Part shown: positions 1 to 64,000 of the stretch, piece after piece
Numbering within the stretch: the first letter of the stretch is position 1
Layout of the letters: each line of letters starts with the position of its first letter
Source: a bacterium
GTDB taxonomy: Bacteria; Verrucomicrobiota; Verrucomicrobiia; Limisphaerales; J093
Direction of reading: 5' to 3'
Length of the DNA: 64,000 nt
NCBI GenBank assembly: GCA_021780105.1
Contig: JAJXZJ010000032.1
Span: 3,615-67,614 of the forward strand
Translations under genes and position numbers: made by a program
Notes under the pieces: generated by a model
What the model saw: only the letters and a program-made list of their open reading frames with translations
Database searches by the model: none
What the model was told of the DNA's origin: nothing

Positions 1-2218
1 CAAAGAAATCCAGCGTTGAGTAATAATCCCAGTCGCCGAGCGGGCTGGTGTCGTAATTCCAGTGCGCCAGCACGCTGCGGGTGCCGGCGGGCGAGATCAG
101 CGTAATGCGGACATCGGAGCGGCTGGGATGCGTGATGTTGGCGTTGAGCTTGATGTGCTCGCACAGGAGCGTGTTCGTGACCACCAGCGGGAAGCGGACG
201 GCATTCAGCTTCAACTGCGCTTGCACGTTGGTCGCCGACTGGAGGTAGCTGTGCAGCGCGTCACCGGAATTCTGGTCAATGAACACCGTGGGGATTGGGT
301 AATACTGGATGTCCACGCCGTCCATGAAGATGCGCTCGTTGCTGTTCTTGTTGTCATAAATGACGGCGAACCGCGCGCCGGCGGCCACGGCGTAGCCGAT
401 TTTCTGCGCGAAATAATTCACGCCGCGCTGGATCAACGCCGCCTTGCCGGTGAGGTCCTGGGTGATCGGCGTGAGCGCCTGGCCCACGTCCACCAGTGGC
501 AGAACTTCCGTGGGGTTGTCCGGATGCAGTCCGTCGCTGGGGAACGCCGGGATGGATTGGATGTTCACCGGCACGTTGGTCCCGGTGATGAGCACGCGCA
601 AGCCATCGTCGGGGATCGTCACGCCGCCGGCGTTCGTGGCGGCGACGTTGTTGGTCACGGTGATGTCCACGGCGGGCGGACGATTGGACCACGCCCGCGC
701 CAGAAACACGGCCTGACCGGTGTCCGGCACGCCGAAGCCGACGTTGTGGCTCACACGGAAACCGGCGCCGTTGGTCTGAATGTCCGGGTCGGCGAGGTCA
801 AGATGGCGTGCGGAAAAAATCAGCAGTTGCTGCACGTCGCGATACGTGAGCTGCGGATTGGCGGACAGAATCAAGGCGCACAAGCCGGCGATCTGCGGCG
901 TCGAGCCGGAGGTGCCGTCAAAACCAGTGTCGCCGAAGCAGTAATCCGGGTGGTTGGACGTGTCGGAGTTGTAGCCCAAGGCGCCGATGCGATCGGTGGT
1001 GAACAGGCTCGGATAATTGGTGGTGCCGCCATCCGGGGTGTCCACCAGAAAGTCGCCGGTGAAGGCGGCCACCAGCACGTTCGCGCCCGGCGTGCTGTAG
1101 CTGGCGGCGCGGCCGGTGCTCCGCACGCCGGCGACGGCAATCTCCCGCGGATCCTGCGTGTAGCCGTCGTCGTTGCCGTTGCCGATGGCGGCGTTGCCAC
1201 CGCCGTCGTCAAGCCGGTAGTTGCCTGCGGCGCGGACGAGCACCACACCCTTGCCGCCGCGGCCTTGCTGCACGGCATTCTGGATGCCGGTGTTCTCCAA
1301 CTCCGGCAACGGGCTTTGCGCGCCGCCAACGCTGCCCCAACTGTGGTTCTCGACGCTGACGGCGTTTGGGTGGAACTCATACATCTCCATCAGTTGCAGT
1401 TCGTCCGCGATGTTGTCGGACGCGTCCCAAATGACCCAGCTCGCCAGTTGCGCCGCCGGGGCGACGCCGGAAACGCCCACGCCGTTGTTGCCGACGGCGG
1501 CGATCAGTCCCGCGACCGCCGTGCCGTGCATCTGCGACGTGGACGGGTGCGAGCCGTCGGGCTGGCTCGTGGTGAAGTTCCACTGGTTGGTGTTGGTGAG
1601 GTTGGCGGCAAGGTCAGGGTGCGTCATATCCATGCCATCATCGGCGTCAGCCACCACCACCCCTTCGCCGCGCGTCACCGGCCAGGCCGCGCGGACGTTC
1701 AGGTCGAAACCCACCGGGACAGCGGTGGTCGGATCGCGGTCCTCCAAGTGCCACTGGCCGCTGAAGAATGGGTCGTTCGGCGCCGGCGCATAGGCCCCCT
1801 GGCGCTGGATCGCGCGGCGCCGGACCGGATGGCTCACCGTGACGCCCGGTAATGTGGCCAGGCGTTGGGCCTCGCGCGCGGCAATCACGGCGTCCGGCGC
1901 CCGGAGCACGAACAGATTCGATGTGACGGTAAGTTCCAGCTTGAGCGGGCTGGTGGCGAGCAGGTCAGGCAGCGCCGCCGGATTTGTCAGCCGCAAGACC
2001 ACCTGACTGCCGAATTGAATCAGGTTCGTCGGTCCGTGTTCGCGGCGGGCGCGCAGCCAGGCCGGCCCGGCGGCCGTCGTCGGTTTCACGCTCGGCATCT
2101 CAAACACATACGCCGTCGGCTGCGGCAGACGGAATTCAAACCGGCTGGTGCCGGCGGCGTGCAAATTCATCGTGATGCCGCCCAGCAACAACCATCCGCA
2201 AATCCAGAGACGCTTCAT
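1..2218 (-). CDS. Secreted S8 (kexin/furin-like) serine protease with proprotein-convertase P domain; runs off the window start
   Basis: Not in the ORF track because it has no stop in the window. Manual minus-strand translation from ATG 2218: signal-like MKRLWICGWLLLGG, PNDPFFSGQWHL, VVVADADDG (Asp), HGTAVAGLIAA (His), DGTSGSTPQIAG (Ser), then P-domain-like HPSRSDVRITLISPAGTRSVL. Confidence 0.85.
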   Translation of the reverse strand, partial: MKRLWICGWLLLGGITMNLHAAGTSRFEFRLPQPTAYVFEMPSVKPTTAAGPAWLRARREHGPTNLIQFGSQVVLRLTNPAALPDLLATSPLKLELTVTSNLFVLRAPDAVIAAREAQRLATLPGVTVSHPVRRRAIQRQGAYAPAPNDPFFSGQWHLEDRDPTTAVPVGFDLNVRAAWPVTRGEGVVVADADDGMDMTHPDLAANLTNTNQWNFTTSQPDGSHPSTSQMHGTAVAGLIAAVGNNGVGVSGVAPAAQLASWVIWDASDNIADELQLMEMYEFHPNAVSVENHSWGSVGGAQSPLPELENTGIQNAVQQGRGGKGVVLVRAAGNYRLDDGGGNAAIGNGNDDGYTQDPREIAVAGVRSTGRAASYSTPGANVLVAAFTGDFLVDTPDGGTTNYPSLFTTDRIGALGYNSDTSNHPDYCFGDTGFDGTSGSTPQIAGLCALILSANPQLTYRDVQQLLIFSARHLDLADPDIQTNGAGFRVSHNVGFGVPDTGQAVFLARAWSNRPPAVDITVTNNVAATNAGGVTIPDDGLRVLITGTNVPVNIQSIPAFPSDGLHPDNPTEVLPLVDVGQALTPITQDLTGKAALIQRGVNYFAQKIGYAVAAGARFAVIYDNKNSNERIFMDGVDIQYYPIPTVFIDQNSGDALHSYLQSATNVQAQLKLNAVRFPLVVTNTLLCEHIKLNANITHPSRSDVRITLISPAGTRSVLAHWNYDTSPLGDWDYYSTLDFF

Positions 2219-2413
2219 GGGTAATATGACCAACCACCGACTTCCGAAGGTAGGCAACGTGCGCAACGCCACCCAGCGTCACCATTAGCCGCTCCGGACA
2301 CGACAATAAAAGCAGGTTCTGGGCCGGGTCGAGTCAAAAGCGTCGGTCGGGTCGGTCGGGCTTGCGCCGCCGGCGAGTTGCGTTTACACCTGCCGCGTGA
2401 AAGGTTCTTACTT

Positions 2414-3781
2414 GTGAAATTGTGGTTTCCCTTGCTCCTGGCCGCCTGGTGCGCGGCGGTTCACGCGGCCGATTTGCCTCCGCTTATCCTGCCCGCGGGC
2501 GTGGGCGTGAACATTCATTTCAACCGCGGTCACACCAGGGACCTCGACCGCATCGCCGCCGCGGGCTTCAAGTTCGTTCGCATGGACCTCGGCTGGGAAG
2601 GCATCGAGCGCACCCGCGGTCAATACGACTGGTCCGCGCCGGACGAGTTGGTGACCAACCTCACCAGCCGCGGGATGCGGGCAATCCTGATTCTGGATTA
2701 CTCCAATCCGCTTTATGAGCAGACCGTGACCGCGCGGAACCCCGTCCTTGGCGGCGAACAAAAGGACGTCGCCTCGCCGCAGCACCCGGAAAGCATCGCG
2801 GCGTTTGCGCGCTGGGCGGCCGCCGCGGCGACGCACTTCAAAGACCGCCGCGTCATTTGGGAAATCTGGAACGAACCCAACATCTTCTTTTGGAAACCAA
2901 AGCCGGACGTGGCGCAATACACCGCGCTGGCGCTGGCGACGTGCCAGGCCGTCCGCGCCGCCGACCCCGAGGCCACGATCATTGGTCCCGCTTCGTCCGA
3001 GTTCCCCTTGCCGTTTCTTGAGGCGTTTTGCGCGTCCGGCGTGCTGGCCCAGCTTGACGCCGTGAGCGTGCATCCGTATCGCGATTACCGCCAACCGCCG
3101 GAAACCGCCGCGGAGGATTACGCGAAGCTGCGCCTGTTGATCGAGCGTTATGCGCCCATGGGCAAGAAACAGATGCCGATCATCAGCGGCGAGTGGGGTT
3201 ACGCGACGCACACGAAAGGTGTGTCGCTCGAAACGCAGGCGGCGTTCATCGTCCGGCAGCAACTCGCCAACCTCCTCGCCAGCGTGCCGCTGTCCATCTG
3301 GTATGACTGGAAAAACGACGGCGACGATCCCTCCGAGCGCGAGCACAATTTCGGCACGGTCCGGCCGGACCTGACGCCCAAACCGGCCTACACGGCAATC
3401 AAAACCATGACGATCGAACTGGCCGGCTGCCGCATCGTCAGGCGGCTCAACACCGGCAACGGAAAGGATTTTGTTCTGCTGTTCGCCGACGCGCACGGCG
3501 GCCAGAAACTGACGGCTTGGACGCTTGGTGAGCCGCATGAGATTGCACTGCCGGCGAGCTTGAGGCGGCGTGCCGAGATCAAAGGTGTCACCGGTCAGGG
3601 CAGCAAGTTCGGGTTGGAACTGACCGGAGTGGCGAAGGGCAACACGCTTGCATCGGCGGCGGCCGCCGATCATGCCAGCGTCCGGTTTGACGCGGATCGG
3701 CTGTGGATCGGCGTTGGCCCGGCGCCGGTTTTCCTGAGCCTCGAAGGCGTGCGGTTGCGTCCGGCTCCGGCGGGAAAATGA
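2414..3781 (+). CDS. Secreted clan GH-A glycoside hydrolase (GH5/GH39-like)
   Basis: Signal peptide from GTG 2414; WEIWNEPN acid/base motif, VSVHPY, ISGEWGY nucleophile. Confidence 0.8.
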   Translation: MKLWFPLLLAAWCAAVHAADLPPLILPAGVGVNIHFNRGHTRDLDRIAAAGFKFVRMDLGWEGIERTRGQYDWSAPDELVTNLTSRGMRAILILDYSNPLYEQTVTARNPVLGGEQKDVASPQHPESIAAFARWAAAAATHFKDRRVIWEIWNEPNIFFWKPKPDVAQYTALALATCQAVRAADPEATIIGPASSEFPLPFLEAFCASGVLAQLDAVSVHPYRDYRQPPETAAEDYAKLRLLIERYAPMGKKQMPIISGEWGYATHTKGVSLETQAAFIVRQQLANLLASVPLSIWYDWKNDGDDPSEREHNFGTVRPDLTPKPAYTAIKTMTIELAGCRIVRRLNTGNGKDFVLLFADAHGGQKLTAWTLGEPHEIALPASLRRRAEIKGVTGQGSKFGLELTGVAKGNTLASAAAADHASVRFDADRLWIGVGPAPVFLSLEGVRLRPAPAGK

Positions 3782-3793
3782 CGGGCTCAGGCG

Positions 3794-4678
3794 ATGAAGG
3801 CGCTGTTCATTCACGCTCATTTTGACGATTACGAATTCACGGCGGCCGGCACGTTCGAGTTGTGGCGCCGGCAGCTTGGTCAGGAATTCCAGGGCAAGGT
3901 GATCGTCTGCACCGACGGCGCCGCGGGACACCATTTTCGAACTCGTGAGGAGACCGCGCGTCTCCGGCTGGTGGAGCAACTGAACTCGGTGCGTTTGGGC
4001 GGCTATGAATTTGAGCTGCTGTCGCTGCCGGACGGCCGCGTTTCGCGGGAAGTCGGCCTGCGTGTGACGCCGGATTTTCTCGCGGCGTTGTGGAAGGCCA
4101 TCCGGGAATTCGAGCCGGATTATTTGTTCTGCCCGCCCTTGCCGGCCGACCCGCTGGCCGGCGTCCATCCCGACCACCTCACGGTGGCACAGGCGGTGCG
4201 TGAAGTGGGTTACCTCATCAATGTGCCGCACACGTTCACGCCGGAATATCCGGCCGATGAGACGCAATCACGGCCGTGCAAGACGCCGGTGATCATCGCG
4301 GTCTATGACGGCTACATGTTTGGCGAAAATGCGTTCGATCTCGCCGTGGACGTGGAGCCGGCGTTCGACGTGATTGCCGATATGAGCTGGTGCCACCAGT
4401 CGCAGATCACGGAATGGTTGCCGTGGGTGGGGCGTCACCAGATGGATGTGCCGCGCGACCTGACCGACTGGCGCGCCACGCTGCGCCGACGGTTCGAGCG
4501 GAAAAGCCGCGAGGTCGGCCTGGCCTCGGCGCACGCGACGGAGTTGTTCACCGTTACCGCGTGGGGCGAGGTGCCGGCATTCGAGGAATTGTCGCGCGAC
4601 CTGCCGGGGTTGTGTGTGGACGCCGCGCGGCAGGAGCGACTGCGTGTGAAGCTGGCGCGCTGGCGCGGCGGCGAGTAA
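3794..4678 (+). CDS. PIG-L/LmbE family N-deacetylase
   Basis: HAHFDD, TDGAAG, HPDH and HQSQ motifs. Confidence 0.85.
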   Translation: MKALFIHAHFDDYEFTAAGTFELWRRQLGQEFQGKVIVCTDGAAGHHFRTREETARLRLVEQLNSVRLGGYEFELLSLPDGRVSREVGLRVTPDFLAALWKAIREFEPDYLFCPPLPADPLAGVHPDHLTVAQAVREVGYLINVPHTFTPEYPADETQSRPCKTPVIIAVYDGYMFGENAFDLAVDVEPAFDVIADMSWCHQSQITEWLPWVGRHQMDVPRDLTDWRATLRRRFERKSREVGLASAHATELFTVTAWGEVPAFEELSRDLPGLCVDAARQERLRVKLARWRGGE

Positions 4679-4863
4679 ACCGGACCTTTCAATTCTGTCC
4701 TCTGAATAGGGGACATGCAAAAAGAGACATTCGATTTGCATGGAGGGCATCAGCGTGATTCACTCCTCTCAACGCCTGTCCCCGCCTTGGTTCGTCTGCA
4801 TTGGGCCGGTGGGTAACCCGACAAGCGCCCGAAACGCAAGCAACCACGCTGATCCTGCCAACC

Positions 4864-6885
4864 ATGAAACGCTCTTTGTCCGCCGCGCTGGTCACCGGCC
4901 TGCTCTTTGCAGGTGCCAGCGTGTTTGGTGCTTCAACCTCCGCCAACAGACCAACTGCCAATAACGCCGTTGGGAGAACGGCGTCGCCGCAAAAAGCGGA
5001 TCCGGTCCTGGTGCGGCTTTACCGGAGTCAGACCGGTTCGCCGGCGCGGGTCGCACCTTCAACCGTCCACACCCAGATCATGCCATCTGTCCACAATGGC
5101 GTTCTGATGGTGAACGCCATTGCAGATTCAAGCGCACAGAAACTGGCCAGCGATCTCGCGGCGTTAGGCATGTCGAGGCCCGTGGTGGCCGGCCGCATGG
5201 TTTCCGGCCCGCTGCCGGTGGCGGCAATCCCCAAACTGCAAAACCTGAAAAGCCTCCGCTTCGCGCGACCGTGCTGGACGGCCACCCGGACCGGCTTGAT
5301 CACGAGCGGCGGCGACCTCGCAATGCAGTCCGCCACGGCACGCGTTGAATTTGCGGTGGACGGCACGGGAGTCAACGTGGGCGTGCTGTCAGACTCGTTC
5401 GACTCGCTTGGCGGCGCGGGTTTGGGCGAGCTGTATAATGATCTGCCTCTGTCCGTGAACGTCCTTGAGGACATTGCGGCGGAAAACGGTCCTGGAACGG
5501 ATGAAGGCAGAGCGATGGCGGAAATCATTCACGACGTCGCGCCGGGAGCGGGCATTGCTTTCAATACTGCTTTCAATGGCGAGGCGGACTTTGCCTTGGG
5601 CATCCTGAACCTGGCTGACCCGCTGCGCGGCAACTGCAAGGTGATCGTGGATGACGTCATTTACTTCGACGAACCCATGTTTGCCGATGGCATCCTTGCC
5701 CAGGCGGTGAATGCCGTCGCCGCCAGCGGCGCGGTTTATTTTTCCTCGGCCGGTAATGACGCGCGGCAGGGATGGGAGGAGCCGGGTGGTTACCGGGCGT
5801 CGGGCGTGTTGGACACGGATGTCAATTACGGCGGGCAGATGCATGAGTTTGTGGCCGGCGGGAATCACACGACGCTCTTGCCCGTAACCTTCGACCAGGG
5901 GCAGACGATCATCGTTTTCCAATGGGCGCAACCCTACGCGAGCACCGGCGCATCGAGTCCCGGCGCCAGTGGTGACCTGGACGTTTATCTCTGCGACCGT
6001 GACGGAAATTATTTGGTGGATGGCAAAGGCTTCCGGATCGGCAGCTACAGCAACAACCTTGGCGGTGATCCCACGGAAATCTTCGCTTACCAAGCGTCCG
6101 CCAACAACACTCAGCTCGCATTGCGCATCCAGTGGTTCAGCGGGACGGCTCCGGCGGCGATGATGAAGATCGTCTGGTCGGGCGCGATGAGAGTTGATGC
6201 TCCCTTCAATACCGACAGTGGCTCGCTGTTTGGCCATGCCAACGCCACGGGAGCGTCCGCCGTCGGCGCCGCCCGTTATTACCGAACGACCGTATATGGG
6301 ATCGCGCCGCCGTTGTTGGAGAGCTTCTCCTCTGCGGGACCGATGGGCATCTTCTTCAATCCGGATGGAACGCCAGTAAACGCGGATGGGACACCGGAGA
6401 TTCGCCTCAAACCTGAGTTTATCGCGCCCGATGGCGGGAACACCACCTTCTTTGCGGCGGGATTGGACCCGGAAGGCGATGGCTGGCCAAACTTCTTTGG
6501 CACGTCGGCAGCAGCACCCCACGCCGCGGCCGTGGCCGCGTTGATGTTGCAGCAGGCGGCATTGACGCCCACCACAGTCAAGACGGCTCTGGAAGCGTCG
6601 GCGATAGACATGGCGTCGGCCGGATTTGACTACGACACCGGCTATGGTTTGATCCAGGCTGATCGAGTGTTGGCCGCCGTTCTTCCGCCACCCATTCAGT
6701 CCGCCTTTGATTTGAACGTTGACGGCTGCGTGGATGCCAGTGACCTCGCAGAGCTTCTGGCCGCCATTCGCGCGGGTTCTTCCTTGTCGAAGTATGACGT
6801 GAACAACGACGGGTTTGTCACCATGGCGGACGCGCGCATTTTGACCCGGCACTTTACCAATCCGGGCGGCGCGCCGTGTCACTAA
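4864..6885 (+). CDS. Secreted S8/S53-like serine peptidase with C-terminal dockerin-like module
   Basis: Signal peptide MKRSLSAALVTGLLFAGASVFG; GVLSDS, DEGRAMAEIIHDVAPGA, SSAGN, FFGTSAAAPH; C-terminal paired Ca-binding repeats DLNVDGCVDASD / DVNNDGFVTMAD. Confidence 0.85.
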   Translation: MKRSLSAALVTGLLFAGASVFGASTSANRPTANNAVGRTASPQKADPVLVRLYRSQTGSPARVAPSTVHTQIMPSVHNGVLMVNAIADSSAQKLASDLAALGMSRPVVAGRMVSGPLPVAAIPKLQNLKSLRFARPCWTATRTGLITSGGDLAMQSATARVEFAVDGTGVNVGVLSDSFDSLGGAGLGELYNDLPLSVNVLEDIAAENGPGTDEGRAMAEIIHDVAPGAGIAFNTAFNGEADFALGILNLADPLRGNCKVIVDDVIYFDEPMFADGILAQAVNAVAASGAVYFSSAGNDARQGWEEPGGYRASGVLDTDVNYGGQMHEFVAGGNHTTLLPVTFDQGQTIIVFQWAQPYASTGASSPGASGDLDVYLCDRDGNYLVDGKGFRIGSYSNNLGGDPTEIFAYQASANNTQLALRIQWFSGTAPAAMMKIVWSGAMRVDAPFNTDSGSLFGHANATGASAVGAARYYRTTVYGIAPPLLESFSSAGPMGIFFNPDGTPVNADGTPEIRLKPEFIAPDGGNTTFFAAGLDPEGDGWPNFFGTSAAAPHAAAVAALMLQQAALTPTTVKTALEASAIDMASAGFDYDTGYGLIQADRVLAAVLPPPIQSAFDLNVDGCVDASDLAELLAAIRAGSSLSKYDVNNDGFVTMADARILTRHFTNPGGAPCH

Positions 6886-6938
6886 CACTACCAAACGGCA
6901 ACCAACCGATCCACCCAACCCAAACCAACGACTCTGAT

Positions 6939-7628
6939 ATGAATACCCAGTTAACCGCCACGACGATCGGCGCCGGCTGTTTCGCCTTCGCGATGAACGT
7001 TTCCGCCGACCTGATCGTCTCGGTGCTGCCGGACGCGCAAACGATTCAAGTGGGCGAGACCACCAGCATTGCACTGGTCATCTCCGGCCTGCCTACCACG
7101 CAAGTTCCGGTTCCTGCCGCGGTGACCGGCCTCGGCGCTTACAGCCTGACTTTGGGCTTCGATCCCAGTGTGATCTCCGCCACGGCGGTCACGTTCCTCC
7201 CGCCGCCGGAATCCAAGCTCGACCTGGGCGTATTCGGCAGCCTGGAGCATTCCGATCTGACCATGCCGGGCGCTGTGGAATTGGACGAGACTTCGTTGGA
7301 AGACACCGCTGCGCTCCGCCAAAGCCAGTATGTCAACGTGGATTCCACCACGTTGACCGCGAGCTTTACCCTGGCCTCCATTTCGTTCACCGGTTTGGCT
7401 GTGGGCAGCGCGCCGGTCTATTTTCTGGCGGGGGATCTGTCGGATGCCGCGGGGTGGCCGCTCACCGGCAACGTCTTTGGTCTCGGCGGGACGATTACGG
7501 TGGTGCCTGAGCCGGCAGCGTTTGCCGTCGTTGCCGGGCTGGGGTTGGTCGCGTTTGCCTGGGTGCGAAAGCTCGGCCGGCACCAGGCGCATCCGCCGAC
7601 AAAGGATTACTCCACCCGCACGCGGTAG
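6939..7628 (+). CDS. Cohesin-like domain PEP-CTERM protein
   Basis: Signal peptide; QTIQVGETTSIALVISG...GLGAYSLTLGFDPSVI...LASISFTG pattern typical of cohesin beta-sandwiches; C-terminal VPEPAAFAVVAGLGLVAFAWVRK. Confidence 0.75.
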   Translation: MNTQLTATTIGAGCFAFAMNVSADLIVSVLPDAQTIQVGETTSIALVISGLPTTQVPVPAAVTGLGAYSLTLGFDPSVISATAVTFLPPPESKLDLGVFGSLEHSDLTMPGAVELDETSLEDTAALRQSQYVNVDSTTLTASFTLASISFTGLAVGSAPVYFLAGDLSDAAGWPLTGNVFGLGGTITVVPEPAAFAVVAGLGLVAFAWVRKLGRHQAHPPTKDYSTRTR

Positions 7629-8440
7629 AAGCGCGGCGTGGCGGTCGCGTTCGTGTCGAGCAGTTGCATCTCGCCGCCGGTGCCGTTGGTGCTGACCAGC
7701 GTCTGCCACGGTGCGACCAGATTCGTGGTGAAGTCCACGTTATTGACGAAATTGCTCAGGCTGTTCCAGGAGAGCAGCCGCGTGCCGTCGGCGTTGAGAT
7801 GCGCGGTCACTTGCGGCCACGCTGGTAGTGAGAAGTCGGTGTAAACCAGGTCGTTGAGTGTCGGAGCGCTGCTGAGCACCGGCAGCGTTGGCAGCGCGGT
7901 TCCCAGGTTGACATACCAGATGCCGTTGCTGGTGGACGTGTCATTGAACCGGTTCAGCAGATTCGTTCCCAGCAGGGTCGTGCCGAAGACCGTGAATCCG
8001 CCGTCCACGCCGTCGAGAAACGCGTTGTTCGTCAGGTTAATGAACCACTCTGAATTCGCCGAATTGGTCTGCCCGCCGACGCGCGCCATGGCGATCGTGC
8101 CGTAGGTGTTGCTGAACGTCCGGCCGACGTTGAACTCGTTGGTGATGTTTCCGAAAGTCACCACGGTGCTGAAGTCCGCGTTCGTCGTGTTGCGGTTGGT
8201 GATCCAATAGCCGCCTCCCTGGATGACGAAGCCCGGCTCCCAGCGCTGCACCATCGTGTCGCGGAACAGCCCGTTCGTGATGTAACGCTTGAAATTGCCC
8301 ACCGTCGCCGGCTTGTCGGCGTCGTAAAGCTGAAGCAGCAGGTCGCCGAGCGGCGTGTGGATTTGCACGAGGCTGTCGGCGCGGATCAAGGGTGGCGCCG
8401 ACATGATGATTGCAAACAAAACGTAGAAGAAACGTTTCAC
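7607..8440 (-). CDS. Secreted cyclophilin-type peptidyl-prolyl isomerase with extra C-terminal domain
   Basis: PATVGNF, RWEPGFVIQGGG, GTIAMAR, SANSEWFINL, FTVFG motifs; signal peptide; C-terminus ends RFYRVRVE. Confidence 0.85.
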   Translation of the reverse strand: MKRFFYVLFAIIMSAPPLIRADSLVQIHTPLGDLLLQLYDADKPATVGNFKRYITNGLFRDTMVQRWEPGFVIQGGGYWITNRNTTNADFSTVVTFGNITNEFNVGRTFSNTYGTIAMARVGGQTNSANSEWFINLTNNAFLDGVDGGFTVFGTTLLGTNLLNRFNDTSTSNGIWYVNLGTALPTLPVLSSAPTLNDLVYTDFSLPAWPQVTAHLNADGTRLLSWNSLSNFVNNVDFTTNLVAPWQTLVSTNGTGGEMQLLDTNATATPRFYRVRVE

Positions 8441-9288
8441 GCGGCGAAGCGTGCGGGAGTGGCGCGCTTTTTTGAAGCGGAATTTCGTCGCGGCAGGTGA
8501 CGTTCCAGTTGCGGCCGCAAGCGGCCGTTGTTGGCGTTAATCTCGAAGACGTGCTCGCCCGTCACCTGGCGGCACCAGAATTCGCCGCCGGCGCACTCGA
8601 CGATCAAGCCGCCGGCCGCGATGTCCCACAACCGCAGGCCCGGTTCGAGATACGCGTCAAACCGCCCGCTCGCCACGTAGGTCAGCGCCAGCGCCGCCGC
8701 GCCCATGATCCGCACCTTGCGGACGCGATGGGCGAGGGCGCCCAGCGCCGGCAGCATTCCCGCCAGCACCGCCGCTTCCTTCCCGAAGCCCAGCGAAATC
8801 ACCGCCTCGCCAAGCTGGTTGCGGTTGCTGACGCGAATCACCCGACCGTTCAACCGCGCCGGCTGCCCGCGGATGGCTGTCCATAACTCGTCGCAAAACG
8901 GATCGTAAACGACGCCCACCATCGTGGTGAACGACGCGTCATCGTCGCTTGCGGCGTGCCGCAGTTGGAGCGCAATGGACACGCAGGCGTGCGGAATGCC
9001 GTAGGTGAAATTCACCGTGCCATCAATCGGGTCCACCACCCAGCGCAGCAGCGAATCCGGGTCGCCGGCCACACCTTCCTCGCCGAGCACCGCCGTCGCG
9101 GGAAACGCCGCCAGCAGCCGGCGCGCGATCAGTTTCTGGCAGCGCACGTCCAGTTCCAGCTTGATGTCGTGCCGCGTGGTCGAATTGATGGTTTTGGGCG
9201 ACCGCAAATTCCGCCGCATCAATTGCCCGGCGGCCCGCGCCGCGGCAACCACCACGGTCAACGCGCGTTTTTGTTCGGTGAGTTTCAT
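8437..9288 (-). CDS. suhB: Inositol monophosphatase family protein (SuhB-like)
   Basis: GEEG, WVVDPIDGTVNF, GAAAL, WDIAAGGLIVECAGG motifs. Confidence 0.85.
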   Translation of the reverse strand: MKLTEQKRALTVVVAAARAAGQLMRRNLRSPKTINSTTRHDIKLELDVRCQKLIARRLLAAFPATAVLGEEGVAGDPDSLLRWVVDPIDGTVNFTYGIPHACVSIALQLRHAASDDDASFTTMVGVVYDPFCDELWTAIRGQPARLNGRVIRVSNRNQLGEAVISLGFGKEAAVLAGMLPALGALAHRVRKVRIMGAAALALTYVASGRFDAYLEPGLRLWDIAAGGLIVECAGGEFWCRQVTGEHVFEINANNGRLRPQLERHLPRRNSASKKRATPARFAA

Positions 9289-9436
9289 GATTCAGAATCC
9301 GGAACCGGCGCCGGGAAGTTGAACCGGCTGCCCGCCGCCGTCCAGATTTTCCGCGGCGGGCACGCGGCGTGGTTGACACAATCCGCCGGCGGCGCAAGCC
9401 TGCCATGGGGTTTCGGTGAACTGTCCACGGCATATC

Positions 9437-11731
9437 ATGCAACCGCCCACGCCTCCATCGGCACGCGTCGCGTCGTTGCTGCGACGGCGTTGGCGGCGAT
9501 TGCTGTTGCTCGCGCTGACGCCGCTGTTTCTTTTGGCGGGAGGCTGGCTGGCGTTGCCGCTGGTGCCGTTGCCGCCGGGTTTGTTCTCACCTCCCACCGC
9601 TTCTCCGGAGTTCGTGGACCGCCACGGCGCGCCGCTGCGCGTGTTGCCGCAGGGCGGCGCCTTTGCCCGGCGGGTCGCGTTCCACGACATTCCTGTCGCA
9701 CTCGTGGACGCCACGCTTGCCGCCGAGGACCGCCGGTTCTGGCGCCATCCCGGCGTGGACTGGCTGGCAACGACGCGCGCTGCGTGGAACTGGCTGCGCC
9801 ACGGCCGCGTAATCTCCGGCGGCTCCACCATCACGCAACAACTCATCAAGCTCGCCCGGCCGCGACTGCGGACGCTGCGGACAAAAGTGATCGAGGCCGC
9901 GCAGGCGCTCCGGCTGGAGCAAGTCTGGGACAAGCAGCGCATTTTCACCGAATATTTGAACCGCGTGGACTACGGCAACCTTTGCGTCGGTTGCGCGGAG
10001 GCGGCGCAATTTTATTTCGGCAAACCGCCTGCCGACCTCAGCGTTGCGGAAGCTGCGTTCCTCGCGGGGCTGCCACAGGCGCCGTCGCGACTGAACCCGC
10101 GCCGGCATTTTGCGCGGGCGCAAAAGCGGCAGCAGTGGATTCTCGGCCGGATGCGTGCGAACGGCTGGCTCACCGCGCGCGAGCTTGATCGCGCCTGCGC
10201 CGAACCGCTCCGGCTCCAGCCGCCACGGCGGGTGTTCCAAGCGCCGCATTTTGTGGACCTCATCCTGAGCCAGCGCCGCGGACTGTCGCCGTGCCGGATC
10301 GCGACCATGCTGGATCTGGAATTGAATCGTGTGGCCGAGACGATCCTGCGCGAGCAGCTCGGCCGGTTGCGCGGCGAACACGCCCAAGACGGCGCCGTCG
10401 TCATCCTCGACAACCGCACCGGCGGCGTGCTCGCGCTGGTGGGATCGGAGGATTATTTCGCGCCGGCCGCCGGCCAGGTGAACGGCGCGTGGGCACCGCG
10501 TTCCGCCGGTTCGACCCTGAAGCCGTTCACTTACCTGCTGGCCTTCGCCCTGGGCGCCACGCCCGCCAGCATCGTCGCCGACGTTCCGGCCGAATTCCCG
10601 ACGCCGACGGGCATTTTCCGGCCGGTCAATTACGACCGCCGCACCTATGGTCCGATGCGCTACCGAATGGCGCTGGCGAATTCGCTCAACATTTCAGCGG
10701 TGAAAGTGCTCGCGTCGGTGGGTGGCGCACCGGCATTGCAGCGGTTGCTCCGCGAGTGCGGTCTGACGACGCTGGACAAACCGGCCGACTTCTACGGCCT
10801 CGGCCTGACCATCGGCAACGCGGACGTGCGCCTGCTCGAACTCGTCAACGCTTACGCGGTACTCGCCCGGCTCGGCGTGTTCCAGCCTTACCATTTGCTC
10901 GCGACGGAGGCGTCCACTGCGGCGCCGGAACGGCGCATGGCCGACGCCGCGGACGCGTGGTTGATCGCCGCCGTGCTCAGCGACAATGCCGCGCGGACGC
11001 TGGCTTTTGGCAGCGAATCGTTCCTTCGCTTCGACTTTCCCGTCGCGTGCAAAACCGGCACCAGCTCGGATTTTCGCGACAACTGGGCCGTCGGCTACAC
11101 GCCCGAATTCACCGTCGGCGTGTGGGTGGGGAATTTCGACGGCACACCAATGGCGCGCGTATCCGGCGTCAGCGGCGCGGCACCGATCTTGCACGAACTT
11201 TTCGAGCACCTGCACCGGCGCTACGGCACGTCGTGGTTTGTCCGCCCGGCCAACATTGTTGAAGCGGCGATTCAGCCCATCACCGGTCATCGCTTGACCG
11301 AACAGTGGCCCGGCACCGTCACGGAAAAATTCCGCGCCGGCACGCTGCCGCCTTTGGAAACCGCCGCCGATTATGACGCCGAAGGCCGCGTGCGGCTGCC
11401 CGCTGAATACCGCGATTGGCTGGCCTCCGCCGACAACTGGCTCACCGGCCGGGCGGTGGTGGACACGGCGTCGGCCACGCCGCTGCGTCTGATTTCGCCG
11501 CTGCCGGGCACGACGTTTTTTCTCGATCCCGACCTGCCGGACGCGGGCCGCTGGCTCACGTTGAGGGCTGAAGGCGGAACGAACCTGGTTTGGACCAGCG
11601 ACTCGCTCGCGATCAAACGCGCTGCCGGCGGTGTCTGCGCCCGGATGACCGAAGGCCGACACACGTTACGCGTCCACGATCCGGCCACCGGCGAACAGGC
11701 GGCGACGTGGATTCTCGTGAAACGGCGCTGA
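9437..11731 (+). CDS. pbpC: Penicillin-binding protein 1C
   Basis: Transglycosylase EDRRFWRHPGVD and GGSTITQQL; transpeptidase STLK, SLN, KTGT; C-terminal BiPBP_C-like extension. Confidence 0.85.
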   Translation: MQPPTPPSARVASLLRRRWRRLLLLALTPLFLLAGGWLALPLVPLPPGLFSPPTASPEFVDRHGAPLRVLPQGGAFARRVAFHDIPVALVDATLAAEDRRFWRHPGVDWLATTRAAWNWLRHGRVISGGSTITQQLIKLARPRLRTLRTKVIEAAQALRLEQVWDKQRIFTEYLNRVDYGNLCVGCAEAAQFYFGKPPADLSVAEAAFLAGLPQAPSRLNPRRHFARAQKRQQWILGRMRANGWLTARELDRACAEPLRLQPPRRVFQAPHFVDLILSQRRGLSPCRIATMLDLELNRVAETILREQLGRLRGEHAQDGAVVILDNRTGGVLALVGSEDYFAPAAGQVNGAWAPRSAGSTLKPFTYLLAFALGATPASIVADVPAEFPTPTGIFRPVNYDRRTYGPMRYRMALANSLNISAVKVLASVGGAPALQRLLRECGLTTLDKPADFYGLGLTIGNADVRLLELVNAYAVLARLGVFQPYHLLATEASTAAPERRMADAADAWLIAAVLSDNAARTLAFGSESFLRFDFPVACKTGTSSDFRDNWAVGYTPEFTVGVWVGNFDGTPMARVSGVSGAAPILHELFEHLHRRYGTSWFVRPANIVEAAIQPITGHRLTEQWPGTVTEKFRAGTLPPLETAADYDAEGRVRLPAEYRDWLASADNWLTGRAVVDTASATPLRLISPLPGTTFFLDPDLPDAGRWLTLRAEGGTNLVWTSDSLAIKRAAGGVCARMTEGRHTLRVHDPATGEQAATWILVKRR

Positions 11732-11766
11732 GCCGCGCCGTTTCGGCGCGTTGGCGAACGTTTGGT

Positions 11767-12570
11767 TCAGAGCGGCCGGACCCAAATGTCCCGGAAACGC
11801 ACGGGACATTCGTGTCCGCCGAGAACCAGCGGCCCGCGGTTGATCTTGTGCTTGTATTCCGGTAGAATACGATGCCCGGTTTCACCGTGGATTTCCTGGT
11901 TCAATTGCACGAGCAAACCGTTGTGGAAAATGGTCACGCGCGCCGGGCTGACTAATTTATCGCCGTCGAACACCGGCGCGGTGAACACGATGTCGTAGGT
12001 CTGCCACTGGCCCGGCAGACGCGTGGCGTTGACCAGCGGCGGCGTCTGGCCGTAGATCGCCGCGGCCTCGCCGTCCGGGTAAATCTTCACGTTGAACGAG
12101 TCGAACACCTGGATTTCGTAAAGACCCATCAGGAACACACCGTTGTTGCCCTGGTTATACCACGGGCCCTGGAAATGCGCCGGCGCCATCCATTCGAGGT
12201 GAATCTGGCAGTTGCCGAAGCTTTGCTTGCTCGTGAAGTTGCCGTTGCCCGCCACGATGCAGCCGTCGTCCACCTTGTAGTCCGAGGGTTCCCATGCCGA
12301 CAGGTCCTTGCCGTCGAAGAGCACGATGGCGTCCGCCGGCGCCGGCGCGGGCGGGCCGGCGGGGCCGGGGTCCACGCGTTTCGGCGCGGGGCGGTCGGGG
12401 TCGTGGACGAGCCACTGGCACCACGGCAGTTTGGGCGTGTCCTTGTAGCCGAAGACGCCGGAGCCGTCCTTGGCATAGACGAGATCGGCGGCGTGGGCGA
12501 GGGCGAGGGTGGTCAACGCGGCGCCGAGCACGGCGAGCGCAGTTCGCGGGAGGAGTAGCGACGTGTTCAT
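11767..12570 (-). CDS. DUF1080 (3-keto-disaccharide hydrolase-like) secreted protein
   Basis: Real start is MNTSLLLPR at 12570; LFDGKDLSAW, GNNGVFL, YEIQVFDS, WQTYDIVF, PVRFRDIWVRPL. Confidence 0.85.
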   Translation of the reverse strand: MNTSLLLPRTALAVLGAALTTLALAHAADLVYAKDGSGVFGYKDTPKLPWCQWLVHDPDRPAPKRVDPGPAGPPAPAPADAIVLFDGKDLSAWEPSDYKVDDGCIVAGNGNFTSKQSFGNCQIHLEWMAPAHFQGPWYNQGNNGVFLMGLYEIQVFDSFNVKIYPDGEAAAIYGQTPPLVNATRLPGQWQTYDIVFTAPVFDGDKLVSPARVTIFHNGLLVQLNQEIHGETGHRILPEYKHKINRGPLVLGGHECPVRFRDIWVRPL

Positions 12571-12729
12571 GGTTTGTTCGCGGCGATCATGGCGGATTGG
12601 AGAACTCGTGCAAGCAGTTTGCACCGATCCGGCCCCGGTGTGCCGGCCCTGGCCGGGTGGTCGATGACGCGAAGTTGCCCGGCGAAAATTTCGTTCGTCG
12701 CGCTCCGGCGTTGCGCTATCGTTCCGACG

Positions 12730-13731
12730 ATGAAGCAATGGTTTCGACCGGGCGGGTTTCTGCTGGCGATGTTGGTTTGTGGGGCAGGGGGCATCCGTGG
12801 GTTCGCCGCGCCGACAAATCTGCCGCCGGCACGGATTTTGTTCCTCGGCGACAGCATCACCTACAGCGGGCAATACGTGGAGTTCTTCGAGACGTTCGTC
12901 CGGCTGCAATTTCCGGCGTGGCGCGGTGAAATCCTCAATCTCGGCCTGCCCAGCGAAACGGTGTCCGGCCTGTCGGAGCCGGGGCACGCGGGCGGGGCGT
13001 TTCCGCGGCCGGACCTGCACGAGCGGCTGGACCGCGTGCTCGCCCAGACGAAACCGGACGTGGTCATCGCCTGCTACGGCATGAACGACGGCATCTACCT
13101 GCCGTTCGACGCGGGGCGATTTGAGCGGTTCCAGGACGGCATTCGCTGGCTGCGGGAGAAGGTCGCCGCCGCCGGCGCGCCGATCATTTTGCTCACGCCG
13201 CCCACGTTCGATCCCACGGCCGGGAATCCCAACCCACCGCCCGCGTTCAATTACAACGACGTGCTGGACCACTGCGCGGCATGGTTGCTCGCGCAGCGCG
13301 ACCACGGCTGGACCGTGCTCGACGTCCACGGACCGATGAACCGTTTTCTCGCGGAGCGCCGCCGGCAGGACCCGGCTTATCATCTCGCCGGCGACGGCGT
13401 GCATCCGAATGACACCGGCCACTGGCTCATGGTGCGACCGTTGCTGCGGCACTTCGGCGCGCCGGCGGAGCTTGCGGAGACGGAATCCGTGGCGCCGATG
13501 CTGGCGCATTACCCGCACGCTGCCGAGGTGCTGAAGCTGGTCCAGGAGCGCCAGCGGATGTTGAAGGACGCCTGGCTCACGGCCACCGGCCACAAACGGC
13601 CCGGCATGGCGAAGGGCCTGCCGCTGGCCGAAGCGCAGCCACGCGCCACGGAACTGGACCGGCAAATCAACGCGTTGACCGCGACGCAGAGAACTGAATC
13701 GCCGGCGGGGCTGCCTCAGCCGAACCGGTAA
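12730..13731 (+). CDS. SGNH/GDSL hydrolase
   Basis: FLGDSIT, GMND, DGVHP blocks; signal-like N-terminus. Confidence 0.85.
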   Translation: MKQWFRPGGFLLAMLVCGAGGIRGFAAPTNLPPARILFLGDSITYSGQYVEFFETFVRLQFPAWRGEILNLGLPSETVSGLSEPGHAGGAFPRPDLHERLDRVLAQTKPDVVIACYGMNDGIYLPFDAGRFERFQDGIRWLREKVAAAGAPIILLTPPTFDPTAGNPNPPPAFNYNDVLDHCAAWLLAQRDHGWTVLDVHGPMNRFLAERRRQDPAYHLAGDGVHPNDTGHWLMVRPLLRHFGAPAELAETESVAPMLAHYPHAAEVLKLVQERQRMLKDAWLTATGHKRPGMAKGLPLAEAQPRATELDRQINALTATQRTESPAGLPQPNR

Positions 13732-13982
13732 TGCTTGCGGACCGCCTCCTGCACCTGCCACACGCAGGAAAGCCCTTGGGGAAAGACCACGAGGTCGCCC
13801 TTGCCGAACGAAACGGACTCCGTGCCGGTGTTCACCGTGACGCGCCCTTCCAACAGGTAGCAGATTTCCGGTGCGTCGTAATCCCAGTCGAAGGTGGACA
13901 CGCCGCATGTCCAGATTGGCCAGGCAAACACGCCCAGTTTCGCGATCTCCGCGTCGGTGGGCTGACGAACTTGGATTTGCAT
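13716..13982 (-). CDS. Small cupin (DUF861/Cupin_3 family)
   Basis: WPIWTC...FDWDY...EICYLLEGRVTV...GDLVVFPQGLSCVW...KHY. Confidence 0.85.
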   Translation of the reverse strand: MQIQVRQPTDAEIAKLGVFAWPIWTCGVSTFDWDYDAPEICYLLEGRVTVNTGTESVSFGKGDLVVFPQGLSCVWQVQEAVRKHYRFG

Positions 13983-14348
13983 GGGCGCAGTATAGCCCAC
14001 GTCGCATTGGTCGGGCCAGTCGGGGAATGCGGGAATTTAAGAACGGAGGCGACGTCACACGCCTTCAACACTGGGCTGCCTTGACCGCGCTGGCGGACGG
14101 GCCTCCTGGCGTCGGCAGCAGCCGTTCCGGTCGTCCGCACGATCACGCCCTCCGCCCGGAGACGCCGCTTGTCCGCGGCGTCTTCTGCCGCGCGCCGACA
14201 GACCGGCCATGCTGCGCTCCCGTGGCGGGCGAATTGAACCATCCTGGAATACATCACCCGCCCGGCGCGTCTGAGATATGACGGGCGCGACGGGCCTCGG
14301 GCAATTGCGTCGGCCAGCGGCCCGGCAGCACGTATTGGCACACGAAAC

Positions 14349-16763
14349 ATGATCACAACTCACGACACGGCGGATGGCATGGCGCGGCGGGACTTCATTC
14401 GGCGATGCGCGCTCGGCGGCGCGGCGCTCGCGTCCACACCGTTGCTGGGTTGCCGGAGTGTCGCCGGCGGGACCGGTGCGGCCGCCCGCACGTTGCGTTT
14501 GGATGGCGACTGGCGCTTCGGCGGCAGGTTCACCGAAGGCGCGCAGGTGCCCGATTTCAACGACGCTGCGTTCGCACGGATCACCTTGCCGCACTGCGTC
14601 GCCAGCCTTTCCTGGCAGAAATGGGAACCGGCGCAGTGGCAGGATCGCTGGATTTACCGGCGCCACTTCGTGCTGCCGGCGGAGTTCAAGCAACTCCGCG
14701 TTTTCGCGCAGTTTGACGGTGTGATGATCGGCGCGTCGCCGGTGCTTAACGGCCACGCGCTGCCCGAACATTTGGGCGGCTACCTGCCGTTCGACTACGA
14801 GGTCACCGACCGGGTTGCCGCCGGGGACAACGTGCTCGCCGTCATCGTGGATGCGCGCTGGCGCAACGTGCCGCCCGCCGGTTCGCCGCGCGGTCCGCGG
14901 GCCGTGGATTACCTGCTGCCCGGTGGCATCTGCCGCCCCGTCAGCCTGCGGGCCGTGCCGGCGGTTTTCATTCGTGACGCGTTTGCGAAACCGGTGCGCG
15001 TGCTCGAACCGGATCGGCGCGTCGAAGTCCGTTGCACGCTGGATGCCGCGGTGCTGCCGTCGTCGTCGCTCTGCCTGGAAGCCACGTTGATGGATGGTCC
15101 ACGCCGGATCGCCCGGGCTGCGCAGCGGGTCTTTCTCCAGCGGACCGGCGAAACGGAAGTCACGCTCGCGTTGGAGCGGCTCGGCAACGTGGCCCTTTGG
15201 GACGTGGATGCGCCGCGCCTTTACGAGGTGGTGGTCACGCTGCGGGCGGGCGGGCGGGCGGTTCACGATTACCGGACGCGCATCGGTCTGCGCGAGGCGC
15301 GCTTCGAACCGGATGGTTTTTTCCTGAACGGGAAACGCCTTCAACTCTTCGGCCTGAACCGGCACGAGTTGTTCCCTTATGTTGGGCACGCCATGCCGGC
15401 GCGGGTGCAGCGCCGCGATGCTGAAATGTTGCGCCGCGAGTTCAACTGCAACATCGTCCGCTGCTCCCACTACCCGCAGGCGGAAGCTTTCCTCGACGCC
15501 TGCGACGAGCTGGGCCTGATGGTCTGGGAGGAACCTCCCGGCTGGCAATACATCGGCGACCAGGCCTGGCAGGACCTGGCCGTCCGCGATGTGCGGGACA
15601 TGGTGCGCCGCGACCGCAATCATCCCGCCATCGTCATCTGGGGCGTGCGCATCAACGAATCCGCCAACGACGAGGCGCTTTACCGGCGCACGCGGGCACT
15701 GGCGAAGGAACTCGACGGCTCGCGCCCAACCTCCGGCTCGATGACGCCCGGCTCCCGCAAGAATTGGAAGCAGGAATGGCACGAGGACGTCTTCGCGTTC
15801 GACGACTACCACGCGGCGGCCGACGGCAGCGTGGGCGTCGAAGGTCCGACGGCGGGCGTGCCTTACTTGCTGGCCGAGGCGGTGGGGCAGTTCAACTACA
15901 CCGCCCGCCGGGGTTTTGACAGCAAGTATCGGCGGGCCGGGGACGTCGCGCTCCAGGAGCAGCAGGCCCTGCGGCATGCCCAGGCGCACAACAAAGCCGC
16001 CGCGGACCCGCGCCTCTGCGGCGTGATCGCCTGGTGCGCGTTCGACTATGGCAGCCTGATGAATGCCTATGACGGGGTGAAATGTCCCGGCGTGGCGGAC
16101 ATTTTCCGCGTCCCGAAACTCGGCGCCTCGTTCTACCTGGCGCAGGCCGATCCGAAAACGCGGCCGGTCATCGAACCCAATTTCTACTGGGATTTTGGCC
16201 CGCAAACGCCCCGTGGCCCCGGCGAACACGCGGCGATTTTCTCCAACTGCGACCGGCTTGAACTCTGGATCGGCGACCGGCATCACGCGACGCTCCAGCC
16301 GGAGCGCGCCGGCTTTCCGCATCTCAAGCACCCGCCGTTTTTTGCGAACCTCGCGCTCGACGAAGCCGGTCGGCCGGAACTGCGCATTGACGGCTACCTC
16401 GGCAGCGAGCGGGTGTTATCGCGCTCCTTTTCCGCCGACCCCGGGCATGACCAGCTCTGGCTGCGTGCCGATGATACGGAGCTGGTCGGCGACGGCTCGG
16501 ACGCGACGCGCCTGGTGTTCCGCGCGGCCGACCGCTTTGGCGCGCCGAGGGCGTTCGCCGGTGGCGAGGTCAGGCTGCGCCTCGAAGGACCGGGCGTCAT
16601 CGTCGGCGACAATCCGTTTCCACTGGCCGACAGCGGCGGTGTGGGCGCGGTGTGGATCAAGACGCTGCCCGACGCCTCGGGCGTCATCAACGTCACTGCC
16701 ACCCACTCGTCGCTGGGCGCAAAGTCCGTCAGAATTTCCGTGCGTTCGACGACTCCAGTCTGA
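14349..16763 (+). CDS. Tat-exported GH2 glycoside hydrolase (beta-galactosidase-like)
   Basis: RRDFI twin-arginine signal; GLNRHE, RCSHYP, DACDELGLMVWEE, RNHPAIVIWGVRINE. Confidence 0.9.
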   Translation: MITTHDTADGMARRDFIRRCALGGAALASTPLLGCRSVAGGTGAAARTLRLDGDWRFGGRFTEGAQVPDFNDAAFARITLPHCVASLSWQKWEPAQWQDRWIYRRHFVLPAEFKQLRVFAQFDGVMIGASPVLNGHALPEHLGGYLPFDYEVTDRVAAGDNVLAVIVDARWRNVPPAGSPRGPRAVDYLLPGGICRPVSLRAVPAVFIRDAFAKPVRVLEPDRRVEVRCTLDAAVLPSSSLCLEATLMDGPRRIARAAQRVFLQRTGETEVTLALERLGNVALWDVDAPRLYEVVVTLRAGGRAVHDYRTRIGLREARFEPDGFFLNGKRLQLFGLNRHELFPYVGHAMPARVQRRDAEMLRREFNCNIVRCSHYPQAEAFLDACDELGLMVWEEPPGWQYIGDQAWQDLAVRDVRDMVRRDRNHPAIVIWGVRINESANDEALYRRTRALAKELDGSRPTSGSMTPGSRKNWKQEWHEDVFAFDDYHAAADGSVGVEGPTAGVPYLLAEAVGQFNYTARRGFDSKYRRAGDVALQEQQALRHAQAHNKAAADPRLCGVIAWCAFDYGSLMNAYDGVKCPGVADIFRVPKLGASFYLAQADPKTRPVIEPNFYWDFGPQTPRGPGEHAAIFSNCDRLELWIGDRHHATLQPERAGFPHLKHPPFFANLALDEAGRPELRIDGYLGSERVLSRSFSADPGHDQLWLRADDTELVGDGSDATRLVFRAADRFGAPRAFAGGEVRLRLEGPGVIVGDNPFPLADSGGVGAVWIKTLPDASGVINVTATHSSLGAKSVRISVRSTTPV

Positions 16764-17165
16764 CTTGGATGCGATCCAGTGTGGCGCGGGGCCGGAGGCC
16801 GGCGGACGCAAGCAGTCCCATGGGCTGTCCGCGAGGTTTCGCCGCGGGGACAAAGCGGGCAAGCCGATGGCGGGCTGTGGCGTATGCGCGCTGCTGTTCC
16901 CGTTATTGCGGATGGTCGCACGAGCGTGAGCCAGCGGGGTGGCCCCGGGTCGAATGGCGTTGGCTCTCCAATGCGATCCCGTCTTGGGCTGCCTCAACGG
17001 TCGTTGCCAATGCGGGGTTTTGTGGGCCGATGGCCGGCGTTTGGTTGCCCACGTCCTTGTTTCACCCTCATCGTGACGATCTGATTGGCCACATTCCGAG
17101 GGTGAAATCACCTTTCCCTGCGCGCGATGGCTGGCTAGAGTTCACGCCAACATCATATTGAAATC

Positions 17166-18050
17166 ATGACCATGAACACCATCTCTCTGCTGGCCGTCTG
17201 TCTGGTGGCGTCGGCCCTTGCACGCGCGGAAATGCAGCCGCCACTGCCGCTTTGGCCGGACGGCGCGCCGGGCGCGCTGGGCAAGGAAGACAAAGACATC
17301 CCTACGCTCACACCGTATCTGCCCGATCCAGGCGTCGCCACGGGCGCGGCGATCGTCATTTGCCCGGGCGGCGGCTACGCCGGGTTGGCACCTTACGAGG
17401 GTCACGACTATGCACTCTGGCTGAACCAGCACGGTGTCGCCGGGTTTGTCCTGAAATACCGGCTCGGTTCCGCCGGCTACCGGCACCCGATTATGCTGGA
17501 GGATGCCGCGCGCGCCGTGCGCCTGGTGCGGGCACGGGCCGCCGATTGGAAGGTTGATCCCAAGCGCGTCGGCATCATGGGATCCTCCGCCGGCGGGCAT
17601 CTGGCCTCGACGCTGCTCACGCATTTCGACGCCGGCAAGCCGGATGCCGCCGACCCCATTGAGCGGGAGAGTTCGCGGCCGGACATCGGCATTCTGTGCT
17701 ACGCCGTCATCACCATGGGCCAGTTTACCCACGAAGGTTCCAAGGAGAATCTCCTGGGCAAGCATCCCTCGCCGGAGCTGGTCCGGCTGCTTTCCAATGA
17801 GCTCCAGGTGACGCCGCAGACACCGCCGTGTTTCATCTGGCACACGTGGGAGGACAACGTCGTGCCCGTGGAAAACAGCCTTCAATTTGCCGTGGCTTTG
17901 CGGAAGGCCGGCGTGCCGTTTGCGCTGAACATCTACCAGAAGGGAGGGCATGGCATGGGTCTCGGTGACAAACCGCCGTTCGCACATCCGCATCCTTGGG
18001 CGAACGACTGCCTCTTCTGGCTCAAGGTGCAAGGCTTTGTGAAACCCTGA
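17166..18050 (+). CDS. Secreted alpha/beta hydrolase (carbohydrate esterase-like)
   Basis: CPGGGY, GSSAGG nucleophile elbow, DNVVP, GGHG. Confidence 0.85.
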   Translation: MTMNTISLLAVCLVASALARAEMQPPLPLWPDGAPGALGKEDKDIPTLTPYLPDPGVATGAAIVICPGGGYAGLAPYEGHDYALWLNQHGVAGFVLKYRLGSAGYRHPIMLEDAARAVRLVRARAADWKVDPKRVGIMGSSAGGHLASTLLTHFDAGKPDAADPIERESSRPDIGILCYAVITMGQFTHEGSKENLLGKHPSPELVRLLSNELQVTPQTPPCFIWHTWEDNVVPVENSLQFAVALRKAGVPFALNIYQKGGHGMGLGDKPPFAHPHPWANDCLFWLKVQGFVKP

Positions 18051-18171
18051 GCGGCAAAACCATTCCGCAACGATCCCCTCTGACGGTATTTGAAAGCGCC
18101 AGCTTGCCCGGACGGTTGCGCTTCTCGGTCATTGGCTCCGTGGAAATCGAGGGACCATCGGCGCTGACATC

Positions 18172-18200
18172 AAAAAGGCCGGCTCGCACCTGAGCCGGCC
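18172..18200 (-). terminator. Rho-independent terminator of PEP-CTERM copy 1
   Basis: Stem ggccggctc/gagccggcc followed by a T tract on the minus strand. Confidence 0.75.
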
Positions 18201-18224
18201 CGTGAAGACGGTCCAAACAACCGA

Positions 18225-18926
18225 TTACGCGCGCAGCCGCCGGACGAGCGTGTATCCCGCCAATCCGAGTCCGAAGACGCCCGCATAGGTCGTAGGTTCC
18301 GGCACCGAGAAACCTTGATCAATCAGAGTGGCGGTGACCACGGTATTGGGAGAGAGTCCCGTCAGATTGATGTTTTTCTCGACCGTGAGCCATTGCTGAT
18401 TGGGAAACACCAACTCGTCGAGCGCTTCGCCGGGAGGATCCTGAATATCGTGCGAGGCGATGCCGTTCAACACCAACTTGCCTACGCTGCTTTGACCGAC
18501 CACCAAGCCACCCACGCCGTCGGCGTGAACGACTTCATCAATCGCGGCGAAACCATCACCGAACTGAACACCCGCGACCATGGCACTGTAGAGGTCTTCA
18601 ATGATGGGTGCGTTAGCGGTGACTTTGTAGGTGAGACCGATGTCAATTCCGTTCATGCCCACCACGGAGATGGGACCTTGAAGTTGAATGCCAAACGTCG
18701 GATGCACACCATCCGGCCTGCCAAAGTCCATTGTGGATACCGTGATGAGGCTGGCCGTCGGCGCCCCTGGCGATGGCGTCCAAACGAAATCGCTGAACGT
18801 GAGACCATCAATCGTCAGGGTGTTTCCACCGGGCCCCAACGTGTCTAACAACATGCTTCCAGCCTGGCTTGTCACCATGCTGGTGGCTAGGCTGGAAACG
18901 ACTGCTGCAATGAATAACTTTCGCAT
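18225..18926 (-). CDS. PEP-CTERM surface protein, copy 1
   Basis: Signal peptide MRKLFIAAVVSSLATSMVTSQA; C-terminal VPEPTTYAGVFGLGLAGYTLVRRLRA. Confidence 0.9.
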   Translation of the reverse strand: MRKLFIAAVVSSLATSMVTSQAGSMLLDTLGPGGNTLTIDGLTFSDFVWTPSPGAPTASLITVSTMDFGRPDGVHPTFGIQLQGPISVVGMNGIDIGLTYKVTANAPIIEDLYSAMVAGVQFGDGFAAIDEVVHADGVGGLVVGQSSVGKLVLNGIASHDIQDPPGEALDELVFPNQQWLTVEKNINLTGLSPNTVVTATLIDQGFSVPEPTTYAGVFGLGLAGYTLVRRLRA

Positions 18927-19019
18927 AGTTTTCCTTTTTTGTTACCCGCTGCGGACGAACTGAGTCTGACTGCATCTGTTACTACTCGGCGGTTTCATCG
19001 GTAGCCCGAGCATCGCCTG

Positions 19020-19111
19020 CACTGGCACGCCACGCTTGTTCCCGCTGCCCCGTTACCCGGAGTCGTGCTTGCTGGTTACTACGGGAATGCTCATCTGAGA
19101 TTACAGGTATT
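19020..19111 (-). promoter_or_regulatory. Conserved upstream regulatory region, copy 1
   Basis: 37-bp block 19075-19111 matches 20088-20124 at 33/37; 12-mer cactggcacgcc at 19020 repeated at 20033; distance to ATG conserved. Confidence 0.6.
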
Positions 19112-19187
19112 TTAACGGCAGCAATCGCTACTCAAGTGAGCTCGCGGATCGCGTGTCGGAAACGTTGGCAACACTGGAATGTCACTG

Positions 19188-19222
19188 AAAACAAAGAGGC
19201 CGGCTCATACTTGAGCCGGCCT
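19188..19222 (-). terminator. Rho-independent terminator of PEP-CTERM copy 2
   Basis: Stem aggccggctca/tgagccggcct with T-rich tail on the minus strand; paralogous to 18172-18200. Confidence 0.75.
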
Positions 19223-19245
19223 TTGAAGACGAAGTGAATAGCCTA

Positions 19246-19938
19246 TTACGCGCGGACGCGCCGTAAGAATGTGTATCCGAGCAATCCGAGTCCGAAGAGG
19301 CCCGCGTAAGTCGCCGGTTCGGGCACCGAGAAGCCTTGGTCAACGATTGTCACCGTGGCCACGGTAGCCGGGTCCAGCCCCGTCAAGTTGATGTTCTTTT
19401 CAACCGTGAGCACTTGCTGGCTGGGAAAGATCAAATTATCAAGTGCCTCCGGCGGAGGATCTTGAGGATCATTCCACAGGACACCACCGAGGACCGACTT
19501 GGCAATGCTGCTCTGGCCAACCACAGCCCCACCCAAGCCACCCGCATGGACTACTTCATCAATTGCCGCGAAACCATCGCCAAACTGAACTCCAGCCACC
19601 ATCGAATTGTAAATGTCTTCGATGATTGCGCTGCTCGCGGTAACTTTGTATATGAGGCCGATGTCAATCGCGTTCACACCCGCGATCGACATTGGTCCTT
19701 GGAGTTGAATTCCATAGGTTGGACGACCATCAATGATGCCGAAGTCCATCGTGGATACGTTAATCAGACTGGCCGCGGGTGCCCCTGGAGAAGGCGTCCA
19801 GACGAAGTCGCTGAACGTGAGTCCGTCAATACTCAGGGTTCCCATACCTGGTCCCAGAGTGTCCAACGTTGCCGCCTGACTCGGCGCGATGCTTGCGACC
19901 AAGCCGGCGGCCGCTAATGTAATAAGAAGTTTCCGCAT
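19246..19938 (-). CDS. PEP-CTERM surface protein, copy 2 (tandem paralog)
   Basis: Start MRKLLITL at 19938; long blocks identical to copy 1; VPEPATYAGLFGLGLLGYTFLRRVRA. Confidence 0.9.
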   Translation of the reverse strand: MRKLLITLAAAGLVASIAPSQAATLDTLGPGMGTLSIDGLTFSDFVWTPSPGAPAASLINVSTMDFGIIDGRPTYGIQLQGPMSIAGVNAIDIGLIYKVTASSAIIEDIYNSMVAGVQFGDGFAAIDEVVHAGGLGGAVVGQSSIAKSVLGGVLWNDPQDPPPEALDNLIFPSQQVLTVEKNINLTGLDPATVATVTIVDQGFSVPEPATYAGLFGLGLLGYTFLRRVRA

Positions 19939-20032
19939 AGGTTTTGTTTGTGTTTTGATTGCCTGAACCGACTTGGCAGCGCTTGCCTTTCTGTTCACTG
20001 CGTTGCTCTCGGTCTTTTTACGTCTGCCCTGC

Positions 20033-20124
20033 CACTGGCACGCCCAGATGGCAGCCGTTGTCCCGTTAATCCAAACCAGGCCCCACTGTTACTACGGGAA
20101 TTCGCATTTAAGATTACAGGTATT
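20033..20124 (-). promoter_or_regulatory. Conserved upstream regulatory region, copy 2
   Basis: Matches 19020-19111 (see that feature). Confidence 0.6.
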
Positions 20125-20324
20125 CGCTTCGCTGCCGGTGTGGCCTGTGAAATACCAACAACCGTTGTGCATGAAATGCCGTGTCACCGATGGCTTTGGT
20201 GTCCGAGTCAGTGAGTATTTCCCCGGGCGTGGCACGGCCGCCTGGCGCAACGGGCTTTACGCCCTCCATTTTCGTCGTTACGCTCCGCCGTCAGCTCTGT
20301 CCAACTCAGCGCACGCAACGGTCT

Positions 20325-21077
20325 ATGATCGAAGTTGAAGGACTCACCAAGCTCTTCGGCGATTTTGTCGCCGTGCGGGATCTTTCGTTCACCGTCAAGC
20401 CGGGCGAAGTCATGGGCCTGGTGGGGCCGAATGGCGCAGGCAAGACCACGACGCTGCGCTGTTTGTCCGGGATCATTCCGGCATCCCGCGGCAGCATCCG
20501 GCTGGCGGGCAGTGATCTCCGCGTGTCGGCGGTCGCCGCGAAACAGGAGCTGGCGTATTTCCCGGATGAACCGCGGCTGTTCGATTATCTCACCGTCCGG
20601 CAACACCTGAACTTCACGGCGCGGCTCTACCAGGTGCGGGATTACGAGCCGCGGGCAGCGCAGTTGCTGGCCGAACTGGAACTCACCGACAAAGCCGACA
20701 ACCTGCCGCCCGAACTTTCGCGCGGCATGAAGCAAAAACTGGCCATTGCCTGCGGCCTGCTGCACTCGCCGAAGGTGATTTTCTTCGATGAACCCCTGAC
20801 CGGGCTGGACCCCTACGGCATCCGCGGCATGAAGGACGCGATCCTGCGGCGCGCGCGGGACGGCATGGCGATCATCATCAGCTCACACCTGTTGCATCTG
20901 GTGGACGAGATTTGCTCGCACCTGCTGATCTTGAAACAGGGCGGGAAAGTGGCACATGGAACGATCGAGGACGTGCGGCGGCAGTTCGCGGAATCCGCAC
21001 CGGACACGAGTCTGGAGGAAGTGTTCTTCCGCGCGACGGCCACGACGAAGCCGGCGGAACCAGAGGCGAGGTTGTGA
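20325..21077 (+). CDS. ABC transporter ATP-binding protein
   Basis: Walker A GPNGAGKTT, signature LSRGMKQK, Walker B IFFDEP, H-loop SSH. Confidence 0.92.
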   Translation: MIEVEGLTKLFGDFVAVRDLSFTVKPGEVMGLVGPNGAGKTTTLRCLSGIIPASRGSIRLAGSDLRVSAVAAKQELAYFPDEPRLFDYLTVRQHLNFTARLYQVRDYEPRAAQLLAELELTDKADNLPPELSRGMKQKLAIACGLLHSPKVIFFDEPLTGLDPYGIRGMKDAILRRARDGMAIIISSHLLHLVDEICSHLLILKQGGKVAHGTIEDVRRQFAESAPDTSLEEVFFRATATTKPAEPEARL

Positions 21078-22831
21078 ACGGCGCGCTGGTTTACCTGGAG
21101 GCATGTTCGTGGGGCAATCGCCTGCGGATGCAGGCCCGGCGGCTGCGCAAACCGAAATACCTGCTCGGCGCCCTGGTTGGCGGCGCCTATTTCTTCTTCC
21201 TGTTTATCGGCCCGATGCTGGGCATGGGACCGCGCGGCGCGCGTCTGGCCGTCTCGCCGCTGGGGGACGGCGTGCGGCCGTTGGTGGAAATGCTCGGTGC
21301 CCTGGGAATGGCCGCGATGGTGCTGCTGACCTGGCTCCTGCCGTCGCGCCGGGCGGCGGTGAACTTCAGCGAGGCGGAAATCGCGTTCCTGTTTCCCGCG
21401 CCGCTTAGCCGGCGGACGCTGATACATTACCATATTCTGCGGGCACAAATTCCCATCCTGCTGAGTTCGCTGCTGATGATGGTGTTCACCGGGCGGTTTG
21501 CCAGCGGCGGTCACTGGTGGTGGCACTGGATCGGCTGGTGGCTGGTGGTCAGCGCGCTGGAAATGCACCGGCTGGGCGCGATGTTCGTGATGACGCGGCT
21601 GCTGGACGAGGGCATGACGCCGTCGCGGCGCCGGTGGCTGGTGTTTGGCGTCGCGGGCGTGGTGTTGATGGTGCTCGTGGCTTGGGTTCGTGCCACCGTG
21701 CCGGCACCCGCGTGGGACAAGCTCGGCGGTCTGACGCAGATTACGGACTATCTGAAACAAGTCGCGGTCAGCGGGCCAGCCTTCTGGCTGCTGTTGCCCT
21801 TCCGGCTGCTGCTGCGGCCGATGCTGGCGGCCGACGGGGTGGCGTTCGCGCTGGCGGTGTTGCCGGCGCTCGCGGTGGTGGCCGCGTTGTATGCCTGGGC
21901 GGTGCGGTCGGAGGCCTCATTTGAAGAAGCGACGCTGGAATTCGCCGAGCGGCGGGCGAAAGTTGTGGCGGCCATGCGCGCCGGCAACTGGCACCTGACG
22001 CGGAGCAAACGGCGGCGGATCGGCGCGCCTTTCCGGCTGCGGCCGACGGGTCCGCGCGCCGTGGCACTGCTTTGGAAGAACCTGATTTCCGCCGGCAACA
22101 TCTTTACGATCCGGCTTTGGGCCGGCGTAGGCATCGGAGTCGTGACGATGGCGGCGATCTGCGCGACAACAACGCCGGGGGCCTTGGCGCCGAAAATTGT
22201 GACGGGAATGCTGATTGCCTGGACACCGCTGCTGTTCTGGCTGGGGCCGCAAATGATGGTGATGGATTTCCGCCAGGATCTGGCGGCGATGGAATTGCTG
22301 AAGACCTGGCCGCTGCCGGGCCGGCAGGTGGTGCTGGGCGAGGTGCTGGCGCCGGTCACGATTCTGACCGTGGTGCAATGGCTGTTTGTCACGCTGATCT
22401 TGGTGTCGTCCGGCGCGATCGGCGGAGTGCCGGTCACGCCCGCCACGCGGGTCGCCTGGGGGGCTGGCGTCATGATTCTGGCGCCGGGCATCAATTTGAT
22501 TTCGCAGCTTTTGGTCAATGGCGTCGTGTTGCTGTTTCCGGCCTGGGTCAAGCTCGGCGGGTTGGGGCGGGGGCAGGGATTCGAGGCGATGGGACAGCAG
22601 ATGTTGATGATGTTGGGGCAGATGCTGGCGCTGGGGCTGGCTTTGGTGGTGCCGGCCGGGCTGTTTGCACTGGTTTTTTTTGGCGGGCGCGCATGGTTGC
22701 CGGTGTGGCTGGTGGTGCCATCGGCCGCGCTCACGGCGTTGACGGCGCTGCTGGCAGAAGCGTATGCCGCGCTCTGCATGTTGGGGGATTGGTTCGAGCG
22801 GATGGACGTGTCCGACGAGCCGGCGGTGTAG
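21074..22831 (+). CDS. Putative ABC exporter membrane subunit
   Basis: GTGA overlap with the ATPase; many TM segments; FSEAEIAFLFPAP motif. Confidence 0.75.
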   Translation: MNGALVYLEACSWGNRLRMQARRLRKPKYLLGALVGGAYFFFLFIGPMLGMGPRGARLAVSPLGDGVRPLVEMLGALGMAAMVLLTWLLPSRRAAVNFSEAEIAFLFPAPLSRRTLIHYHILRAQIPILLSSLLMMVFTGRFASGGHWWWHWIGWWLVVSALEMHRLGAMFVMTRLLDEGMTPSRRRWLVFGVAGVVLMVLVAWVRATVPAPAWDKLGGLTQITDYLKQVAVSGPAFWLLLPFRLLLRPMLAADGVAFALAVLPALAVVAALYAWAVRSEASFEEATLEFAERRAKVVAAMRAGNWHLTRSKRRRIGAPFRLRPTGPRAVALLWKNLISAGNIFTIRLWAGVGIGVVTMAAICATTTPGALAPKIVTGMLIAWTPLLFWLGPQMMVMDFRQDLAAMELLKTWPLPGRQVVLGEVLAPVTILTVVQWLFVTLILVSSGAIGGVPVTPATRVAWGAGVMILAPGINLISQLLVNGVVLLFPAWVKLGGLGRGQGFEAMGQQMLMMLGQMLALGLALVVPAGLFALVFFGGRAWLPVWLVVPSAALTALTALLAEAYAALCMLGDWFERMDVSDEPAV

Positions 22832-22877
22832 AATTTGATTGAGCCGCGCCGGGAGGGTGGTGTCTGATGAACGCATT

Positions 22878-23858
22878 ATGGATGGCTCCTCAGTCTCTGT
22901 GTCCACCGCCGGGCGAAGCGGTTGGGATCAGTTTCGCGAGGAATTCGGCGGCGTCTGGCGCCAGTTGCCCAACAAGGGGGTGTTTCTGGGTCTGCTGGCG
23001 GCGTGGCTCCTGCTTTTTCAGTTCGTGGGAAACTCGACGTTTGGCTACCTCGACACACCGTCGCTGCTGACCTGGCTGTATCGGACCTACACGGCACCCA
23101 ACTCCCAGGATTCTCATGGTTTGCTGGTGCCATTTGTGGTTTTGGCGTTGTTTTGGTGGAAGCGCAAACAGTTGCTGGCCAAGGTGGGAGACCTCTGGAT
23201 GGCGGGCCTGGCGCTGCTGGCTGGCGCCACGGTGTTGCATATCGTGGGCTATTTGATTCAGCAACCGCGGGTCTCGGCGGTGGCGCTGCTGGTCGGGATT
23301 TTTGCGCTGATGGCGACGGCCTGGGGTTGGCGGCTGGCCACGGCCAGTCTCTTTCCCTTCGCGCTCCTGGCGTTTTGCATTCCGATCGGCACCATATCCG
23401 ACCCGATTACCGTGCCGCTGCGGCGCATCTCAACGGACATAGCGGTGGCCGTGGTGCGTCACGGGCTGAGTATTCAGGTGCTGCAAAACGGCACGCAAAT
23501 CCTCGATCCGAAAGGGAACTATAGTTATGAGGTTGTGGCCGCGTGCAGTGGCATCCGGAGCCTGGTGACGCTGCTGGCGCTTACGACGATTTATGGATTC
23601 ACCACGTTTCGGACCGGCTGGAAGCGGGCGTTGATGGTCGTTTTGGCCATGCCGCTGGCGGTGGCGGGCAACGTGGTGCGGCTGGTGGGAATCATCCTGG
23701 CGGCGGAGGCTTTTGGCCAGCGCGCCGGCGAGGTGGTGCATGAATGGTTTGGGTTTCTGACGTTTGCCATGGCCTTGCTGCTGTTGTTTGCCTTGGGACA
23801 TTGGTTGCGGGATTCAGAAGAGGTGCCGCCAGCGGAAGTGAAACGGGAGGCCGCATGA
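22878..23858 (+). CDS. xrt: Exosortase (EpsH family)
   Basis: Multi-TM; SHG, VVAACSGIRSL (catalytic Cys), NVVR (Arg), VHEWFG (His). Confidence 0.92.
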   Translation: MDGSSVSVSTAGRSGWDQFREEFGGVWRQLPNKGVFLGLLAAWLLLFQFVGNSTFGYLDTPSLLTWLYRTYTAPNSQDSHGLLVPFVVLALFWWKRKQLLAKVGDLWMAGLALLAGATVLHIVGYLIQQPRVSAVALLVGIFALMATAWGWRLATASLFPFALLAFCIPIGTISDPITVPLRRISTDIAVAVVRHGLSIQVLQNGTQILDPKGNYSYEVVAACSGIRSLVTLLALTTIYGFTTFRTGWKRALMVVLAMPLAVAGNVVRLVGIILAAEAFGQRAGEVVHEWFGFLTFAMALLLLFALGHWLRDSEEVPPAEVKREAA

Positions 23859-24616
23859 GCCGACGGCAGTGGATAATCGCTCTGGCGGGGGTGTTGATCA
23901 TCGCCAGCGGCGCGGCAACGTTGCTGCGGTTGAAGGCGATCCAGCGGCTGGGCGAGCCGGGCGTGAAGCTGGTGAAGGCCGGCGCCGAGGGCCGTTTGGA
24001 GGTGCCTTTGCCGGAACGTGTCCGGCAATATGCTTCGACCAACATCCCGATCACGGAGGTGGAACGGACCACGCTCCCGGCCGACACGACCTTTGACCGC
24101 CGGCTTTACACCGCGCCCAGCGGGGTGGAGGTGATGCTGATGGTCGTCTTGATGGGCTCGGATCGCACGAGCATTCACAAGCCGGAGTTCTGCCTCACGT
24201 CTCAAGGGTGGCAGATCATCCGCCAGGAAACCACCAGCATCCGGATGGACCAGCCGCATGGTTACAATCTGCCGGTGCGGAAGTTTGTCACCAGCCGGGC
24301 ATGGCGCGATGAGGCGGGAGAAATACACCGGCTGAACGGCGTTTACACCTTCTGGTTCGTGTCCGCCCACCGCGTCACAGCGAGCCACCTGGCGCGAATC
24401 GGCTATCTGACGCTGGATTTGTTGCGCACCGGAGTGCTGCCGCGCTGGGCTTACATCAGTTGTTTCACGGTGTGTCCTCCGGGGGAGGAGGACGCCGCTT
24501 TCGAACGGGAAAAGCAATTCATCCAGGCCGCCGTGCCTGAATTTCAAACCGTCGCGCCGCCGGCGCCCCGGGCCTCGTCGGCCATGTCGCAGAGCGACCG
24601 GGAGGCGCGGCGGTGA
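23855..24616 (+). CDS. epsI: Exosortase-associated EpsI family protein
   Basis: ATGA overlap with the exosortase; N-terminal TM; IHKPEFCLTSQGW motif. Confidence 0.8.
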   Translation: MSRRQWIIALAGVLIIASGAATLLRLKAIQRLGEPGVKLVKAGAEGRLEVPLPERVRQYASTNIPITEVERTTLPADTTFDRRLYTAPSGVEVMLMVVLMGSDRTSIHKPEFCLTSQGWQIIRQETTSIRMDQPHGYNLPVRKFVTSRAWRDEAGEIHRLNGVYTFWFVSAHRVTASHLARIGYLTLDLLRTGVLPRWAYISCFTVCPPGEEDAAFEREKQFIQAAVPEFQTVAPPAPRASSAMSQSDREARR

Positions 24617-24693
24617 ATCTCCGGCGTTGCGAGTTGACGGACGATTTGTTTGAATTCCCTCCAGATTAGGTTGGAATTACTGCCAGTCACAAG

Positions 24694-26091
24694 ATGTTGC
24701 GACGCCAAAAAGAGATTCGCACGCGAGTTCAGATGGTCCTGGACGCCCTGCTCTACGGGGTGGGGTTGTATCTCGCCCACGGAATACGCCGCCATTGGCA
24801 TTTGCCCTTCTTGAGCGGTCAGCATGAAATCCAGCCGTTTGAACTCTATGCCTGGTTGCTGGTCATTGTCATTCCAAGTGCGCCGTTGTTGTTGCACCTG
24901 AGCGGTTTTTACGAACGTCCCCTGTTGCCATCGTTGCGCGAGACTTCGTGGCGTTTGTTCCGCGCCTGCGTGTGGGCGGTGGTGGGGGTGATTCTGGTTT
25001 TGTGGTTGTTCCGCGTAAGCTCCGTGATTGCCCGGTCGGTGATCATTTACTTCGGTCTCATGAGCTACGTGCTGATCCTCCTCAAGGAGGAGTTGTTGCT
25101 GCGTTGGCGGCAGAGCAGTCTGGGGCGGCTGCAAAGTCAGAAGCGGTTGCTGTTGGTGGGCACGCGCGAGGACACGGCACGGTTGCAGGAGGAGTTGCAG
25201 AACGCCCAGGGCGACGACCTCAAGGTGGTGGCGCAGGTGGCGCTCGACAAGGAGCCGATCGAGCGGCTGATTCAACTCATGCATGAGCACTCCGCCAACG
25301 GCGTGATCCTCATTCCTCAGCACATCTACTTTGGCCAGATCGAACAGGCGATCGAGGTCTGCGAGCGGGAGGGTGTGGACGTCTGGTTGATCGCCGATTT
25401 CTTCAAGACGCAGCTTTCACGCACGCGGGTGGACGAGTTTTACGGCCGGCCAATGCTGGTGTTCAGCACCGGCCCCGAGAAGTCGTGGTCCGCGTTGCTG
25501 AAGCAGGTATTCGACTTCGTCGGGGCCTCCATTTTGCTGTTTCTCCTTGCCGTTCCCATGGTGTTGATTGCGGTGGCGATCCGGCTGTCGTCACCCGGGC
25601 CGGTGTTTTTCCGCCAGCAGCGCAGTGGTTTGAACGGGCAGCCGTTCACGATGCTCAAGTTTCGCTCCATGATCACCAACGCCGAGCAGCTCAGGCACGA
25701 GTTGGAAGCGTTGAACGAAATGTCCGGGCCGGTCTTCAAGGTCACGAATGATCCCCGCATCACCGGATTCGGCCGGTTCATGCGCAAATACAGCATTGAC
25801 GAGCTGCCCCAGCTCATCAACGTCTGGCGCGGTGAAATGAGCCTCGTCGGGCCGCGTCCGCTGCCGGTGGACGAGGTCAGGCGTTTCGATGATCCGGCCC
25901 ACCGGCGGCGGTTGAGCGTCCGTCCCGGGCTGACGTGTCTCTGGCAGATCAGCGGCCGGAACAACGTCAGGGATTTTCAGGAATGGGTCCGGCTGGACTT
26001 GGAATATATTGATCATTGGTCGCTTTGGCTGGACTTCAAGATTCTTCTGCGCACAATTCCTGCTGTCTTTACCGGCGCGGGTGCGAAGTGA
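24694..26091 (+). CDS. Polyprenyl-phosphate glycosylphosphotransferase (priming sugar transferase, WcaJ/WbaP-like)
   Basis: N-terminal TMs; [42 protein letters not shown]. Confidence 0.92.
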
Positions 26092-26153
26092 GTCGAATCG
26101 AAACTTCGGCATCCGGCGGAAAGCATTATGCTGACAAACCCGACGCTCATGTC

Positions 26154-27182
26154 ATGAACCGGAAACGGACACGCGGCCCATCGCCAGCGAAACCGCCGGT
26201 TTCCGTCGTGACCGGTGGCGCTGGCTTTCTCGGCTCGCATCTGGTGGATCTCCTCCTGGCGCGCGGCCATCACGTCGTTGCCTTGGACAATCTGGTGACC
26301 GGCTCGGTGGACAACATTGCCCACCACGCCGGCGATCCGAACTTTCGGTTCGTAAAGCAGGATGTTACCGAGTTCCTTTTCCTGGCCGGACCGGTGGATT
26401 TCGTCTGGCACTTCGCCTCGCCGGCCAGTCCGATAGATTACCTGGAACTGCCCATCCAGACGCTCAAAGTAGGCTCGTTGGGCACGCACAAGGCACTGGG
26501 CCTGGCCAAGCACAAGGGCGCGCGGTTTTTGTTGGCATCCACCTCGGAGGTTTACGGCGACCCGCTGGTGCATCCCCAACGGGAGGATTACTGGGGCAAC
26601 GTGAACCCGATCGGGCCGCGGGGCTGTTACGACGAGGCGAAACGCTTTGCCGAAGCGATGACGATGGCCTATCACAACGAGCACGGCCTGGAAACCCGCA
26701 TCATCCGGATTTTCAACACCTACGGGCCCCGCATGCGGCTTAACGACGGCCGTGTCGTGCCGTCTTTCATCGGGTCCGCGCTTCGTCACCAGCCGGTGAC
26801 GGTCTATGGCGATGGCAGCCAGACCCGCAGTTTTTGCTATTGCTCGGACCTGGTGGAAGGCGCGTATCGGTTGATGATGAGCGACGAGCATTTGCCGGTC
26901 AACATCGGCAACCCCACCGAGCTGACGGTGCTGGAATTTGCCCGGTCCGTCATCCGGGCCACCGGCTCGCGGAGCCGGATTGTCTTTCGTCCGCTGCCGC
27001 AGGACGATCCCAAACAACGCCGGCCGGATACCAGCCGGGCGGAACGACTTCTGGGATGGCGGCCGCAGGTGCCGCTGGAGCAGGGGTTGGAACGGACCAT
27101 CGCCTGGTTTCGGCCCGCGGCACCGGCTTCCGGTCGGGCGACGAACAAGCGGAAGGCCGCAGCCGGCATGAGCAAGACTTAG
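26154..27182 (+). CDS. UDP-glucuronate decarboxylase (UDP-xylose synthase) family SDR
   Basis: [60 protein letters not shown]. Confidence 0.9.
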
Positions 27183-27364
27183 ACAACCGACATTGACGAC
27201 TTGTGCATTTGAGGAACACAACGCAGGACGAAAATCGCGGAGAAACATTTTTCTGTTTGACCGCTCGATTTATTTCCAGTAACCACCATCGAACTTTCTC
27301 GATTTTGGCCCGGTTCTGGCTATATCGAAAGGCGTGAACTTTGCTGTAAACTCGAGAAGAACGC

Positions 27365-29248
27365 ATGTTGGGTTCAAAGTCATTTTTGTGCATTGATTTC
27401 GGCGCGGGCAGCTTGAAGCTGGCCGAGTTCGACATCAACGAGGGCGGAACGCTGCGGCTCTTGAATTACGGCACCAAGGCCTTGGGATTGGCCGGCGCCC
27501 AGGATTCTGCCCGTGAAGGCGTCGTGTTGCGTGGTTTGCAGGAATTGATGGGGAGCAAGGCCTTCTCCGCCAAGACCTGCAATGTCTGCGCGCCCGGCTA
27601 CCACGTCTTCTCGAAATTCATCAAGCTTCCTCCCGTTGACTCCTCCAAGATCACGCAGATCATCCAATACGAAGCGCAACAAAACGTTCCGTTTCCTTTG
27701 GAAGAGGTGGTGTGGGACTACCAGATTCTCGGCACGCTGCCATCGGGCGAACTGGAAGTGCTCCTGGTGGCAATCAAATCGGACATCGTCGAGGGATTGT
27801 TCCGGGCGGCGGAGAGCGTCGGCCTGCGGTTGGACCTGGTGGACGCCTCGCCGGCCGCATTGTGCAACGCCTTCCGCTACAACTACGGCGATCTGGACGG
27901 ATGCTCCATGCTGCTGGACATCGGCGCCAAGACCAGCAACGTCCTGTTCTTCGAGAAGGACAAGGTGTTTTCGCGCAGCATCAACATCGGCGCCAACTCG
28001 ATCACGCAGGACTTCGCCGCAGAGGCGAAAATGCCGTTTGTCGAGGCGGAGAAATTCAAGCTGAGCGACGGCTTTGTCAGCTTGGGCGGCGCCTACGAGG
28101 AGCCGGACAACCCGAAACAGGCGGCCATTTCCAAGATTGCGCGCCAGGTGCTCACGCGGCTGCACATCCAGGTCAACCAGACCATCCAGTTCTTCCGCAG
28201 CCAGCAGGGCGGCTCCGCGCCACAACGGTTGTTCCTGGCCGGCGGGGCTTCGATCATGCCCTACACCGCGCAGTTTTTTGCGGAAAAACTGAACGTGCCG
28301 GTGGAATACTTCAATCCGTTCCGCAACATCCAGATTGATCCCGCCGTCAACTTGGAGGAGCTGGCGAAGGTGGCGCACGCTTTCGGCGAGGTGGTCGGCG
28401 TGGGACTGCGGTCGCCGGCACAATGCCCGGTGGAGTTGAACTTGATGCCGAAGAGCATCCTCAATCGCCAGCAGTTCAACCAGAAAAAGCCTTACTTCGT
28501 TGCCACGCTCGTCAGTCTCATCATCGTGGTGTTTGCGATCGGCTGGTTTTTCGACAAGCTCCGCGCGGAAAAACAGTCGACGATTGACGAGCGCCAGCCC
28601 AAATTGGACGAGTTGAAACGCAAGGCGGACGATCTCACCGCCGCGCTCCACCGACGCGATGACACCCGCAAGACGGTGGATCAATACACGGATTGGATCG
28701 GTGCCCGTTTCCAATGGATCGATCTCATCGGCGAGCTGCGCCGGGTGCTCGAACGCACCGAGGCGAACACCAGCCGGACCGGCATCCGCAGCGGCCTGTG
28801 GATTGAGCGGATGGCGGCGCAGAGCAACGAAGGTTCGGAGGAAGCCAAGGAGGAAGAGGCCGAGGCGCCGCGCCCCATGATGGACATCCGCATGATGATC
28901 CGTTACGGACTTATCAAGCTGCCGCCCGGGGCTCAGGTTGGCGCGCCGGGGGCGGCGGACGCGACGGCGGCGGCCGATACCGCCGCGGCCAAGCCCGCGA
29001 CCAGTCCAGCTTCCACCAACACCATCCAAGTCATCAACCTGACCTGCCGCGGGGTGAGTTGGAACAAGCTTGATCCTTCGGCGGATGACCGGCTGGCCAT
29101 CGAACTCAAGAACCAACTGGACGCCAGCCCTTATTTTGAACACGGCACCAACGGCACGGAGCTGGCGGGCCAGATGGAACAGGACGAGAGCACCGGAACG
29201 TTCAAGTTTGACGTCAAGCTGAAGCTCGCGAAGCCCATCAAGCTCTAG
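27365..29248 (+). CDS. pilM: Type IV pilus assembly protein PilM fused to a PilN-like TM/periplasmic part (Amuc_1101-like)
   Basis: Actin-like IDFGAGSLK, EAQQNVPFPLEEVVWDY, LLDIGAKT, LAGGAS; then PilN-like LNLMP + TM + coiled coil. Confidence 0.85.
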   Translation: MLGSKSFLCIDFGAGSLKLAEFDINEGGTLRLLNYGTKALGLAGAQDSAREGVVLRGLQELMGSKAFSAKTCNVCAPGYHVFSKFIKLPPVDSSKITQIIQYEAQQNVPFPLEEVVWDYQILGTLPSGELEVLLVAIKSDIVEGLFRAAESVGLRLDLVDASPAALCNAFRYNYGDLDGCSMLLDIGAKTSNVLFFEKDKVFSRSINIGANSITQDFAAEAKMPFVEAEKFKLSDGFVSLGGAYEEPDNPKQAAISKIARQVLTRLHIQVNQTIQFFRSQQGGSAPQRLFLAGGASIMPYTAQFFAEKLNVPVEYFNPFRNIQIDPAVNLEELAKVAHAFGEVVGVGLRSPAQCPVELNLMPKSILNRQQFNQKKPYFVATLVSLIIVVFAIGWFFDKLRAEKQSTIDERQPKLDELKRKADDLTAALHRRDDTRKTVDQYTDWIGARFQWIDLIGELRRVLERTEANTSRTGIRSGLWIERMAAQSNEGSEEAKEEEAEAPRPMMDIRMMIRYGLIKLPPGAQVGAPGAADATAAADTAAAKPATSPASTNTIQVINLTCRGVSWNKLDPSADDRLAIELKNQLDASPYFEHGTNGTELAGQMEQDESTGTFKFDVKLKLAKPIKL

Positions 29249-29252
29249 TGAT

Positions 29253-30353
29253 ATGGCCTGGCTTAAAAAGAATCTCTATCTGGTGATCGTTGGCGCGGTC
29301 GCGCTGGGCTTGCTCGGTCTCGGCGGCTATTTCCTCTACGCCCAGATTGATCAGGAACACCAGATCACCGACGCGTTGAAAGCCCAAACCGAGCAAATGG
29401 AGACGCTGGACAAGAAGGAACCCCAGCCGGGCAACGCCAAGGTCAATAACATCGAGGCCGCCAAGGACCAGGAAAAGGATCTGGAAGCCTTTCTGGTCAA
29501 GGCGCGCAAAGCCTTTGTGCCGGTGCCTCGTCCCACGAACATTGACAGCGGGCAGTTCAAGATTCTTCTCGAGAACACGGTGGACGAGTTGCACCACTCC
29601 GCCGCCAGTGCCGGCGTGAAATTGCCGCAAGACTATGCGTTTACCTTCGCGGCTGAAAAACCGCTGATGTCGGTGGAGGCCAAAACCGTGCAGCCGCTCA
29701 CGGACGCGCTGCTGACGATCCGGGCGATTTCCAAAGTTATTTTCAACGCCCGCGTGCTGGCGCTCGACAGCATCCGGCGTGTGTCCATCACGGCGCAGGA
29801 CACCCCCAGCCCCACACCGGGCCAGTCGGACTATTGGAGCAAGAAGCCGGAAACCAACGAATTGGCCATCGTCACGCCCTACGAGTTTACCTTTCATTGC
29901 TTCACCGCGGAATTGGCTGCCGTGCTGCAGGAATTGGCCACCAACCGGTATTGTTTTGTCGTCAAGAATGTCACGGTGGATACCGCGCCCTCCAGTGTGC
30001 TGGACACTAATGTGACCGCCAATGGCGAGGCACCCGGCGCCACTCCGGCCATGGACTCGCGATATTTGATGATGATGCGCTATGGCCGGCGGTATTTCCC
30101 AAACATGCCAGCCACGCCGCCGCCCGAAGCAATGTCTCCCAGCGGTCGTCCGCCGATCAAGCGGGGGGGCATGACGGTGGTGCTCGACGAAAAGCCATTC
30201 CGTGTCGTTCTCCGGGTTGACGCCGTGCGATTGCTTGACAAGGACGGTGGCAGGGCGGGGGCGTCCGCGAAACCGGCTCGCGCGGCCCGAGGAGGGCCAG
30301 CGCCCGGTGATCCCGCCAATCAACAACCCACCGCAGGCGATTCCAGCAGGTAG
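29253..30353 (+). CDS. PilO-like protein (Amuc_1100-like)
   Basis: N-terminal TM, coiled coil, position after pilM(N). Confidence 0.65.
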   Translation: MAWLKKNLYLVIVGAVALGLLGLGGYFLYAQIDQEHQITDALKAQTEQMETLDKKEPQPGNAKVNNIEAAKDQEKDLEAFLVKARKAFVPVPRPTNIDSGQFKILLENTVDELHHSAASAGVKLPQDYAFTFAAEKPLMSVEAKTVQPLTDALLTIRAISKVIFNARVLALDSIRRVSITAQDTPSPTPGQSDYWSKKPETNELAIVTPYEFTFHCFTAELAAVLQELATNRYCFVVKNVTVDTAPSSVLDTNVTANGEAPGATPAMDSRYLMMMRYGRRYFPNMPATPPPEAMSPSGRPPIKRGGMTVVLDEKPFRVVLRVDAVRLLDKDGGRAGASAKPARAARGGPAPGDPANQQPTAGDSSR

Positions 30354-30356
30354 CCC

Positions 30357-31166
30357 ATGGAGTTTCTAAAAAAGCATTACGAGAAGGTCCTGCTGAGTGT
30401 CGTGCTCGTGGGATTGGCGGTGGCCGCGGCCTTGTTGCCGATCAAGGTGGCGTCGGTGCGCAACACGCTGGAACAGGCCACGCGGCGTTATGAAACACGG
30501 AACATCAAGCCGCTGAAGCCGCTCGATCTCAGCACGAACGAAGCGGAACTGGCCCGCTTGGAGACCGGTGTGCCCATGCCCTTGGAGACGCATGGCCACC
30601 ATATTTTTAATCCCATCGAATGGGTGCAGAAGCCGGGGCCGGACAGGATTTTGATCCCGCGGGAAGACACGGGCACGAAAGCCCTCATCGTGACCAACAT
30701 CGAGCCGCTGCATACGACGATCGAATTTGAAGGATTACGGGATGCGGGTCCCAATCCGCGTTATACTTTCCGGGTGAAACGGGAAGCCGCGACAAACAAC
30801 ATTTTCTGGCATCCGTATCAACGGATCGCCGGCGTGGGTGACAAGTCAGACGCCTTCACGCTGAAAGAAGTCAAGGGGCCGAAAGAAGACCCGACCGAGG
30901 TCGTTTTGGAACTGTCAGACTCGAAACAGACCGTTAGCGTGAGCAAGGACAAGCCTTACGATGAAGTGGCCGGTTATGCGGCTGACCTCCGTTATGGGGT
31001 TGACAACAAGCTATTTCCCCATGTGCGTCAGGGGCAGAAAATTACCGTTGGTGGCGTGGCATACAATATCGTTGCCATCAGCCAGAGTGACGTTACACTT
31101 GAAGACAGCCAGACGAGAAAGCGAACAACGATTCATTGGGCCGCCGCGCCGCAACCAGCCAAGTAG
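30357..31166 (+). CDS. Pilus-system accessory protein (Amuc_1099/PilP-position)
   Basis: MEFLKKHYEKVLL N-terminal anchor; lies between the PilO-like gene and the secretin. Confidence 0.6.
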   Translation: MEFLKKHYEKVLLSVVLVGLAVAAALLPIKVASVRNTLEQATRRYETRNIKPLKPLDLSTNEAELARLETGVPMPLETHGHHIFNPIEWVQKPGPDRILIPREDTGTKALIVTNIEPLHTTIEFEGLRDAGPNPRYTFRVKREAATNNIFWHPYQRIAGVGDKSDAFTLKEVKGPKEDPTEVVLELSDSKQTVSVSKDKPYDEVAGYAADLRYGVDNKLFPHVRQGQKITVGGVAYNIVAISQSDVTLEDSQTRKRTTIHWAAAPQPAK

Positions 31167-31173
31167 CGATTTT

Positions 31174-33942
31174 ATGTCCTCCGTTTCAACCGTAGCCAAG
31201 ACGATGAGTCGATCCGTCCTAATCACCTTCAGCATGGCGTTATTCCTGGCGGTGGCCGCAACCACCGCCCACGCCCAAACCACCTCCAGCCAGGCGGCCG
31301 AAGAGGAAAATGTCCGCCGACAGGAGCAATCCATCGTGCTCCGGCGCACGCTTCAGGAAGCTCAGGCCGATCAAAAGGCTGGTGACTTGGGCAGCGCCGC
31401 CAAATCATACGAGCAGGCGTGGGCGTTGGTGCAAAGCATCGGCGATGCCGGTATCGAAAAGGAGCGCCAGGAAACCGTGACCGGCTTCTGCGAGGTGTAT
31501 CTGGCGCTGGCCAAGAAATCTTACGCCCGGCAGGAATACACCGAAGCCAAGGTTCAGTTGACCCGGGTTTTGAAAGTGGATCCGAAGAATCCCGAGGGTC
31601 AGAAAGAAATGGCCATGGTTGACAAGACGCTTGGCGATCTTCAAGGCCGGATGCCCGACAAGGAAACCCTTGCCCTCCTGCCAGATGTGCAGAAGCAACA
31701 CATCGCCACCGGCACCTTGGTGCAGGATGGCAAGCTGCTCTATGAAATGGGCAAGCTGGACGAGGCCCAGGCCAAGCTCAAGCAAGCGGTGAAGCAGGAA
31801 CCCAGCAACCAGGCAGCCTACTACTACCTGAAGCTGATTGAGGAAGCCCGGTACACGAAAGAGGCCAAAAAGCGGGAATACTTTGCCAAGGAAAAGCTGA
31901 TCGAGGTGGAGAATTCTTGGAATCCGCCCGTCAGTTTCGGGAATGTGACCAACGCGGCCAACCCCTTCGCCCGGACGAACTCCGTTTACACCGGCGAGGG
32001 ACGCCATGCCATCGAGGAGAAACTCAATCACATTATCCTTCAGGACGTGGAGTTCCCCGACATCGGGATGCCACTCAGCGAGGTGGTGAAGTTCTTGGAC
32101 AAGGAAGTGCGCTTGCGTGACCCCTCGCGCCAGGGAATCAATTTTCTTATCGCGCCGTGGGTGGACATTCAAACGCAAGCGGCTGGCACGATGACGGTGG
32201 ATCCAACGACGGGACAGCCGGTGAACACCCCGCCGCCGGAACCGTTTGACCTGCGCAACGACGTCCACATCCGGATCGAGCCGGCACTGCACAACATTCC
32301 GCTCAAGGATGTTCTCGATGCGATCACCAAGGTTGCGGACAAGCAGATCAAGTATTCGATCGAGGACTATGCGATCATTTTCTCCCGCAAGACGCCGGAC
32401 CAGCCGCAGTTGTTCACCCGGACTTACAAGGTGAATCCCAACACCTTTATTCAAGGGTTGGAAGGCGTGTCAGGGTTTGATTTCGAAGCGGCGATTAACA
32501 GCGTAACCGGAATGGGCATGGGCGGCGGTGCCATGGGCGGCGGCGGCATGATGGGCGGCGGCATGGGCGGCGGCATGGGCGGCGGCATGGGCGGCATGGG
32601 CGGCATGAGTTCCGGTGGGGCCATTGTTCCCAAAGTCTATGCTGCCGGCGGTGGCATGATGGGTGGCATGATGGGTGGCATGGGCGGCGGCATGGGCGGC
32701 GGCATGGGCGGCGGCATGATGGGCGGCGGCATGGGCGGCGGCATGGGCGGCGGCATGGGCGGCGGCATGGGTGGCGGCATGGGTGGCTTCGGGACGGGCG
32801 GTTTGACTGGTGTAACGACTTATACACAGATGTCCTACGTCAATCAATTGGTGCGAGATTACTTCAGTGCCGCAGGGGTGGACTTGGGTGGCACTAACAC
32901 GCTAGGCGGTGGCGGCTACGGTGCCGGTGGCATGGCAAGTCAGATGGGGGGCGGCGCAGGGTTTCAGAATGCGGCCGGCAAGGCGGTCTTCTGGAATGAT
33001 CGCACGGGTATTTTGTTGGTTCGTGCCACGCTGGATGACTTGGATATCATTGACAAGGCAATCCAAGCCCTCAACCAGACGCCGGATCAGGTCAGCATTG
33101 AGGCGAAGTTCGTTGAAATCGGCCAGGACGACGCCAAAGCGCTCGGATTTAATTGGTTTTTGGGTAACATGAACATGTTCGGCGGCAACGTGGGCGCCCA
33201 GGGCGGCACGGCACCGTCCTTCTCAGGTAATTCCACAGCGGCCAATCCTTACGGAACGTTCCCCGGGACATTCGGGACTCCTTCCGTGGCGCCAAATCCG
33301 CAAACGGACCAACTCCTGACCAGCGGTTTGCGCCAAAGCCAGGCGGGCAGCACCAGTATCCCTGCGGTGGGGACCATCACGGGAATCATGACCGATCCTC
33401 AGTTCCGCGTGGTGATCAACGCGTTGGAACAGCGTAGTGGCACTGATGTGTTGTCTGCGCCGAAGGTTACGACCGTGAGCGGTCGGCAGGCTCAGATTCA
33501 AGTCCTCGAAATGCAGAACATTGTGGTCTATAACAACGCCGGCGCGGTTGGCGCTGGCGTCGGCACGGTGGGCACCGGGACGACAACGGGCGGCGCGGTT
33601 ACCAGTGATCGCAACGTCAAGTCGGGATTCCAGTGGGTGGATTCGGAATCGGTTCTGGATAAAGTGGCGGGATTGCCGATCACCCGTTGGTATTACACGA
33701 ACGACGTGGCCACGCCCCATATTGGTCCCATGGCGCAGGACTTCAAGGCGGCTTTCAACGTGGGCGACAGCGACAAGCACATTGCCATCGTGGACGAAGG
33801 CGGCGTGGCGCTGGCGGCCATTCAAGGTTTGAACCAGAAGCTCGAACAACAGATCAAGGCCAAGGATGTGGAAATTCAGGATCTCCAGCAAAGTGTGGCC
33901 GAGTTGAAGAAGCTGGTGCAATCACTTGCAGAGAAGAAATAG
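31174..33942 (+). CDS. pilQ: Secretin (PilQ/GspD-like) N-terminal part fused to a C-terminal peptidase S74/ICA autocleaving chaperone domain
   Basis: Signal peptide, TPR-like helices, N domains, QVSIEAKFVEI, DVLSAPKVTTVSGRQAQI; then TSDRNVK...HIGPMAQDF...GVALAAIQGL + coiled coil (33601-33942). Confidence 0.88.
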   Translation: MSSVSTVAKTMSRSVLITFSMALFLAVAATTAHAQTTSSQAAEEENVRRQEQSIVLRRTLQEAQADQKAGDLGSAAKSYEQAWALVQSIGDAGIEKERQETVTGFCEVYLALAKKSYARQEYTEAKVQLTRVLKVDPKNPEGQKEMAMVDKTLGDLQGRMPDKETLALLPDVQKQHIATGTLVQDGKLLYEMGKLDEAQAKLKQAVKQEPSNQAAYYYLKLIEEARYTKEAKKREYFAKEKLIEVENSWNPPVSFGNVTNAANPFARTNSVYTGEGRHAIEEKLNHIILQDVEFPDIGMPLSEVVKFLDKEVRLRDPSRQGINFLIAPWVDIQTQAAGTMTVDPTTGQPVNTPPPEPFDLRNDVHIRIEPALHNIPLKDVLDAITKVADKQIKYSIEDYAIIFSRKTPDQPQLFTRTYKVNPNTFIQGLEGVSGFDFEAAINSVTGMGMGGGAMGGGGMMGGGMGGGMGGGMGGMGGMSSGGAIVPKVYAAGGGMMGGMMGGMGGGMGGGMGGGMMGGGMGGGMGGGMGGGMGGGMGGFGTGGLTGVTTYTQMSYVNQLVRDYFSAAGVDLGGTNTLGGGGYGAGGMASQMGGGAGFQNAAGKAVFWNDRTGILLVRATLDDLDIIDKAIQALNQTPDQVSIEAKFVEIGQDDAKALGFNWFLGNMNMFGGNVGAQGGTAPSFSGNSTAANPYGTFPGTFGTPSVAPNPQTDQLLTSGLRQSQAGSTSIPAVGTITGIMTDPQFRVVINALEQRSGTDVLSAPKVTTVSGRQAQIQVLEMQNIVVYNNAGAVGAGVGTVGTGTTTGGAVTSDRNVKSGFQWVDSESVLDKVAGLPITRWYYTNDVATPHIGPMAQDFKAAFNVGDSDKHIAIVDEGGVALAAIQGLNQKLEQQIKAKDVEIQDLQQSVAELKKLVQSLAEKK
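32512..32787 (+). repeat. Gly/Met low-complexity tandem repeat (ggcggcggcatg)n, GGGM units, in the secretin
   Basis: Two arrays of 12-bp units separated by SSGGAIVPKVYAA. Confidence 0.9.
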
Positions 33943-34080
33943 GGGAATGACGATACGACGGTTGTGATCCGAGTGGTTTCCGGCCGGCAAGCAAGACAAA
34001 ACAAACCATTTGATATGAAACGATTAGCGTTCTTTGGAGTCCTCGTAGTGGTCTTAGGTCTGGCGGGATCCGCGTTCGCC
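33601..34080 (+). other. In-frame insertion cassette splitting the secretin (S74 domain + stop + leader + signal peptide)
   Basis: 480 bp; removing it joins ...TTTGGAV to QVVNQAANT... in the same reading frame (exact boundary uncertain by 1-2 codons). Confidence 0.75.
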
Positions 34081-34596
34081 CAGGTGGTCAACCAGGCGGC
34101 CAACACGCAGATCATCGCGCCAACAACTGCGATGATACCGCTGGGACCGGAACTGGACGTGATTCCCAACGTTTCGGCCGACGGTTATACGATTCAGATG
34201 AATCTGATTCCGACGTTGACCGAGTTCCTCGGCTATGACAATCCGGGGTCCTTTCAAACACAGGTTGGCCAGCTCCAAGCGCCGCTGCCGCTGCCACATT
34301 TTCGCGTCCGCCAGGTGACCACGAGCGCCATCGTGTGGGACGGCCAGACCGTCGTGCTGGGCGGCCTGATCTCGGAGGAGGTGCAAAAGACCAAGGACAA
34401 AGTGCCGATGCTCGGCGACCTTCCACTCGTCGGCCGCCTATTCCGCAGCGAAACCTCGTTCACTTCCAAAAAGAATTTGGTGATCTTTGTCACGCCGACG
34501 CTGATTGACCCCGCTGGCAACCGGATTCATACCGAGGACAATCTGCCTTACGACCCCAACAAGATTCCAGCGCAAACGCCGTTTGCGCCACAGTGA
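34015..34596 (+). CDS. Secretin C-terminal part with its own Sec signal peptide
   Basis: A-rich leader; MKRLAFFGVLVVVLGLAGSAFA|Q; then GPELDVIPNVSADG, DGQTVVLGGLI, KVPMLGDLPLVGRLFRS, NLVIFVTP. Confidence 0.88.
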   Translation: MKRLAFFGVLVVVLGLAGSAFAQVVNQAANTQIIAPTTAMIPLGPELDVIPNVSADGYTIQMNLIPTLTEFLGYDNPGSFQTQVGQLQAPLPLPHFRVRQVTTSAIVWDGQTVVLGGLISEEVQKTKDKVPMLGDLPLVGRLFRSETSFTSKKNLVIFVTPTLIDPAGNRIHTEDNLPYDPNKIPAQTPFAPQ

Positions 34597-34631
34597 TCCG
34601 GGTCCGTCGGGTGCAACATAACTGTCTGGAC

Positions 34632-34656
34632 AAGGACGGGTTTCGGCCCGTCCTTT
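34632..34656 (+). terminator. Terminator ending the pil/secretin operon
   Basis: Stem aaggacgggt/gcccgtcctt with UUCG loop, T-rich tail. Confidence 0.7.
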
Positions 34657-34707
34657 ACGCTTTTTGCGGAAGGATTCCTGCGAGGTCGCCTTAAAGTTGA
34701 ATGGCTG

Positions 34708-35688
34708 ATGGAAACCAGCGAGAACAGATCAGAGACGCGCCCGCTCCTGACCACCGCAGGAGAGGCGCCGCAACTGTTGTTGGTGGACGGCCACGCCTAC
34801 GCCTACCGGGCGTTTCACGCCATTCGCAGTTTGACCTCACCAACCGGCCAACCTACAAACGCCATCTTTGGGTTCGTGAAAACGATCTCCCGGCTTCGTG
34901 CTGATTTACAGCCAACCTATTGCGCGGTCGTCTGGGACGGTGGCCTGGCGGCGGAGCGGGTTGCCCTGTTGCCCGGCTACAAGGCCACCAGACCGCCGAT
35001 GCCATCGGCGCTGGCGAGCCAGCTCGACGAGATCGTGGCCTGGGTCGAGGCGAGCGGCGTGGTTTCGCTGTGTCGCGAGGGGGTTGAGGCGGACGATTGG
35101 ATTGCCACCCTGGCGATTAAAGCGGCCGAAACGGGCGCCAAAGCGGTGATCGCCAGCAGCGACAAGGATTTCATGCAGTTGGTTTCGCCGTCCGTGGGTC
35201 TGGTGAATCCAGCCGAGAAGCACAGCCGGCGCTGGACCGCTGCCGAGGTGCAGGAGAAGACCGGCGTGCTGCCGGAGCAGGTAGTGGACTGGCTGAGCAT
35301 GGTTGGCGACAGCGTGGATGACATCCCGGGGGTGCCGGGAGTCGGATCGAAAACGGCGGCTGCATTGCTGCGCCAGTTTGGCTCTTGCGAGGCAGTGCTG
35401 GCGCGCGTGGACAAGGTGCAGCCAGAGAGGCTGCGGGCAGGACTGCGAGCTGCTGCCGACGCCCTGCACCGAAACCGGCAGTTGATCACGCTCCGAACCG
35501 ATGTAGGCGGTGGAATCACGCTGGACGCCTTGCTAATCCGGCCGCCGGATACGCCCCGGTTGCGCGATTTGTTTACCCGCTGGGGGTTTCGTTCCCTGGT
35601 GAGCGAACTGGACCTGGCAGGGGCCACGCAAACGGACTTTTTTGAGGATCGGACCGGCCGGACCAAGTTATTTTCCAGCACTGATTGA
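34708..35688 (+). CDS. Stand-alone 5'-3' exonuclease/flap endonuclease (Pol I N-terminal domain; Xni/ExoIX-like)
   Basis: LLVDG, YRAFHA, YKATR, GVEADD, SSDKD, GDSVDDIPGVPGVGSKTA (H3TH); no polymerase domain. Confidence 0.88.
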   Translation: METSENRSETRPLLTTAGEAPQLLLVDGHAYAYRAFHAIRSLTSPTGQPTNAIFGFVKTISRLRADLQPTYCAVVWDGGLAAERVALLPGYKATRPPMPSALASQLDEIVAWVEASGVVSLCREGVEADDWIATLAIKAAETGAKAVIASSDKDFMQLVSPSVGLVNPAEKHSRRWTAAEVQEKTGVLPEQVVDWLSMVGDSVDDIPGVPGVGSKTAAALLRQFGSCEAVLARVDKVQPERLRAGLRAAADALHRNRQLITLRTDVGGGITLDALLIRPPDTPRLRDLFTRWGFRSLVSELDLAGATQTDFFEDRTGRTKLFSSTD

Positions 35689-35891
35689 TATCAACCTCAA
35701 AACATGGCAAACGTATTGCTACAAACGCTTCAAGATTCCGTGCCGGTGACCGGTTGCGCAAGGCACCCAGGCGCCAGAGCCGGCTGGCCGGAGAACCGAC
35801 GAATAAGTTGGCAATGCCGTCGAGCACGGCGCAATTTTTCGGAAGAAAACGTGGACAAAGAAAGGGTGCTTTGCTAGAAAGCCGCAATCTT

Positions 35892-37865
35892 ATGTCATTC
35901 ATGTTGAGCGCCGGTAGGCGGCTGGTTCTACTGGGCCTTGCCTCGCTTGCCCCGGCGGGTGCCTTGGCTCAATCTGCCTTTACGCCCCAAGGAGGCGAAT
36001 ACTCCCTGACGCTGGGTATGTTGGGAGATCAAACGCATCCTTACGTCGGCCTGAGCAGCAACGGCGGAGGCTACGTGGTCTGGCAGGACAACGCCACTGA
36101 CGGCGGCGGCCTCGGCATCAGCGCCCGCGCCTTGAACAATTATCTTTCCCCCGTAGTTGCGCAGACCTTCCGGGTCAATCAACAAGGTGCCGGCGATCAG
36201 GAACAACCCGTGGTCCAGATGCTGCCTGACGGCAGCGCCGTGTTCGTGTGGCAGGGAGGGGCGCAAGGAAGTCAGCAGATTCTCGCCCGGTTCATTGGAC
36301 CCGATGGCCAGTTCACCACGGGTGACATTCCGGTAAACACCACCACGACGGGGCAGCATATGAACCCGCAAGTGGCTGTGTTGAAAGACGGTTCGCTGAT
36401 GATCGTTTGGGCGAGCGATCAACTCGATCGGCAGGTGACCGGGAGCGACCCGCTGGCGGGAGCGTTCGATCCGATTACACACGCACCCTTGGTGCATCAC
36501 CTCGACCGGCCCTATTTCGATGTGTTTGGTCAACGGATGTCCGCCACCGGCCAGAAATTTGGCGGCGAATTTCGCGTCAACGAAACCACGCTTTTCAACC
36601 AGCGCACGCCGGCCGTGGCCGGCACGGATGACGGCGATTTCCTGATTCTGTGGGTGAGCGAGAATCAACGGTTCGACAATAGCGTGGACGTGTATGGCCG
36701 CCGTTATGGCTCCTCCGGAAATCCCCGCGCCGACGAGTTCCTCATCAACACCTCGTCGAATGTCTGCGCGAACCCGGCGGTGATTGGTGGACCGAGTGGC
36801 ACTGCGTTGGTCGCTTGGGACGAGTTCAATCTGGGCAATACTTCGGACGGCTGGAACGTGCTCGCCTGCCAGGTCGGCACGGACGGAATCTTGCTCAGCC
36901 CACCGCAGGTGATCAACACGCGCAATCCCGGCAAACGCTTTGCTCCCCAACTGGCCCGCGCCGGCAACGATTTCCTTGCTGTCTGGACGAGTGACTGGCA
37001 GGACCTGTCGCGCGAAGGCGTCTATGGTCGTTTCCTGAAGCCGGACGGCTCACCCAACAGCGACGAATTCCGCGTGAACACCACCACCATCAGCCAGCAG
37101 ATTCAGCCGGCGGTGGCCAGCAACGGTAGCAACGGGTTTTTGACGGTCTGGTCCACGTTTACGGGCTTGGACTATGGTTTCGAACTTGCGGGTCAGCGTT
37201 ACAGTTCAGACAAAACGCTCGTTCCGCCGGCCGCACCTTTCGTCTCGGCACTCGATTCTTACTCCCTGCTCGTGGGTTGGTCCGCGCTTGCTGGTTACAC
37301 CAACACCGTCACCTACCTGGTCTATCAGGATGGTTCAACCAGCGCCCTGCGGACCACGAACAACTACCAGATCGTTCGTGGACTGATGCCGGCCAGCAGC
37401 CACTCCTTCCAGTTGGCCTACGATTTGGGAAATGGCTCGGTGTCGCCGATTTCCACGGCCACCACCAACACGACTTGGGGTGCGGATTTGAACTACGACG
37501 GTCTGCCGGACGACTGGCAGGCGAAGTATTGGGGAACCGATTCCAGCAAATGGCCGGCGCCCACGGCGGACAGTGACGGCGACGGGGTTTCCAACCTGAG
37601 CGAGTTTCTGGCGGGCACCGATCCGACCGATCCGAACAGCGTGTTGAAGACCAGCATCACACCGACAAAACTGGGCTTGTTGGTGAGCTGGAATTCCGTG
37701 CCGGGGCAGGTGTATCAGGTTCAATCCTCACCTGATTTGAAGACGTGGACGAATCTGGGCAGCCCGCGATTTGCCCCTGACAGTTCGTTCTCGGTGCTGG
37801 TTCCGATGCCAGCGGCATCCTCGGCGACCGCCTTTTACTCGTATCGCGTCATCCGAATTCGTTGA
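35892..37865 (+). CDS. Secreted repeat (beta-propeller-like) protein with FN3-like segment, Ca-binding repeats and C-terminal domain
   Basis: Repeated FRVN...Q..P.VA units; DSDGDGVSNLSEFLAGTDP; ends FYSYRVIRIR. Confidence 0.7.
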   Translation: MSFMLSAGRRLVLLGLASLAPAGALAQSAFTPQGGEYSLTLGMLGDQTHPYVGLSSNGGGYVVWQDNATDGGGLGISARALNNYLSPVVAQTFRVNQQGAGDQEQPVVQMLPDGSAVFVWQGGAQGSQQILARFIGPDGQFTTGDIPVNTTTTGQHMNPQVAVLKDGSLMIVWASDQLDRQVTGSDPLAGAFDPITHAPLVHHLDRPYFDVFGQRMSATGQKFGGEFRVNETTLFNQRTPAVAGTDDGDFLILWVSENQRFDNSVDVYGRRYGSSGNPRADEFLINTSSNVCANPAVIGGPSGTALVAWDEFNLGNTSDGWNVLACQVGTDGILLSPPQVINTRNPGKRFAPQLARAGNDFLAVWTSDWQDLSREGVYGRFLKPDGSPNSDEFRVNTTTISQQIQPAVASNGSNGFLTVWSTFTGLDYGFELAGQRYSSDKTLVPPAAPFVSALDSYSLLVGWSALAGYTNTVTYLVYQDGSTSALRTTNNYQIVRGLMPASSHSFQLAYDLGNGSVSPISTATTNTTWGADLNYDGLPDDWQAKYWGTDSSKWPAPTADSDGDGVSNLSEFLAGTDPTDPNSVLKTSITPTKLGLLVSWNSVPGQVYQVQSSPDLKTWTNLGSPRFAPDSSFSVLVPMPAASSATAFYSYRVIRIR

Positions 37866-37868
37866 CCT

Positions 37869-39365
37869 ATGCTGCGCTTGTTGAACAGAATTTGCCTCAG
37901 CCTGCTGATCATTGGAGCAGTTGAGAAAGCCTCGGCGTTTGCCTTGTTTGGTCCGCTTGACACTTGGCAGACGGCCAATCTTGGCTACGATGGCAACGGT
38001 GGTCCGCAGAACTTGGGCGAGGAGTACCGTATCAACACGCCGACCTTGACTTACGGTTTTGATTCGGCGTTTCTCAATTACTTCGGCACGAACGGGGTCG
38101 CGGATATTGACCAGGCGATGAAGTTGTTGAACGACCTGCCTTCATTCCGCAGCATGACGGCGGACCTGAACGAATACCCGAACGACACGCGCCGCATCAA
38201 CTATCAGGCTAACGCGCTCCAGCTATACAGCTTGAAGAGCTATGCGTTGAGTGCGGTTCTTGGGGAAATGGGTCTGGCTGGTGCCGATCGTTACGTGTGG
38301 TGTATTCGCAATATCTACACGGACCCGGCCAACGTCCTCTGGTACACGATCATCAAGCGTAACTTCGATCCCGTGACTTGGGAATACAGTTCCTACGTCA
38401 ATGGTGCCATGTACACCTACCAGATTGCGCCCTATGATGCTACACCCGATTGGGACGCGATGGAGTATGAAACAGACCCCAATATGCCGAGCGACACAGC
38501 GGTATCGTCGTTGGCTGATCCTCCGCCGAGGCCTGTCGCCACTGGTTCGTATATCACTTACTCCTACGGAATGTTCTATTCGGGATTGACCCGCGATGAC
38601 GTGGGTGGTTTGCGCTATCTCTATGATTCGGCAAACTGGAACGTGGAAACCCTGCCCACGAATGCGGTTGCGGCTGGGTTGGGTTTGCAGACCGGCATCA
38701 TCGGCGGCGGCACGACAGGTGGCAACCCGTGGGGACAGCCTCCGGGTGGCACTACGACAAACACCACGGGGACCAACACGGTGACCGTGACCAACGTCGT
38801 GGTGGGTACAGCCACGCGACCTGGCGTGGACCACATTACCTTTGTCCGGGTTAATTACGACTCCGCCTTTGGCGTGTGGGTGCCGCTGACGAATGTCTGG
38901 ACGGATACCTATATCACGAACTATGCCAGCAAGACGCAAACCTTGCAGCGCACGCTGACGCAACCCGACATCCTGTTCACTGCGGCTGACATGGGCGTGG
39001 ATCCAGTTGGACAGCCGATTCTATGGGGAATTACCGAGTCATTCATCAACAACAGTGCTTTGAATGCCGTTGGGACAACCGGTGGCACGCTCAATGGCCC
39101 CGGTCTGGTGGCCATGCCGGCGATAATCAGCTTCAACAAGGTCGGGCCATGGTGGTATCAGACGGCGGGCGGAAATGGTTTCGTGTTACAGGGCTTCTTG
39201 TGGGGGACTTTTGATGGCACCACCAACGCGCCAATCGTTTATCCGAGCGGAATCAGCATCAAGGCGCTGGAACAAGCCATTATTACCGGTCAAGCCGGGG
39301 CCGGACAGAATCCGTATTTGAACCCGGCGGGTTCAACCGCGAGTACCGGTCAAACCGGTCCGTAG
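37869..39365 (+). CDS. Secreted hypothetical protein, matrixin-like but lacking HEXXH
   Basis: Signal peptide; LKSYALSAVLGEMGL and LTRDDVGGLRYLY resemble matrixin helices. Confidence 0.6.
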   Translation: MLRLLNRICLSLLIIGAVEKASAFALFGPLDTWQTANLGYDGNGGPQNLGEEYRINTPTLTYGFDSAFLNYFGTNGVADIDQAMKLLNDLPSFRSMTADLNEYPNDTRRINYQANALQLYSLKSYALSAVLGEMGLAGADRYVWCIRNIYTDPANVLWYTIIKRNFDPVTWEYSSYVNGAMYTYQIAPYDATPDWDAMEYETDPNMPSDTAVSSLADPPPRPVATGSYITYSYGMFYSGLTRDDVGGLRYLYDSANWNVETLPTNAVAAGLGLQTGIIGGGTTGGNPWGQPPGGTTTNTTGTNTVTVTNVVVGTATRPGVDHITFVRVNYDSAFGVWVPLTNVWTDTYITNYASKTQTLQRTLTQPDILFTAADMGVDPVGQPILWGITESFINNSALNAVGTTGGTLNGPGLVAMPAIISFNKVGPWWYQTAGGNGFVLQGFLWGTFDGTTNAPIVYPSGISIKALEQAIITGQAGAGQNPYLNPAGSTASTGQTGP

Positions 39366-39409
39366 GAAAGGGTTAGGGGGGACATTTGCCAACTTACGTT
39401 CGATTCCTT

Positions 39410-42400
39410 ATGAAGATGAAGATGCTACGGGCGTTATTGCTCGTGATGCCAAGCCTTGGTTTGCTGGCCGGCCCGACCACGATTCCGCTTTACGAGAATT
39501 ATGGCATTTTAACCAACACCCCCCAGGTGGATGCGGTTTCATTCGCCAACTACGGTCTGTTTGGCGTGGGTAGCGTGGCCCTTTACGATACGCAAAACAC
39601 GCTGAATTTCACCAACACGGGAATCATGCAGGCGGCTCCCGGTTTCTACTTTGACACCGTGGATGACGCGGGCTACCGACACCGCGCAGCTAATTTTTAC
39701 AATGGGCCTGGCGCCAGCATTACCGTCCAGAACAACGGTGCGCTCGCAGCCGGCTTCCGCGTGGACGCCACGAACATCGTCACCCGGAGCAGCAGCATTC
39801 ATTCGGATATCACCGGCATCATCCAGATCTTGGGCCAGAATGTAGATTTGTCGCGCACGGTCGTTTCCATTGATCCGGTGACGCAATCGGGAGCGTTTCA
39901 ATCCTATTACCCGAATTACATGTATAGCGACGATTATGGAATCGAGGATCTCTACTGGGGATTTGGCGAGGAACTTCCCCGCTTCCAGAGTTCGCAACTG
40001 GTCACTTCGTATCGCGGCGCGATCACGGCGCAGGCTCCCAATGCCTGCGTAACCAACAGCAGTCCGGGTTTCTGCATGGGTGGCGGGTTTTTTCTGAGCG
40101 CGCCGGCGACGTTTGTCTATACGAACTGGAATTCGGACGGAACCAATACCCAATTCACCGTTTCCGTGGGCATCATCGGAGTGCAGGACACCAATTTTAA
40201 CGTGGGTGTGCATTTCTATCCCAGCGACCTGGCGTCCAATTATTACAACTCCATCGCCTTCCAGATGGGCGCCTATTTGACCAACACGGCGACGCAGAGC
40301 CGTGACCTTTACCAGCTCTTCCTCACCGACCGCCTGGCCGCAGAGCAAACGAATGTGATGGTGTTGCTGACCAACGCGGCCACGGGAGACATGCCTTATC
40401 GTCCTGGAGCCTATGAGCTTAGTCGCTCGCCCTCGCTGGAGTATGCCATGGGCCGGCCGGCCAACGCGACCAATGACTGGTTCAAGACCAATCTCGCGGG
40501 GGTCATCTACACGCCAATGCCGGGGCTACCGACAACCAATGTGGTGACCAACATTGTGATCATGCCCACGCCAGGCACAGGAACCAATTACGAAACGGAC
40601 ATCATCACCAACATCGTCACCACGTCGCCCTACTACTACAACTTGGTGACCAATTACTATGCCGGATACGGTGCGTTCGTCACCAACAACATCCCCATCG
40701 TTCCCGTTTCGCCGGTGGCGTCCATCACCAATGCGGAGGGCCGGATCGAAATCAATGCTGACGTGCTGAACCTGGAACGCACGCGAATGCGGGCCGAGGG
40801 CAACATCACGGTGGCTACGCGCCAACTGGTGAGCAGCACGAACGCGGGCATTGACGTTGCCAGCATCTACTACGACTTGGGGTCCACCAACGGACTGCTC
40901 AAACTCCAGAGCCTGACGATTCCAGTGGTGCAGCGGCTTTCGGGCAGTGTGTACGCATGGACCGGGATGTGGACCAATTATTACGACATCATTACCAATT
41001 CGATCACCAATGGTTTCGTTACCAACGTCATGGTGGATCCGACCCAGTCAACCAATTACACTTACAGCACGAACGGCTTCACCACGAACACGGTTCAAGT
41101 AAACCTCAATGTCAGTATGGTGGATGCCACCTCCCTGCAAAGCCGCTGGCCGACGTTCGTCAATGGCCTGGCCACCCGCAGCACGAATGTGTTCATGGAT
41201 GACACAGTCCGGGTCATGAAACAGCTCTACGTGGATGGCACCACGCTTACGGTCAGCACCAACGGGCAGTTTTTGATTGGCGATTTGAACACGGCAGGCG
41301 CACTGACCGACTGGAACACCACGGAATTCCCGAATCTATTGTATTTGACCAACAATGGTCTGATCAGCGTGCCGAACGTTGCGGATTTTGGGACGCCGAC
41401 TGCTCCCTACGAGCGGTTTGTCAACACGGGAACCAATGCCGCCTTTGCGCTGCATTACAACGTCAAGGACTTCCAAGCCAGCGGTTACATTGCCACCGAA
41501 GTCTTTCTTTACGCGCCCGATGGGACTCTCATTCCCTACCTGGCAGAAGGAGCCATTCATATTAATGCGAACACAGTGGAGATGCAGAACGGTGTCATGG
41601 ACGCCTTCTACAGCGACATTGTGTTGAATGCGAATTCGGTCAAGTGGCGCAACTACACCAACGATGCGGCGGGTATGATTCAATTGAATGTTTCGGGCGA
41701 TCTGAGTGACAGCGGTTGGGACGCCGGGGTGGTGTTGGATTGCAGTCAGGGCATTCAACTGACCACCAAGCCCGCCACAGGTTCCTTGTTGGGCACCACC
41801 ATCAATGTGAATACGCTCGCCAATTCGGCGGTGGACTGCGTCTGGGCCGCGGAGGACCGGGGCGCCAGCAGCCGCGGGTTTACCAACAACGCGGCAATCG
41901 GTCACTTGTTCCTTAATCCCGCACTGAATGGGCAGATCACATTTGGGCCGGTGGGCACTGCGAACGCGCTCTATGTGGACTACCTTGAGTTTTCACCGAC
42001 CGCGCAGACGGATCTGAAAGGCAGCTTGATTCTCGAACCGGGATTCAAGATCTATTACGCGTCAGCCAACCTCACTCCGGATCAAATCAGCGCGGCCTTT
42101 GGCAACCAAATCGTGCCGGTGACGGACTTCGTCGGACCGCACAGTTCAATGCCGGTGGTGGTGACGCTGGATCCGAACAGCAATCCGCCCAAACAGGTTT
42201 CGGTCCTGGTAAACACCTTGTTACGCAATAGCACGACCATAGATTCCGACGGCAACGGGACAGCCAACGCCTATGAACTGGATCCGTTCAAAGGACCAAA
42301 GATGAAAGTCTGGTTGACCAACCTGCCGCCCATGAGCGTGGCCATCAGTTGGAACGTTGCGGCGCAGACGGTTTACCATGTGGATTATGCCACGAATCTG

Positions 42401-42544
42401 GACAACACCGGCTGGCAGCCGTTGACGATTTACACCAATACACTGAATACGGCGACCAACGCCATATTCCTTGATCCGGCAGGGGTGACCAATGCGCCCC
42501 GTTACTACCGGGTGAGCTATTCGCCGGAAGGCACCGGGCTTTGA
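39410..42544 (+). CDS. Large secreted Thr/Asn-rich hypothetical protein with C-terminal domain
   Basis: ~1040 aa ORF, signal-like N-terminus, beta-rich composition, ends RYYRVSYSP. Confidence 0.75.
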   Translation: MKMKMLRALLLVMPSLGLLAGPTTIPLYENYGILTNTPQVDAVSFANYGLFGVGSVALYDTQNTLNFTNTGIMQAAPGFYFDTVDDAGYRHRAANFYNGPGASITVQNNGALAAGFRVDATNIVTRSSSIHSDITGIIQILGQNVDLSRTVVSIDPVTQSGAFQSYYPNYMYSDDYGIEDLYWGFGEELPRFQSSQLVTSYRGAITAQAPNACVTNSSPGFCMGGGFFLSAPATFVYTNWNSDGTNTQFTVSVGIIGVQDTNFNVGVHFYPSDLASNYYNSIAFQMGAYLTNTATQSRDLYQLFLTDRLAAEQTNVMVLLTNAATGDMPYRPGAYELSRSPSLEYAMGRPANATNDWFKTNLAGVIYTPMPGLPTTNVVTNIVIMPTPGTGTNYETDIITNIVTTSPYYYNLVTNYYAGYGAFVTNNIPIVPVSPVASITNAEGRIEINADVLNLERTRMRAEGNITVATRQLVSSTNAGIDVASIYYDLGSTNGLLKLQSLTIPVVQRLSGSVYAWTGMWTNYYDIITNSITNGFVTNVMVDPTQSTNYTYSTNGFTTNTVQVNLNVSMVDATSLQSRWPTFVNGLATRSTNVFMDDTVRVMKQLYVDGTTLTVSTNGQFLIGDLNTAGALTDWNTTEFPNLLYLTNNGLISVPNVADFGTPTAPYERFVNTGTNAAFALHYNVKDFQASGYIATEVFLYAPDGTLIPYLAEGAIHINANTVEMQNGVMDAFYSDIVLNANSVKWRNYTNDAAGMIQLNVSGDLSDSGWDAGVVLDCSQGIQLTTKPATGSLLGTTINVNTLANSAVDCVWAAEDRGASSRGFTNNAAIGHLFLNPALNGQITFGPVGTANALYVDYLEFSPTAQTDLKGSLILEPGFKIYYASANLTPDQISAAFGNQIVPVTDFVGPHSSMPVVVTLDPNSNPPKQVSVLVNTLLRNSTTIDSDGNGTANAYELDPFKGPKMKVWLTNLPPMSVAISWNVAAQTVYHVDYATNLDNTGWQPLTIYTNTLNTATNAIFLDPAGVTNAPRYYRVSYSPEGTGL

Positions 42545-42583
42545 TCGCGCGCGCGTGGCATCTGACACAGGAATTTACCGAGT

Positions 42584-45500
42584 ATGTTGACATTCCGAGC
42601 TTACTGGTTGGCCTTGGCCTCTTGCCTGATGGCTGTGACCGTTGGGGCCCAAAATCCTGATCCGATTGACCTCGGCCATTACAAAGTTCATCCGACGCGA
42701 ATTATTGCGCGATTCGCCGATCCTACGCAGGCCACCGAGCTTTCGACGTTGTCCACGCTCAAAGCCGCGGGACTGACCGTGCGGCGTCACTACCGGCTGG
42801 TGTCGGGAGGGGTGGTATTCGACCTGAAACCTACTGTTGCTTTGATGTCGAATCGAGCCGTCAGCCCGCAGGAACAGGCCCGCTCGCTCGCGGCCAAAAT
42901 GACGGCGCTGCGGAATTCAGGTCTGTTCTCCTATGTTGGCCCAGACTATTGGGAGCATACGATGCTGACGGAACCGAACGATTCCCGGTATCAGGACGGC
43001 ACGCTGTGGGGATTGAACAACTATGGACAGAATGGCGGCAAACCCGGCGCGGACATCATTCATGACCCGGATGGCAGCAACACCAATGCCTGGGATATCA
43101 GCACGGGTAGCACGAATGTCATTGTCGCTGTCATTGATACTGGCGTGCGTTACACGCACAAAGATCTGGCCAGCCAGATGTGGGTCAACCCGAATCCTGG
43201 CAGCAGCGGGTTCCCCAACGATATTCATGGCATCAACGCAATCACCGGGTCCGGCGATCCGATGGATGACGTCGGCCACGGGACTCATGTGTCCGGCACC
43301 ATTGGCGCGGCCGCCAACAATGGTTTTCCGCATGTCGGGGTGGCTTGGAAGGTGCGCATCATGGGGTGCAAATTCCTCGGCCAGAATGGCGGATTTGATA
43401 GTGACGCGATTACTTGCATCGAATACGCCGTGGCCAACGGCGCGAAGGTGATGAACAACAGTTGGGGTGGTGGAGGTTTTGACCAGGTGATGTTGGACGC
43501 GATTGTGGCGGCCTCCACCAACAATGTCATGTTCATTGCTGCCGCCGGCAACAACGGCACGGACAACGACGTTTACGAGAATTATCCTTCCAATTACCAG
43601 GTGGACAATGTCATCGCGGTCGCGGCGCTGGACCGGAAAGACAATCTGGCATCGTTCTCCGATTATGGGCTTACCACCGTTCATATCGGCGCCCCGGGCG
43701 TGGATATTTTTTCCTGCTGGAACGGCTCGGATACCGATTACAACACGATTGACGGCACGAGCATGGCGACACCGCACGTGAGCGGTGTGGCGGCGTTGAT
43801 TTACAGTATTGCGCCCAACGCCACGGTGGCGGAGGTGCGCGAACGCATTCTACAATCCGCTGTGCCGGTTGATGCCCTCAAGAACAAGTCGGTGACTGAA
43901 GGCCGCGTGAATGCCTATCGCGCTCTTACTGCCAAGGCCGAAGGCATCCTCCGGATGAACTTCAACCCGGTTACGAACTCGGTCGTGCTGTTGTCCACCA
44001 ACTTGCCAATCTTCGTCAGCGTGAACGACCTGTTCCCGGTTACCAATGCAATTGTCACGGGCCAGATCGTAGGCACGACCAACACCATCAATTTCTACAA
44101 TGATGGAAAGGTGCCGGATGTGCTTTCAAACGACAATGTTTACAGCAGTTATGTGGATGTCACTCCCTACACGAATGCGTCGTTTTCAAACATTGTCACA
44201 ATCATTGTTTCCGCCCTGGCGACGAATGATTTTCCGAATTCGAATACCGTGGCGCATGGCACCAACACGGTGGTCTATCACATCGTTGGACCTCCGGAGA
44301 ACGACAACTTTGCCAACGCCGACAAGGTGCCGGCGGCCGGCGCCTTTGACAGCGGCATCATCATTGCCACCAACACGTACGCCACGATCGAATCAGGCGA
44401 ACCGGCGCACGCCGGGCTGATCCAGTCCTCCTATTCCCTCTGGTGGAATTGGTCGCCGGCGGCCAGCGGCCCGGCGCTCGTGGACACGGCGGGCAGCAGT
44501 TTCGACACTGTTGTCGCTGTTTACACCGGCAACAGCGTGGATCAGTTGACGCAGGTGGCCGCCAGTGCCAGCGGCGCGGTCAAGGCCAACGTCACTTTCA
44601 ACGCCCAGCAGGGGGCCACCTACCGGATTGTCGTTGCCGGCTCTGACACGAATGAATTCGGTGGTATCCGGCTGCGCATTCAGCCGAACGGTCAACTTGA
44701 CAGCACGCCGCCCATTGCCGCCGTTTCGGCTCCCTTAAACGGCGCCATTTTCACCTACAATAAGATCACCCTCAATGGTTCAGCATCGGACCCTGCGCCC
44801 AACGCGTCTGGCGTCAAGCAGGTCATGGTCAAGGTGAACAGCGGGCTGCCGGCCAGCGCCAGCGGCATCACCAACTGGACCAGCCCAGCTTCTCTGCAGA
44901 GCGGCGCCAATACGATTCAGGTTTACGCGCAGGACTTCGCCGACAATGTTTCGCAAACGGCAAGCATCACTGTTTACTATCAACCGGTGGCCTCGCCCAA
45001 CGACATTTTTGGCTCCACAGTGGATCCGGGCAGTCCTTATTTCCTGCAGGCGACGTCCGGGTCCAGCACGGTGACTAACATTGCGGCCACCAAGGAGACC
45101 GGTGAACCCGACCATGCCGGCAACAACGGCGGCAAGTCTGTATGGTGGTCCTGGCAGGCCCCGACGGACGGTGTTTTGACCGTGGACACCCAAGGCTCGG
45201 ACTTTGACACGCTTTTGGGCCTATACACCGGTGAGTATGTTTACGCGTTGACAGCGATTGCCAGCAATGACGACGCGCTGCCCAATTCGCACTGGAGCAA
45301 GGTCGCCGTGGGAGTGCAGGCGAATCAGATTTACCACATTGCGGTGGACGGCTTCGGAGGCGCCTCGGGCACGGTGGTAATGAACTATGCCTTCGCGCCA
45401 ACCAACCTGGTGTTTGTGACGGTTGAGGCCCCCACGGGCGGCACCGTGACTCCCGCGCCGGGCACGACACCTGTGCCGGTCAATTCAGCGCAGACGTATC

Positions 45501-46264
45501 TGGCAACGCCGGCGGCCAACTATGATTTTGCCGGGTGGGAAGGCAGTGTCTCGACGATCGCCAATCCGCTATCCTTCACGGTCAGGTCGAACGTCACTCT
45601 CAATGCGGTATTTGTGCCGCACCAGTTCTCCGATGATTTCGAAACCGGGAGCTTCTCCACAAACCTGCCGTGGCAGTTCTTTGGCGACCAGCCCTGGTTC
45701 GTCACAAACCAGGTGGCGGCCACCGGTCACTATGCGGCGCGTTCTGGAGTCATCGGTGACAACCAGACAAGCTCGTTGCGGCTGACGGACAATTTCCGTG
45801 CCGGCACTGGAATGTTCGCTTACAAGGTCAGCTCCGAGGCTGGATGGGATTGGCTGCAGTTCTTCGTGGACAACCAGCAAATGGGACGGTGGTCGGGCGA
45901 GGTGAACTGGACGCAATTCAATTTCAATCTGTCAGCAGGCACGCACACGTTGGAGTGGCGTTACAGCAAAGATCCGGCCAACAGCCTCGGCTTGGATGCC
46001 GCCTTCCTTGACAACGTGGACCTGCCGCTTGCGGTGCCGACCGATTCGAGCAGCCCGGCGCGGTTGACCCTTCAGCCGGACATCAGCGGTCAGCTCCAAT
46101 TGACACTGCAAGGCCAGACCAACCAGGTTTACATCATCCAGTCCGCCACGGATCTCGCCCACTGGCAGCCGTTCACCACCAATGTGGCCACCCACGGCCA
46201 GTTCCGGTTGCTCGTGCCGGCGGATGTCTCTCAACGCTACTACCGCGCGATTGTCGCGCCGTAA
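42584..46264 (+). CDS. Secreted subtilisin (S8A) with multiple accessory beta domains and C-terminal domain
   Basis: VIDTG, HGTHVSG, AAAGN, GTSMATPHV; two PPC-like NDxF...WW.W...DT.GS.FDT repeats; ends RYYRAIVAP. Confidence 0.9.
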   Translation: MLTFRAYWLALASCLMAVTVGAQNPDPIDLGHYKVHPTRIIARFADPTQATELSTLSTLKAAGLTVRRHYRLVSGGVVFDLKPTVALMSNRAVSPQEQARSLAAKMTALRNSGLFSYVGPDYWEHTMLTEPNDSRYQDGTLWGLNNYGQNGGKPGADIIHDPDGSNTNAWDISTGSTNVIVAVIDTGVRYTHKDLASQMWVNPNPGSSGFPNDIHGINAITGSGDPMDDVGHGTHVSGTIGAAANNGFPHVGVAWKVRIMGCKFLGQNGGFDSDAITCIEYAVANGAKVMNNSWGGGGFDQVMLDAIVAASTNNVMFIAAAGNNGTDNDVYENYPSNYQVDNVIAVAALDRKDNLASFSDYGLTTVHIGAPGVDIFSCWNGSDTDYNTIDGTSMATPHVSGVAALIYSIAPNATVAEVRERILQSAVPVDALKNKSVTEGRVNAYRALTAKAEGILRMNFNPVTNSVVLLSTNLPIFVSVNDLFPVTNAIVTGQIVGTTNTINFYNDGKVPDVLSNDNVYSSYVDVTPYTNASFSNIVTIIVSALATNDFPNSNTVAHGTNTVVYHIVGPPENDNFANADKVPAAGAFDSGIIIATNTYATIESGEPAHAGLIQSSYSLWWNWSPAASGPALVDTAGSSFDTVVAVYTGNSVDQLTQVAASASGAVKANVTFNAQQGATYRIVVAGSDTNEFGGIRLRIQPNGQLDSTPPIAAVSAPLNGAIFTYNKITLNGSASDPAPNASGVKQVMVKVNSGLPASASGITNWTSPASLQSGANTIQVYAQDFADNVSQTASITVYYQPVASPNDIFGSTVDPGSPYFLQATSGSSTVTNIAATKETGEPDHAGNNGGKSVWWSWQAPTDGVLTVDTQGSDFDTLLGLYTGEYVYALTAIASNDDALPNSHWSKVAVGVQANQIYHIAVDGFGGASGTVVMNYAFAPTNLVFVTVEAPTGGTVTPAPGTTPVPVNSAQTYLATPAANYDFAGWEGSVSTIANPLSFTVRSNVTLNAVFVPHQFSDDFETGSFSTNLPWQFFGDQPWFVTNQVAATGHYAARSGVIGDNQTSSLRLTDNFRAGTGMFAYKVSSEAGWDWLQFFVDNQQMGRWSGEVNWTQFNFNLSAGTHTLEWRYSKDPANSLGLDAAFLDNVDLPLAVPTDSSSPARLTLQPDISGQLQLTLQGQTNQVYIIQSATDLAHWQPFTTNVATHGQFRLLVPADVSQRYYRAIVAP

Positions 46265-46291
46265 GCCCAGGCGGACGGGGAGGCCGTTCGC

Positions 46292-46876
46292 ATGAAGTTG
46301 CTGGGCCTGACCGGTGGCGTCGGCATGGGTAAATCTACCGCCGCCGACTTTCTCCGTCAGCGTGGCTTGGAGGTGGTGGACACGGATGAAATCGCCCGCC
46401 GCGTTGTCACTCCCGGCCAGCCGGCCGTGCGCGAAATTGCCGCAACGTTCGGTGACCATGTCGTTGACTCCTCCGGCCAGCTTCGTCGTGAAACGCTTGC
46501 CCAAATCGTCTTCGCCGATGATATGGCCCGCCGCCGGCTCGAAGCCATCCTGCATCCGCGCATCCGTGAGCTCTGGCTGGCTGAAACGCGACGCTGGCGT
46601 GCCACTGGGGTGGCGCAAGGTGTGGTGGTGATTCCGCTGCTGTTCGAAACCGGAGCGGAGGCCGAGTTCGACGCCACGCTGTGTCTGGCCTGTTCCGCCG
46701 CCACCCAGCGCGAGCGACTGGTGGAGCGCGGCTGGTCCGAGGAGGAAGCCGCAAGGCGAAACCGGGCGCAATGGCCGGTGGAAAAGAAGATGGGCCGTTC
46801 CACTTATGTCGTTTGGAATGAGGCCGGCCTGGCGGTGCTGGCCGCTCAACTCGACCGTGTGTTGAAGCAAATCTGA
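46292..46876 (+). CDS. coaE: Dephospho-CoA kinase
   Basis: GLTGGVGMGKST, DTDEIAR, ILHPRI, IPLLFE. Confidence 0.93.
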   Translation: MKLLGLTGGVGMGKSTAADFLRQRGLEVVDTDEIARRVVTPGQPAVREIAATFGDHVVDSSGQLRRETLAQIVFADDMARRRLEAILHPRIRELWLAETRRWRATGVAQGVVVIPLLFETGAEAEFDATLCLACSAATQRERLVERGWSEEEAARRNRAQWPVEKKMGRSTYVVWNEAGLAVLAAQLDRVLKQI

Positions 46877-46893
46877 GGTCGGAATCGAACGTC

Positions 46894-46920
46894 GGCCGGA
46901 TGGAGGTCCGGCCTCTTTTT
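46894..46920 (+). terminator. Rho-independent terminator after coaE
   Basis: Stem ggccgga/tccggcc + tcttttt. Confidence 0.6.
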
Positions 46921-46960
46921 CTGTGGCAACCGCTGGCGGTCGTGTCACATTAGCCGCGCC

Positions 46961-49156
46961 ATGATCCTTGCATCTGCCGAACTGGAAAGCCTCGTCAATG
47001 TCCGACACCGGGCGCCGCATGATTTGCTCGGGATGCATGTGTTTGGCGGTGGCTCCGGCGTGGTCGTGCGCGCCTTTCTGCCCGACGCCGCGAAGGTGGA
47101 GGCTGTCCCGACCGTCGAAAAGGACCAGCCGGTCATCGCGCTCAAGCGCGTTCACGACTCCGGCCTGTTCGAGGGAACCAGCAGGCAGGCGAAACGTGTG
47201 TTTGCCTACAAGCTGGTCATCTCTGATTTCGCCGGCCGTCAACGGATTGAGCGGGATCCTTACTCGTTTCTACCGACCCTCGGCGAGACCGACTTGTTCT
47301 TGTTCGGCCAGGGCAACGAAAGGCGGATTTACGACAAGCTCGGCGCGCACCAGCACGAATTTGACGGTGTGTCCGGCGTGAGTTTCGCCGTCTGGGCGCC
47401 CAATGCCCGGCGGGTAAGCGTCGTTGGGAGTTTCAACCAGTGGGACGGGCGGTATCATCCGATGCGCTCGCTCGGGCCGTCGGGAGTGTGGGAGTTGTTT
47501 GTGCCGGGTTTGGGCGAGGGGACACTCTACAAATTCGAGTTGTTGGACGCGCACGGCAACCTGGTGTTGAAAAGCGATCCCTACGCGGCGTTGTTCGAAG
47601 TGGCGCCGAAGAACGCCGCCGTTGTTTGGGACAACGCCAAGTTTCCCTGGACTGATGGCGGGTGGCTGGAACAGCGCCGCTGCCGGAATCCGCTCCGGGC
47701 ACCGATGAGCATTTACGAAATTCACCCCGGCTCGTGGCGGAAGAAGTCCATGAACGAGTCCTTCGGCTATCGCGAGCTGGCCGGCCTGCTGGTGGAATAC
47801 GTGCGGACAATGGGCTTCACGCACGTCGAGTTTCTGCCGGTGGCCGAGCACGCGTTCTATCCGAGCTGGGGTTATCAGGTCACCGGCTTTTACGCGCCCA
47901 GCAGCCGCTATGGCACGCCGGATGATTTTCAGTTTCTCGTCAACGCGCTTCACGCCGCCGGCATTGGCGTGATCGTGGACTGGGTGCCGGCACATTTCCC
48001 ACGCGACGACTGGGCGCTGGCCCGCTTTGACGGCACGGCCCTCTACGAGCACGAGGATCCGCGCAAAGGCGCCCACCAGGACTGGGGTACGCTCATTTTC
48101 AACTACGGCCGGCACGAAGTTCGTAATTTCCTGACGGCGAATGCGCTGTTCTGGTGCGAGCGGTTTCATGTGGACGGCTTGCGTGTGGACGCCGTGGCCT
48201 CCATGCTTTACCTCGATTATTCTCGCAAGGAGGGCGAGTGGATTCCCAATCAATATGGTGGTCGCGAGAATCTGGAGGCGGTCGCCTTTCTGCGCGAGTT
48301 CAACCACCTTGTTCACACCGAGCATCCAGGCGTCGTCACGGTCGCGGAGGAGTCCACGGCCTGGCCGCAGGTCACGCGGCCGCCCTACCTCGGCGGCTTG
48401 GGCTTCAGCTTCAAATGGAACATGGGCTGGATGCATGACACGCTGGGCTACTTCCAGCGCGAGCCGGTCCATCGCAAATATCATCAAAACGATCTCACCT
48501 TTGCGATGCTCTACCATCACCACGAGAACTTCGTCCTCCCATTGTCGCATGATGAGGTGGTGCATGGCAAAGGCTCGCTGCGCGGCCGGATGCCGGGTGA
48601 CGACTGGCAGGGATTCGCCAGCCTCCGTGCATTGCTGGCGTATCAGTGGTTTTTTCCGGGCAAACAGCTTCTCTTCATGGGCGGCGAGATTGGCCAGAAG
48701 AGCGAATGGAACGCCAATGGTGAACTGGATTGGTGGCTGCTCAACGCCGGTCCTTACCACGCGGGGATACAGCGCCTTGTCCGCGATCTGAACACACTTT
48801 ACGCGGCGGAGCGCGCGTTCTGGGAGGGGGATTACGATCACGAAGGCTTCCAATGGGTTGATTGTGGCGACCACGAAAACTCCGTGCTTTCCTTCCTGCG
48901 CCGGCCGTTGGGGCGGGGGAGAGAGTGCGTCGTCATTTTCAACCTGACGCCGGTCGTGCGCGAACACTATCGCGTCGGGTTGCCCCGTGGCGGTGCCTGG
49001 TGCGAGGTGCTGAACACTGACGCCAGTCTCTACGGCGGCTCAAATGTCGGCAACAGCGGCGGGGTGATGGCCGGGGCGTATTCGGTCCACAACCAACCCT
49101 TCTCCGCCCCGTTCACCCTGCCTCCGCTGGGCGCGGTGGTGTTTCGGAGCGAGTGA
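46961..49156 (+). CDS. glgB: 1,4-alpha-glucan branching enzyme
   Basis: FAVWAPNA, SWGYQ, DWVPAHF, DGLRVDAVASM, AEEST, LSHDEVVHGK. Confidence 0.97.
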   Translation: MILASAELESLVNVRHRAPHDLLGMHVFGGGSGVVVRAFLPDAAKVEAVPTVEKDQPVIALKRVHDSGLFEGTSRQAKRVFAYKLVISDFAGRQRIERDPYSFLPTLGETDLFLFGQGNERRIYDKLGAHQHEFDGVSGVSFAVWAPNARRVSVVGSFNQWDGRYHPMRSLGPSGVWELFVPGLGEGTLYKFELLDAHGNLVLKSDPYAALFEVAPKNAAVVWDNAKFPWTDGGWLEQRRCRNPLRAPMSIYEIHPGSWRKKSMNESFGYRELAGLLVEYVRTMGFTHVEFLPVAEHAFYPSWGYQVTGFYAPSSRYGTPDDFQFLVNALHAAGIGVIVDWVPAHFPRDDWALARFDGTALYEHEDPRKGAHQDWGTLIFNYGRHEVRNFLTANALFWCERFHVDGLRVDAVASMLYLDYSRKEGEWIPNQYGGRENLEAVAFLREFNHLVHTEHPGVVTVAEESTAWPQVTRPPYLGGLGFSFKWNMGWMHDTLGYFQREPVHRKYHQNDLTFAMLYHHHENFVLPLSHDEVVHGKGSLRGRMPGDDWQGFASLRALLAYQWFFPGKQLLFMGGEIGQKSEWNANGELDWWLLNAGPYHAGIQRLVRDLNTLYAAERAFWEGDYDHEGFQWVDCGDHENSVLSFLRRPLGRGRECVVIFNLTPVVREHYRVGLPRGGAWCEVLNTDASLYGGSNVGNSGGVMAGAYSVHNQPFSAPFTLPPLGAVVFRSE

Positions 49157-49323
49157 GCCTAGAGTTTCCCTCGAACTGGCATCCTGCATTTTGGCTCAGG
49201 TGAACCGGTGCGCCTGCCGACCATTGCATGATCGTGACTTCAAAAGCGCGATTTGGCTGGCTTCCGGAAGGCGGCCAGCAGGGTGGTTTTGCGGCGTTGG
49301 ACTTGACACACGCTGTGTGACTG

Positions 49324-50538
49324 ATGGAAGCCGTACCCATTCCACGATTGCGGCTGCGCGTCACCGCGACCGCCGAAACCCTCATCCGCTCGGGGCATCC
49401 ATGGCTGTTTGCCGACAGCATCCGCGAGGCCAACCGCGCCGGCGGACTCGGCGAGCTGGCGGTCATTTTTGATCGTCAGGACAGGTTTCTGGCCATCGGC
49501 TTGTTTGATCCCACGTCGCCCATCCGCGTCCGCGTGCTGCACACGGGCAAACCGGCGGCGATTGACGCAGCCTGGTGGCAGGAGCGGTTGAGGCAACCGC
49601 TGGTGCGGCGGGCGGAATGGTTTGACGCGCAAACCAACGGCTACCGCTGCGTAAATGGCGAAAGCGACGGCTGGCCCGGTTTCGTGCTCGACCGTTACGA
49701 TCAGACGTTCGTGTTGAAGCTTTACACCGCCGCGTGGTTGCCGCGCCTGAACGAAGTCGTGGACTGCCTTCGGGCGGCGCTGCATCCGCGGCGGCTCGTG
49801 CTCCGTCTCAGCCGGAACATCCGGCCCCTCGCCAAAGAATATTGGCGCCGAGAGGACGGCCAGCCTCTGCTCGGTGAAACACCGGACGGCCCGGTGACGT
49901 TTCTCGAGTCCGGCCTGCGCTTCGAGGCCGACGTGCTGCGCGGACAGAAAACGGGCTTCTTCCTCGATCAGCGCGAGAACCGCCGGCAGGTCGAGTCGCT
50001 GGCGCGCGGCCGGAACGTGCTAAACGCTTTCAGCTATTCCGGTGGATTTTCGCTCTACGCGGCGCGCGGCGGGGCCAGATCCGTCACCGATCTCGATCTC
50101 AGCGAGCACGCCCTCGCCGGCGCGCGGCGCAATTCCGTGTTGAATCAGGCTGTTCCCGGCGTGGTGGCGTGTCGTCAAGAATGGATCCGGACGGACGCCA
50201 CGGAATGGCTGGCGGCAAAGCCCACGCGGAAGTTTGATTTGATCGTGCTCGATCCTCCCTCACTTGCCAAACGTGAGGCCGAGCGCGCCCGTGCCATCGG
50301 CGCCTACCGGCGGCTCAACGCCGACGCGCTCCACTGGCTCGCCCCGGGCGGCGTGCTGGTGGCGGCGTCCTGTTCCGCCCATGTCTCGACGGAGGAATTC
50401 CTCGGCGCCGTGCGTCAGGCGGCGCGCGCCAGCGGACGGGGATTCACCGAATGCCAGACGACCGGGCATGCCCCGGATCACCCGGCCACGTTCCCGGAGG
50501 CCCGGTATTTGAAGGCCATCTATCTCCGGTTCCGATGA
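49324..50538 (+). CDS. rlmI: RlmI-like 23S rRNA m5C methyltransferase
   Basis: PUA-like [40 protein letters not shown]. Confidence 0.8.
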
Positions 50539-50702
50539 ACGCGCGATTTGTCCATTTGGTGTCGGTTTCCTGATCGTCGCGCCCGCGGCGGCGGGTCGGC
50601 AGAGCGCCGTCAATCTGCCAGCACCGGCGAAGAACGCGACGTCTGCCAACCTCCGCTCCGCCGAGGTGCAGGGCCGACGGGTAGGGGTTGCGGACCCGCC
50701 GG

Positions 50703-51926
50703 CTAAACCGCCTGTCCCGCGGCATGACCGCTGGCCCAGGCCCACTGGAAGTTGTAGCCGCCGAGCCAGCCGGTCACGTCCACCACCTCCCCGACAAAGA
50801 ACAGGCCGGGCACGTTCCGGCATTCGAGCGTCTTCGAGGACAGCTCGCGGGTGTCCACCCCGCCGACGGTCACCTCGGCCTTTGGATACCCTTCGTCGCC
50901 GGCTGGCGTGATCTCCCAGGCATGCAGGTTCCGCGACAGGCTCTCAAGCTCGGCTCGGGTGAGCTGCGCAACGGGTTTGACCGGCGCGTGCCGCGCGCAC
51001 CACGCCTGCACAAGGCGTTCCGGCAGGACCTGGCGAAGGGCCGCTTTCACGTCGCGTCCGCCGGATCGGTTCGCGGCCAGCAAATCGGCCGCGGAATGGT
51101 CGGGCAGCAGGTTGAGGCGCACCGTCTCGCCCGCGCACCAGTGGTTGGAAATCTGGAGAATCGCCGGCCCGCTCAGGCCGCGGTGCGTGAAGAGCACCGC
51201 CTCGCGAAATGAAGGCACGCCCGGCCGGAGGCTGGTCACGCAGTCCAACGCGATGCCGCTGAGCGCGCCAAACTGTTCGCGATCCGCCGGGGACCACGTG
51301 AACGGCACCAGGCCGGGACGCACGGGAACGAGCTTCACGCCAAACTGCCGGGCCAGCTCGTAGCCGAACGGCGTCGCTCCGAGCTGGGGATAGGAAAGCC
51401 CGCCCGTGGCGACGACGAGCGAGCGGGCGGTGAACGTGCCGGCCGTGGTGGCAAGTTCATACTGGCTGGAAGCCGGGTTCGCGCTGTCCGCAATGCGTTG
51501 CACCCGCCACGACGGTCCCTCCTCTTGCCGCAACACCCGGCAGTTCAACCGCACTGTCACGCCCGCGTTGGCGCACTCGTCTTCGAGCAATTGGAGAATC
51601 TGCTTCGAGCTGTGGTCGCAGAAGAGCTGCCGGTGTTTCCGCTCATGCCACGCGACGCCGTGCCGCTCGACCAGCGCGAGGACATCGTGCGGCGTGCAGC
51701 GCGCGAGGGCGGACTTCTGGAAGTGAGGGCTGCCGCTGGTGACGTAGTTCGCGGCCGTGGCGTCGAGGTTGGTGAAGTTGCAGCGCCCGCCGCCCGAGAT
51801 GAGGATCTTGTTTCCAAGCCGGGCCTGATGTTCGAGCAAGAGCACACGCCGTCCGCGCGAGCCGGCGACGCGGGCACAGAAAAGCCCGGCGACGCCTCCG
51901 CCGATGATGATGACATCGTAGTTCAA
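50703..51926 (-). CDS. HI0933/YhiN/BaiN family flavoprotein
   Basis: GGGVAG, KILISGGGRCNFTN, ATGGLSYP, LFTHRGLSGP, GGYNFQWAW. Confidence 0.92.
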   Translation of the reverse strand: MNYDVIIIGGGVAGLFCARVAGSRGRRVLLLEHQARLGNKILISGGGRCNFTNLDATAANYVTSGSPHFQKSALARCTPHDVLALVERHGVAWHERKHRQLFCDHSSKQILQLLEDECANAGVTVRLNCRVLRQEEGPSWRVQRIADSANPASSQYELATTAGTFTARSLVVATGGLSYPQLGATPFGYELARQFGVKLVPVRPGLVPFTWSPADREQFGALSGIALDCVTSLRPGVPSFREAVLFTHRGLSGPAILQISNHWCAGETVRLNLLPDHSAADLLAANRSGGRDVKAALRQVLPERLVQAWCARHAPVKPVAQLTRAELESLSRNLHAWEITPAGDEGYPKAEVTVGGVDTRELSSKTLECRNVPGLFFVGEVVDVTGWLGGYNFQWAWASGHAAGQAV

Positions 51927-52204
51927 CCAGCGCTACGCTTCCGCAAACGCCTCATAAAGGCCAGCCGCGAATCGGCGGATCTGGCCGCACCTGGTTTGGA
52001 AAACTGACTCCAAAAGCCGCAACGGAGTTGACCGGGTTCAACTTTCCGGTCCACATGGGGTGCTACTTTTGGGACTGAGCTTCCCCCGAAGATGTGGCCA
52101 GAGGCGGAGAACCTGAGAAAGGAAAACCACCCTGTCCACGAATCCGAAACCAAAACGAACGGTCCACGACTTGGAGTTCAAGAAACAAGCCGTGCAGTTG
52201 GTGA

Positions 52205-52720
52205 TTGCCAGCGGCCGAAGGTTCGAACGCGTCGGCATGCATCTGGATTCCTGTCCCAATCCCCACGAACGCCGCCACGTTTTCGTTCGATTTCACCTTT
52301 AATGGCGACCCGGCGGATGATCTGGTTTCCACCGGCATCGCCGGCACAAACGTCTTTGCGCTGGAGGCGCGGTTCATGTCCACCAACACGCTGCTGAACA
52401 GCGGGCCGATTGATGTCTCGCCTTGGACCGGACAGACGGTGGAGTTGTTTTTCGGACTGCCGGGCGGAACGTCCGCGAATGCCAGCGTGAACCTGGGCGG
52501 AATGCGGTTCGACCGCGTCGAGGCAGCGTGCAAACCGCCGGTAAATCCGTGGTCATCACCCGGCCGTTCTCGGCCAGCGATCACCTCCTCGCAGCGAGTG
52601 ACAATTTGGCGGCGATGAATTCGTGGGTGACCGTGACGGACACGCCAGTGATCGAAAAACGCCAGAACACGGTTGCAAATGATGTTTCACCGGGCGACCG
52701 CTTTTATCGGTTGAAAACCC
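52205..52720 (+). pseudogene. Decayed 3' fragment of a secreted protein carrying the C-terminal FYRL domain
   Basis: No start or signal peptide; frame change near 52525 joins the ...VELFFGLPGGTSANASV... domain to ...SDNL...W...DRFYRLK. Confidence 0.55.
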
Positions 52721-52784
52721 CAAGCCGGCACTTTTTGCGCGTGACAGCGCGGCGACTGTCCGCATACTAGACTCAGTTGTTCGC

Positions 52785-52859
52785 GACCCTATGGTCTAGC
52801 GGTTAGGACACCACCCTTTCACGGTGGGAGCCCGGGTTCGAGTCCCGGTAGGGTCGCCA
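52785..52859 (+). tRNA. tRNA-Glu (TTC)
   Basis: Acceptor stem GACCCTA/TAGGGTC, anticodon arm CCACC-CTTTCAC-GGTGG, GGTTCGAGTCC T-arm, encoded CCA. Confidence 0.97.
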
Positions 52860-52966
52860 TTTTGTTTCACCTTGTGAAGCGGAACACCGGGTTCCGGTGA
52901 TGGTATTTCCCTTTGACTCACCCAACGGCTCGGTTATCCTTCCGGTTCAATTTTGGGAATGATGTT

Positions 52967-54220
52967 ATGGCCAAGCTGACGATCAACGACGTGAATTTGC
53001 ACGGCAAGCGCGTGTTTGTGCGGGTGGATTACAACGTTCCGATGGAGGAGAAGGACGGCCGGATGGTCATCAACGACGCCACCCGTATCAAGGAGACGCT
53101 GCCGACGCTGAATGAACTGATCCGCCAGGGTGCGCGCCTGGTTCTCGCCGCGCACCTCGGCCGGCCGAAGGGCAAGCGCGAGGCGTCCATGTCACTGGCG
53201 CCCGTTGCCACCAAACTAACCGAGATGCTTGGCAAGCCCGTTGCCTTCGTGGACGACTGCATCGGCATCAAGGTCGAGGCGGCGACCAGCGCGCTTAAGG
53301 ATGGCGAACTGCTGTTGCTCGAAAACGTTCGTTATTACAACGAGGAAGAGGCCAACGATCCGGCGTTTGCCGCGAAACTGGCCCAGGTGGCCGAGGCCTA
53401 TGTGAATGACGCGTTTGGCGCGGCCCACCGGGCGCACGCCTCGACGGAAGGCGTGGCGCGGGTGGTGGCCAAGCGCGGAGGCATTTGCGCGGCCGGCCTG
53501 CTGATGGAAAAGGAACTCAAGTTCCTCGGCGAGGAATTGGATAATCCCGCCCGCCCTTTCGTGGTGATTCTCGGCGGCGCGAAAGTGTCCGACAAGATCA
53601 GCGTGATTGACCGCTTGTTGGAGAAGGCCGACACCATCTTGATTGGCGGCGCAATGGCCTACACCTTCCGGCTCGCGGAAGGACACCAGACCGGCAAATC
53701 GCTGGTCGAAGCCGACAAGACGGACATTGCCAGGGCCGCCCTCGCCAAGGCTGCAGCCAAAAAGGTGCAGTTCCTCCTGCCGGTGGACGACGTGGTCGCC
53801 ACGCCGATCAAGACCGACAAGCTGGACAAGAAGGGCAAACCGGTCATCGAATGGCAGAACCCCGCGCCCAACGCCAGCCTCGACTGTCCGGCCACGGCGG
53901 CCGGCCTCGACATCGGCCCCGCCACCGTGAAGGCTTATGCCGACGTCATCGCCGGCGCCAGAACCATTCTTTGGAACGGCCCGATGGGTTTGTTCGAAAA
54001 CAAGCTGTTTGCCGCCGGCACCAACGCCGTCGCCCAAGCCGTGGCGCAGGCCACGCAGTGCGGCGCCAAGAGCATCATCGGCGGTGGCGACAGCGTCAAA
54101 GCGCTGAACAAGGCGGGCCTGGGCAGCAAGGTGACCTTTATGAGCACCGGTGGCGGCGCGAGCCTTGAGTTCCTGGAAGGCAAGGTGCTGCCCGGGGTTG
54201 CGGCGCTGGCTGACAAATAA
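52967..54220 (+). CDS. pgk: Phosphoglycerate kinase
   Basis: RVDYNVP, HLGRP, LLENVR, DAFGAAHRAHAS, GGAKVSDKI, WNGPMG, STGGGASLE. Confidence 0.98.
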   Translation: MAKLTINDVNLHGKRVFVRVDYNVPMEEKDGRMVINDATRIKETLPTLNELIRQGARLVLAAHLGRPKGKREASMSLAPVATKLTEMLGKPVAFVDDCIGIKVEAATSALKDGELLLLENVRYYNEEEANDPAFAAKLAQVAEAYVNDAFGAAHRAHASTEGVARVVAKRGGICAAGLLMEKELKFLGEELDNPARPFVVILGGAKVSDKISVIDRLLEKADTILIGGAMAYTFRLAEGHQTGKSLVEADKTDIARAALAKAAAKKVQFLLPVDDVVATPIKTDKLDKKGKPVIEWQNPAPNASLDCPATAAGLDIGPATVKAYADVIAGARTILWNGPMGLFENKLFAAGTNAVAQAVAQATQCGAKSIIGGGDSVKALNKAGLGSKVTFMSTGGGASLEFLEGKVLPGVAALADK

Positions 54221-54269
54221 GCGGCCGCTGGCTGCGTGGATTTCAATGCAAGAAGAGTCACCGATTCAC

Positions 54270-55034
54270 ATGAACAAAGACCGCAAGCTGATCATCGCTG
54301 GCAATTGGAAGATGAACAAAACCGTCGCCGAGGCGCTCGACCTCGTGAACGGTCTGAAACGGGAACTGGCCCCGATCAAAGAGGTGGACCTCGTCGTCTG
54401 CCCGCCGTTCACCGCGTTGAGCGAGGTGTCCAAGGTCATCCTCGACTCCAACCTGCGCCTGGGGGCGCAGAACATGAGCGAGCACAATTTCGGCGCGTTC
54501 ACGGGCGAAATCGCTGCGGCGATGCTGAAGGAGTTTTCCGTCCGCTTCGTCATTCTGGGCCACTCCGAACGGCGCCAGTATCAAAAGGAGTCGGATGAGC
54601 TGATCGCCCGGAAGGCGCTCGCGGCCCACGCGGCGGCGCTCAAACCCATCGTCTGCATCGGGGAGACGCTCGCTGAACGCGAATCCGGGCGGACCGAAAA
54701 GGTCCTGGAAACCCAGGTGCGCGGCAGTCTCGCCGGCCTCAGCACGGCCCAGATGGAGGAAACCATCCTGGCTTACGAACCGGTCTGGGCCATCGGCACG
54801 GGCAAGACCGCCACGACCGAGCAGGCCCAGTCCGCGCACGCGTTCATCCGCAAGGTGCTCGCGACGATTTTCAACGAAACCGTGGCCAAACGCGTTCGCA
54901 TCCAATACGGCGGCAGCGTCAAGGCCGCCAATGCCCGCGAACTGATGAGCCAGCCGGATGTGGATGGCGCGCTCGTCGGCGGCGCGTCGTTGGAACTCCG
55001 GAGCTTCTCGGACATCGTCAAAAACTCCATCTAG
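54270..55034 (+). CDS. tpiA: Triosephosphate isomerase
   Basis: AGNWKM, GHSERR, AYEPVWAIGTG, YGGSV, LVGGASL. Confidence 0.98.
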   Translation: MNKDRKLIIAGNWKMNKTVAEALDLVNGLKRELAPIKEVDLVVCPPFTALSEVSKVILDSNLRLGAQNMSEHNFGAFTGEIAAAMLKEFSVRFVILGHSERRQYQKESDELIARKALAAHAAALKPIVCIGETLAERESGRTEKVLETQVRGSLAGLSTAQMEETILAYEPVWAIGTGKTATTEQAQSAHAFIRKVLATIFNETVAKRVRIQYGGSVKAANARELMSQPDVDGALVGGASLELRSFSDIVKNSI

Positions 55035-55052
55035 CCCGACCGCAAGGATTTT

Positions 55053-55499
55053 ATGGCTCTGATTATTGGTTTGCTCACGTTGGTGCTGACGTTGACCAGC
55101 CTCGTGTTGATTCTCCTGGTCCTCATTCAATTGCCGAAAAAGGAGGCCGGGGCCGGCCTTGCCTTTGGCGGCGCGGCCTCCGATGCGCTGTTCGGCGCCG
55201 GTTCGGGCACCGTGCTCAGCCGCGCGACAAAATATGGCGCCGGGTTGTTTCTGGGGCTGTCGCTGTTGCTGGCGATCTTGATGAACCACCAGGCCAAATC
55301 CGGCGCCCGCGGCATCGAGCGCGAATTGCAGAAGCGTGCTGCTGCGGCGGCGGCCGCCGCCGCGAGCGCGCCGGCAGCGCCGAATCTGACAAATTTGAGT
55401 GACGCCCTGACCAAAGCGGCGGCGGCCACGACCACCAACGCCCGGATGATTGCGGTGACCAACGCGCCTGCGGGCGCCCCGGCCAAGCCCGGCAAGTAA
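55053..55499 (+). CDS. secG: Preprotein translocase subunit SecG with Ala-rich tail
   Basis: Two TMs, LIQ...GAGLAFGG motif, canonical position after tpiA. Confidence 0.88.
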   Translation: MALIIGLLTLVLTLTSLVLILLVLIQLPKKEAGAGLAFGGAASDALFGAGSGTVLSRATKYGAGLFLGLSLLLAILMNHQAKSGARGIERELQKRAAAAAAAAASAPAAPNLTNLSDALTKAAAATTTNARMIAVTNAPAGAPAKPGK

Positions 55500-55523
55500 G
55501 CGGTCACAACGAAGCTGTCCTCG

Positions 55524-55553
55524 CAGCCCCGGCCCGCGCCGGGGCTGTTTTTT
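55524..55553 (+). terminator. Rho-independent terminator after secG
   Basis: Stem cagccccggc/gccggggctg + T6. Confidence 0.85.
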
Positions 55554-55782
55554 GCCCGGAGATCGGAATCGGGGGCTTCTGTCCGGTGGTGGTTTTGGGC
55601 GGACGATTCGCAGCAGAAGCAGCCGTCGTCGCAACATGCCACCGGCCGTCGGGCAAAGACGAACGAGCACCACCGCCGGCAACCCGAGTCAGGCAGCCGG
55701 CTGTGCCGCTCCGCCAGATTGGAACACGATCTGCTTTCTGTTTGGCGGGCGCGGCGCAAAATGTTAAACCGGAGTGTCGCCT

Positions 55783-56970
55783 ATGGACAACGAGCAGACA
55801 GGAACGGCAACGGGCGCGCGGGTTTGGCGTGACCTGATCGGCGTTCCCGGTGAAGTCGTGACGCCGGGTACGGCGCTCGACCGGTTGCTGGCCTGGTGCG
55901 CGGAGCAGGAGGCCAGCGATTTGCACGGGCAGGCCGGCAAGCCGTTGACAATCCGGGTTCACGGCCGGTTGCTTCGCGTGCCTGCCGACGTATGTGTCGC
56001 GCCGCGCGACGAACATGTGTTCCAATTCTTCCGGGAGTGTTTTTCGCCTTCGGTTTGCGCCCGCATCGAGCAGCAGCACGAGCTGGACTTGAGTTTCTAC
56101 CACCGCGACCTGCGTTACCGGGCGAACTTCAGCAAGCAACTGGGCCGGCAGTCGTTCTCGTTTCGCGTGGTGCCGCAGCAGCGGATGACATTACGCGATC
56201 TTCAGTTGCCGGAGTCGCTGCTGGGCATCCTCGACGAACTGCGTGGACTGGTGCTCGTGACGGGGCCGACGGGGCAGGGGAAAAGCACCACCGTCCGGGC
56301 GTTGCTGCAGGAAATCAACGAAACCCGCGCGGTGCGCGTCGTCACCATCGAGGACCCGGTCGAATACGTCTTCCGCGACGAGCGGTCGCAGTTCGAACAA
56401 CGCGAGGTGGACATTGACACCGCGTCGTTTGCCGATGGCATCCGCAACGCGATGCGCCAGGACCCGAACGTGATTTTCGTGGGGGAAATCCGCGACCGCG
56501 AAAGTATTTTCGCCGCGATGCAGGCGGCGGAAACCGGCCACCTGGTGTTGACCACGCTGCACGCGGACTCGGTGGCGCAGGCCATCGGCCGCATCCGGGA
56601 ATACTACCCCAGCACGGAACAGGCGAACATCAGCAGCCTGCTGGCGCGGAACACCCGCGCGATTCTCACCCAGCGCCTGCTGCCGAATGTGCAAGGCACG
56701 CGCACGCCGTGTCTGGAAATCCTGCGGCGAAACCGCGGCGTCGAGGACGCCATCCGGTCGAACAACCTGGAGTTGCTCACCGGCATTGTCGAAACCGCCG
56801 TGAACGAAGGCATGCACACCTTTGACCAATACCTCACCGAACTGCTCGCCTCGGGCGTCATCAGCCGTGAAACCGCCATGCACCACGCCATCAATCGCCA
56901 CCGGCTGGAGATGGCGCTCCGCGGCGTGATCACGATCGAGCCGATTCTCCGCCCGGACAAGGACCGCTGA
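55783..56970 (+). CDS. pilT: PilT/PilU family type IV pilus retraction ATPase
   Basis: ASDLH, GPTGQGKSTT, TIEDPVE, RQDPNVIFVGEIRD, AAETGHLVLTTLH, GMHTFDQ. Confidence 0.88.
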   Translation: MDNEQTGTATGARVWRDLIGVPGEVVTPGTALDRLLAWCAEQEASDLHGQAGKPLTIRVHGRLLRVPADVCVAPRDEHVFQFFRECFSPSVCARIEQQHELDLSFYHRDLRYRANFSKQLGRQSFSFRVVPQQRMTLRDLQLPESLLGILDELRGLVLVTGPTGQGKSTTVRALLQEINETRAVRVVTIEDPVEYVFRDERSQFEQREVDIDTASFADGIRNAMRQDPNVIFVGEIRDRESIFAAMQAAETGHLVLTTLHADSVAQAIGRIREYYPSTEQANISSLLARNTRAILTQRLLPNVQGTRTPCLEILRRNRGVEDAIRSNNLELLTGIVETAVNEGMHTFDQYLTELLASGVISRETAMHHAINRHRLEMALRGVITIEPILRPDKDR

Positions 56971-56973
56971 CCC

Positions 56974-57648
56974 ATGGTTGCCCTTTTTCGTCTCCTGTTC
57001 ACCGCCGGGTTGATTTACGGCATTTACGAAGCGTCGCAAAACGCCGATCGCGCCCCGGAGACGGGCGATCTCGCCAACGCCTTCTGGGTGGCGTGGTGCG
57101 TGATCATGGGGCTTTTCGCCGCCATCGCCTGGGCACCGCTCATCGGCAGCAAGGTGGCCGAACCGCTCACCGGCGTGATGACCGATGGCCATTACATCGA
57201 GCGGAAAAACTGGCTGATGCGCCTGGTGCGCTCGCTTGAGGGACGCCGCCGCCGGCGCCTGGTGCGGTGGCTGTGTTTCCTCGAAGGCGTCCGTCATCCG
57301 TGGCTGCCGGCCCAGTTCATCACCGGTTTGAACCATGCCCGGCCCGGCTCCTGGCTGGAGCGTGTGTTTGCCCGCGAGGTGTATCGCTTCAACAACATCA
57401 AGAACTGCCTGCAGGCTTACGAAGTGTTGCGCCGCCACGGCGTCAGTCCGCCCGCGCACGCCAACGCCGAGGTCAACGTGGTGCTGATGTCCCTCGACCG
57501 CGCTGTGAAGCCGGCGTCGCCGCCAATGCCGGTGCCCGCCGCCGCCGAGCCTCCGTTGAAACGCAACCCGCGCATCAAACTGTTCACGCCGCGGCCGGAG
57601 GCTGCCCCCGGCCGCCCAAAGAATGACGATCACACCGCCGGAGGCTGA
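56974..57648 (+). CDS. Hypothetical membrane protein
   Basis: Two N-terminal hydrophobic segments; tightly coupled to the flanking genes. Confidence 0.6.
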   Translation: MVALFRLLFTAGLIYGIYEASQNADRAPETGDLANAFWVAWCVIMGLFAAIAWAPLIGSKVAEPLTGVMTDGHYIERKNWLMRLVRSLEGRRRRRLVRWLCFLEGVRHPWLPAQFITGLNHARPGSWLERVFAREVYRFNNIKNCLQAYEVLRRHGVSPPAHANAEVNVVLMSLDRAVKPASPPMPVPAAAEPPLKRNPRIKLFTPRPEAAPGRPKNDDHTAGG

Positions 57649-57649
57649 C

Positions 57650-58321
57650 ATGTTCTGGTTTCTCCATCGCGCCTGTGTCGTCGTTTTCTGGTGTTTCTGG
57701 CTGGCGGCCGCGGTTTTTGTTTACGAGAAACGGGCCGCGTTGCAGCCGGCATTCGATTACGCCGAGTTGGTCTGGCAACACGACTTCCGCGCGGCTGGCG
57801 ATCTGCCGCAACTCGACGGCAAGGTGACGGAGATTTTCGCCGGCGACAGCTTCCAGTTCGAGGACAAGAACGGTTACGCGTTCAACTACGGCCTCGCTGG
57901 CGTGGCGGCACCCCGTGCGAACCGTGGCGCTCCTGCGGAACTGCAACGGCTCGCTGGTGACAGCCGGACGAACCTTTCCCAGCTTCTCGCCGGCCGGCCC
58001 GTGACCGTGAGCGTGACGCTGGCCAATCCGCAAACCCGCACCGGTCTGGGGCTGGTTCACCATGGCGACACCAATGTGAACGTCGCCATGCTGGCGGCCG
58101 GCCAGGGGCGGCTGAACCTCGAGCAGATACGCACCCTGCCGCTGCGTGACGAATTCGAAATGCTCCGCGCCGAGCGGTCCGCCCGGCGCCAGCGCCTCGG
58201 CATTTGGGGCGAAACGTCGCTCACCAACGACGCGGCCCACGGCGAAATGACCGTCAACCCAGTGTCAACGTGGTTTCGTCAGGTTGCGTCTTTGGCTGAC
58301 TTCACACGCGTCGGCGATTAG
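57650..58321 (+). CDS. Thermonuclease (SNase)-like membrane-anchored protein, active site degenerate
   Basis: GKVTEIFAGDSF, LAGVAAP, NVNVAMLAAGQG, AERSARRQRLGIW. Confidence 0.65.
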   Translation: MFWFLHRACVVVFWCFWLAAAVFVYEKRAALQPAFDYAELVWQHDFRAAGDLPQLDGKVTEIFAGDSFQFEDKNGYAFNYGLAGVAAPRANRGAPAELQRLAGDSRTNLSQLLAGRPVTVSVTLANPQTRTGLGLVHHGDTNVNVAMLAAGQGRLNLEQIRTLPLRDEFEMLRAERSARRQRLGIWGETSLTNDAAHGEMTVNPVSTWFRQVASLADFTRVGD

Positions 58322-58330
58322 AACTGCGGC

Positions 58331-59404
58331 GTGCGGACGGCTGATTTTCATTATGACCTGCCGCCGGAACTCATCGCGCAGTCGCCGGCCCCGGAACGCG
58401 ACCAGTCGCGGCTGCTGATCTTGCAGCGGCCCGGCGGGCAGGTGACGGACGGATGGTTTCGCGATTTTCCGCGCCATTTGCGGCCTGGCGACGTGCTGGT
58501 GTTGAACGACTCGCGCGTCGTGCCGGCGCGGTTGCGGGGACACAAGTCCGGCAGCGGCGGGCAGATCGAGGCGCTGCTCGTCGAGGAAAACGCCGCGAAC
58601 GACTGGTGGGTGATGCTGCGGCCGGGCAAACGTGTCCGCACCGGCACGCGGCTCAACTTTCGCGGGGCGAAGGGCGACGTTCCCGCCGTCGCCGCCACCG
58701 TGCTCGCGAAAAACGCCGAGGGTCATTGCCGGCTGCAATTCGAGGGCGTGCCGGACGTGCGCGACGTGCTCGACGCGCTGGGCGAAGTGCCCCTGCCACC
58801 TTATATCGAACGAACAGGCGCACCGTCCGCCGAGGACCGGCAGCGTTACCAGACGATCTATGCGCGTCCGCCTGGCTCGGTGGCCGCGCCGACGGCCGGC
58901 CTGCATTTCACCGAGGCCATGCTGGCGCAAATCCGTGCCGCCGGCGTTGAGATGCGGTTTGTGACGTTGCACGTCGGCTTGGGCACGTTCGCGCCGGTCA
59001 AGGCGGCGCAGGTCGAGGAGCACGTCATGCATGCGGAGTGTTTCGCGTTGGACGCGGAAACCGCCGCGGCGATCAACACGGCCCGCCGCGAGGGCCGGCG
59101 CGTCATCGCCGTCGGTACCACCACCGTGCGTGTGCTTGAAAGCGTGGCGGCGGAAACCAATGGCGAGCTGCGCGCCACACGCGGCCGGACGCGGATTTTC
59201 ATTTACCCACCGTTTCGGTTTCGCGTGGTGGACGCGCTCCTGACGAACTTTCATTTGCCTGAATCCACGCTGCTGATGTTGGTCAGCGCCTTCGCGGCGC
59301 CGGGCGAAACGCGCGGCCGGGAGATGGCGCTCGCGGCCTACGCCGAGGCGGTGCGCCAGCGGTATCGTTTCTTCAGCTTTGGCGACGCCATGTTCATCGC
59401 ATGA
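58331..59404 (+). CDS. queA: S-adenosylmethionine:tRNA ribosyltransferase-isomerase
   Basis: FHYDLPPELIAQ, PLPPYI, GSVAAPTAGLHF, LHVGLGTF, TNFHLP, YRFFSFGDAM. Confidence 0.97.
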   Translation: MRTADFHYDLPPELIAQSPAPERDQSRLLILQRPGGQVTDGWFRDFPRHLRPGDVLVLNDSRVVPARLRGHKSGSGGQIEALLVEENAANDWWVMLRPGKRVRTGTRLNFRGAKGDVPAVAATVLAKNAEGHCRLQFEGVPDVRDVLDALGEVPLPPYIERTGAPSAEDRQRYQTIYARPPGSVAAPTAGLHFTEAMLAQIRAAGVEMRFVTLHVGLGTFAPVKAAQVEEHVMHAECFALDAETAAAINTARREGRRVIAVGTTTVRVLESVAAETNGELRATRGRTRIFIYPPFRFRVVDALLTNFHLPESTLLMLVSAFAAPGETRGREMALAAYAEAVRQRYRFFSFGDAMFIA

Positions 59405-60132
59405 ACTCCCCGGCACCAAGCAACCAAGGCGCGGAAGGCGGCCGGCCGTTCGTGTTCATCAACATGGCGATGACGGCGGATGGAAAAATCGCGACAGCGA
59501 ATCGCGCGGTGTCGGCGTTCGGCAGCCAGCGCGATCTGGCGCATCTCTACGCTTTGCGCGCCACGGCGGATGCGGTGATGTGCGGCGCGCGGACGGCGGA
59601 AATGGCGGGGCTGCACCTCGGCCCCGGCCCGATGCGGTACCGGCGGCAGCGATTGAAGCGCGGGCTGGCGGAATACAATCTGCGCGTGCTGGTGAGCGGC
59701 TCCGGTTCGTTGAATCCGTGTGCGCCGATCTTCGAAAAGCGGTTTTCCCCGATCATCGTTTTGACCACCCGGCGCGCGAGCCGGCGTCGGCTTGCGGCGT
59801 TGCGGCGGGTGGCCGACGACGTGTTCGTGGGCGGCGAAACGGAAGTCAGCTTTTCCGCGGCGCTGGTGTATTTGCGGTCGCGTTGGGGCGTGAAGCGACT
59901 GCTGTGCGAGGGCGGCGGCGAGCTGAATGCGGCGTTGTTCGCCGCCGGCGTCGTGGATGAACTGCACCTCACGATTTGTCCGTTGGTGGTGGGCGGACGC
60001 ACGGCGCCGACCATCGCCGACGGTGTCGGCGCGGCGCGGCTGACGGACGCGGCGCAGCTCGAACTTGTGTCGTGGCGCCGTGTGGGTGCCGAGTGGTTCT
60101 GCGTCTTCTCCGCTGGTCCGCCGCCGCCGTAG
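59401..60132 (+). CDS. RibD C-terminal-like reductase (dihydrofolate reductase superfamily)
   Basis: AMTADGKIA, DAVMCGART, LLCEGGGEL, VDELHLTICPLVVGG. Confidence 0.85.
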   Translation: MNSPAPSNQGAEGGRPFVFINMAMTADGKIATANRAVSAFGSQRDLAHLYALRATADAVMCGARTAEMAGLHLGPGPMRYRRQRLKRGLAEYNLRVLVSGSGSLNPCAPIFEKRFSPIIVLTTRRASRRRLAALRRVADDVFVGGETEVSFSAALVYLRSRWGVKRLLCEGGGELNAALFAAGVVDELHLTICPLVVGGRTAPTIADGVGAARLTDAAQLELVSWRRVGAEWFCVFSAGPPPP

Positions 60133-60211
60133 CGTCTTGGGCGTTTCGCTTTGCCAGAATGCTCGCGGCTGGTGAACAGGAGCAACGCCGTGCGGTTCCT
60201 CAGTCGCACAC

Positions 60212-61135
60212 TCAAGGGAAACGGTCCAGAGCCTTCGCCGCGGCACCGACGGCACCAGCAAATTCGCCCAGTTGAGTGGAACAAATCTTCGCGCGGTGCC
60301 CGCCAGGCCGCCATTCGAAGTGGTCCAGAAAATCCGCCAGTGGTTTGAACAGCGCCTCGCCTGCCCGGGCAATGCCCCCGCCAAGCAGGATGATTTCCGG
60401 ATCGAGGACGTTGATGAGCGAGGCAACACCAGCGGCGAGCGCGCGGACGGACTTCAGCCAGACCGCGCTGGCCAGCGCGTCGCCGGTGAGATGGGCGCGG
60501 ACGAGTTCCTCGGTGTTTGTGAAACGTCCGCCGCTGCGCTCCGCGAGGCTGTAATTGCCAAGATGGTATTCGAGGCTGCCCGGCGTGTTGCTAACGTCCG
60601 CGGGCGCGTCGAGCTCGAGGCAAATGTGGCCGAGGTGGCCGGCGCGTCCGATGGAGCCGTGGAGCAGGTGGCCGTCCACCATCGCCGCGCCGCCGACGCC
60701 GGTGCCGAGCGTCAGCAGGATCACGTTGCGCGAGCCAACGGCGGCGCCCTGCCAGGCTTCGCCGAGCAGTGCCGCCTGGGCGTCGTTCAACACGGGGACC
60801 AGTTCGGTGCGACCGAGGAACGCGCCCCAGTCCAGTCCTTCCAGCCCCGCCAGCCGGCCCGGCATGAAGGCGATCGAGCGACCGTCCGCCGCCGGCAATC
60901 CCGGCGCAGACAGGCCGATGTGTTGCGGCGGCCTGCCGCGTTCCGTTTCGATCCGGTGTGCCAGGGCACGTGTGACGTCGGCAAAATGCCGCGGTCGCGC
61001 CGGGTCAAATGGCTCCTGCCAGCGGCCGGGCCGGCTGCCGGTCGCCGTGACTGCGACGGCTTTGACGCTCGACCCGCCGAGGTCAAGGCCCAGGGCGTAA
61101 TTTCCGGCGCTTTCGTCGTTGCCGAACTGGTTCAT
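60212..61135 (-). CDS. ROK family sugar kinase
   Basis: GLDLGGS, NDAQAA, LTLGTGVGG, GHLGH, LGGGI. Confidence 0.88.
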   Translation of the reverse strand: MNQFGNDESAGNYALGLDLGGSSVKAVAVTATGSRPGRWQEPFDPARPRHFADVTRALAHRIETERGRPPQHIGLSAPGLPAADGRSIAFMPGRLAGLEGLDWGAFLGRTELVPVLNDAQAALLGEAWQGAAVGSRNVILLTLGTGVGGAAMVDGHLLHGSIGRAGHLGHICLELDAPADVSNTPGSLEYHLGNYSLAERSGGRFTNTEELVRAHLTGDALASAVWLKSVRALAAGVASLINVLDPEIILLGGGIARAGEALFKPLADFLDHFEWRPGGHRAKICSTQLGEFAGAVGAAAKALDRFP

Positions 61136-61224
61136 GCAGCAGGGTTGCCCCAAATCGCCGGCGAAATCCAGCCGGTTCGAGCCCCACGCTCGCGTTGACG
61201 TCCGGGCGCGGCTATCTTCCGCCC

Positions 61225-61977
61225 GTGAAATTGATTTCATGGAACGTCAACGGGCTGCGCGCCGTGCTGCGGAAGAACTTCCTGGAGTATCTCGCCGCCG
61301 AAAACCCGGACGTGCTGTGCCTTCAGGAGACGAAGTGCGGGCCGGACGACGTGGAGCAGCTCTGGCCGGCGGCTTACACCACGTTCTGGGACACGGCGCA
61401 GAAGAAAGGCTACGCGGGCACGGCGATGTTCACGAAGACGCGGCCGTTGAAGGTGTCCACCGGCATTGGCCTGGCCGAGCATGACCGCGAAGGCCGGGTG
61501 GTGACGGCCGAGTTCGGCGACTTTTTCCTGGTGAACGTCTATGTTCCCAATTCGCAACGGGAACTCACGCGCCTGGCCTACCGCCAGCAGTGGGACCGCG
61601 ATTTTTTGGGCTACCTGAAGAAGCTGGAAAAGAAGAAGCCGGTGATTTTCTGTGGCGATCTGAACGTGGCGCACACGGAGATTGACCTCGCGAATCCCAA
61701 GGCCAACGTCCACAACCACGGCTTCACGCCCGAGGAGCGCGCGGGGTTCGACGCGCTGGTGGAAGCCGGTTTTCTGGACACGTTCCGGGAGTTTGAAACG
61801 GGCGGGGGGCATTATTCGTGGTGGAGTCCGATGGGCGGTGCCCGCCAGCGAAATGTCGGGTGGCGCATTGATTACTTCCTCATCTCCGCGAGCCTGCGGC
61901 CGCGCCTCAAACGCGCCTTCATCCAGAGCACAATGACCGGCTCCGACCATTGCCCGGTGGGAATTGAGCTTCAATAA
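61225..61977 (+). CDS. xth: Exodeoxyribonuclease III
   Basis: SWNVNGLRA, LQETK, GDLNVAH, GWRIDY, SDHCP. Confidence 0.95.
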   Translation: MKLISWNVNGLRAVLRKNFLEYLAAENPDVLCLQETKCGPDDVEQLWPAAYTTFWDTAQKKGYAGTAMFTKTRPLKVSTGIGLAEHDREGRVVTAEFGDFFLVNVYVPNSQRELTRLAYRQQWDRDFLGYLKKLEKKKPVIFCGDLNVAHTEIDLANPKANVHNHGFTPEERAGFDALVEAGFLDTFREFETGGGHYSWWSPMGGARQRNVGWRIDYFLISASLRPRLKRAFIQSTMTGSDHCPVGIELQ

Positions 61978-62352
61978 GCGTCGCACGGTGCAGGCGTGGC
62001 AGGAGATCACGCCGAGGATGGAGCACCGCGCGGGGAAACCCCCTGTCACGGCTCAGCCGGTGCCGATGCCAGCGCCGCGCGGCACCAGTTTGGCTTTCCT
62101 CATCCAACGAATCGCTGAAATCGCCTCGTGGTTGCTGACAAACCGCGATCGGCTTCTGGCCAACTCATAGGTTACCGGTGGGGCGTGCGTTTGAAGTTCG
62201 TCTTGCATGCCTCGCGTCCCCCAAGCAGGCGACACCCCAACAGCCGACTATTCGATAGGATCACTGTTGTGCGAATCTTCACATGTTCACCAGCCTAATT
62301 GGATAATCGGGCGGTGAATTGATTCAAACAAACAACCAAACAAAAGGATGTT

Positions 62353-62916
62353 ATGAAACTCAAATGGATTGCGGCATGTCTAGCAGCATGCTCGGCTCAG
62401 GCGGCCATTGTGGATATCACGCCTGGGGGAGACATTGCTTTCGGCGGCCACTTGTATGCGGTTTACACCGCCGACAGCATCTTGTGGCAGGATGCAAAAA
62501 ACTACGTGAGCGCCAACCTGCCTGGCTGGTATTTGGCGACATCCACTTCGGCGACGGAAAACGCCTTCGTTTGGGGGATCATCAACGGCGCTTGGGCTGC
62601 TCAAGGCAATCCGCCACCGCCGGGCCAGTACTGGCTGGGCGGGTACCAGGATCCGCCGCAAACTTGGAACTGGGTGACGGGGGAGCCGTGGTCCTACACG
62701 AACTGGGCCCCGGGCGAGCCCAATGGTGATCTGGGTTGGACCGGCCACCTGACGATCGGGCGCTACGGCGACTGGGAATGGAACGACGAGGGATCCGGGC
62801 CAACTCTCATCACTGGCTTTGTGGTCGAGGCCGTCCCCGAGCCATCACATTATGCGTTGCTCGCGGGCATGGGTTTGATCGGGTTCGCCGGGTATCGTCG
62901 TTGGCGGGCAAGTTGA
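62353..62916 (+). CDS. C-type lectin domain PEP-CTERM protein
   Basis: YLATSTSATEN, YWLGG, WVTGEPWSYTNWAPGEPN, WND; VPEPSHYALLAGMGLIGFAGYRRWR. Confidence 0.88.
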   Translation: MKLKWIAACLAACSAQAAIVDITPGGDIAFGGHLYAVYTADSILWQDAKNYVSANLPGWYLATSTSATENAFVWGIINGAWAAQGNPPPPGQYWLGGYQDPPQTWNWVTGEPWSYTNWAPGEPNGDLGWTGHLTIGRYGDWEWNDEGSGPTLITGFVVEAVPEPSHYALLAGMGLIGFAGYRRWRAS

Positions 62917-62947
62917 ATTGACTTGGTCACCTGGATTTAGTCATCAC

Positions 62948-62974
62948 GACGCGCAGCATGGCTGCGCGTCTTTT
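62948..62974 (+). terminator. Rho-independent terminator
   Basis: Stem gacgcgcagc/gctgcgcgtc + tttt. Confidence 0.75.
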
Positions 62975-63166
62975 GTTGCCAACGTGGCCAGCCATCGAAA
63001 TCAACATCCTTTGGTGGAAACAGCAGTTCGAGCTTGACGGGTATTGTGCCTGACGGTTATTGACGCACCATGTTCACGCGACGAGTTCAGTGCCGCTCGA
63101 TGGTATTGTGTCGTCCGTTAGTGACCTTTTCTCCTCGCAAGTTAAACCTCGAATCCATGCCTTCTC

Positions 63167-64000
63167 ATGACCATGCAACGACGCCAATTTCTTAGAACCG
63201 CCGCCTTCACCGGAGCCGCCGGTCTCATTCTGCCGCGCTTGAAACTACTTGGTGCCGACGCCCCGGGTAACAAACTCAACATCGCCCTGATCGGCACGTG
63301 GGGGCGAGGCGAGGCACACTTCGGTGCGCTGCAAAGCGAAAATGTGGCGGCGCTCTGCGACGTGAACGAGGAACACCTCGCCTACGGTGCGCAAAAGCTG
63401 AATGTCCCCAACGCCAGGCAATACGTGGACTGGCGAAAGTGCGTGGATCAAAAAGGGCTGGATGCCGTGGTCTGCTGCACCACGGATCAGACCCACGCCT
63501 TCGTTGCGAATTGGGCAATGAATCGTGGCCTGCATGTCTATTGTGAGAAGCCGTTGGCCAACAGTGTCGAGGAAGCCCGCGTCGTTCGCGCGAATTACTT
63601 GAAGTGCAAAGGCAAGCTGGCCACGCAGTGTGGCACCCAGCGTCACGAATTCGAAAACTTCAACCGCGTTCGCGAACTCATCCGTGACGGTGTGATCGGC
63701 ACGCTGGAGTCGGTTTCCGCCTGGGGCAACCGCCAGATTCCGCGGCCCGGCTATCTGCTGGCGGAAGGCGAACCGCCGAAGTATCTGCACTACGATCTCT
63801 GGATCGGACCGGCCCCGTTCCATCCTTACAACCCGGGCTACTTCGCGGGCGGGCCGGGCATGAACTGCCTTTCCTGGAACATGTATTGGGACTTCGGCAG
63901 CGGCCAGGTCGGCGACATGGGAAGCCACACGATGGACCTGGCTTGGAACGCCATTGACGCCATGTTGCCCACTTCGGCGGAAGGCAAGGGCGATCCGTTC
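63167..64000 (+). CDS. Tat-exported Gfo/Idh/MocA oxidoreductase; runs off the window end
   Basis: Manual translation MTMQRRQFLRTAAF...LNIALIGTWGRG...LCDV...HVYCEKPLA; absent from the ORF track because it has no stop. Confidence 0.88.
   Translation, partial: MTMQRRQFLRTAAFTGAAGLILPRLKLLGADAPGNKLNIALIGTWGRGEAHFGALQSENVAALCDVNEEHLAYGAQKLNVPNARQYVDWRKCVDQKGLDAVVCCTTDQTHAFVANWAMNRGLHVYCEKPLANSVEEARVVRANYLKCKGKLATQCGTQRHEFENFNRVRELIRDGVIGTLESVSAWGNRQIPRPGYLLAEGEPPKYLHYDLWIGPAPFHPYNPGYFAGGPGMNCLSWNMYWDFGSGQVGDMGSHTMDLAWNAIDAMLPTSAEGKGDPF

Follow-up and report, generated by a model that had tools for sequence, protein, structure and literature searches.

A dockerin-bearing S8-type peptidase gene and an adjacent cohesin-fold PEP-CTERM gene form a probable two-gene docking cassette in a double-membraned bacterium

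Two neighbouring genes in a double-membraned soil or water bacterium probably constitute a docking cassette, in which an exosortase-sorted cohesin holds a dockerin-tagged protease at the cell envelope or exopolysaccharide matrix. Both lie in a stretch of 64,000 nucleotides that is referred to here as the window (Table 1). In the proposed mechanism, the secreted product of gene B has a single cohesin, and its PEP-CTERM tail would mark it for one of the three exosortases of the genome. It would then be retained by the cell envelope or the exopolysaccharide matrix, the presumed final location of the complex. The product of gene A would be exported by the Sec pathway, and its C-terminal calcium-binding dockerin would plug into the strand 8-3-6-5 face of the gene B cohesin, so that the protease would stay close to the cell and not be lost by diffusion. 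The arrangement is generic, in that in other bacteria this cohesin-PEP-CTERM gene follows genes for other kinds of dockerin-tagged proteins.

Table 1. Coordinates, in the window, of the two genes of the cassette, their domains and signals, and the nearest exosortase
Feature	Positions	Strand	Description
Gene A (P0001)	4864-6885	+	673 aa; secreted S8-type peptidase with C-terminal dockerin
Probable Sec signal peptide of gene A	4864-4932	+	MKRSLSAALVTGLLFAGASVFGA; read by eye from the translation: basic N-terminus, hydrophobic core, small residues
Dockerin module of gene A (aa 615-664)	6706-6855	+	Two calcium-binding loops, each followed by a helix; PF00404
Intergenic spacer	6886-6938	+	53 nt, A/C-rich
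Gene B (P0002)	6939-7628	+	229 aa; signal peptide, single cohesin domain and PEP-CTERM tail
Cohesin-fold domain of gene B (aa 22-192)	7002-7514	+	AF2 model and fold searches
PEP-CTERM sorting signal of gene B (aa 189-211)	7503-7571	+	VPEP, hydrophobic helix, then basic residues
Exosortase (EpsH family)	22839-23858	+	Pfam Exosortase_EpsH (PF09721), 167.5 bits; presumed processing enzyme

By its sequence, the product of gene A is a divergent S8-type peptidase. The Pfam model Peptidase_S8 (PF00082) matches it with 45.3 bits (cut-off 21.8) over profile positions 132-288 only, and the region around the serine motif aligns to the solved subtilases 1r6v_A and 8ehe_A. In the motif itself, FGTSAAAPH (GTSxAxPH), S548 is invariant in 36 relatives, as are D177 and N298. 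Between these last two positions lie an invariant D213-E214 and a nearly invariant H223, which are candidates for catalytic residues. A profile comparison with the classical S8 peptidase of the window, which bears on the catalytic histidine or general base, aligned the serine region only. Among 120 listed relatives of the protease, seven carry a dockerin and one (P0174) carries a PEP-CTERM tail directly, a split that fits docking as an alternative to direct anchoring.

The original prediction held that the peptidase ends in two dockerin repeats, and these were found where they had been placed. In a dockerin module, two EF-hand-like calcium loops of 12 residues have aspartate or asparagine at positions 1, 3, 5 and 12, and a helix comes after each loop. 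The loops of gene A, DLNVDGCVDASD and DVNNDGFVTMAD, carry D/N at all four positions. At the protein level Dockerin_1 (PF00404) scores 35.5 bits against a cut-off of 22.9, and a whole-genome scan with the same model returns the same place in gene A with 39.6 bits. The module aligns with ten other dockerins encoded upstream of cohesin genes, and D11, D22, D40 and D51 are invariant in the resulting alignment of 11 sequences (A5). Dockerins are rare in this genome, with two Pfam matches in 4.55 Mb. A census of further dockerins, which had been proposed as a check, added a single match in an MBG-repeat giant on contig C12 to that in the protease, and of the two it is the dockerin of gene A that directly precedes the sole cohesin of the gene B family in the genome. 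The dockerin on contig C12 is followed by a PEP-CTERM protein (P0153) that has only its tail in common with the cohesin family. A word-index search found no relatives of P0153, its model when folded alone has a pLDDT of 39.8, too low to use, and its Atlas neighbours are PEP-CTERM hypotheticals and jelly-roll-like domains.

The next gene was expected 53 bp downstream on the same strand, and this is where it begins. Gene A stops with TAA at 6883-6885, and the relatives of gene B align from the methionine encoded at 6939. A scan of the spacer found no terminator-like hairpin, and the two genes are probably co-transcribed.

Gene B had been described as encoding a single cohesin-like domain, to be checked, like the dockerin, with Pfam models. 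The outcome of that check was mixed, in that Dockerin_1 scored above its cut-off whereas Cohesin (PF00963) gave no direct match to P0002 at E<=1, nor any match in the whole-genome scan. A direct match to PF00963 is a detection criterion and not a structural definition of a cohesin. The model is matched by 45 of 100 aligned members of the gene B family at E<=0.01 (best E-value 1.8e-7), and the family profile matches the PDB cohesin chains 3l8q_A (E 6.4e-5) and 2jh2_A of NagJ (E 0.012). The AF2 model of the domain is a nine-strand sandwich (pLDDT 87, pTM 0.77), the jelly-roll type of beta-sandwich that is characteristic of cohesins. Searched with Foldseek it gives 98 matches at E<=0.001, the top one at E 3e-9, and every match listed to rank 50 is a cohesin. 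VIA-align, run without Foldseek against 48,161 chains, places cohesins in its top 20 rows (Z 17.3-11.8) before the first non-cohesin at Z 11.6; the best alignment, to 6kgc_A, covers 139 residues with an rmsd of 2.1. The cohesin fold of the modelled domain, whose absence had been named beforehand as evidence against the prediction, is confirmed by the family-level Pfam matches, the profile and the two independent fold searches.

The tail of gene B, VPEPAAFAVVAGLGLVAFAWVRKLGR, visibly carries the motif of a PEP-CTERM signal, in agreement with the original prediction. PF07589 scores it at 20.5 bits, 0.2 under the cut-off of 20.7, and the same model is matched by 53 of 100 family members at E<=0.01; P190 is nearly invariant in the family. 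The NCBIfam model for the flocculation-associated PEP-CTERM protein PepA is matched by 47 of the 100 through their tails. TIGR02595 has 19 matches in the genome, and the tail of gene B is absent from them at E<=0.01. The exosortase announced near 22878 is present, approximately 15 kb from the cassette and outside it, and is one of three genome-wide matches to PF09721 (168.8, 146.8 and 74.7 bits), the only one within the window. It sits in a polysaccharide-type cluster, adjoined by a Bac_transf sugar transferase and an ABC-exporter-like gene. An exosortase was found in nine of ten other pair-bearing genomes, and the tail of gene B is presumably processed by such an enzyme.

Modelling of the two domains together favours direct contact. 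The dockerin and the gene B cohesin reach an ipSAE of 0.85 in all three runs, against 0.00 for the best of three controls, with a pLDDT of at least 89 for the partners and at least 98% of contacts agreeing between runs. The ipSAE mark is reached by 116 of 157 solved complexes and by 2 of 215 mismatched pairs, counts that hold only roughly for this prediction because custom alignments and a calcium ligand were used. The predicted interface on the cohesin comprises residues 66-69, 99-106, 114-123 and 166-174, which fall on model strands 3, 5, 6 and 8, and on the dockerin the second helix is among the predicted contacts; the canonical dockerin-binding face of cohesins consists of strands 8-3-6-5. 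Since the prediction resembles many solved cohesin-dockerin complexes, its pass may reflect that likeness only. The predicted interface, 23 residues in all, holds 3 of the 16 nearly invariant cohesin columns where ~2.2 would be expected; this is no enrichment, and conservation mapping of the interface supports neither side. Calcium-dependent binding and the interface alike are model predictions.

Conservation of the adjacency had been chosen beforehand as a point on which the docking reading could fail, and it proved strong. Thirty genomes of the same family were searched with models of both partners. The strong dockerin subtype (55-108 bits) and the strong cohesin (more than 100 bits) occur together, adjacent and on the same strand, in five genomes of five genera (G000, G007, G021, G024 and G450, the last of which encodes multi-cohesin proteins), and both are absent from the other 25, including a genome of the same genus (G001). 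Related genomes are non-independent samples and many are incomplete MAGs. In a sample from across the phylum the cohesin was found in 2 of 401 genomes, a weak census because only eight candidates were scored per genome. Further genome and metagenome loci were retrieved with a nine-row subset of cohesins having one motif in common (A4); as these rows were chosen for that motif, the loci sample only the motif-carrying part of the cohesin family. In all seven testable genome loci, from Acidobacteriota, Pseudomonadota and Verrucomicrobiota, the gene directly upstream of the cohesin ends in two DxDxDG loops. Among metagenome loci a dockerin lies upstream of the cohesin in 16 of 24 that were testable; it is absent from the locus in six and found only downstream in two more, and every dockerin match is on the strand of the cohesin. 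The pairing is frequent and not obligatory, and the order of dockerin gene followed by cohesin gene is kept in most loci.

The cargo differs from locus to locus, and includes S8 peptidases, He_PIG, Big_9/cadherin/PKD, DUF11 and Big_2 proteins, as would be expected for a docking module. Conservation extends to the dockerin and to the cohesin-PEP-CTERM gene but not to the protease. Besides proteases, the interchangeable cargo includes adhesin-like proteins with Ig, cadherin and PKD repeats. Each of the four loci examined has different flanking genes. In the window a cyclophilin gene lies to one side of the pair, and GH5-like and PIG-L genes lie to the other; in L005 a histidine kinase gene stands opposite genes for a multihaem cytochrome and NusA; in L006 the flanking genes are those for FtsA/FtsZ and SucD, and in L007 that for NamZ. 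This recurring plug-then-socket pair with varied cargo suggests an undescribed way of tethering secreted proteins. We lean, if only slightly, towards the broader reading of a mobile two-gene plug-and-socket system in diderms of several phyla, consisting of an exosortase-sorted single-cohesin anchor and interchangeable dockerin-tagged cargo, which some lineages, such as that of G450, would have enlarged to proteins with several cohesins.

All of the evidence for binding would apply equally if the two proteins met somewhere other than the outer surface, either in the periplasm or at the inner membrane, with the helix of the tail uncleaved, or in the matrix after cleavage by the exosortase. The cassette would then build matrix-embedded or periplasmic assemblies and not a cell-surface display. 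This is favoured by the polysaccharide-type surroundings of the exosortase and by the PepA-like tails of nearly half of the family, and no route across the outer membrane was recognised in the window for either protein. Large adhesin-like cargo (Big_9, cadherin, PKD) is, however, easier to explain outside the cell than in the periplasm; nothing else argues against such a location, and sequence data cannot separate the possibilities. We regard this alternative as unlikely. Less likely again, and in our judgement improbable, is that the two proteins are neighbours that do not bind directly, their adjacency reflecting co-regulation or co-transfer. The dockerin would in that case be a calcium-stabilised terminal module or bind another ligand, such as a polysaccharide, and the cohesin-like protein would be an independent matrix protein. 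The eight testable metagenome loci lacking an upstream dockerin are in keeping with this, as are the many dockerins in related genomes with no gene B-family cohesin nearby and the absence of special conservation in the predicted interface columns. Against it, the dockerin subtype occurs in the family only where the cohesin does, and always beside it; the pairing persists across three phyla while cargo and flanking genes change; and the modelled complex stands far apart from its controls.

The cohesin-like protein might also serve its partner during export or maturation, as a piggy-back carrier, a transient chaperone or an inhibitor, and not as a lasting anchor. The strict order of the genes in most loci, with the dockerin gene first, would suit such a role, and no secretion route is known for the cargo. 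Yet the loci have cargo of unrelated kinds, some of it not enzymatic, which makes an inhibitor unlikely, and no export machinery is conserved beside the pair in the loci examined. Solved cohesin-dockerin pairs are stable assembly modules, which also speaks against a passing role, and we consider this explanation very improbable. The preferred reading remains that of a docking cassette. For the gene B product the original prediction had used the term minimal exosortase-anchored scaffoldin; fold and adjacency support the docking that this implies, but scaffoldin overstates a protein with a single cohesin, and anchor fits better.

Among known systems, the closest in architecture to gene B are OlpA and OlpC of Clostridium thermocellum, which are SLH-anchored, and ScaE of Ruminococcus flavefaciens, which has a sortase LPXTG signal. 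These are likewise small proteins with one cohesin and a C-terminal anchor that hold dockerin-bearing proteins at the cell, a role that is predicted for gene B. VIA-align matches gene B to the cohesin structures of these anchors (3ul4_A, Z 14.5; 4dh2_C, Z 14.5; 2zf9_A, Z 12.1), at 7-15% identity. Gene B differs in carrying the PEP-CTERM/exosortase signal of a diderm in place of SLH or LPXTG. The cargo here is a protease, and elsewhere adhesin-like repeat proteins, not glycoside hydrolases; the gene for the partner is the immediate neighbour, and this genome has no multi-cohesin scaffoldin. A cellulosome anchoring system has glycoside-hydrolase cargo, a multi-cohesin scaffoldin and an SLH or sortase anchor; in this genome the two dockerin proteins are the protease and the MBG-repeat giant, there is one cohesin of the gene B family, and the anchor is PEP-CTERM. 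The proposed analogy with the cellulosome anchoring module stands in so far as the cassette is predicted to work like one, but it is not a cellulosome.

Non-cellulosomal use of cohesin and dockerin, as seen here, is also represented by the NagJ/NagH 'toxin complex' of Clostridium perfringens and by the cohesin of Archaeoglobus fulgidus. The fold of gene B matches both (NagJ 2vo8_A and 2w1n_A, Z 15.7; A. fulgidus 2xdh_A, Z 15.7). Unlike gene B, these modules are parts of large enzymes or belong to an archaeon, and they lack an exosortase-type tail, and we know of no conserved plug-then-socket two-gene cassette described for either. Gene B in turn resembles the proteins of PEP-CTERM/exosortase sorting (Haft and colleagues; e.g. 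the Zoogloea floc protein PepA, NCBIfam NF033554) in its N-terminal signal peptide and in a C-terminus made up of PEP motif, helix and basic cluster. Most PEP-CTERM proteins known so far have no assigned function. Cohesins and dockerins are, in the part of a 2009 FEMS Microbiol Lett study quoted in PMC5244752, widespread outside cellulosome producers, with unknown function. A literature search found no paper linking a PEP-CTERM protein to a cohesin domain or a dockerin partner. The 2009 study, by Peer et al., is not known to mention PEP-CTERM tails or the adjacency of the genes.

What cohesins and dockerins do outside cellulosomes, and what role PEP-CTERM proteins have and what becomes of them after cleavage, are questions of long standing, and the conserved cassette links them in a concrete hypothesis. 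The cassette accounts for many genes annotated as encoding a hypothetical protein, such as the gene B relative P0007, for which this is the only annotation. One carrier locus (L011) comes from an entry titled as the complete sequence of a named Methylocaldum strain, so a culturable host may exist. The pair could serve as a naturally occurring display module when diderm bacteria are engineered. If the proposed mechanism is correct, PEP-CTERM proteins would gain a first defined molecular role, and cohesin-dockerin assembly would extend from the cellulosomes of Gram-positive bacteria to the Gram-negative envelope or matrix. Gram-negative bacteria would then have a non-covalent means of fastening the enzymes and adhesins they secrete to the cell or the biofilm matrix.

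The gene pair consists of a gene for an S8-type peptidase with a C-terminal dockerin (gene A, protein P0001) and, directly downstream in the same direction, a gene for a cohesin-PEP-CTERM protein (gene B, protein P0002). The domain anatomy of the pair and its genetic linkage are established at the coordinates collected in the table below. Gene A ends with a TAA codon at 6883–6885 and gene B begins with the ATG at 6939, so that the spacer of 53 nt agrees with the original prediction; a scan of this spacer found no terminator-like site. The alignments of relatives of gene B begin at the same Met. The Peptidase_S8 match of P0001 scores 45.3 bits (Pfam cut-off 21.8) and spans profile positions 132–288 only. 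The dockerin expected at the end of the peptidase scores above the Pfam cut-off, and its two calcium loops (DLNVDGCVDASD and DVNNDGFVTMAD) have the canonical form. The PEP-CTERM assignment of gene B is less clear-cut: the elements of such a tail are all present, but the Pfam match (20.5 bits) lies just below the cut-off of 20.7. The observation of a dockerin protease beside a cohesin-PEP-CTERM gene is confirmed as real.

Coordinates of the gene pair, the exosortase region and related loci
Feature	Sequence	Position	Strand	Description
Gene A (P0001), 673 aa	window	4864-6885	+	signal-peptide-like N-terminus, Peptidase_S8, Dockerin_1
Dockerin of gene A	window	nt 6706-6855 (aa 615-664)	+	Pfam Dockerin_1, 35.5 bits, cut-off 22.9
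Gene B (P0002), 229 aa	window	6939-7628	+	signal-peptide-like start; VPEP, hydrophobic helix and basic residues at end
PEP-CTERM matches	window	18234-18305, 19252-19326	-	near exosortase
ABC-exporter-like gene	window	20912-22831		
Exosortase ORF	window	22839-23858		Exosortase_EpsH, 167.5 bits (Pfam)
Sugar transferase	window	24694-26091		Bac_transf
PilM-like protein	window	27365-29248		ATPase fold
993-aa protein	window	30961-33942		TPR and Peptidase_S74
Short ORF	window	33964-34596		secretin domain
Second dockerin locus	L017 (G000:C12:62000-78000)	7845-13568, 6940-7635, 5575-6882	-	
Weak cohesin-family match	L008 (G024:C24)	7989-8714	-	241-aa PEP-CTERM protein
Dockerin-ended protein, 146 aa	L048 (G450:C35)	4923-5363	-	
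Secreted protein, 1005 aa	L048 (G450:C35)	1839-4856	-	two tandem cohesin modules
Split cohesin-PEP-CTERM locus	L049 (G450:C38)	2021-2500, 2504-2827, 2745-3185	+	

The cohesin domain claimed for gene B is not detected directly, as PF00963 matches neither P0002 (at E≤1) nor any other protein of the genome carrying the window (G000), and a PDB sequence search with P0002 alone returned nothing useful. It is instead apparent from the relatives and from the predicted fold. An exhaustive HMMER search at E≤1e-3 yielded 569 cluster representatives, which with few exceptions are ~200 aa long and match end to end. The alignment built from these (A1) consists of P0002 and 99 of the 113 best matches, 14 short, long or partial sequences being excluded and matches ranked under P0115 not being taken. 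Pfam Cohesin is found at E≤0.01 in 45 of the 100 aligned sequences (best 1.8e-7) and PEP-CTERM in 53. Searched against the PDB, the A1 profile retrieves the cohesin chains 3l8q_A (E 6.4e-5) and 2jh2_A of NagJ (E 0.012). The AlphaFold2 model of P0002 with A1 as input (pLDDT 87, pTM 0.77) is a nine-strand sandwich followed by a C-terminal helix. Foldseek gives 98 PDB matches at E≤0.001 (best E 3.4e-9), of which ranks 1–50 as listed are all cohesins. In VIA-align, which is independent of Foldseek and covers 48,161 chains, the top 20 rows are cohesins (Z 17.3–11.8, rmsd 2.1–3.5, 122–147 aligned residues), and the best-ranked non-cohesin follows at Z 11.6. The cohesin fold claimed for gene B therefore holds.

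Binding between the two domains is likewise predicted. The complex was modelled from cohesin residues 22–192 (with A1), the 68-aa dockerin (with A5, an alignment of 11 cohesin-adjacent dockerins) and two calcium ions. All three runs give an ipSAE of 0.85, compared with 0.00 for the best of three controls. Families with solved complexes, such as cohesin–dockerin, can however pass complex prediction through likeness to those complexes, and this applies here. Of 157 solved complexes, 116 reach the same mark, as do 2 of 215 mismatched pairs; these counts hold only roughly here because custom alignments and a ligand were used. Each partner has a pLDDT of 89 or more, and contact agreement across runs is 98% or higher. 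The predicted interface is formed by strands 3, 5, 6 and 8 of the cohesin model and by the first helix, second loop and second helix of the dockerin, in line with the canonical cohesin–dockerin arrangement. Only 3 of 16 nearly invariant cohesin columns fall in the interface, with no enrichment; this is neutral, since variation is expected at surfaces that set specificity.

The pair recurs within the family of the genome. G000 itself contains two Pfam dockerins and one cohesin of the gene B family, directly preceded by one of the dockerins. Among 41 genomes (G000 counted), strong cohesin matches occur in the relatives G007, G021 and G024, and in each a same-strand Dockerin_1 lies directly upstream. 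In two of these the upstream gene is a protease orthologue (47% and 52% identity); in G024 it encodes He_PIG repeats with only 27% identity to the protease, the dockerin end being retained. Scores of the A5 profile against 31 genomes of the family are bimodal, with G000, G007, G021, G024 and G450 at 55–108 bits and all other matches below 35 bits. In G450, cohesins directly follow both strong dockerins. Both models were applied to 30 of the 31 genomes (G451 with A5 only): five contain both strong elements, adjacent in every case, and 25 contain neither, with the caveats that related genomes do not count as independent samples and that many of them are incomplete MAGs. The five represent five genera, whose other members do not have the pair; G001, of the same genus as G000, is one example. 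The neighbouring genes differ across all four loci examined, so that the two genes behave as a cassette.

Several loci in these relatives are variants. In G024 a second, weak cohesin-family match (43 bits) follows a 1204-aa ORF, and neither Pfam nor A5 genome scans found a dockerin near it. In G450, the 1005-aa protein encoded after a 146-aa dockerin-ended protein does not have a PEP-CTERM tail; in this Verrucomicrobiota genome it resembles a scaffoldin of small size with more than one cohesin. At the other G450 locus a cohesin-PEP-CTERM gene following a He_PIG/dockerin protein is broken across two reading frames by a frameshift or assembly error; the cargo gene upstream is likewise split.

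The association extends to other phyla. Scanning genome contigs with a 9-row cohesin sub-alignment gave eight loci, one of which has only 78 nt upstream. In all seven others, the directly upstream gene ends in two DxDxDG loops; by record titles and taxonomy these are from Acidobacteriota (3), Pseudomonadota (3) and Verrucomicrobiota (1). When these seven upstream proteins and three from family relatives (L005–L007) were run against Pfam, Dockerin_1 was found at E≤0.01 in six of the ten and above the cut-off in only two, so that this subtype of cohesin-adjacent dockerin is divergent. All 11 dockerins of A5 align cleanly, with four invariant Asp. The upstream cargo types by Pfam are S8 peptidase, He_PIG, Big_9/cadherin/PKD, DUF11, PKD/RHS and Big_2. 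The same scan of metagenome contigs gave 30 loci, in which an A5 HMM was scored in all six frames. Of the 24 loci whose upstream flank is 250 nt or longer, 16 have a same-strand dockerin directly upstream, as do two loci with shorter flanks, and three loci have one downstream on the same strand. Six of the 24 have none, the upstream gene being another PEP-CTERM protein in two and a LuxR-type regulator in one. There were no opposite-strand matches. Pairing of dockerin and cohesin is frequent, not universal.

Conserved cysteines are also found in the A5 dockerins (window 6679–6882 and L005–L016). The protease-type dockerins of Verrucomicrobiota have DGC in loop 1 and a C-terminal PGGAPC, and in most of the rest a C-x(4)-C motif (CTxxRC) follows the last helix. 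These cysteines may be subtype-defining disulfide clasps.

The census of G000 for other dockerin proteins added one Pfam dockerin, on contig C12 (28.9 bits), at the end of a protein of 1907 aa that contains five MBG_2 repeats. It is 33% identical to the protease dockerin and does not have the latter's Cys and PGGAPC tail. Encoded after it in the same direction are two PEP-CTERM proteins, P0153 (231 aa) and one of 435 aa. P0153 and the cohesin family have the tail alone in common, and fold prediction for P0153 gave no usable model.

The protease is a member of a very large family, with 1,700 or more proteins at E≤1e-10 among 8,000 candidates scored. Among the 120 relatives listed, seven (P0001 included) end in a dockerin and one (P0174) directly in PEP-CTERM; the others end in TSP3-like, He_PIG, DUF11, RTX-type or FG-GAP modules, or in nothing. 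The residues that do not vary across 36 aligned members are D177, D213-E214, N298, H327, H458 and S548. The invariant D213-E214-G stands at the position of the subtilase HGTH motif; the nearly invariant H223 follows nine residues on, and H327 and H458 lie elsewhere. Alignment to classical subtilases is confined to the Ser region. The enzyme is probably active.

The exosortase of the original prediction is confirmed in the window. The G000 assembly (4.55 Mb, 93.8% complete) has three exosortase matches, this one included, and 19 TIGR02595 PEP-CTERM matches. Exosortase matches were found in nine of ten other pair-bearing genomes searched. The genes of window 20912–34596 could together form an envelope or polysaccharide export cluster. 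Beyond these, at 35685–46264, three large co-directional ORFs (726, 498 and 1052 aa) that have no Pfam matches at E≤1e-5 are followed by a classical S8 subtilase of 1226 aa (177 bits), which carries a Flg_new_2 domain.

The most likely account is that Sec would export both proteins, that an exosortase would recognise the cohesin protein through its PEP-CTERM tail, so that it is held at the envelope or within the matrix, and that the protease dockerin would bind the cohesin in a calcium-dependent manner, so that the enzyme stays near the cell. The main rival shares this binding and places the complex in the matrix or periplasm. Exosortase processing, passage through the outer membrane and final location are inferred.

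The predicted role of gene B resembles that of three single-cohesin anchors: OlpA and OlpC, which are held by SLH, and ScaE, which is held by sortase. The pair differs from these in anchor type, host envelope and cargo, and is therefore not a cellulosome. Non-cellulosomal cohesin–dockerin pairs are known from Clostridium perfringens and Archaeoglobus fulgidus. Full-text literature searches, with most subscription journals outside their scope, found nothing joining dockerin, cohesin and PEP-CTERM, dockerin and PEP-CTERM, or PEP-CTERM and 'cohesin domain'. Exosortase together with dockerin or cohesin was found in full text only in PMC5244752, whose passages on them handle the two topics separately, in archaea. 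A genomic survey of bacteria that display cellulosomes (2024, PMC11557425) contains neither 'exosortase' nor 'Gram-negative' in its main text. Biochemical tests of the dockerin–cohesin pair are feasible, and at the level of genetics and structural prediction the reading of the pair as a docking module is supported.

What the first reader, a model, noticed from the sequence alone, without database searches (positions are those of the whole stretch)
31174..34596. Split secretin: N-half capped by an S74 autocleaving chaperone, C-half with its own signal peptide
SEEN: the PilQ/GspD-like ORF reads normally to DVLSAPKVTTVSGRQAQIQV...GGAV. At 33601 it switches to TSDRNVK...HIGPMAQDFKAAF...GVALAAIQGL + coiled coil and stops (TAG 33940-42). 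A second ORF (ATG 34015, A-rich leader) begins with a textbook signal peptide (AFA|Q) and resumes the secretin domain exactly where it was interrupted (..PLGPELDVIPNVSADG..KVPMLGDLP..). A terminator follows only the second ORF. KNOWN: S-D-x-x-x-K is the Ser-Lys dyad of peptidase S74/ICA domains (phage K1F endosialidase, MYRF), which trimerise, chaperone folding and cleave themselves off just before the Ser. The interrupted segment corresponds to the first gate hairpin of secretins (GspD 'GQDVPV...ERKKVG'). INFERENCE: autocleavage leaves ...GGAVT and signal peptidase leaves QVVNQ..., giving a two-chain secretin nicked at the gate tip with almost no scar. The ICA might act as an assembly checkpoint or transient plug, or the nicked gate might widen the channel. 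I know of no described secretin with this architecture. Intact motifs in all parts argue against simple decay.
Basis: partly seen in the sequence, partly recalled or inferred. Interest (0 to 1): 0.93.

Follow-up and report, generated by a model that had tools for sequence, protein, structure and literature searches.

The report
Two-gene pilus secretin with self-cleaving cap
The outer-membrane pore protein of a pilus-like machine in a Verrucomicrobiota bacterium is encoded as two separately exported pieces cut inside its gate loop, and in a few lineages, including this one, the first piece also carries a phage-type self-cleaving chaperone domain at its end.

Summary
ORF1 (31174/31204-33942) is an Amuc_1098/PilQ-type secretin that stops being secretin at T810. 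It continues as Peptidase_S74 plus a coiled coil and ends at TAG. ORF2 (34015-34596) has its own signal peptide and the rest of the secretin domain (Pfam Secretin 1-41 in ORF1, 51-169 in ORF2).

It is neither decay nor an assembly artefact. The same split, at the same Gly/Thr-rich loop, is in every locus I read with both halves visible from 24 other genomes of the same family. It is also in genomes of six further families of the order, while other families carry an intact gene. Both halves and the S74 module are under purifying selection (dN/dS about 0.07-0.11 against a congener).

The main correction is that S74 is not part of the split as such. 32 split loci lack it, and their N-half simply ends in the loop. 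The S74 cap with a downstream C-half ORF was confirmed in 5 genomes of at least three lineages, and 12 protein clusters carry N-half plus S74. The Ser/Lys dyad is invariant. Cleavage would leave an N-half that ends in the same loop as in cap-less relatives.

Split secretin genes are already described for rhizobial T3SS. A split within the gate hairpin of a pilus-type secretin, and an S74 fused to a secretin, turned up in none of my literature searches.

The parts
27365..29248 (+). PilM-like gene (627 aa), first gene of the cluster
   Evidence: Pfam PilM_2 E 5.3e-31. NCBIfam Amuc_1101_fam E 3.5e-144, below its curated cut-off. It is the only PilM_2 match above the cut-off in the genome.
29253..30353 (+). 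Amuc_1100-like pilus-associated protein (366 aa)
   Evidence: NCBIfam Amuc_1100_fam E 2.6e-19, covering 1-325 of 326 profile positions, below the curated cut-off. No Pfam family.
30357..31166 (+). 269-aa protein of no known family, between the Amuc_1100-like gene and the secretin
   Evidence: No family above threshold in Pfam or NCBIfam.
31174..33942 (+). Secretin N-half precursor ORF (922 aa from ATG 31174; likelier start M11 at 31204), stop TAG at 33940-33942
   Evidence: M11 is nearly invariant in the alignment with 11 relatives.
31204..31275 (+). Signal peptide of the N-half (MSRSVLITFSMALFLAVAATTAHA|Q), read from the sequence
   Evidence: Sequence reading. The same type of N-terminus is in P0001. 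No signal-peptide predictor was available.
33421..33543 (+). First part of the secretin domain (Pfam Secretin positions 1-41). It contains L778, which aligns with the gate hinge G453 of V. cholerae GspD
   Evidence: PMC7545093.
33532..33603 (+). Gly/Thr-rich tip of gate hairpin 1, ending at T810, the predicted new C-terminus after S74 cleavage
   Evidence: Intact relatives carry a continuous Gly-rich loop here. Cap-less split relatives end here.
33604..33801 (+). Peptidase_S74 (intramolecular chaperone autocleavage) core, with S811 and K816 as the dyad
   Evidence: Pfam PF13884 at aa 811-861. Dyad invariant. Weak profile match to the MyRF ICA chain 7dc3 aligns SDxxxK and W839/Y841 with its HYRYK segment (E 0.052). 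The Atlas structural neighbours of aa 791-922 are S74 clusters.
33802..33939 (+). C-terminal coiled-coil-like tail of the S74 module (aa 877-922)
   Evidence: Hydrophobic 3-4 spacing read from the sequence. 96% identical between G000 and G001. Profile hits to GCN4-type trimeric coiled coils.
33943..34014 (+). 72-nt spacer, A-rich before the ATG, with no terminator and no stable fold
34015..34080 (+). Signal peptide of the C-half (MKRLAFFGVLVVVLGLAGSAFA|Q)
   Evidence: Sequence reading. A signal-peptide-like start followed by a mature N-terminus beginning QV is in all 27 cap-less split loci, and in L081, L082 and L125.
34081..34596 (+). Mature secretin C-half (171 aa) with stop: second strand of gate hairpin 1, gate hairpin 2, outer barrel strands and C-terminal tail
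   Evidence: Pfam Secretin positions 51-169 of 169, E 2.8e-29. 27-sequence alignment with 69% mean column identity. Matches solved GspD and PilQ chains.
34632..34665 (+). Terminator-like hairpin with T-rich tail after ORF2
   Evidence: 10-pair stem, then TACGCTTTTT.

Best explanation
This is the outer-membrane secretin of an Akkermansia-type (Amuc_1098-1101) pilus-like machine, and it is made as two polypeptides.

Both are exported by their own Sec signal peptides. The N-half carries the TPR region, a Gly-rich linker, an N-domain and the first strands of the secretin domain up to the rising strand of gate hairpin 1. The 171-residue C-half starts with the descending strand of that hairpin and supplies the rest of the barrel. 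The cut lies in a Gly/Thr-rich, presumably flexible hairpin tip, so the two chains can complement each other into a normal protomer whose gate tip is nicked (inferred, not shown).

This gene fission is old and is maintained across at least seven GTDB families. In this genus and a few other lineages the N-half also ends in a Peptidase_S74 intramolecular-chaperone domain with a coiled coil. By analogy with endosialidase, phage T5 fibre, Bdellovibrio fibres and MyRF, this domain would trimerise and cut itself off before S811 (inferred). That leaves ...GGAVT, an end in the same loop as in cap-less relatives.

The cap is therefore a self-removing add-on. It is either a transient folding or oligomerisation aid for the N-half, or a passenger tolerated because it deletes itself.
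For: 1. Complementary halves. Pfam Secretin positions 1-41 are in ORF1 and 51-169 in ORF2. Aligned with 12 intact relatives, the two halves tile the domain, and the break falls in a Gly-rich loop that the intact proteins carry unbroken.

2. Conservation of the split. ORF2-like genes were found in 30 of 32 sampled genomes of the family. I read loci from 26 of these genomes. 24 are split without S74, G001 is split with S74, and G018 shows only the C-half at a contig end. Three genomes of families f18, f4 and f27 are also split without S74, which gives 27 cap-less split loci. Five more split loci come from f77 and f86.
   - Ten orthologues in ten other families are intact, and 24 of the 30 loci are intact.
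   - Across the 27 C-halves, mean column identity is 69% and 61 columns are invariant.
   - 2765 clusters of stand-alone C-half-sized proteins have E <= 1e-20.

3. Selection, G000 against G001 (NG86, dS about 1). dN/dS is 0.067 for the N part (230 codons), 0.106 for S74 plus coiled coil (112 codons) and 0.083 for the mature C-half (170 codons).

4. Not an assembly artefact.
   - G001, G095, G159 and the named MAG locus L125 show the same order: N-half, S74, coiled coil, stop, short spacer, signal peptide, C-half.
   - In two runs, Logan contigs cover 33000-33818 and 33795-34700 with no differences.

5. S74 identity. PF13884 scores above its cut-off. S811 and K816 are invariant in 20 of 20 and 12 of 12 sequences. 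MyRF cleaves between P586 and S587 by an S587/K592 dyad equivalent to endoNF S911/K916, and only as a trimer driven by the C-terminal coiled coil (PMC8326128, abstract and passages). Cellular bacterial S74 fibres also self-process (PMC10769870, passages).

6. No substitute secretin.
   - This is the only cluster in the genome with a PilM match above the cut-off.
   - The four other secretin genes are different proteins. The nearest paralogue carries a BlaR1-like N-terminus.

7. Operon reading. No + strand terminator-like site lies between 27000 and 34632.
Against: - Nothing shows that either protein is made, that S811 is cleaved, or that the halves bind.
- The gate mapping rests on low-scoring local HMM alignments (domain scores about 5-10 bits inside strong whole-protein hits) plus numbering taken from the literature.
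- S74 cleavage in known cases needs a trimer. Solved pilus secretin entries list about 12-15 chains per ring (6w6m has 14), so the trimer does not fit every ring symmetry.
- The segment upstream of S811 is a Gly/Thr loop, not the triple beta-helix that ICA domains usually chaperone.
- Purifying selection on S74 does not prove that it is useful. Once fused, any mutation that blocks cleavage could poison the secretin, so the module could be kept merely because losing its function is harmful.
- dS is close to saturation (0.8-1.7), so the ratios are approximate.
- G001's contig starts inside the N-half, so only 342 codons of it could be compared.
Confidence: 0.7

Rival explanations
1. The S74 cap is a working assembly device, not a passenger. 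Trimerisation-dependent cleavage would time or license pairing of the N-half with the C-half. It could keep the aggregation-prone half-barrel soluble, nucleate oligomers, or block the channel until assembly is complete.
For: - Purifying selection on the module (dN/dS 0.106) with a coiled coil 96% identical between the two species.
- The cap recurs on secretin N-halves in at least three lineages, and on a GspD-type N-module, P0039.
- In the module tree the g1 modules sit with adhesin modules behind a 97% SH-aLRT branch, apart from the other secretin-linked modules, which hints at two separate gains at the same site.
- MyRF shows cleavage gated by trimerisation (PMC8326128).
Against: - 32 split loci do without the cap, so it is dispensable for a two-chain secretin.
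- The AU test does not reject a single origin of all secretin-linked modules (p 0.179), so recurrence is not proven.
- Selection can be explained by the harm of an uncleavable tail.
Confidence: 0.35
2. The S74 cap is a neutral or 'addictive' passenger. A module from one of the many S74-capped fibre or adhesin genes of these bacteria became fused to the free C-terminus of an already split N-half. It persists because it removes itself, and is kept intact only because loss of cleavage would be harmful.
For: - Cap-less relatives are the majority.
- The free C-terminus in a flexible loop is a permissive fusion site.
- This module is 71-75% identical to adhesin-type modules but 51-65% identical to the other Amuc_1098-type secretin-linked ones (70% to P0039).
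- S74-capped genes are numerous and often tandem in relatives.
- GC3 of the module (0.705) equals that of its flanks, so it is not a fresh import.
Against: - Maintained in two species at dS about 1.
- Present in several deep lineages.
- A precise deletion would be an easy escape, yet has not happened in them.
Confidence: 0.35
3. The locus is a broken gene or a mis-assembly: a secretin pseudogene interrupted by foreign DNA, with function taken over by another secretin.
For: - The genome has four other secretin genes.
- No single Logan contig spans 33795-33818, the conserved S74 core.
- No RNA evidence was obtainable.
Against: - dN/dS is 0.07-0.11 on all three parts.
- The same break point and a conserved signal peptide occur in 32 cap-less and 4 other capped loci of at least seven families.
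- Each of the two Logan contigs by itself links S74 sequence to a secretin half, in two runs.
- N stop and C start lie in the same frame in only 12 of the 27 cap-less loci, so readthrough is not the rule.
- The other secretins are different families, or fused to a BlaR1-like domain, and none of them lies beside a PilM match above the cut-off.
Confidence: 0.03
4. The two products do not rebuild one barrel. The C-half forms a minimal pore on its own, and the N-half is a separate periplasmic TPR scaffold.
For: The C-half holds most of the secretin domain (positions 51-169 of 169) and the conserved C-terminal block that aligns with GspD and PilQ.
Against: - The N-half keeps the first secretin strands, highly conserved up to the break (SGRQAQ is invariant in 26 of 26 sequences).
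- The two genes are adjacent and in the same order in every locus read.
- The C-half begins exactly with the partner strand of gate hairpin 1.
Confidence: 0.07

Closest known systems
Amuc_1098 family / PilQ-type type IV pilus secretins (Akkermansia Amuc_1098-1101 cluster; solved PilQ 6W6M, 6VE2; GspD 5WQ8)
   Same: HMM matches over both halves. The gene neighbourhood holds Amuc_1101-like PilM and an Amuc_1100-like protein. It has an N-terminal signal peptide and TPR region, and a Gly-rich gate loop shared with intact relatives of the same order.
   Different: It is encoded by two ORFs, with a second signal peptide in the middle of the secretin domain. The N-half carries a C-terminal S74 domain. 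Scores are below the curated whole-protein cut-offs because each ORF is only part of the family model.
Split secretin genes of rhizobial-type T3SS (RhcC1/NolW + RhcC2; HrcIIC1/HrcIIC2 of P. syringae)
   Same: A secretin is encoded as separate N-terminal and C-terminal ORFs and kept that way across a clade. The functional significance is unknown there too (PMC3574062, PMC3973906; passages read).
   Different: Those are T3SS secretins. Their two genes are separated by other genes or lie in different parts of the cluster, and no S74 is mentioned in the passages I read. Where their break lies relative to the barrel I could not determine: their supplementary alignment is closed and I held no RhcC sequence. 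Here the genes are adjacent and co-oriented, and the break is inside gate hairpin 1.
[quoted passage not shown]
   Same: A C-terminal module that starts with S-D-x-x-x-K and has an aromatic pair aligned with MyRF Y615/Y617, followed by a coiled coil. The known members trimerise and cut before the Ser (PMC8326128, PMC10769870).
   Different: The known clients are trimeric beta-helical fibres or a transcription factor. Here the client is a fragment of a 12-15-meric beta-barrel channel, and the upstream segment is a Gly/Thr loop. Cleavage and trimerisation were not tested here.

Membership tests
Secretin (Pfam PF00263) / NCBIfam Amuc_1098_fam | Complete C-terminal secretin domain | tested here: met
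   Met only by the two ORFs together. Profile positions 1-41 are in ORF1 (E 3.3e-4) and 51-169 in ORF2 (E 2.8e-29). Amuc_1098_fam positions 5-380 are in ORF1 and 643-804 in ORF2. The halves tile against intact relatives.
Secretin (Pfam PF00263) / NCBIfam Amuc_1098_fam | Single polypeptide that reaches the family's curated whole-protein score | tested here: not met
   241.5 and 131.6 bits against a cut-off of 750. There are two ORFs separated by a stop and 72 nt.
Secretin (Pfam PF00263) / NCBIfam Amuc_1098_fam | Neighbourhood of pilus-assembly genes (PilM-like, Amuc_1100-like) | tested here: met
   Amuc_1101_fam E 3.5e-144 and Amuc_1100_fam E 2.6e-19 directly upstream. PilM_2 E 5.3e-31.
Secretin (Pfam PF00263) / NCBIfam Amuc_1098_fam | Forms a gated multimeric outer-membrane channel | not testable with these tools
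Peptidase S74 (PF13884) ICA domain | HMM match above the gathering score | tested here: met
   37.1 bits against 22, profile positions 1-53 of 58, aa 811-861. It is the only such match in the genome.
Peptidase S74 (PF13884) ICA domain | Ser-Lys catalytic dyad, Ser at the domain's first residue and Lys five residues later | tested here: met
   S811 and K816 are invariant in 20 of 20 modules and 12 of 12 secretin-linked proteins. They align with the A(S587)...K592 segment of MyRF chain 7dc3, a weak hit with E 0.052. The dyad is defined in PMC8326128.
Peptidase S74 (PF13884) ICA domain | C-terminal trimerising coiled coil | tested here: inconclusive
   A heptad-like tail at aa 877-922, with profile hits to trimeric GCN4 variants at E 0.07-0.2. 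The oligomeric state could not be modelled.
Peptidase S74 (PF13884) ICA domain | Autocatalytic cleavage before the Ser | not testable with these tools
   Needs protein chemistry.
RhcC1/RhcC2-type split secretin | N- and C-terminal parts of one secretin encoded by two ORFs, conserved in a clade | tested here: met
RhcC1/RhcC2-type split secretin | Belongs to a T3SS (Rhc) gene cluster, with the two genes apart | tested here: not met
   The cluster is the PilM/Amuc_1100 type and the genes are adjacent. It is an analogue, not a member.

The most novel reading that the evidence does not exclude
The gene fission itself was created in one step, by insertion of a junction cassette from a tandem array of S74-capped fibre genes into the flexible gate loop. 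The cassette would carry the S74-coiled-coil end of one gene, a short spacer, and the signal peptide of the next. Self-cleavage on one side and signal peptidase on the other made the insertion nearly scarless and therefore viable. Most descendants later deleted the S74 part, while a few kept or re-acquired it as a trimerisation-gated assembly timer for a secretin whose gate is naturally nicked.

Such junctions do exist. P0002 reads S74, coiled coil, then a signal-peptide-like segment in one frame, and tandem S74 genes are common in relatives.
Probability: 0.15. Interest if true: 0.9.

Novelty: new variant of a known kind. Interest (0 to 1): 0.72.

Why it matters
Secretins are the gated outer-membrane portals of type II and III secretion, type IV pili, competence and filamentous phage export. 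How the gate opens and how the giant ring assembles are still open questions.

- A natural secretin whose first gate hairpin is cut at its tip, conserved over a whole order-level radiation, is a ready-made experiment. It shows that the hairpin tip need not be covalently closed, and it offers a two-chain system for studying barrel complementation, gate dynamics and pilotin-independent assembly.
- The S74 cap extends the client range of phage-type intramolecular chaperone proteases from trimeric fibres to a beta-barrel channel fragment.
- The cap also gives a plausible route by which a gene can be split, or extended, without leaving a scar in the mature protein.
- For annotation, about 190-aa 'type II and III secretion system proteins' in Verrucomicrobiota should be read as halves of a two-gene secretin, not as fragments.

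Tried and rejected
- Pseudogene or readthrough. Rejected by dN/dS and by the lack of a fixed frame relation between the N stop and the C start (same frame in 12 of 27 cap-less loci).
- Intragenomic donor of the insert. The 521-nt junction stretch and PF13884 each occur once in G000, and G001 also has one match.
- Recent import. No GC3 anomaly.
- Single-sequence PDB search with the module found only designed helical repeats. The profile search found MyRF only weakly.
- Expression. No RNA holder was listed. The contigs laid say nothing about expression.
- Origins. The module tree suggests two origins of secretin-linked S74, but the AU test does not reject one (p 0.179; I gave it 53 of 126 rows: every third 'other' row, eight named neighbours, two identical SEC rows dropped, and P0002, P0003 and P0099 left out as long branches). 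The C-domain tree shows two split clades, but one clade is not rejected (p 0.149). Three loci (L106-L108) dropped out of that tree because my motif filter missed them.
- RhcC2 comparison. A protein search of plasmids with the C-half gave no annotated rhcC2 among the 60 of 1128 records listed. The NGR234 pNGR234b hit I opened was an intact 512-aa CpaC-type secretin, so the position of the rhizobial split stays unknown. The alignment in the supplement of PMC3574062 could not be seen.
- P0039's locus was not found in genome contigs.
- The representative search listed, among its best 150, only three entries that reach the S74 end of the profile: P0018, P0289 and P0291. This is no census.
- The Atlas gave no feature hit, only structural neighbours that are S74 clusters.
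- Literature. 'secretin' + 'Peptidase_S74' found 0 papers. 'split secretin' found 2, both on T3SS. 'secretin' + 'intramolecular chaperone' found 50 papers; the 10 listed look unrelated by title and abstract start. 'Amuc_1098' + 'secretin' found 3 papers, which I saw only in the search listing.

Full report
**What is there.** From codon 811 (33604) it reads SDRNVK..., a Peptidase_S74 domain and a heptad-like tail, and it stops at TAG 33940-33942. Seventy-two bases later, ATG 34015 opens a 193-codon ORF. Its first 22 residues look like a Sec signal peptide (..SAFA|QVVNQ) and the rest is secretin.
- Pfam places Secretin profile positions 1-41 in ORF1 (aa 750-790) and 51-169 in ORF2, with Peptidase_S74 at aa 811-861 (37.1 bits, cut-off 22).
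- NCBIfam's Amuc_1098 family model (type IV pilus outer membrane protein) matches ORF1 with its positions 5-380 and ORF2 with 643-804.
- The three genes upstream are an Amuc_1101-type PilM-like protein, an Amuc_1100-like protein and a 269-aa protein of no family.
- The only terminator-like site on this strand between 27000 and 35000 follows ORF2. The spacer has no stable fold.

**The split is real and old.** Searching 60 relatives with ORF2 gave stand-alone frames of about 200 aa, at 66-83% identity, in 30 of 32 genomes of the same GTDB family. Most other families of the order had frames of about 900-1000 aa. I fetched 40 loci and read the junctions.
- Twenty-seven loci are split at the same place with no S74: 24 genomes of family f1, plus one each of f18, f4 and f27.
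- In these, the N-half runs ...SGRQAQIQ.., then a Gly/Thr loop, then a stop (19 of 27 end in Q).
- An ORF follows 25-110 nt later, with a signal-peptide-like start and a mature N-terminus beginning QV, mostly QV[VI][NQ].
- One f1 locus (G018) shows only the C-half, at a contig end.
- Ten orthologues from ten other families are intact. Two further intact genes (L078, L079) are paralogues.

A class-wide sample added five more split loci without S74 (families f77 and f86) and 24 intact ones among 30 loci read. Aligned with 12 intact proteins, the two halves tile the domain, and the break falls inside a Gly-rich loop that the intact proteins carry unbroken. The 27 C-halves have 69% mean column identity. 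The public protein collection holds 2765 clusters of this size class at E <= 1e-20, some named 'type II and III secretion system protein' from Limisphaerales or Verrucomicrobiae MAGs.

**Selection and assembly.** Against the congeneric genome G001, dN/dS (NG86) is 0.067 for the N part, 0.106 for S74 plus coiled coil, and 0.083 for the mature C-half, with dS near 1. The signal peptide is freer (0.58 over 22 codons). In two runs, Logan contigs cover 33000-33818 and 33795-34700 without a difference. They break only in the S74 core, which many genes in those samples share. Each contig by itself ties S74 sequence to a secretin half. Four other genomes show the same capped arrangement (next section). 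Decay and chimerism are therefore excluded.

**Where S74 occurs.** Within family f1 only the window's genus has the cap (G000 and G001).
- An order-wide sample of 401 genomes found it in two genomes of family f64, G095 and G159. Each has a signal-peptide-bearing C-half ORF and the same 5'-3' exonuclease gene downstream.
- The large protein search returned 12 clusters of Amuc_1098-type N-halves ending in S74 plus coiled coil, 829-924 aa long, at 49-79% identity over the 183-aa query region (sequences read).
- The locus of one of them, L125 from a named uncultured Verrucomicrobiota MAG, again has the C-half ORF, 31 nt after the stop.
- A further protein, P0039, has a GspD N0 domain, two Secretin_N domains and S74, but no barrel part.
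- The other hits are fibre- or adhesin-like proteins with a C-terminal S74. Relatives carry up to six S74 matches per genome, often in tandem. The window's genome has only this one.

*One origin or two?* The module tree puts the g1 modules inside a well-supported group of adhesin modules, and the other 13 secretin-linked modules plus P0039 in a group of their own. Identities agree: 71-75% to adhesin modules against 51-65% to the other Amuc_1098-type ones. However, an AU test on a 53-row subset does not reject one clade (p 0.179). The C-domain tree shows two split clades (f64+f27+f77, and f1+f18+f4+f86), and again a single origin is not rejected (p 0.149). I therefore state only that the split is older and wider than the cap, and that the cap was gained or lost several times.

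**Is it a working S74?** S811 and K816 are invariant in 20 of 20 modules from relatives. S811-D812-R813-N814 and K816 are invariant in 12 of 12 secretin-linked proteins, as are W839 and Y841. A profile of the module hits the MyRF ICA chain 7dc3 weakly (E 0.052). That alignment places SDxxxK on the A(S587)DLRAK592 segment and W839/Y841 on the HYRYK segment.

From PMC8326128 (abstract and passages):
- MyRF is cut between P586 and S587.
- S587 and K592 equal endoNF S911 and K916.
- Y615 and Y617 sit at the cutting site.
- Cleavage needs the trimer, which the C-terminal coiled coil drives.

PMC10769870 (passages) shows classical S74 self-processing in cellular Bdellovibrio fibres. The Atlas's own model of this protein has S74 clusters as the structural neighbours of aa 791-922. 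Cleavage itself is inferred.

**Where the cut lies in the fold.** In the profile alignment to V. cholerae GspD (5WQ8/5WQ9)...AQIQV[L778] aligns with ...ASFIV[G453]. The 5WQ9 chain carries A at that position. PMC7545093 (passages) states three things:
- G453 is the proposed gate hinge, and it corresponds to G439 of VcPilQ.
- S448 and S453 lie in the proximal gate hairpin.
- Two hairpins form the gate.

The alignment to 6W6M puts Q776 on residue 437, which is consistent. T810 is 32 residues past the hinge position, in the Gly/Thr-rich tip. The C-half starts with about 20 residues leading into the conserved GP.LDV strand. These local alignments are weak, and no model could be built, so this step is inference.

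**How it most likely works.** Both chains are exported, and the halves complement each other into a protomer with a nicked, flexible gate tip. In capped lineages the S74 trimer cuts itself off and leaves ...GGAVT, an end equivalent to that of cap-less relatives. Whether the cap helps (solubility, oligomer nucleation, timing) or is merely tolerated cannot be decided here. Purifying selection is expected under both readings, because an uncleavable tail at the gate would probably be harmful. A trimer also does not fit every ring symmetry: solved pilus secretin entries list about 12-15 chains per ring.

**What is known, and verdict.** Split secretin genes are described for rhizobial-type T3SS, with unknown significance. 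I rate this a new variant of a known kind. It is well supported as a conserved two-gene secretin, with an unusual self-cleaving cap whose role is open.

Noticed in passing
G000:C16 (L079:5483-8812): The nearest paralogue of the split secretin is an intact 1110-aa frame. Its N-terminal part matches the BlaR1-family sensor model (NF000326, E 1.1e-16, aa 257-400) and its C-terminal part matches Amuc_1098/GspD secretin models. This is a BlaR1-like/secretin fusion. Relatives have similar frames of 1000-1566 aa.
   Followed up: partly
P0039 (protein; locus not found): A 691-aa protein with a GspD N0 domain, two Secretin_N domains and a C-terminal S74 plus coiled coil, but no secretin barrel. It may be a second kind of split secretin capped by S74. 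Its downstream gene could not be seen.
   Followed up: partly
P0002 (protein); tandem S74 hits in G056:C31, G007:C3, G002:C14: In P0002 one frame runs from an S74 plus coiled coil straight into a signal-peptide-like segment of a following fibre-like part. Relatives carry tandem arrays of S74-capped genes. 'S74 end / signal peptide start' junctions therefore exist as potential cassettes.
   Followed up: no
window 32480-32850: A long Gly/Met-rich low-complexity tract (GMGGG repeats) lies inside the N-half. Relatives have Gly/Tyr- or Gly/Ser-rich tracts at the same place. On the opposite strand and in other frames it produces long spurious ORFs.
   Followed up: no
window 20912-27182: Upstream of the pilus-like cluster lie an ABC_export-like protein, an exosortase (EpsH), DUF3485, a sugar transferase (Bac_transf) and an NAD-dependent epimerase/dehydratase. 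This looks like an exopolysaccharide/PEP-CTERM-type sorting cluster.
   Followed up: no
window 35685-42544; L031:2247-3554; L125:8256-10154: Large proteins with no Pfam family lie downstream (726, 498 and 1052 aa). A homologue of the 726-aa protein also lies downstream of the secretin C-half in L031 (G003, directly) and L125 (directly). In the window the 5'-3' exonuclease gene lies between them.
   Followed up: no
L047 (G025) N-half region: The N-half of this family member has stops or a frameshift about 200 codons before its end (error; odd N-terminal reading). This may be a sequencing error or a broken copy.
   Followed up: no
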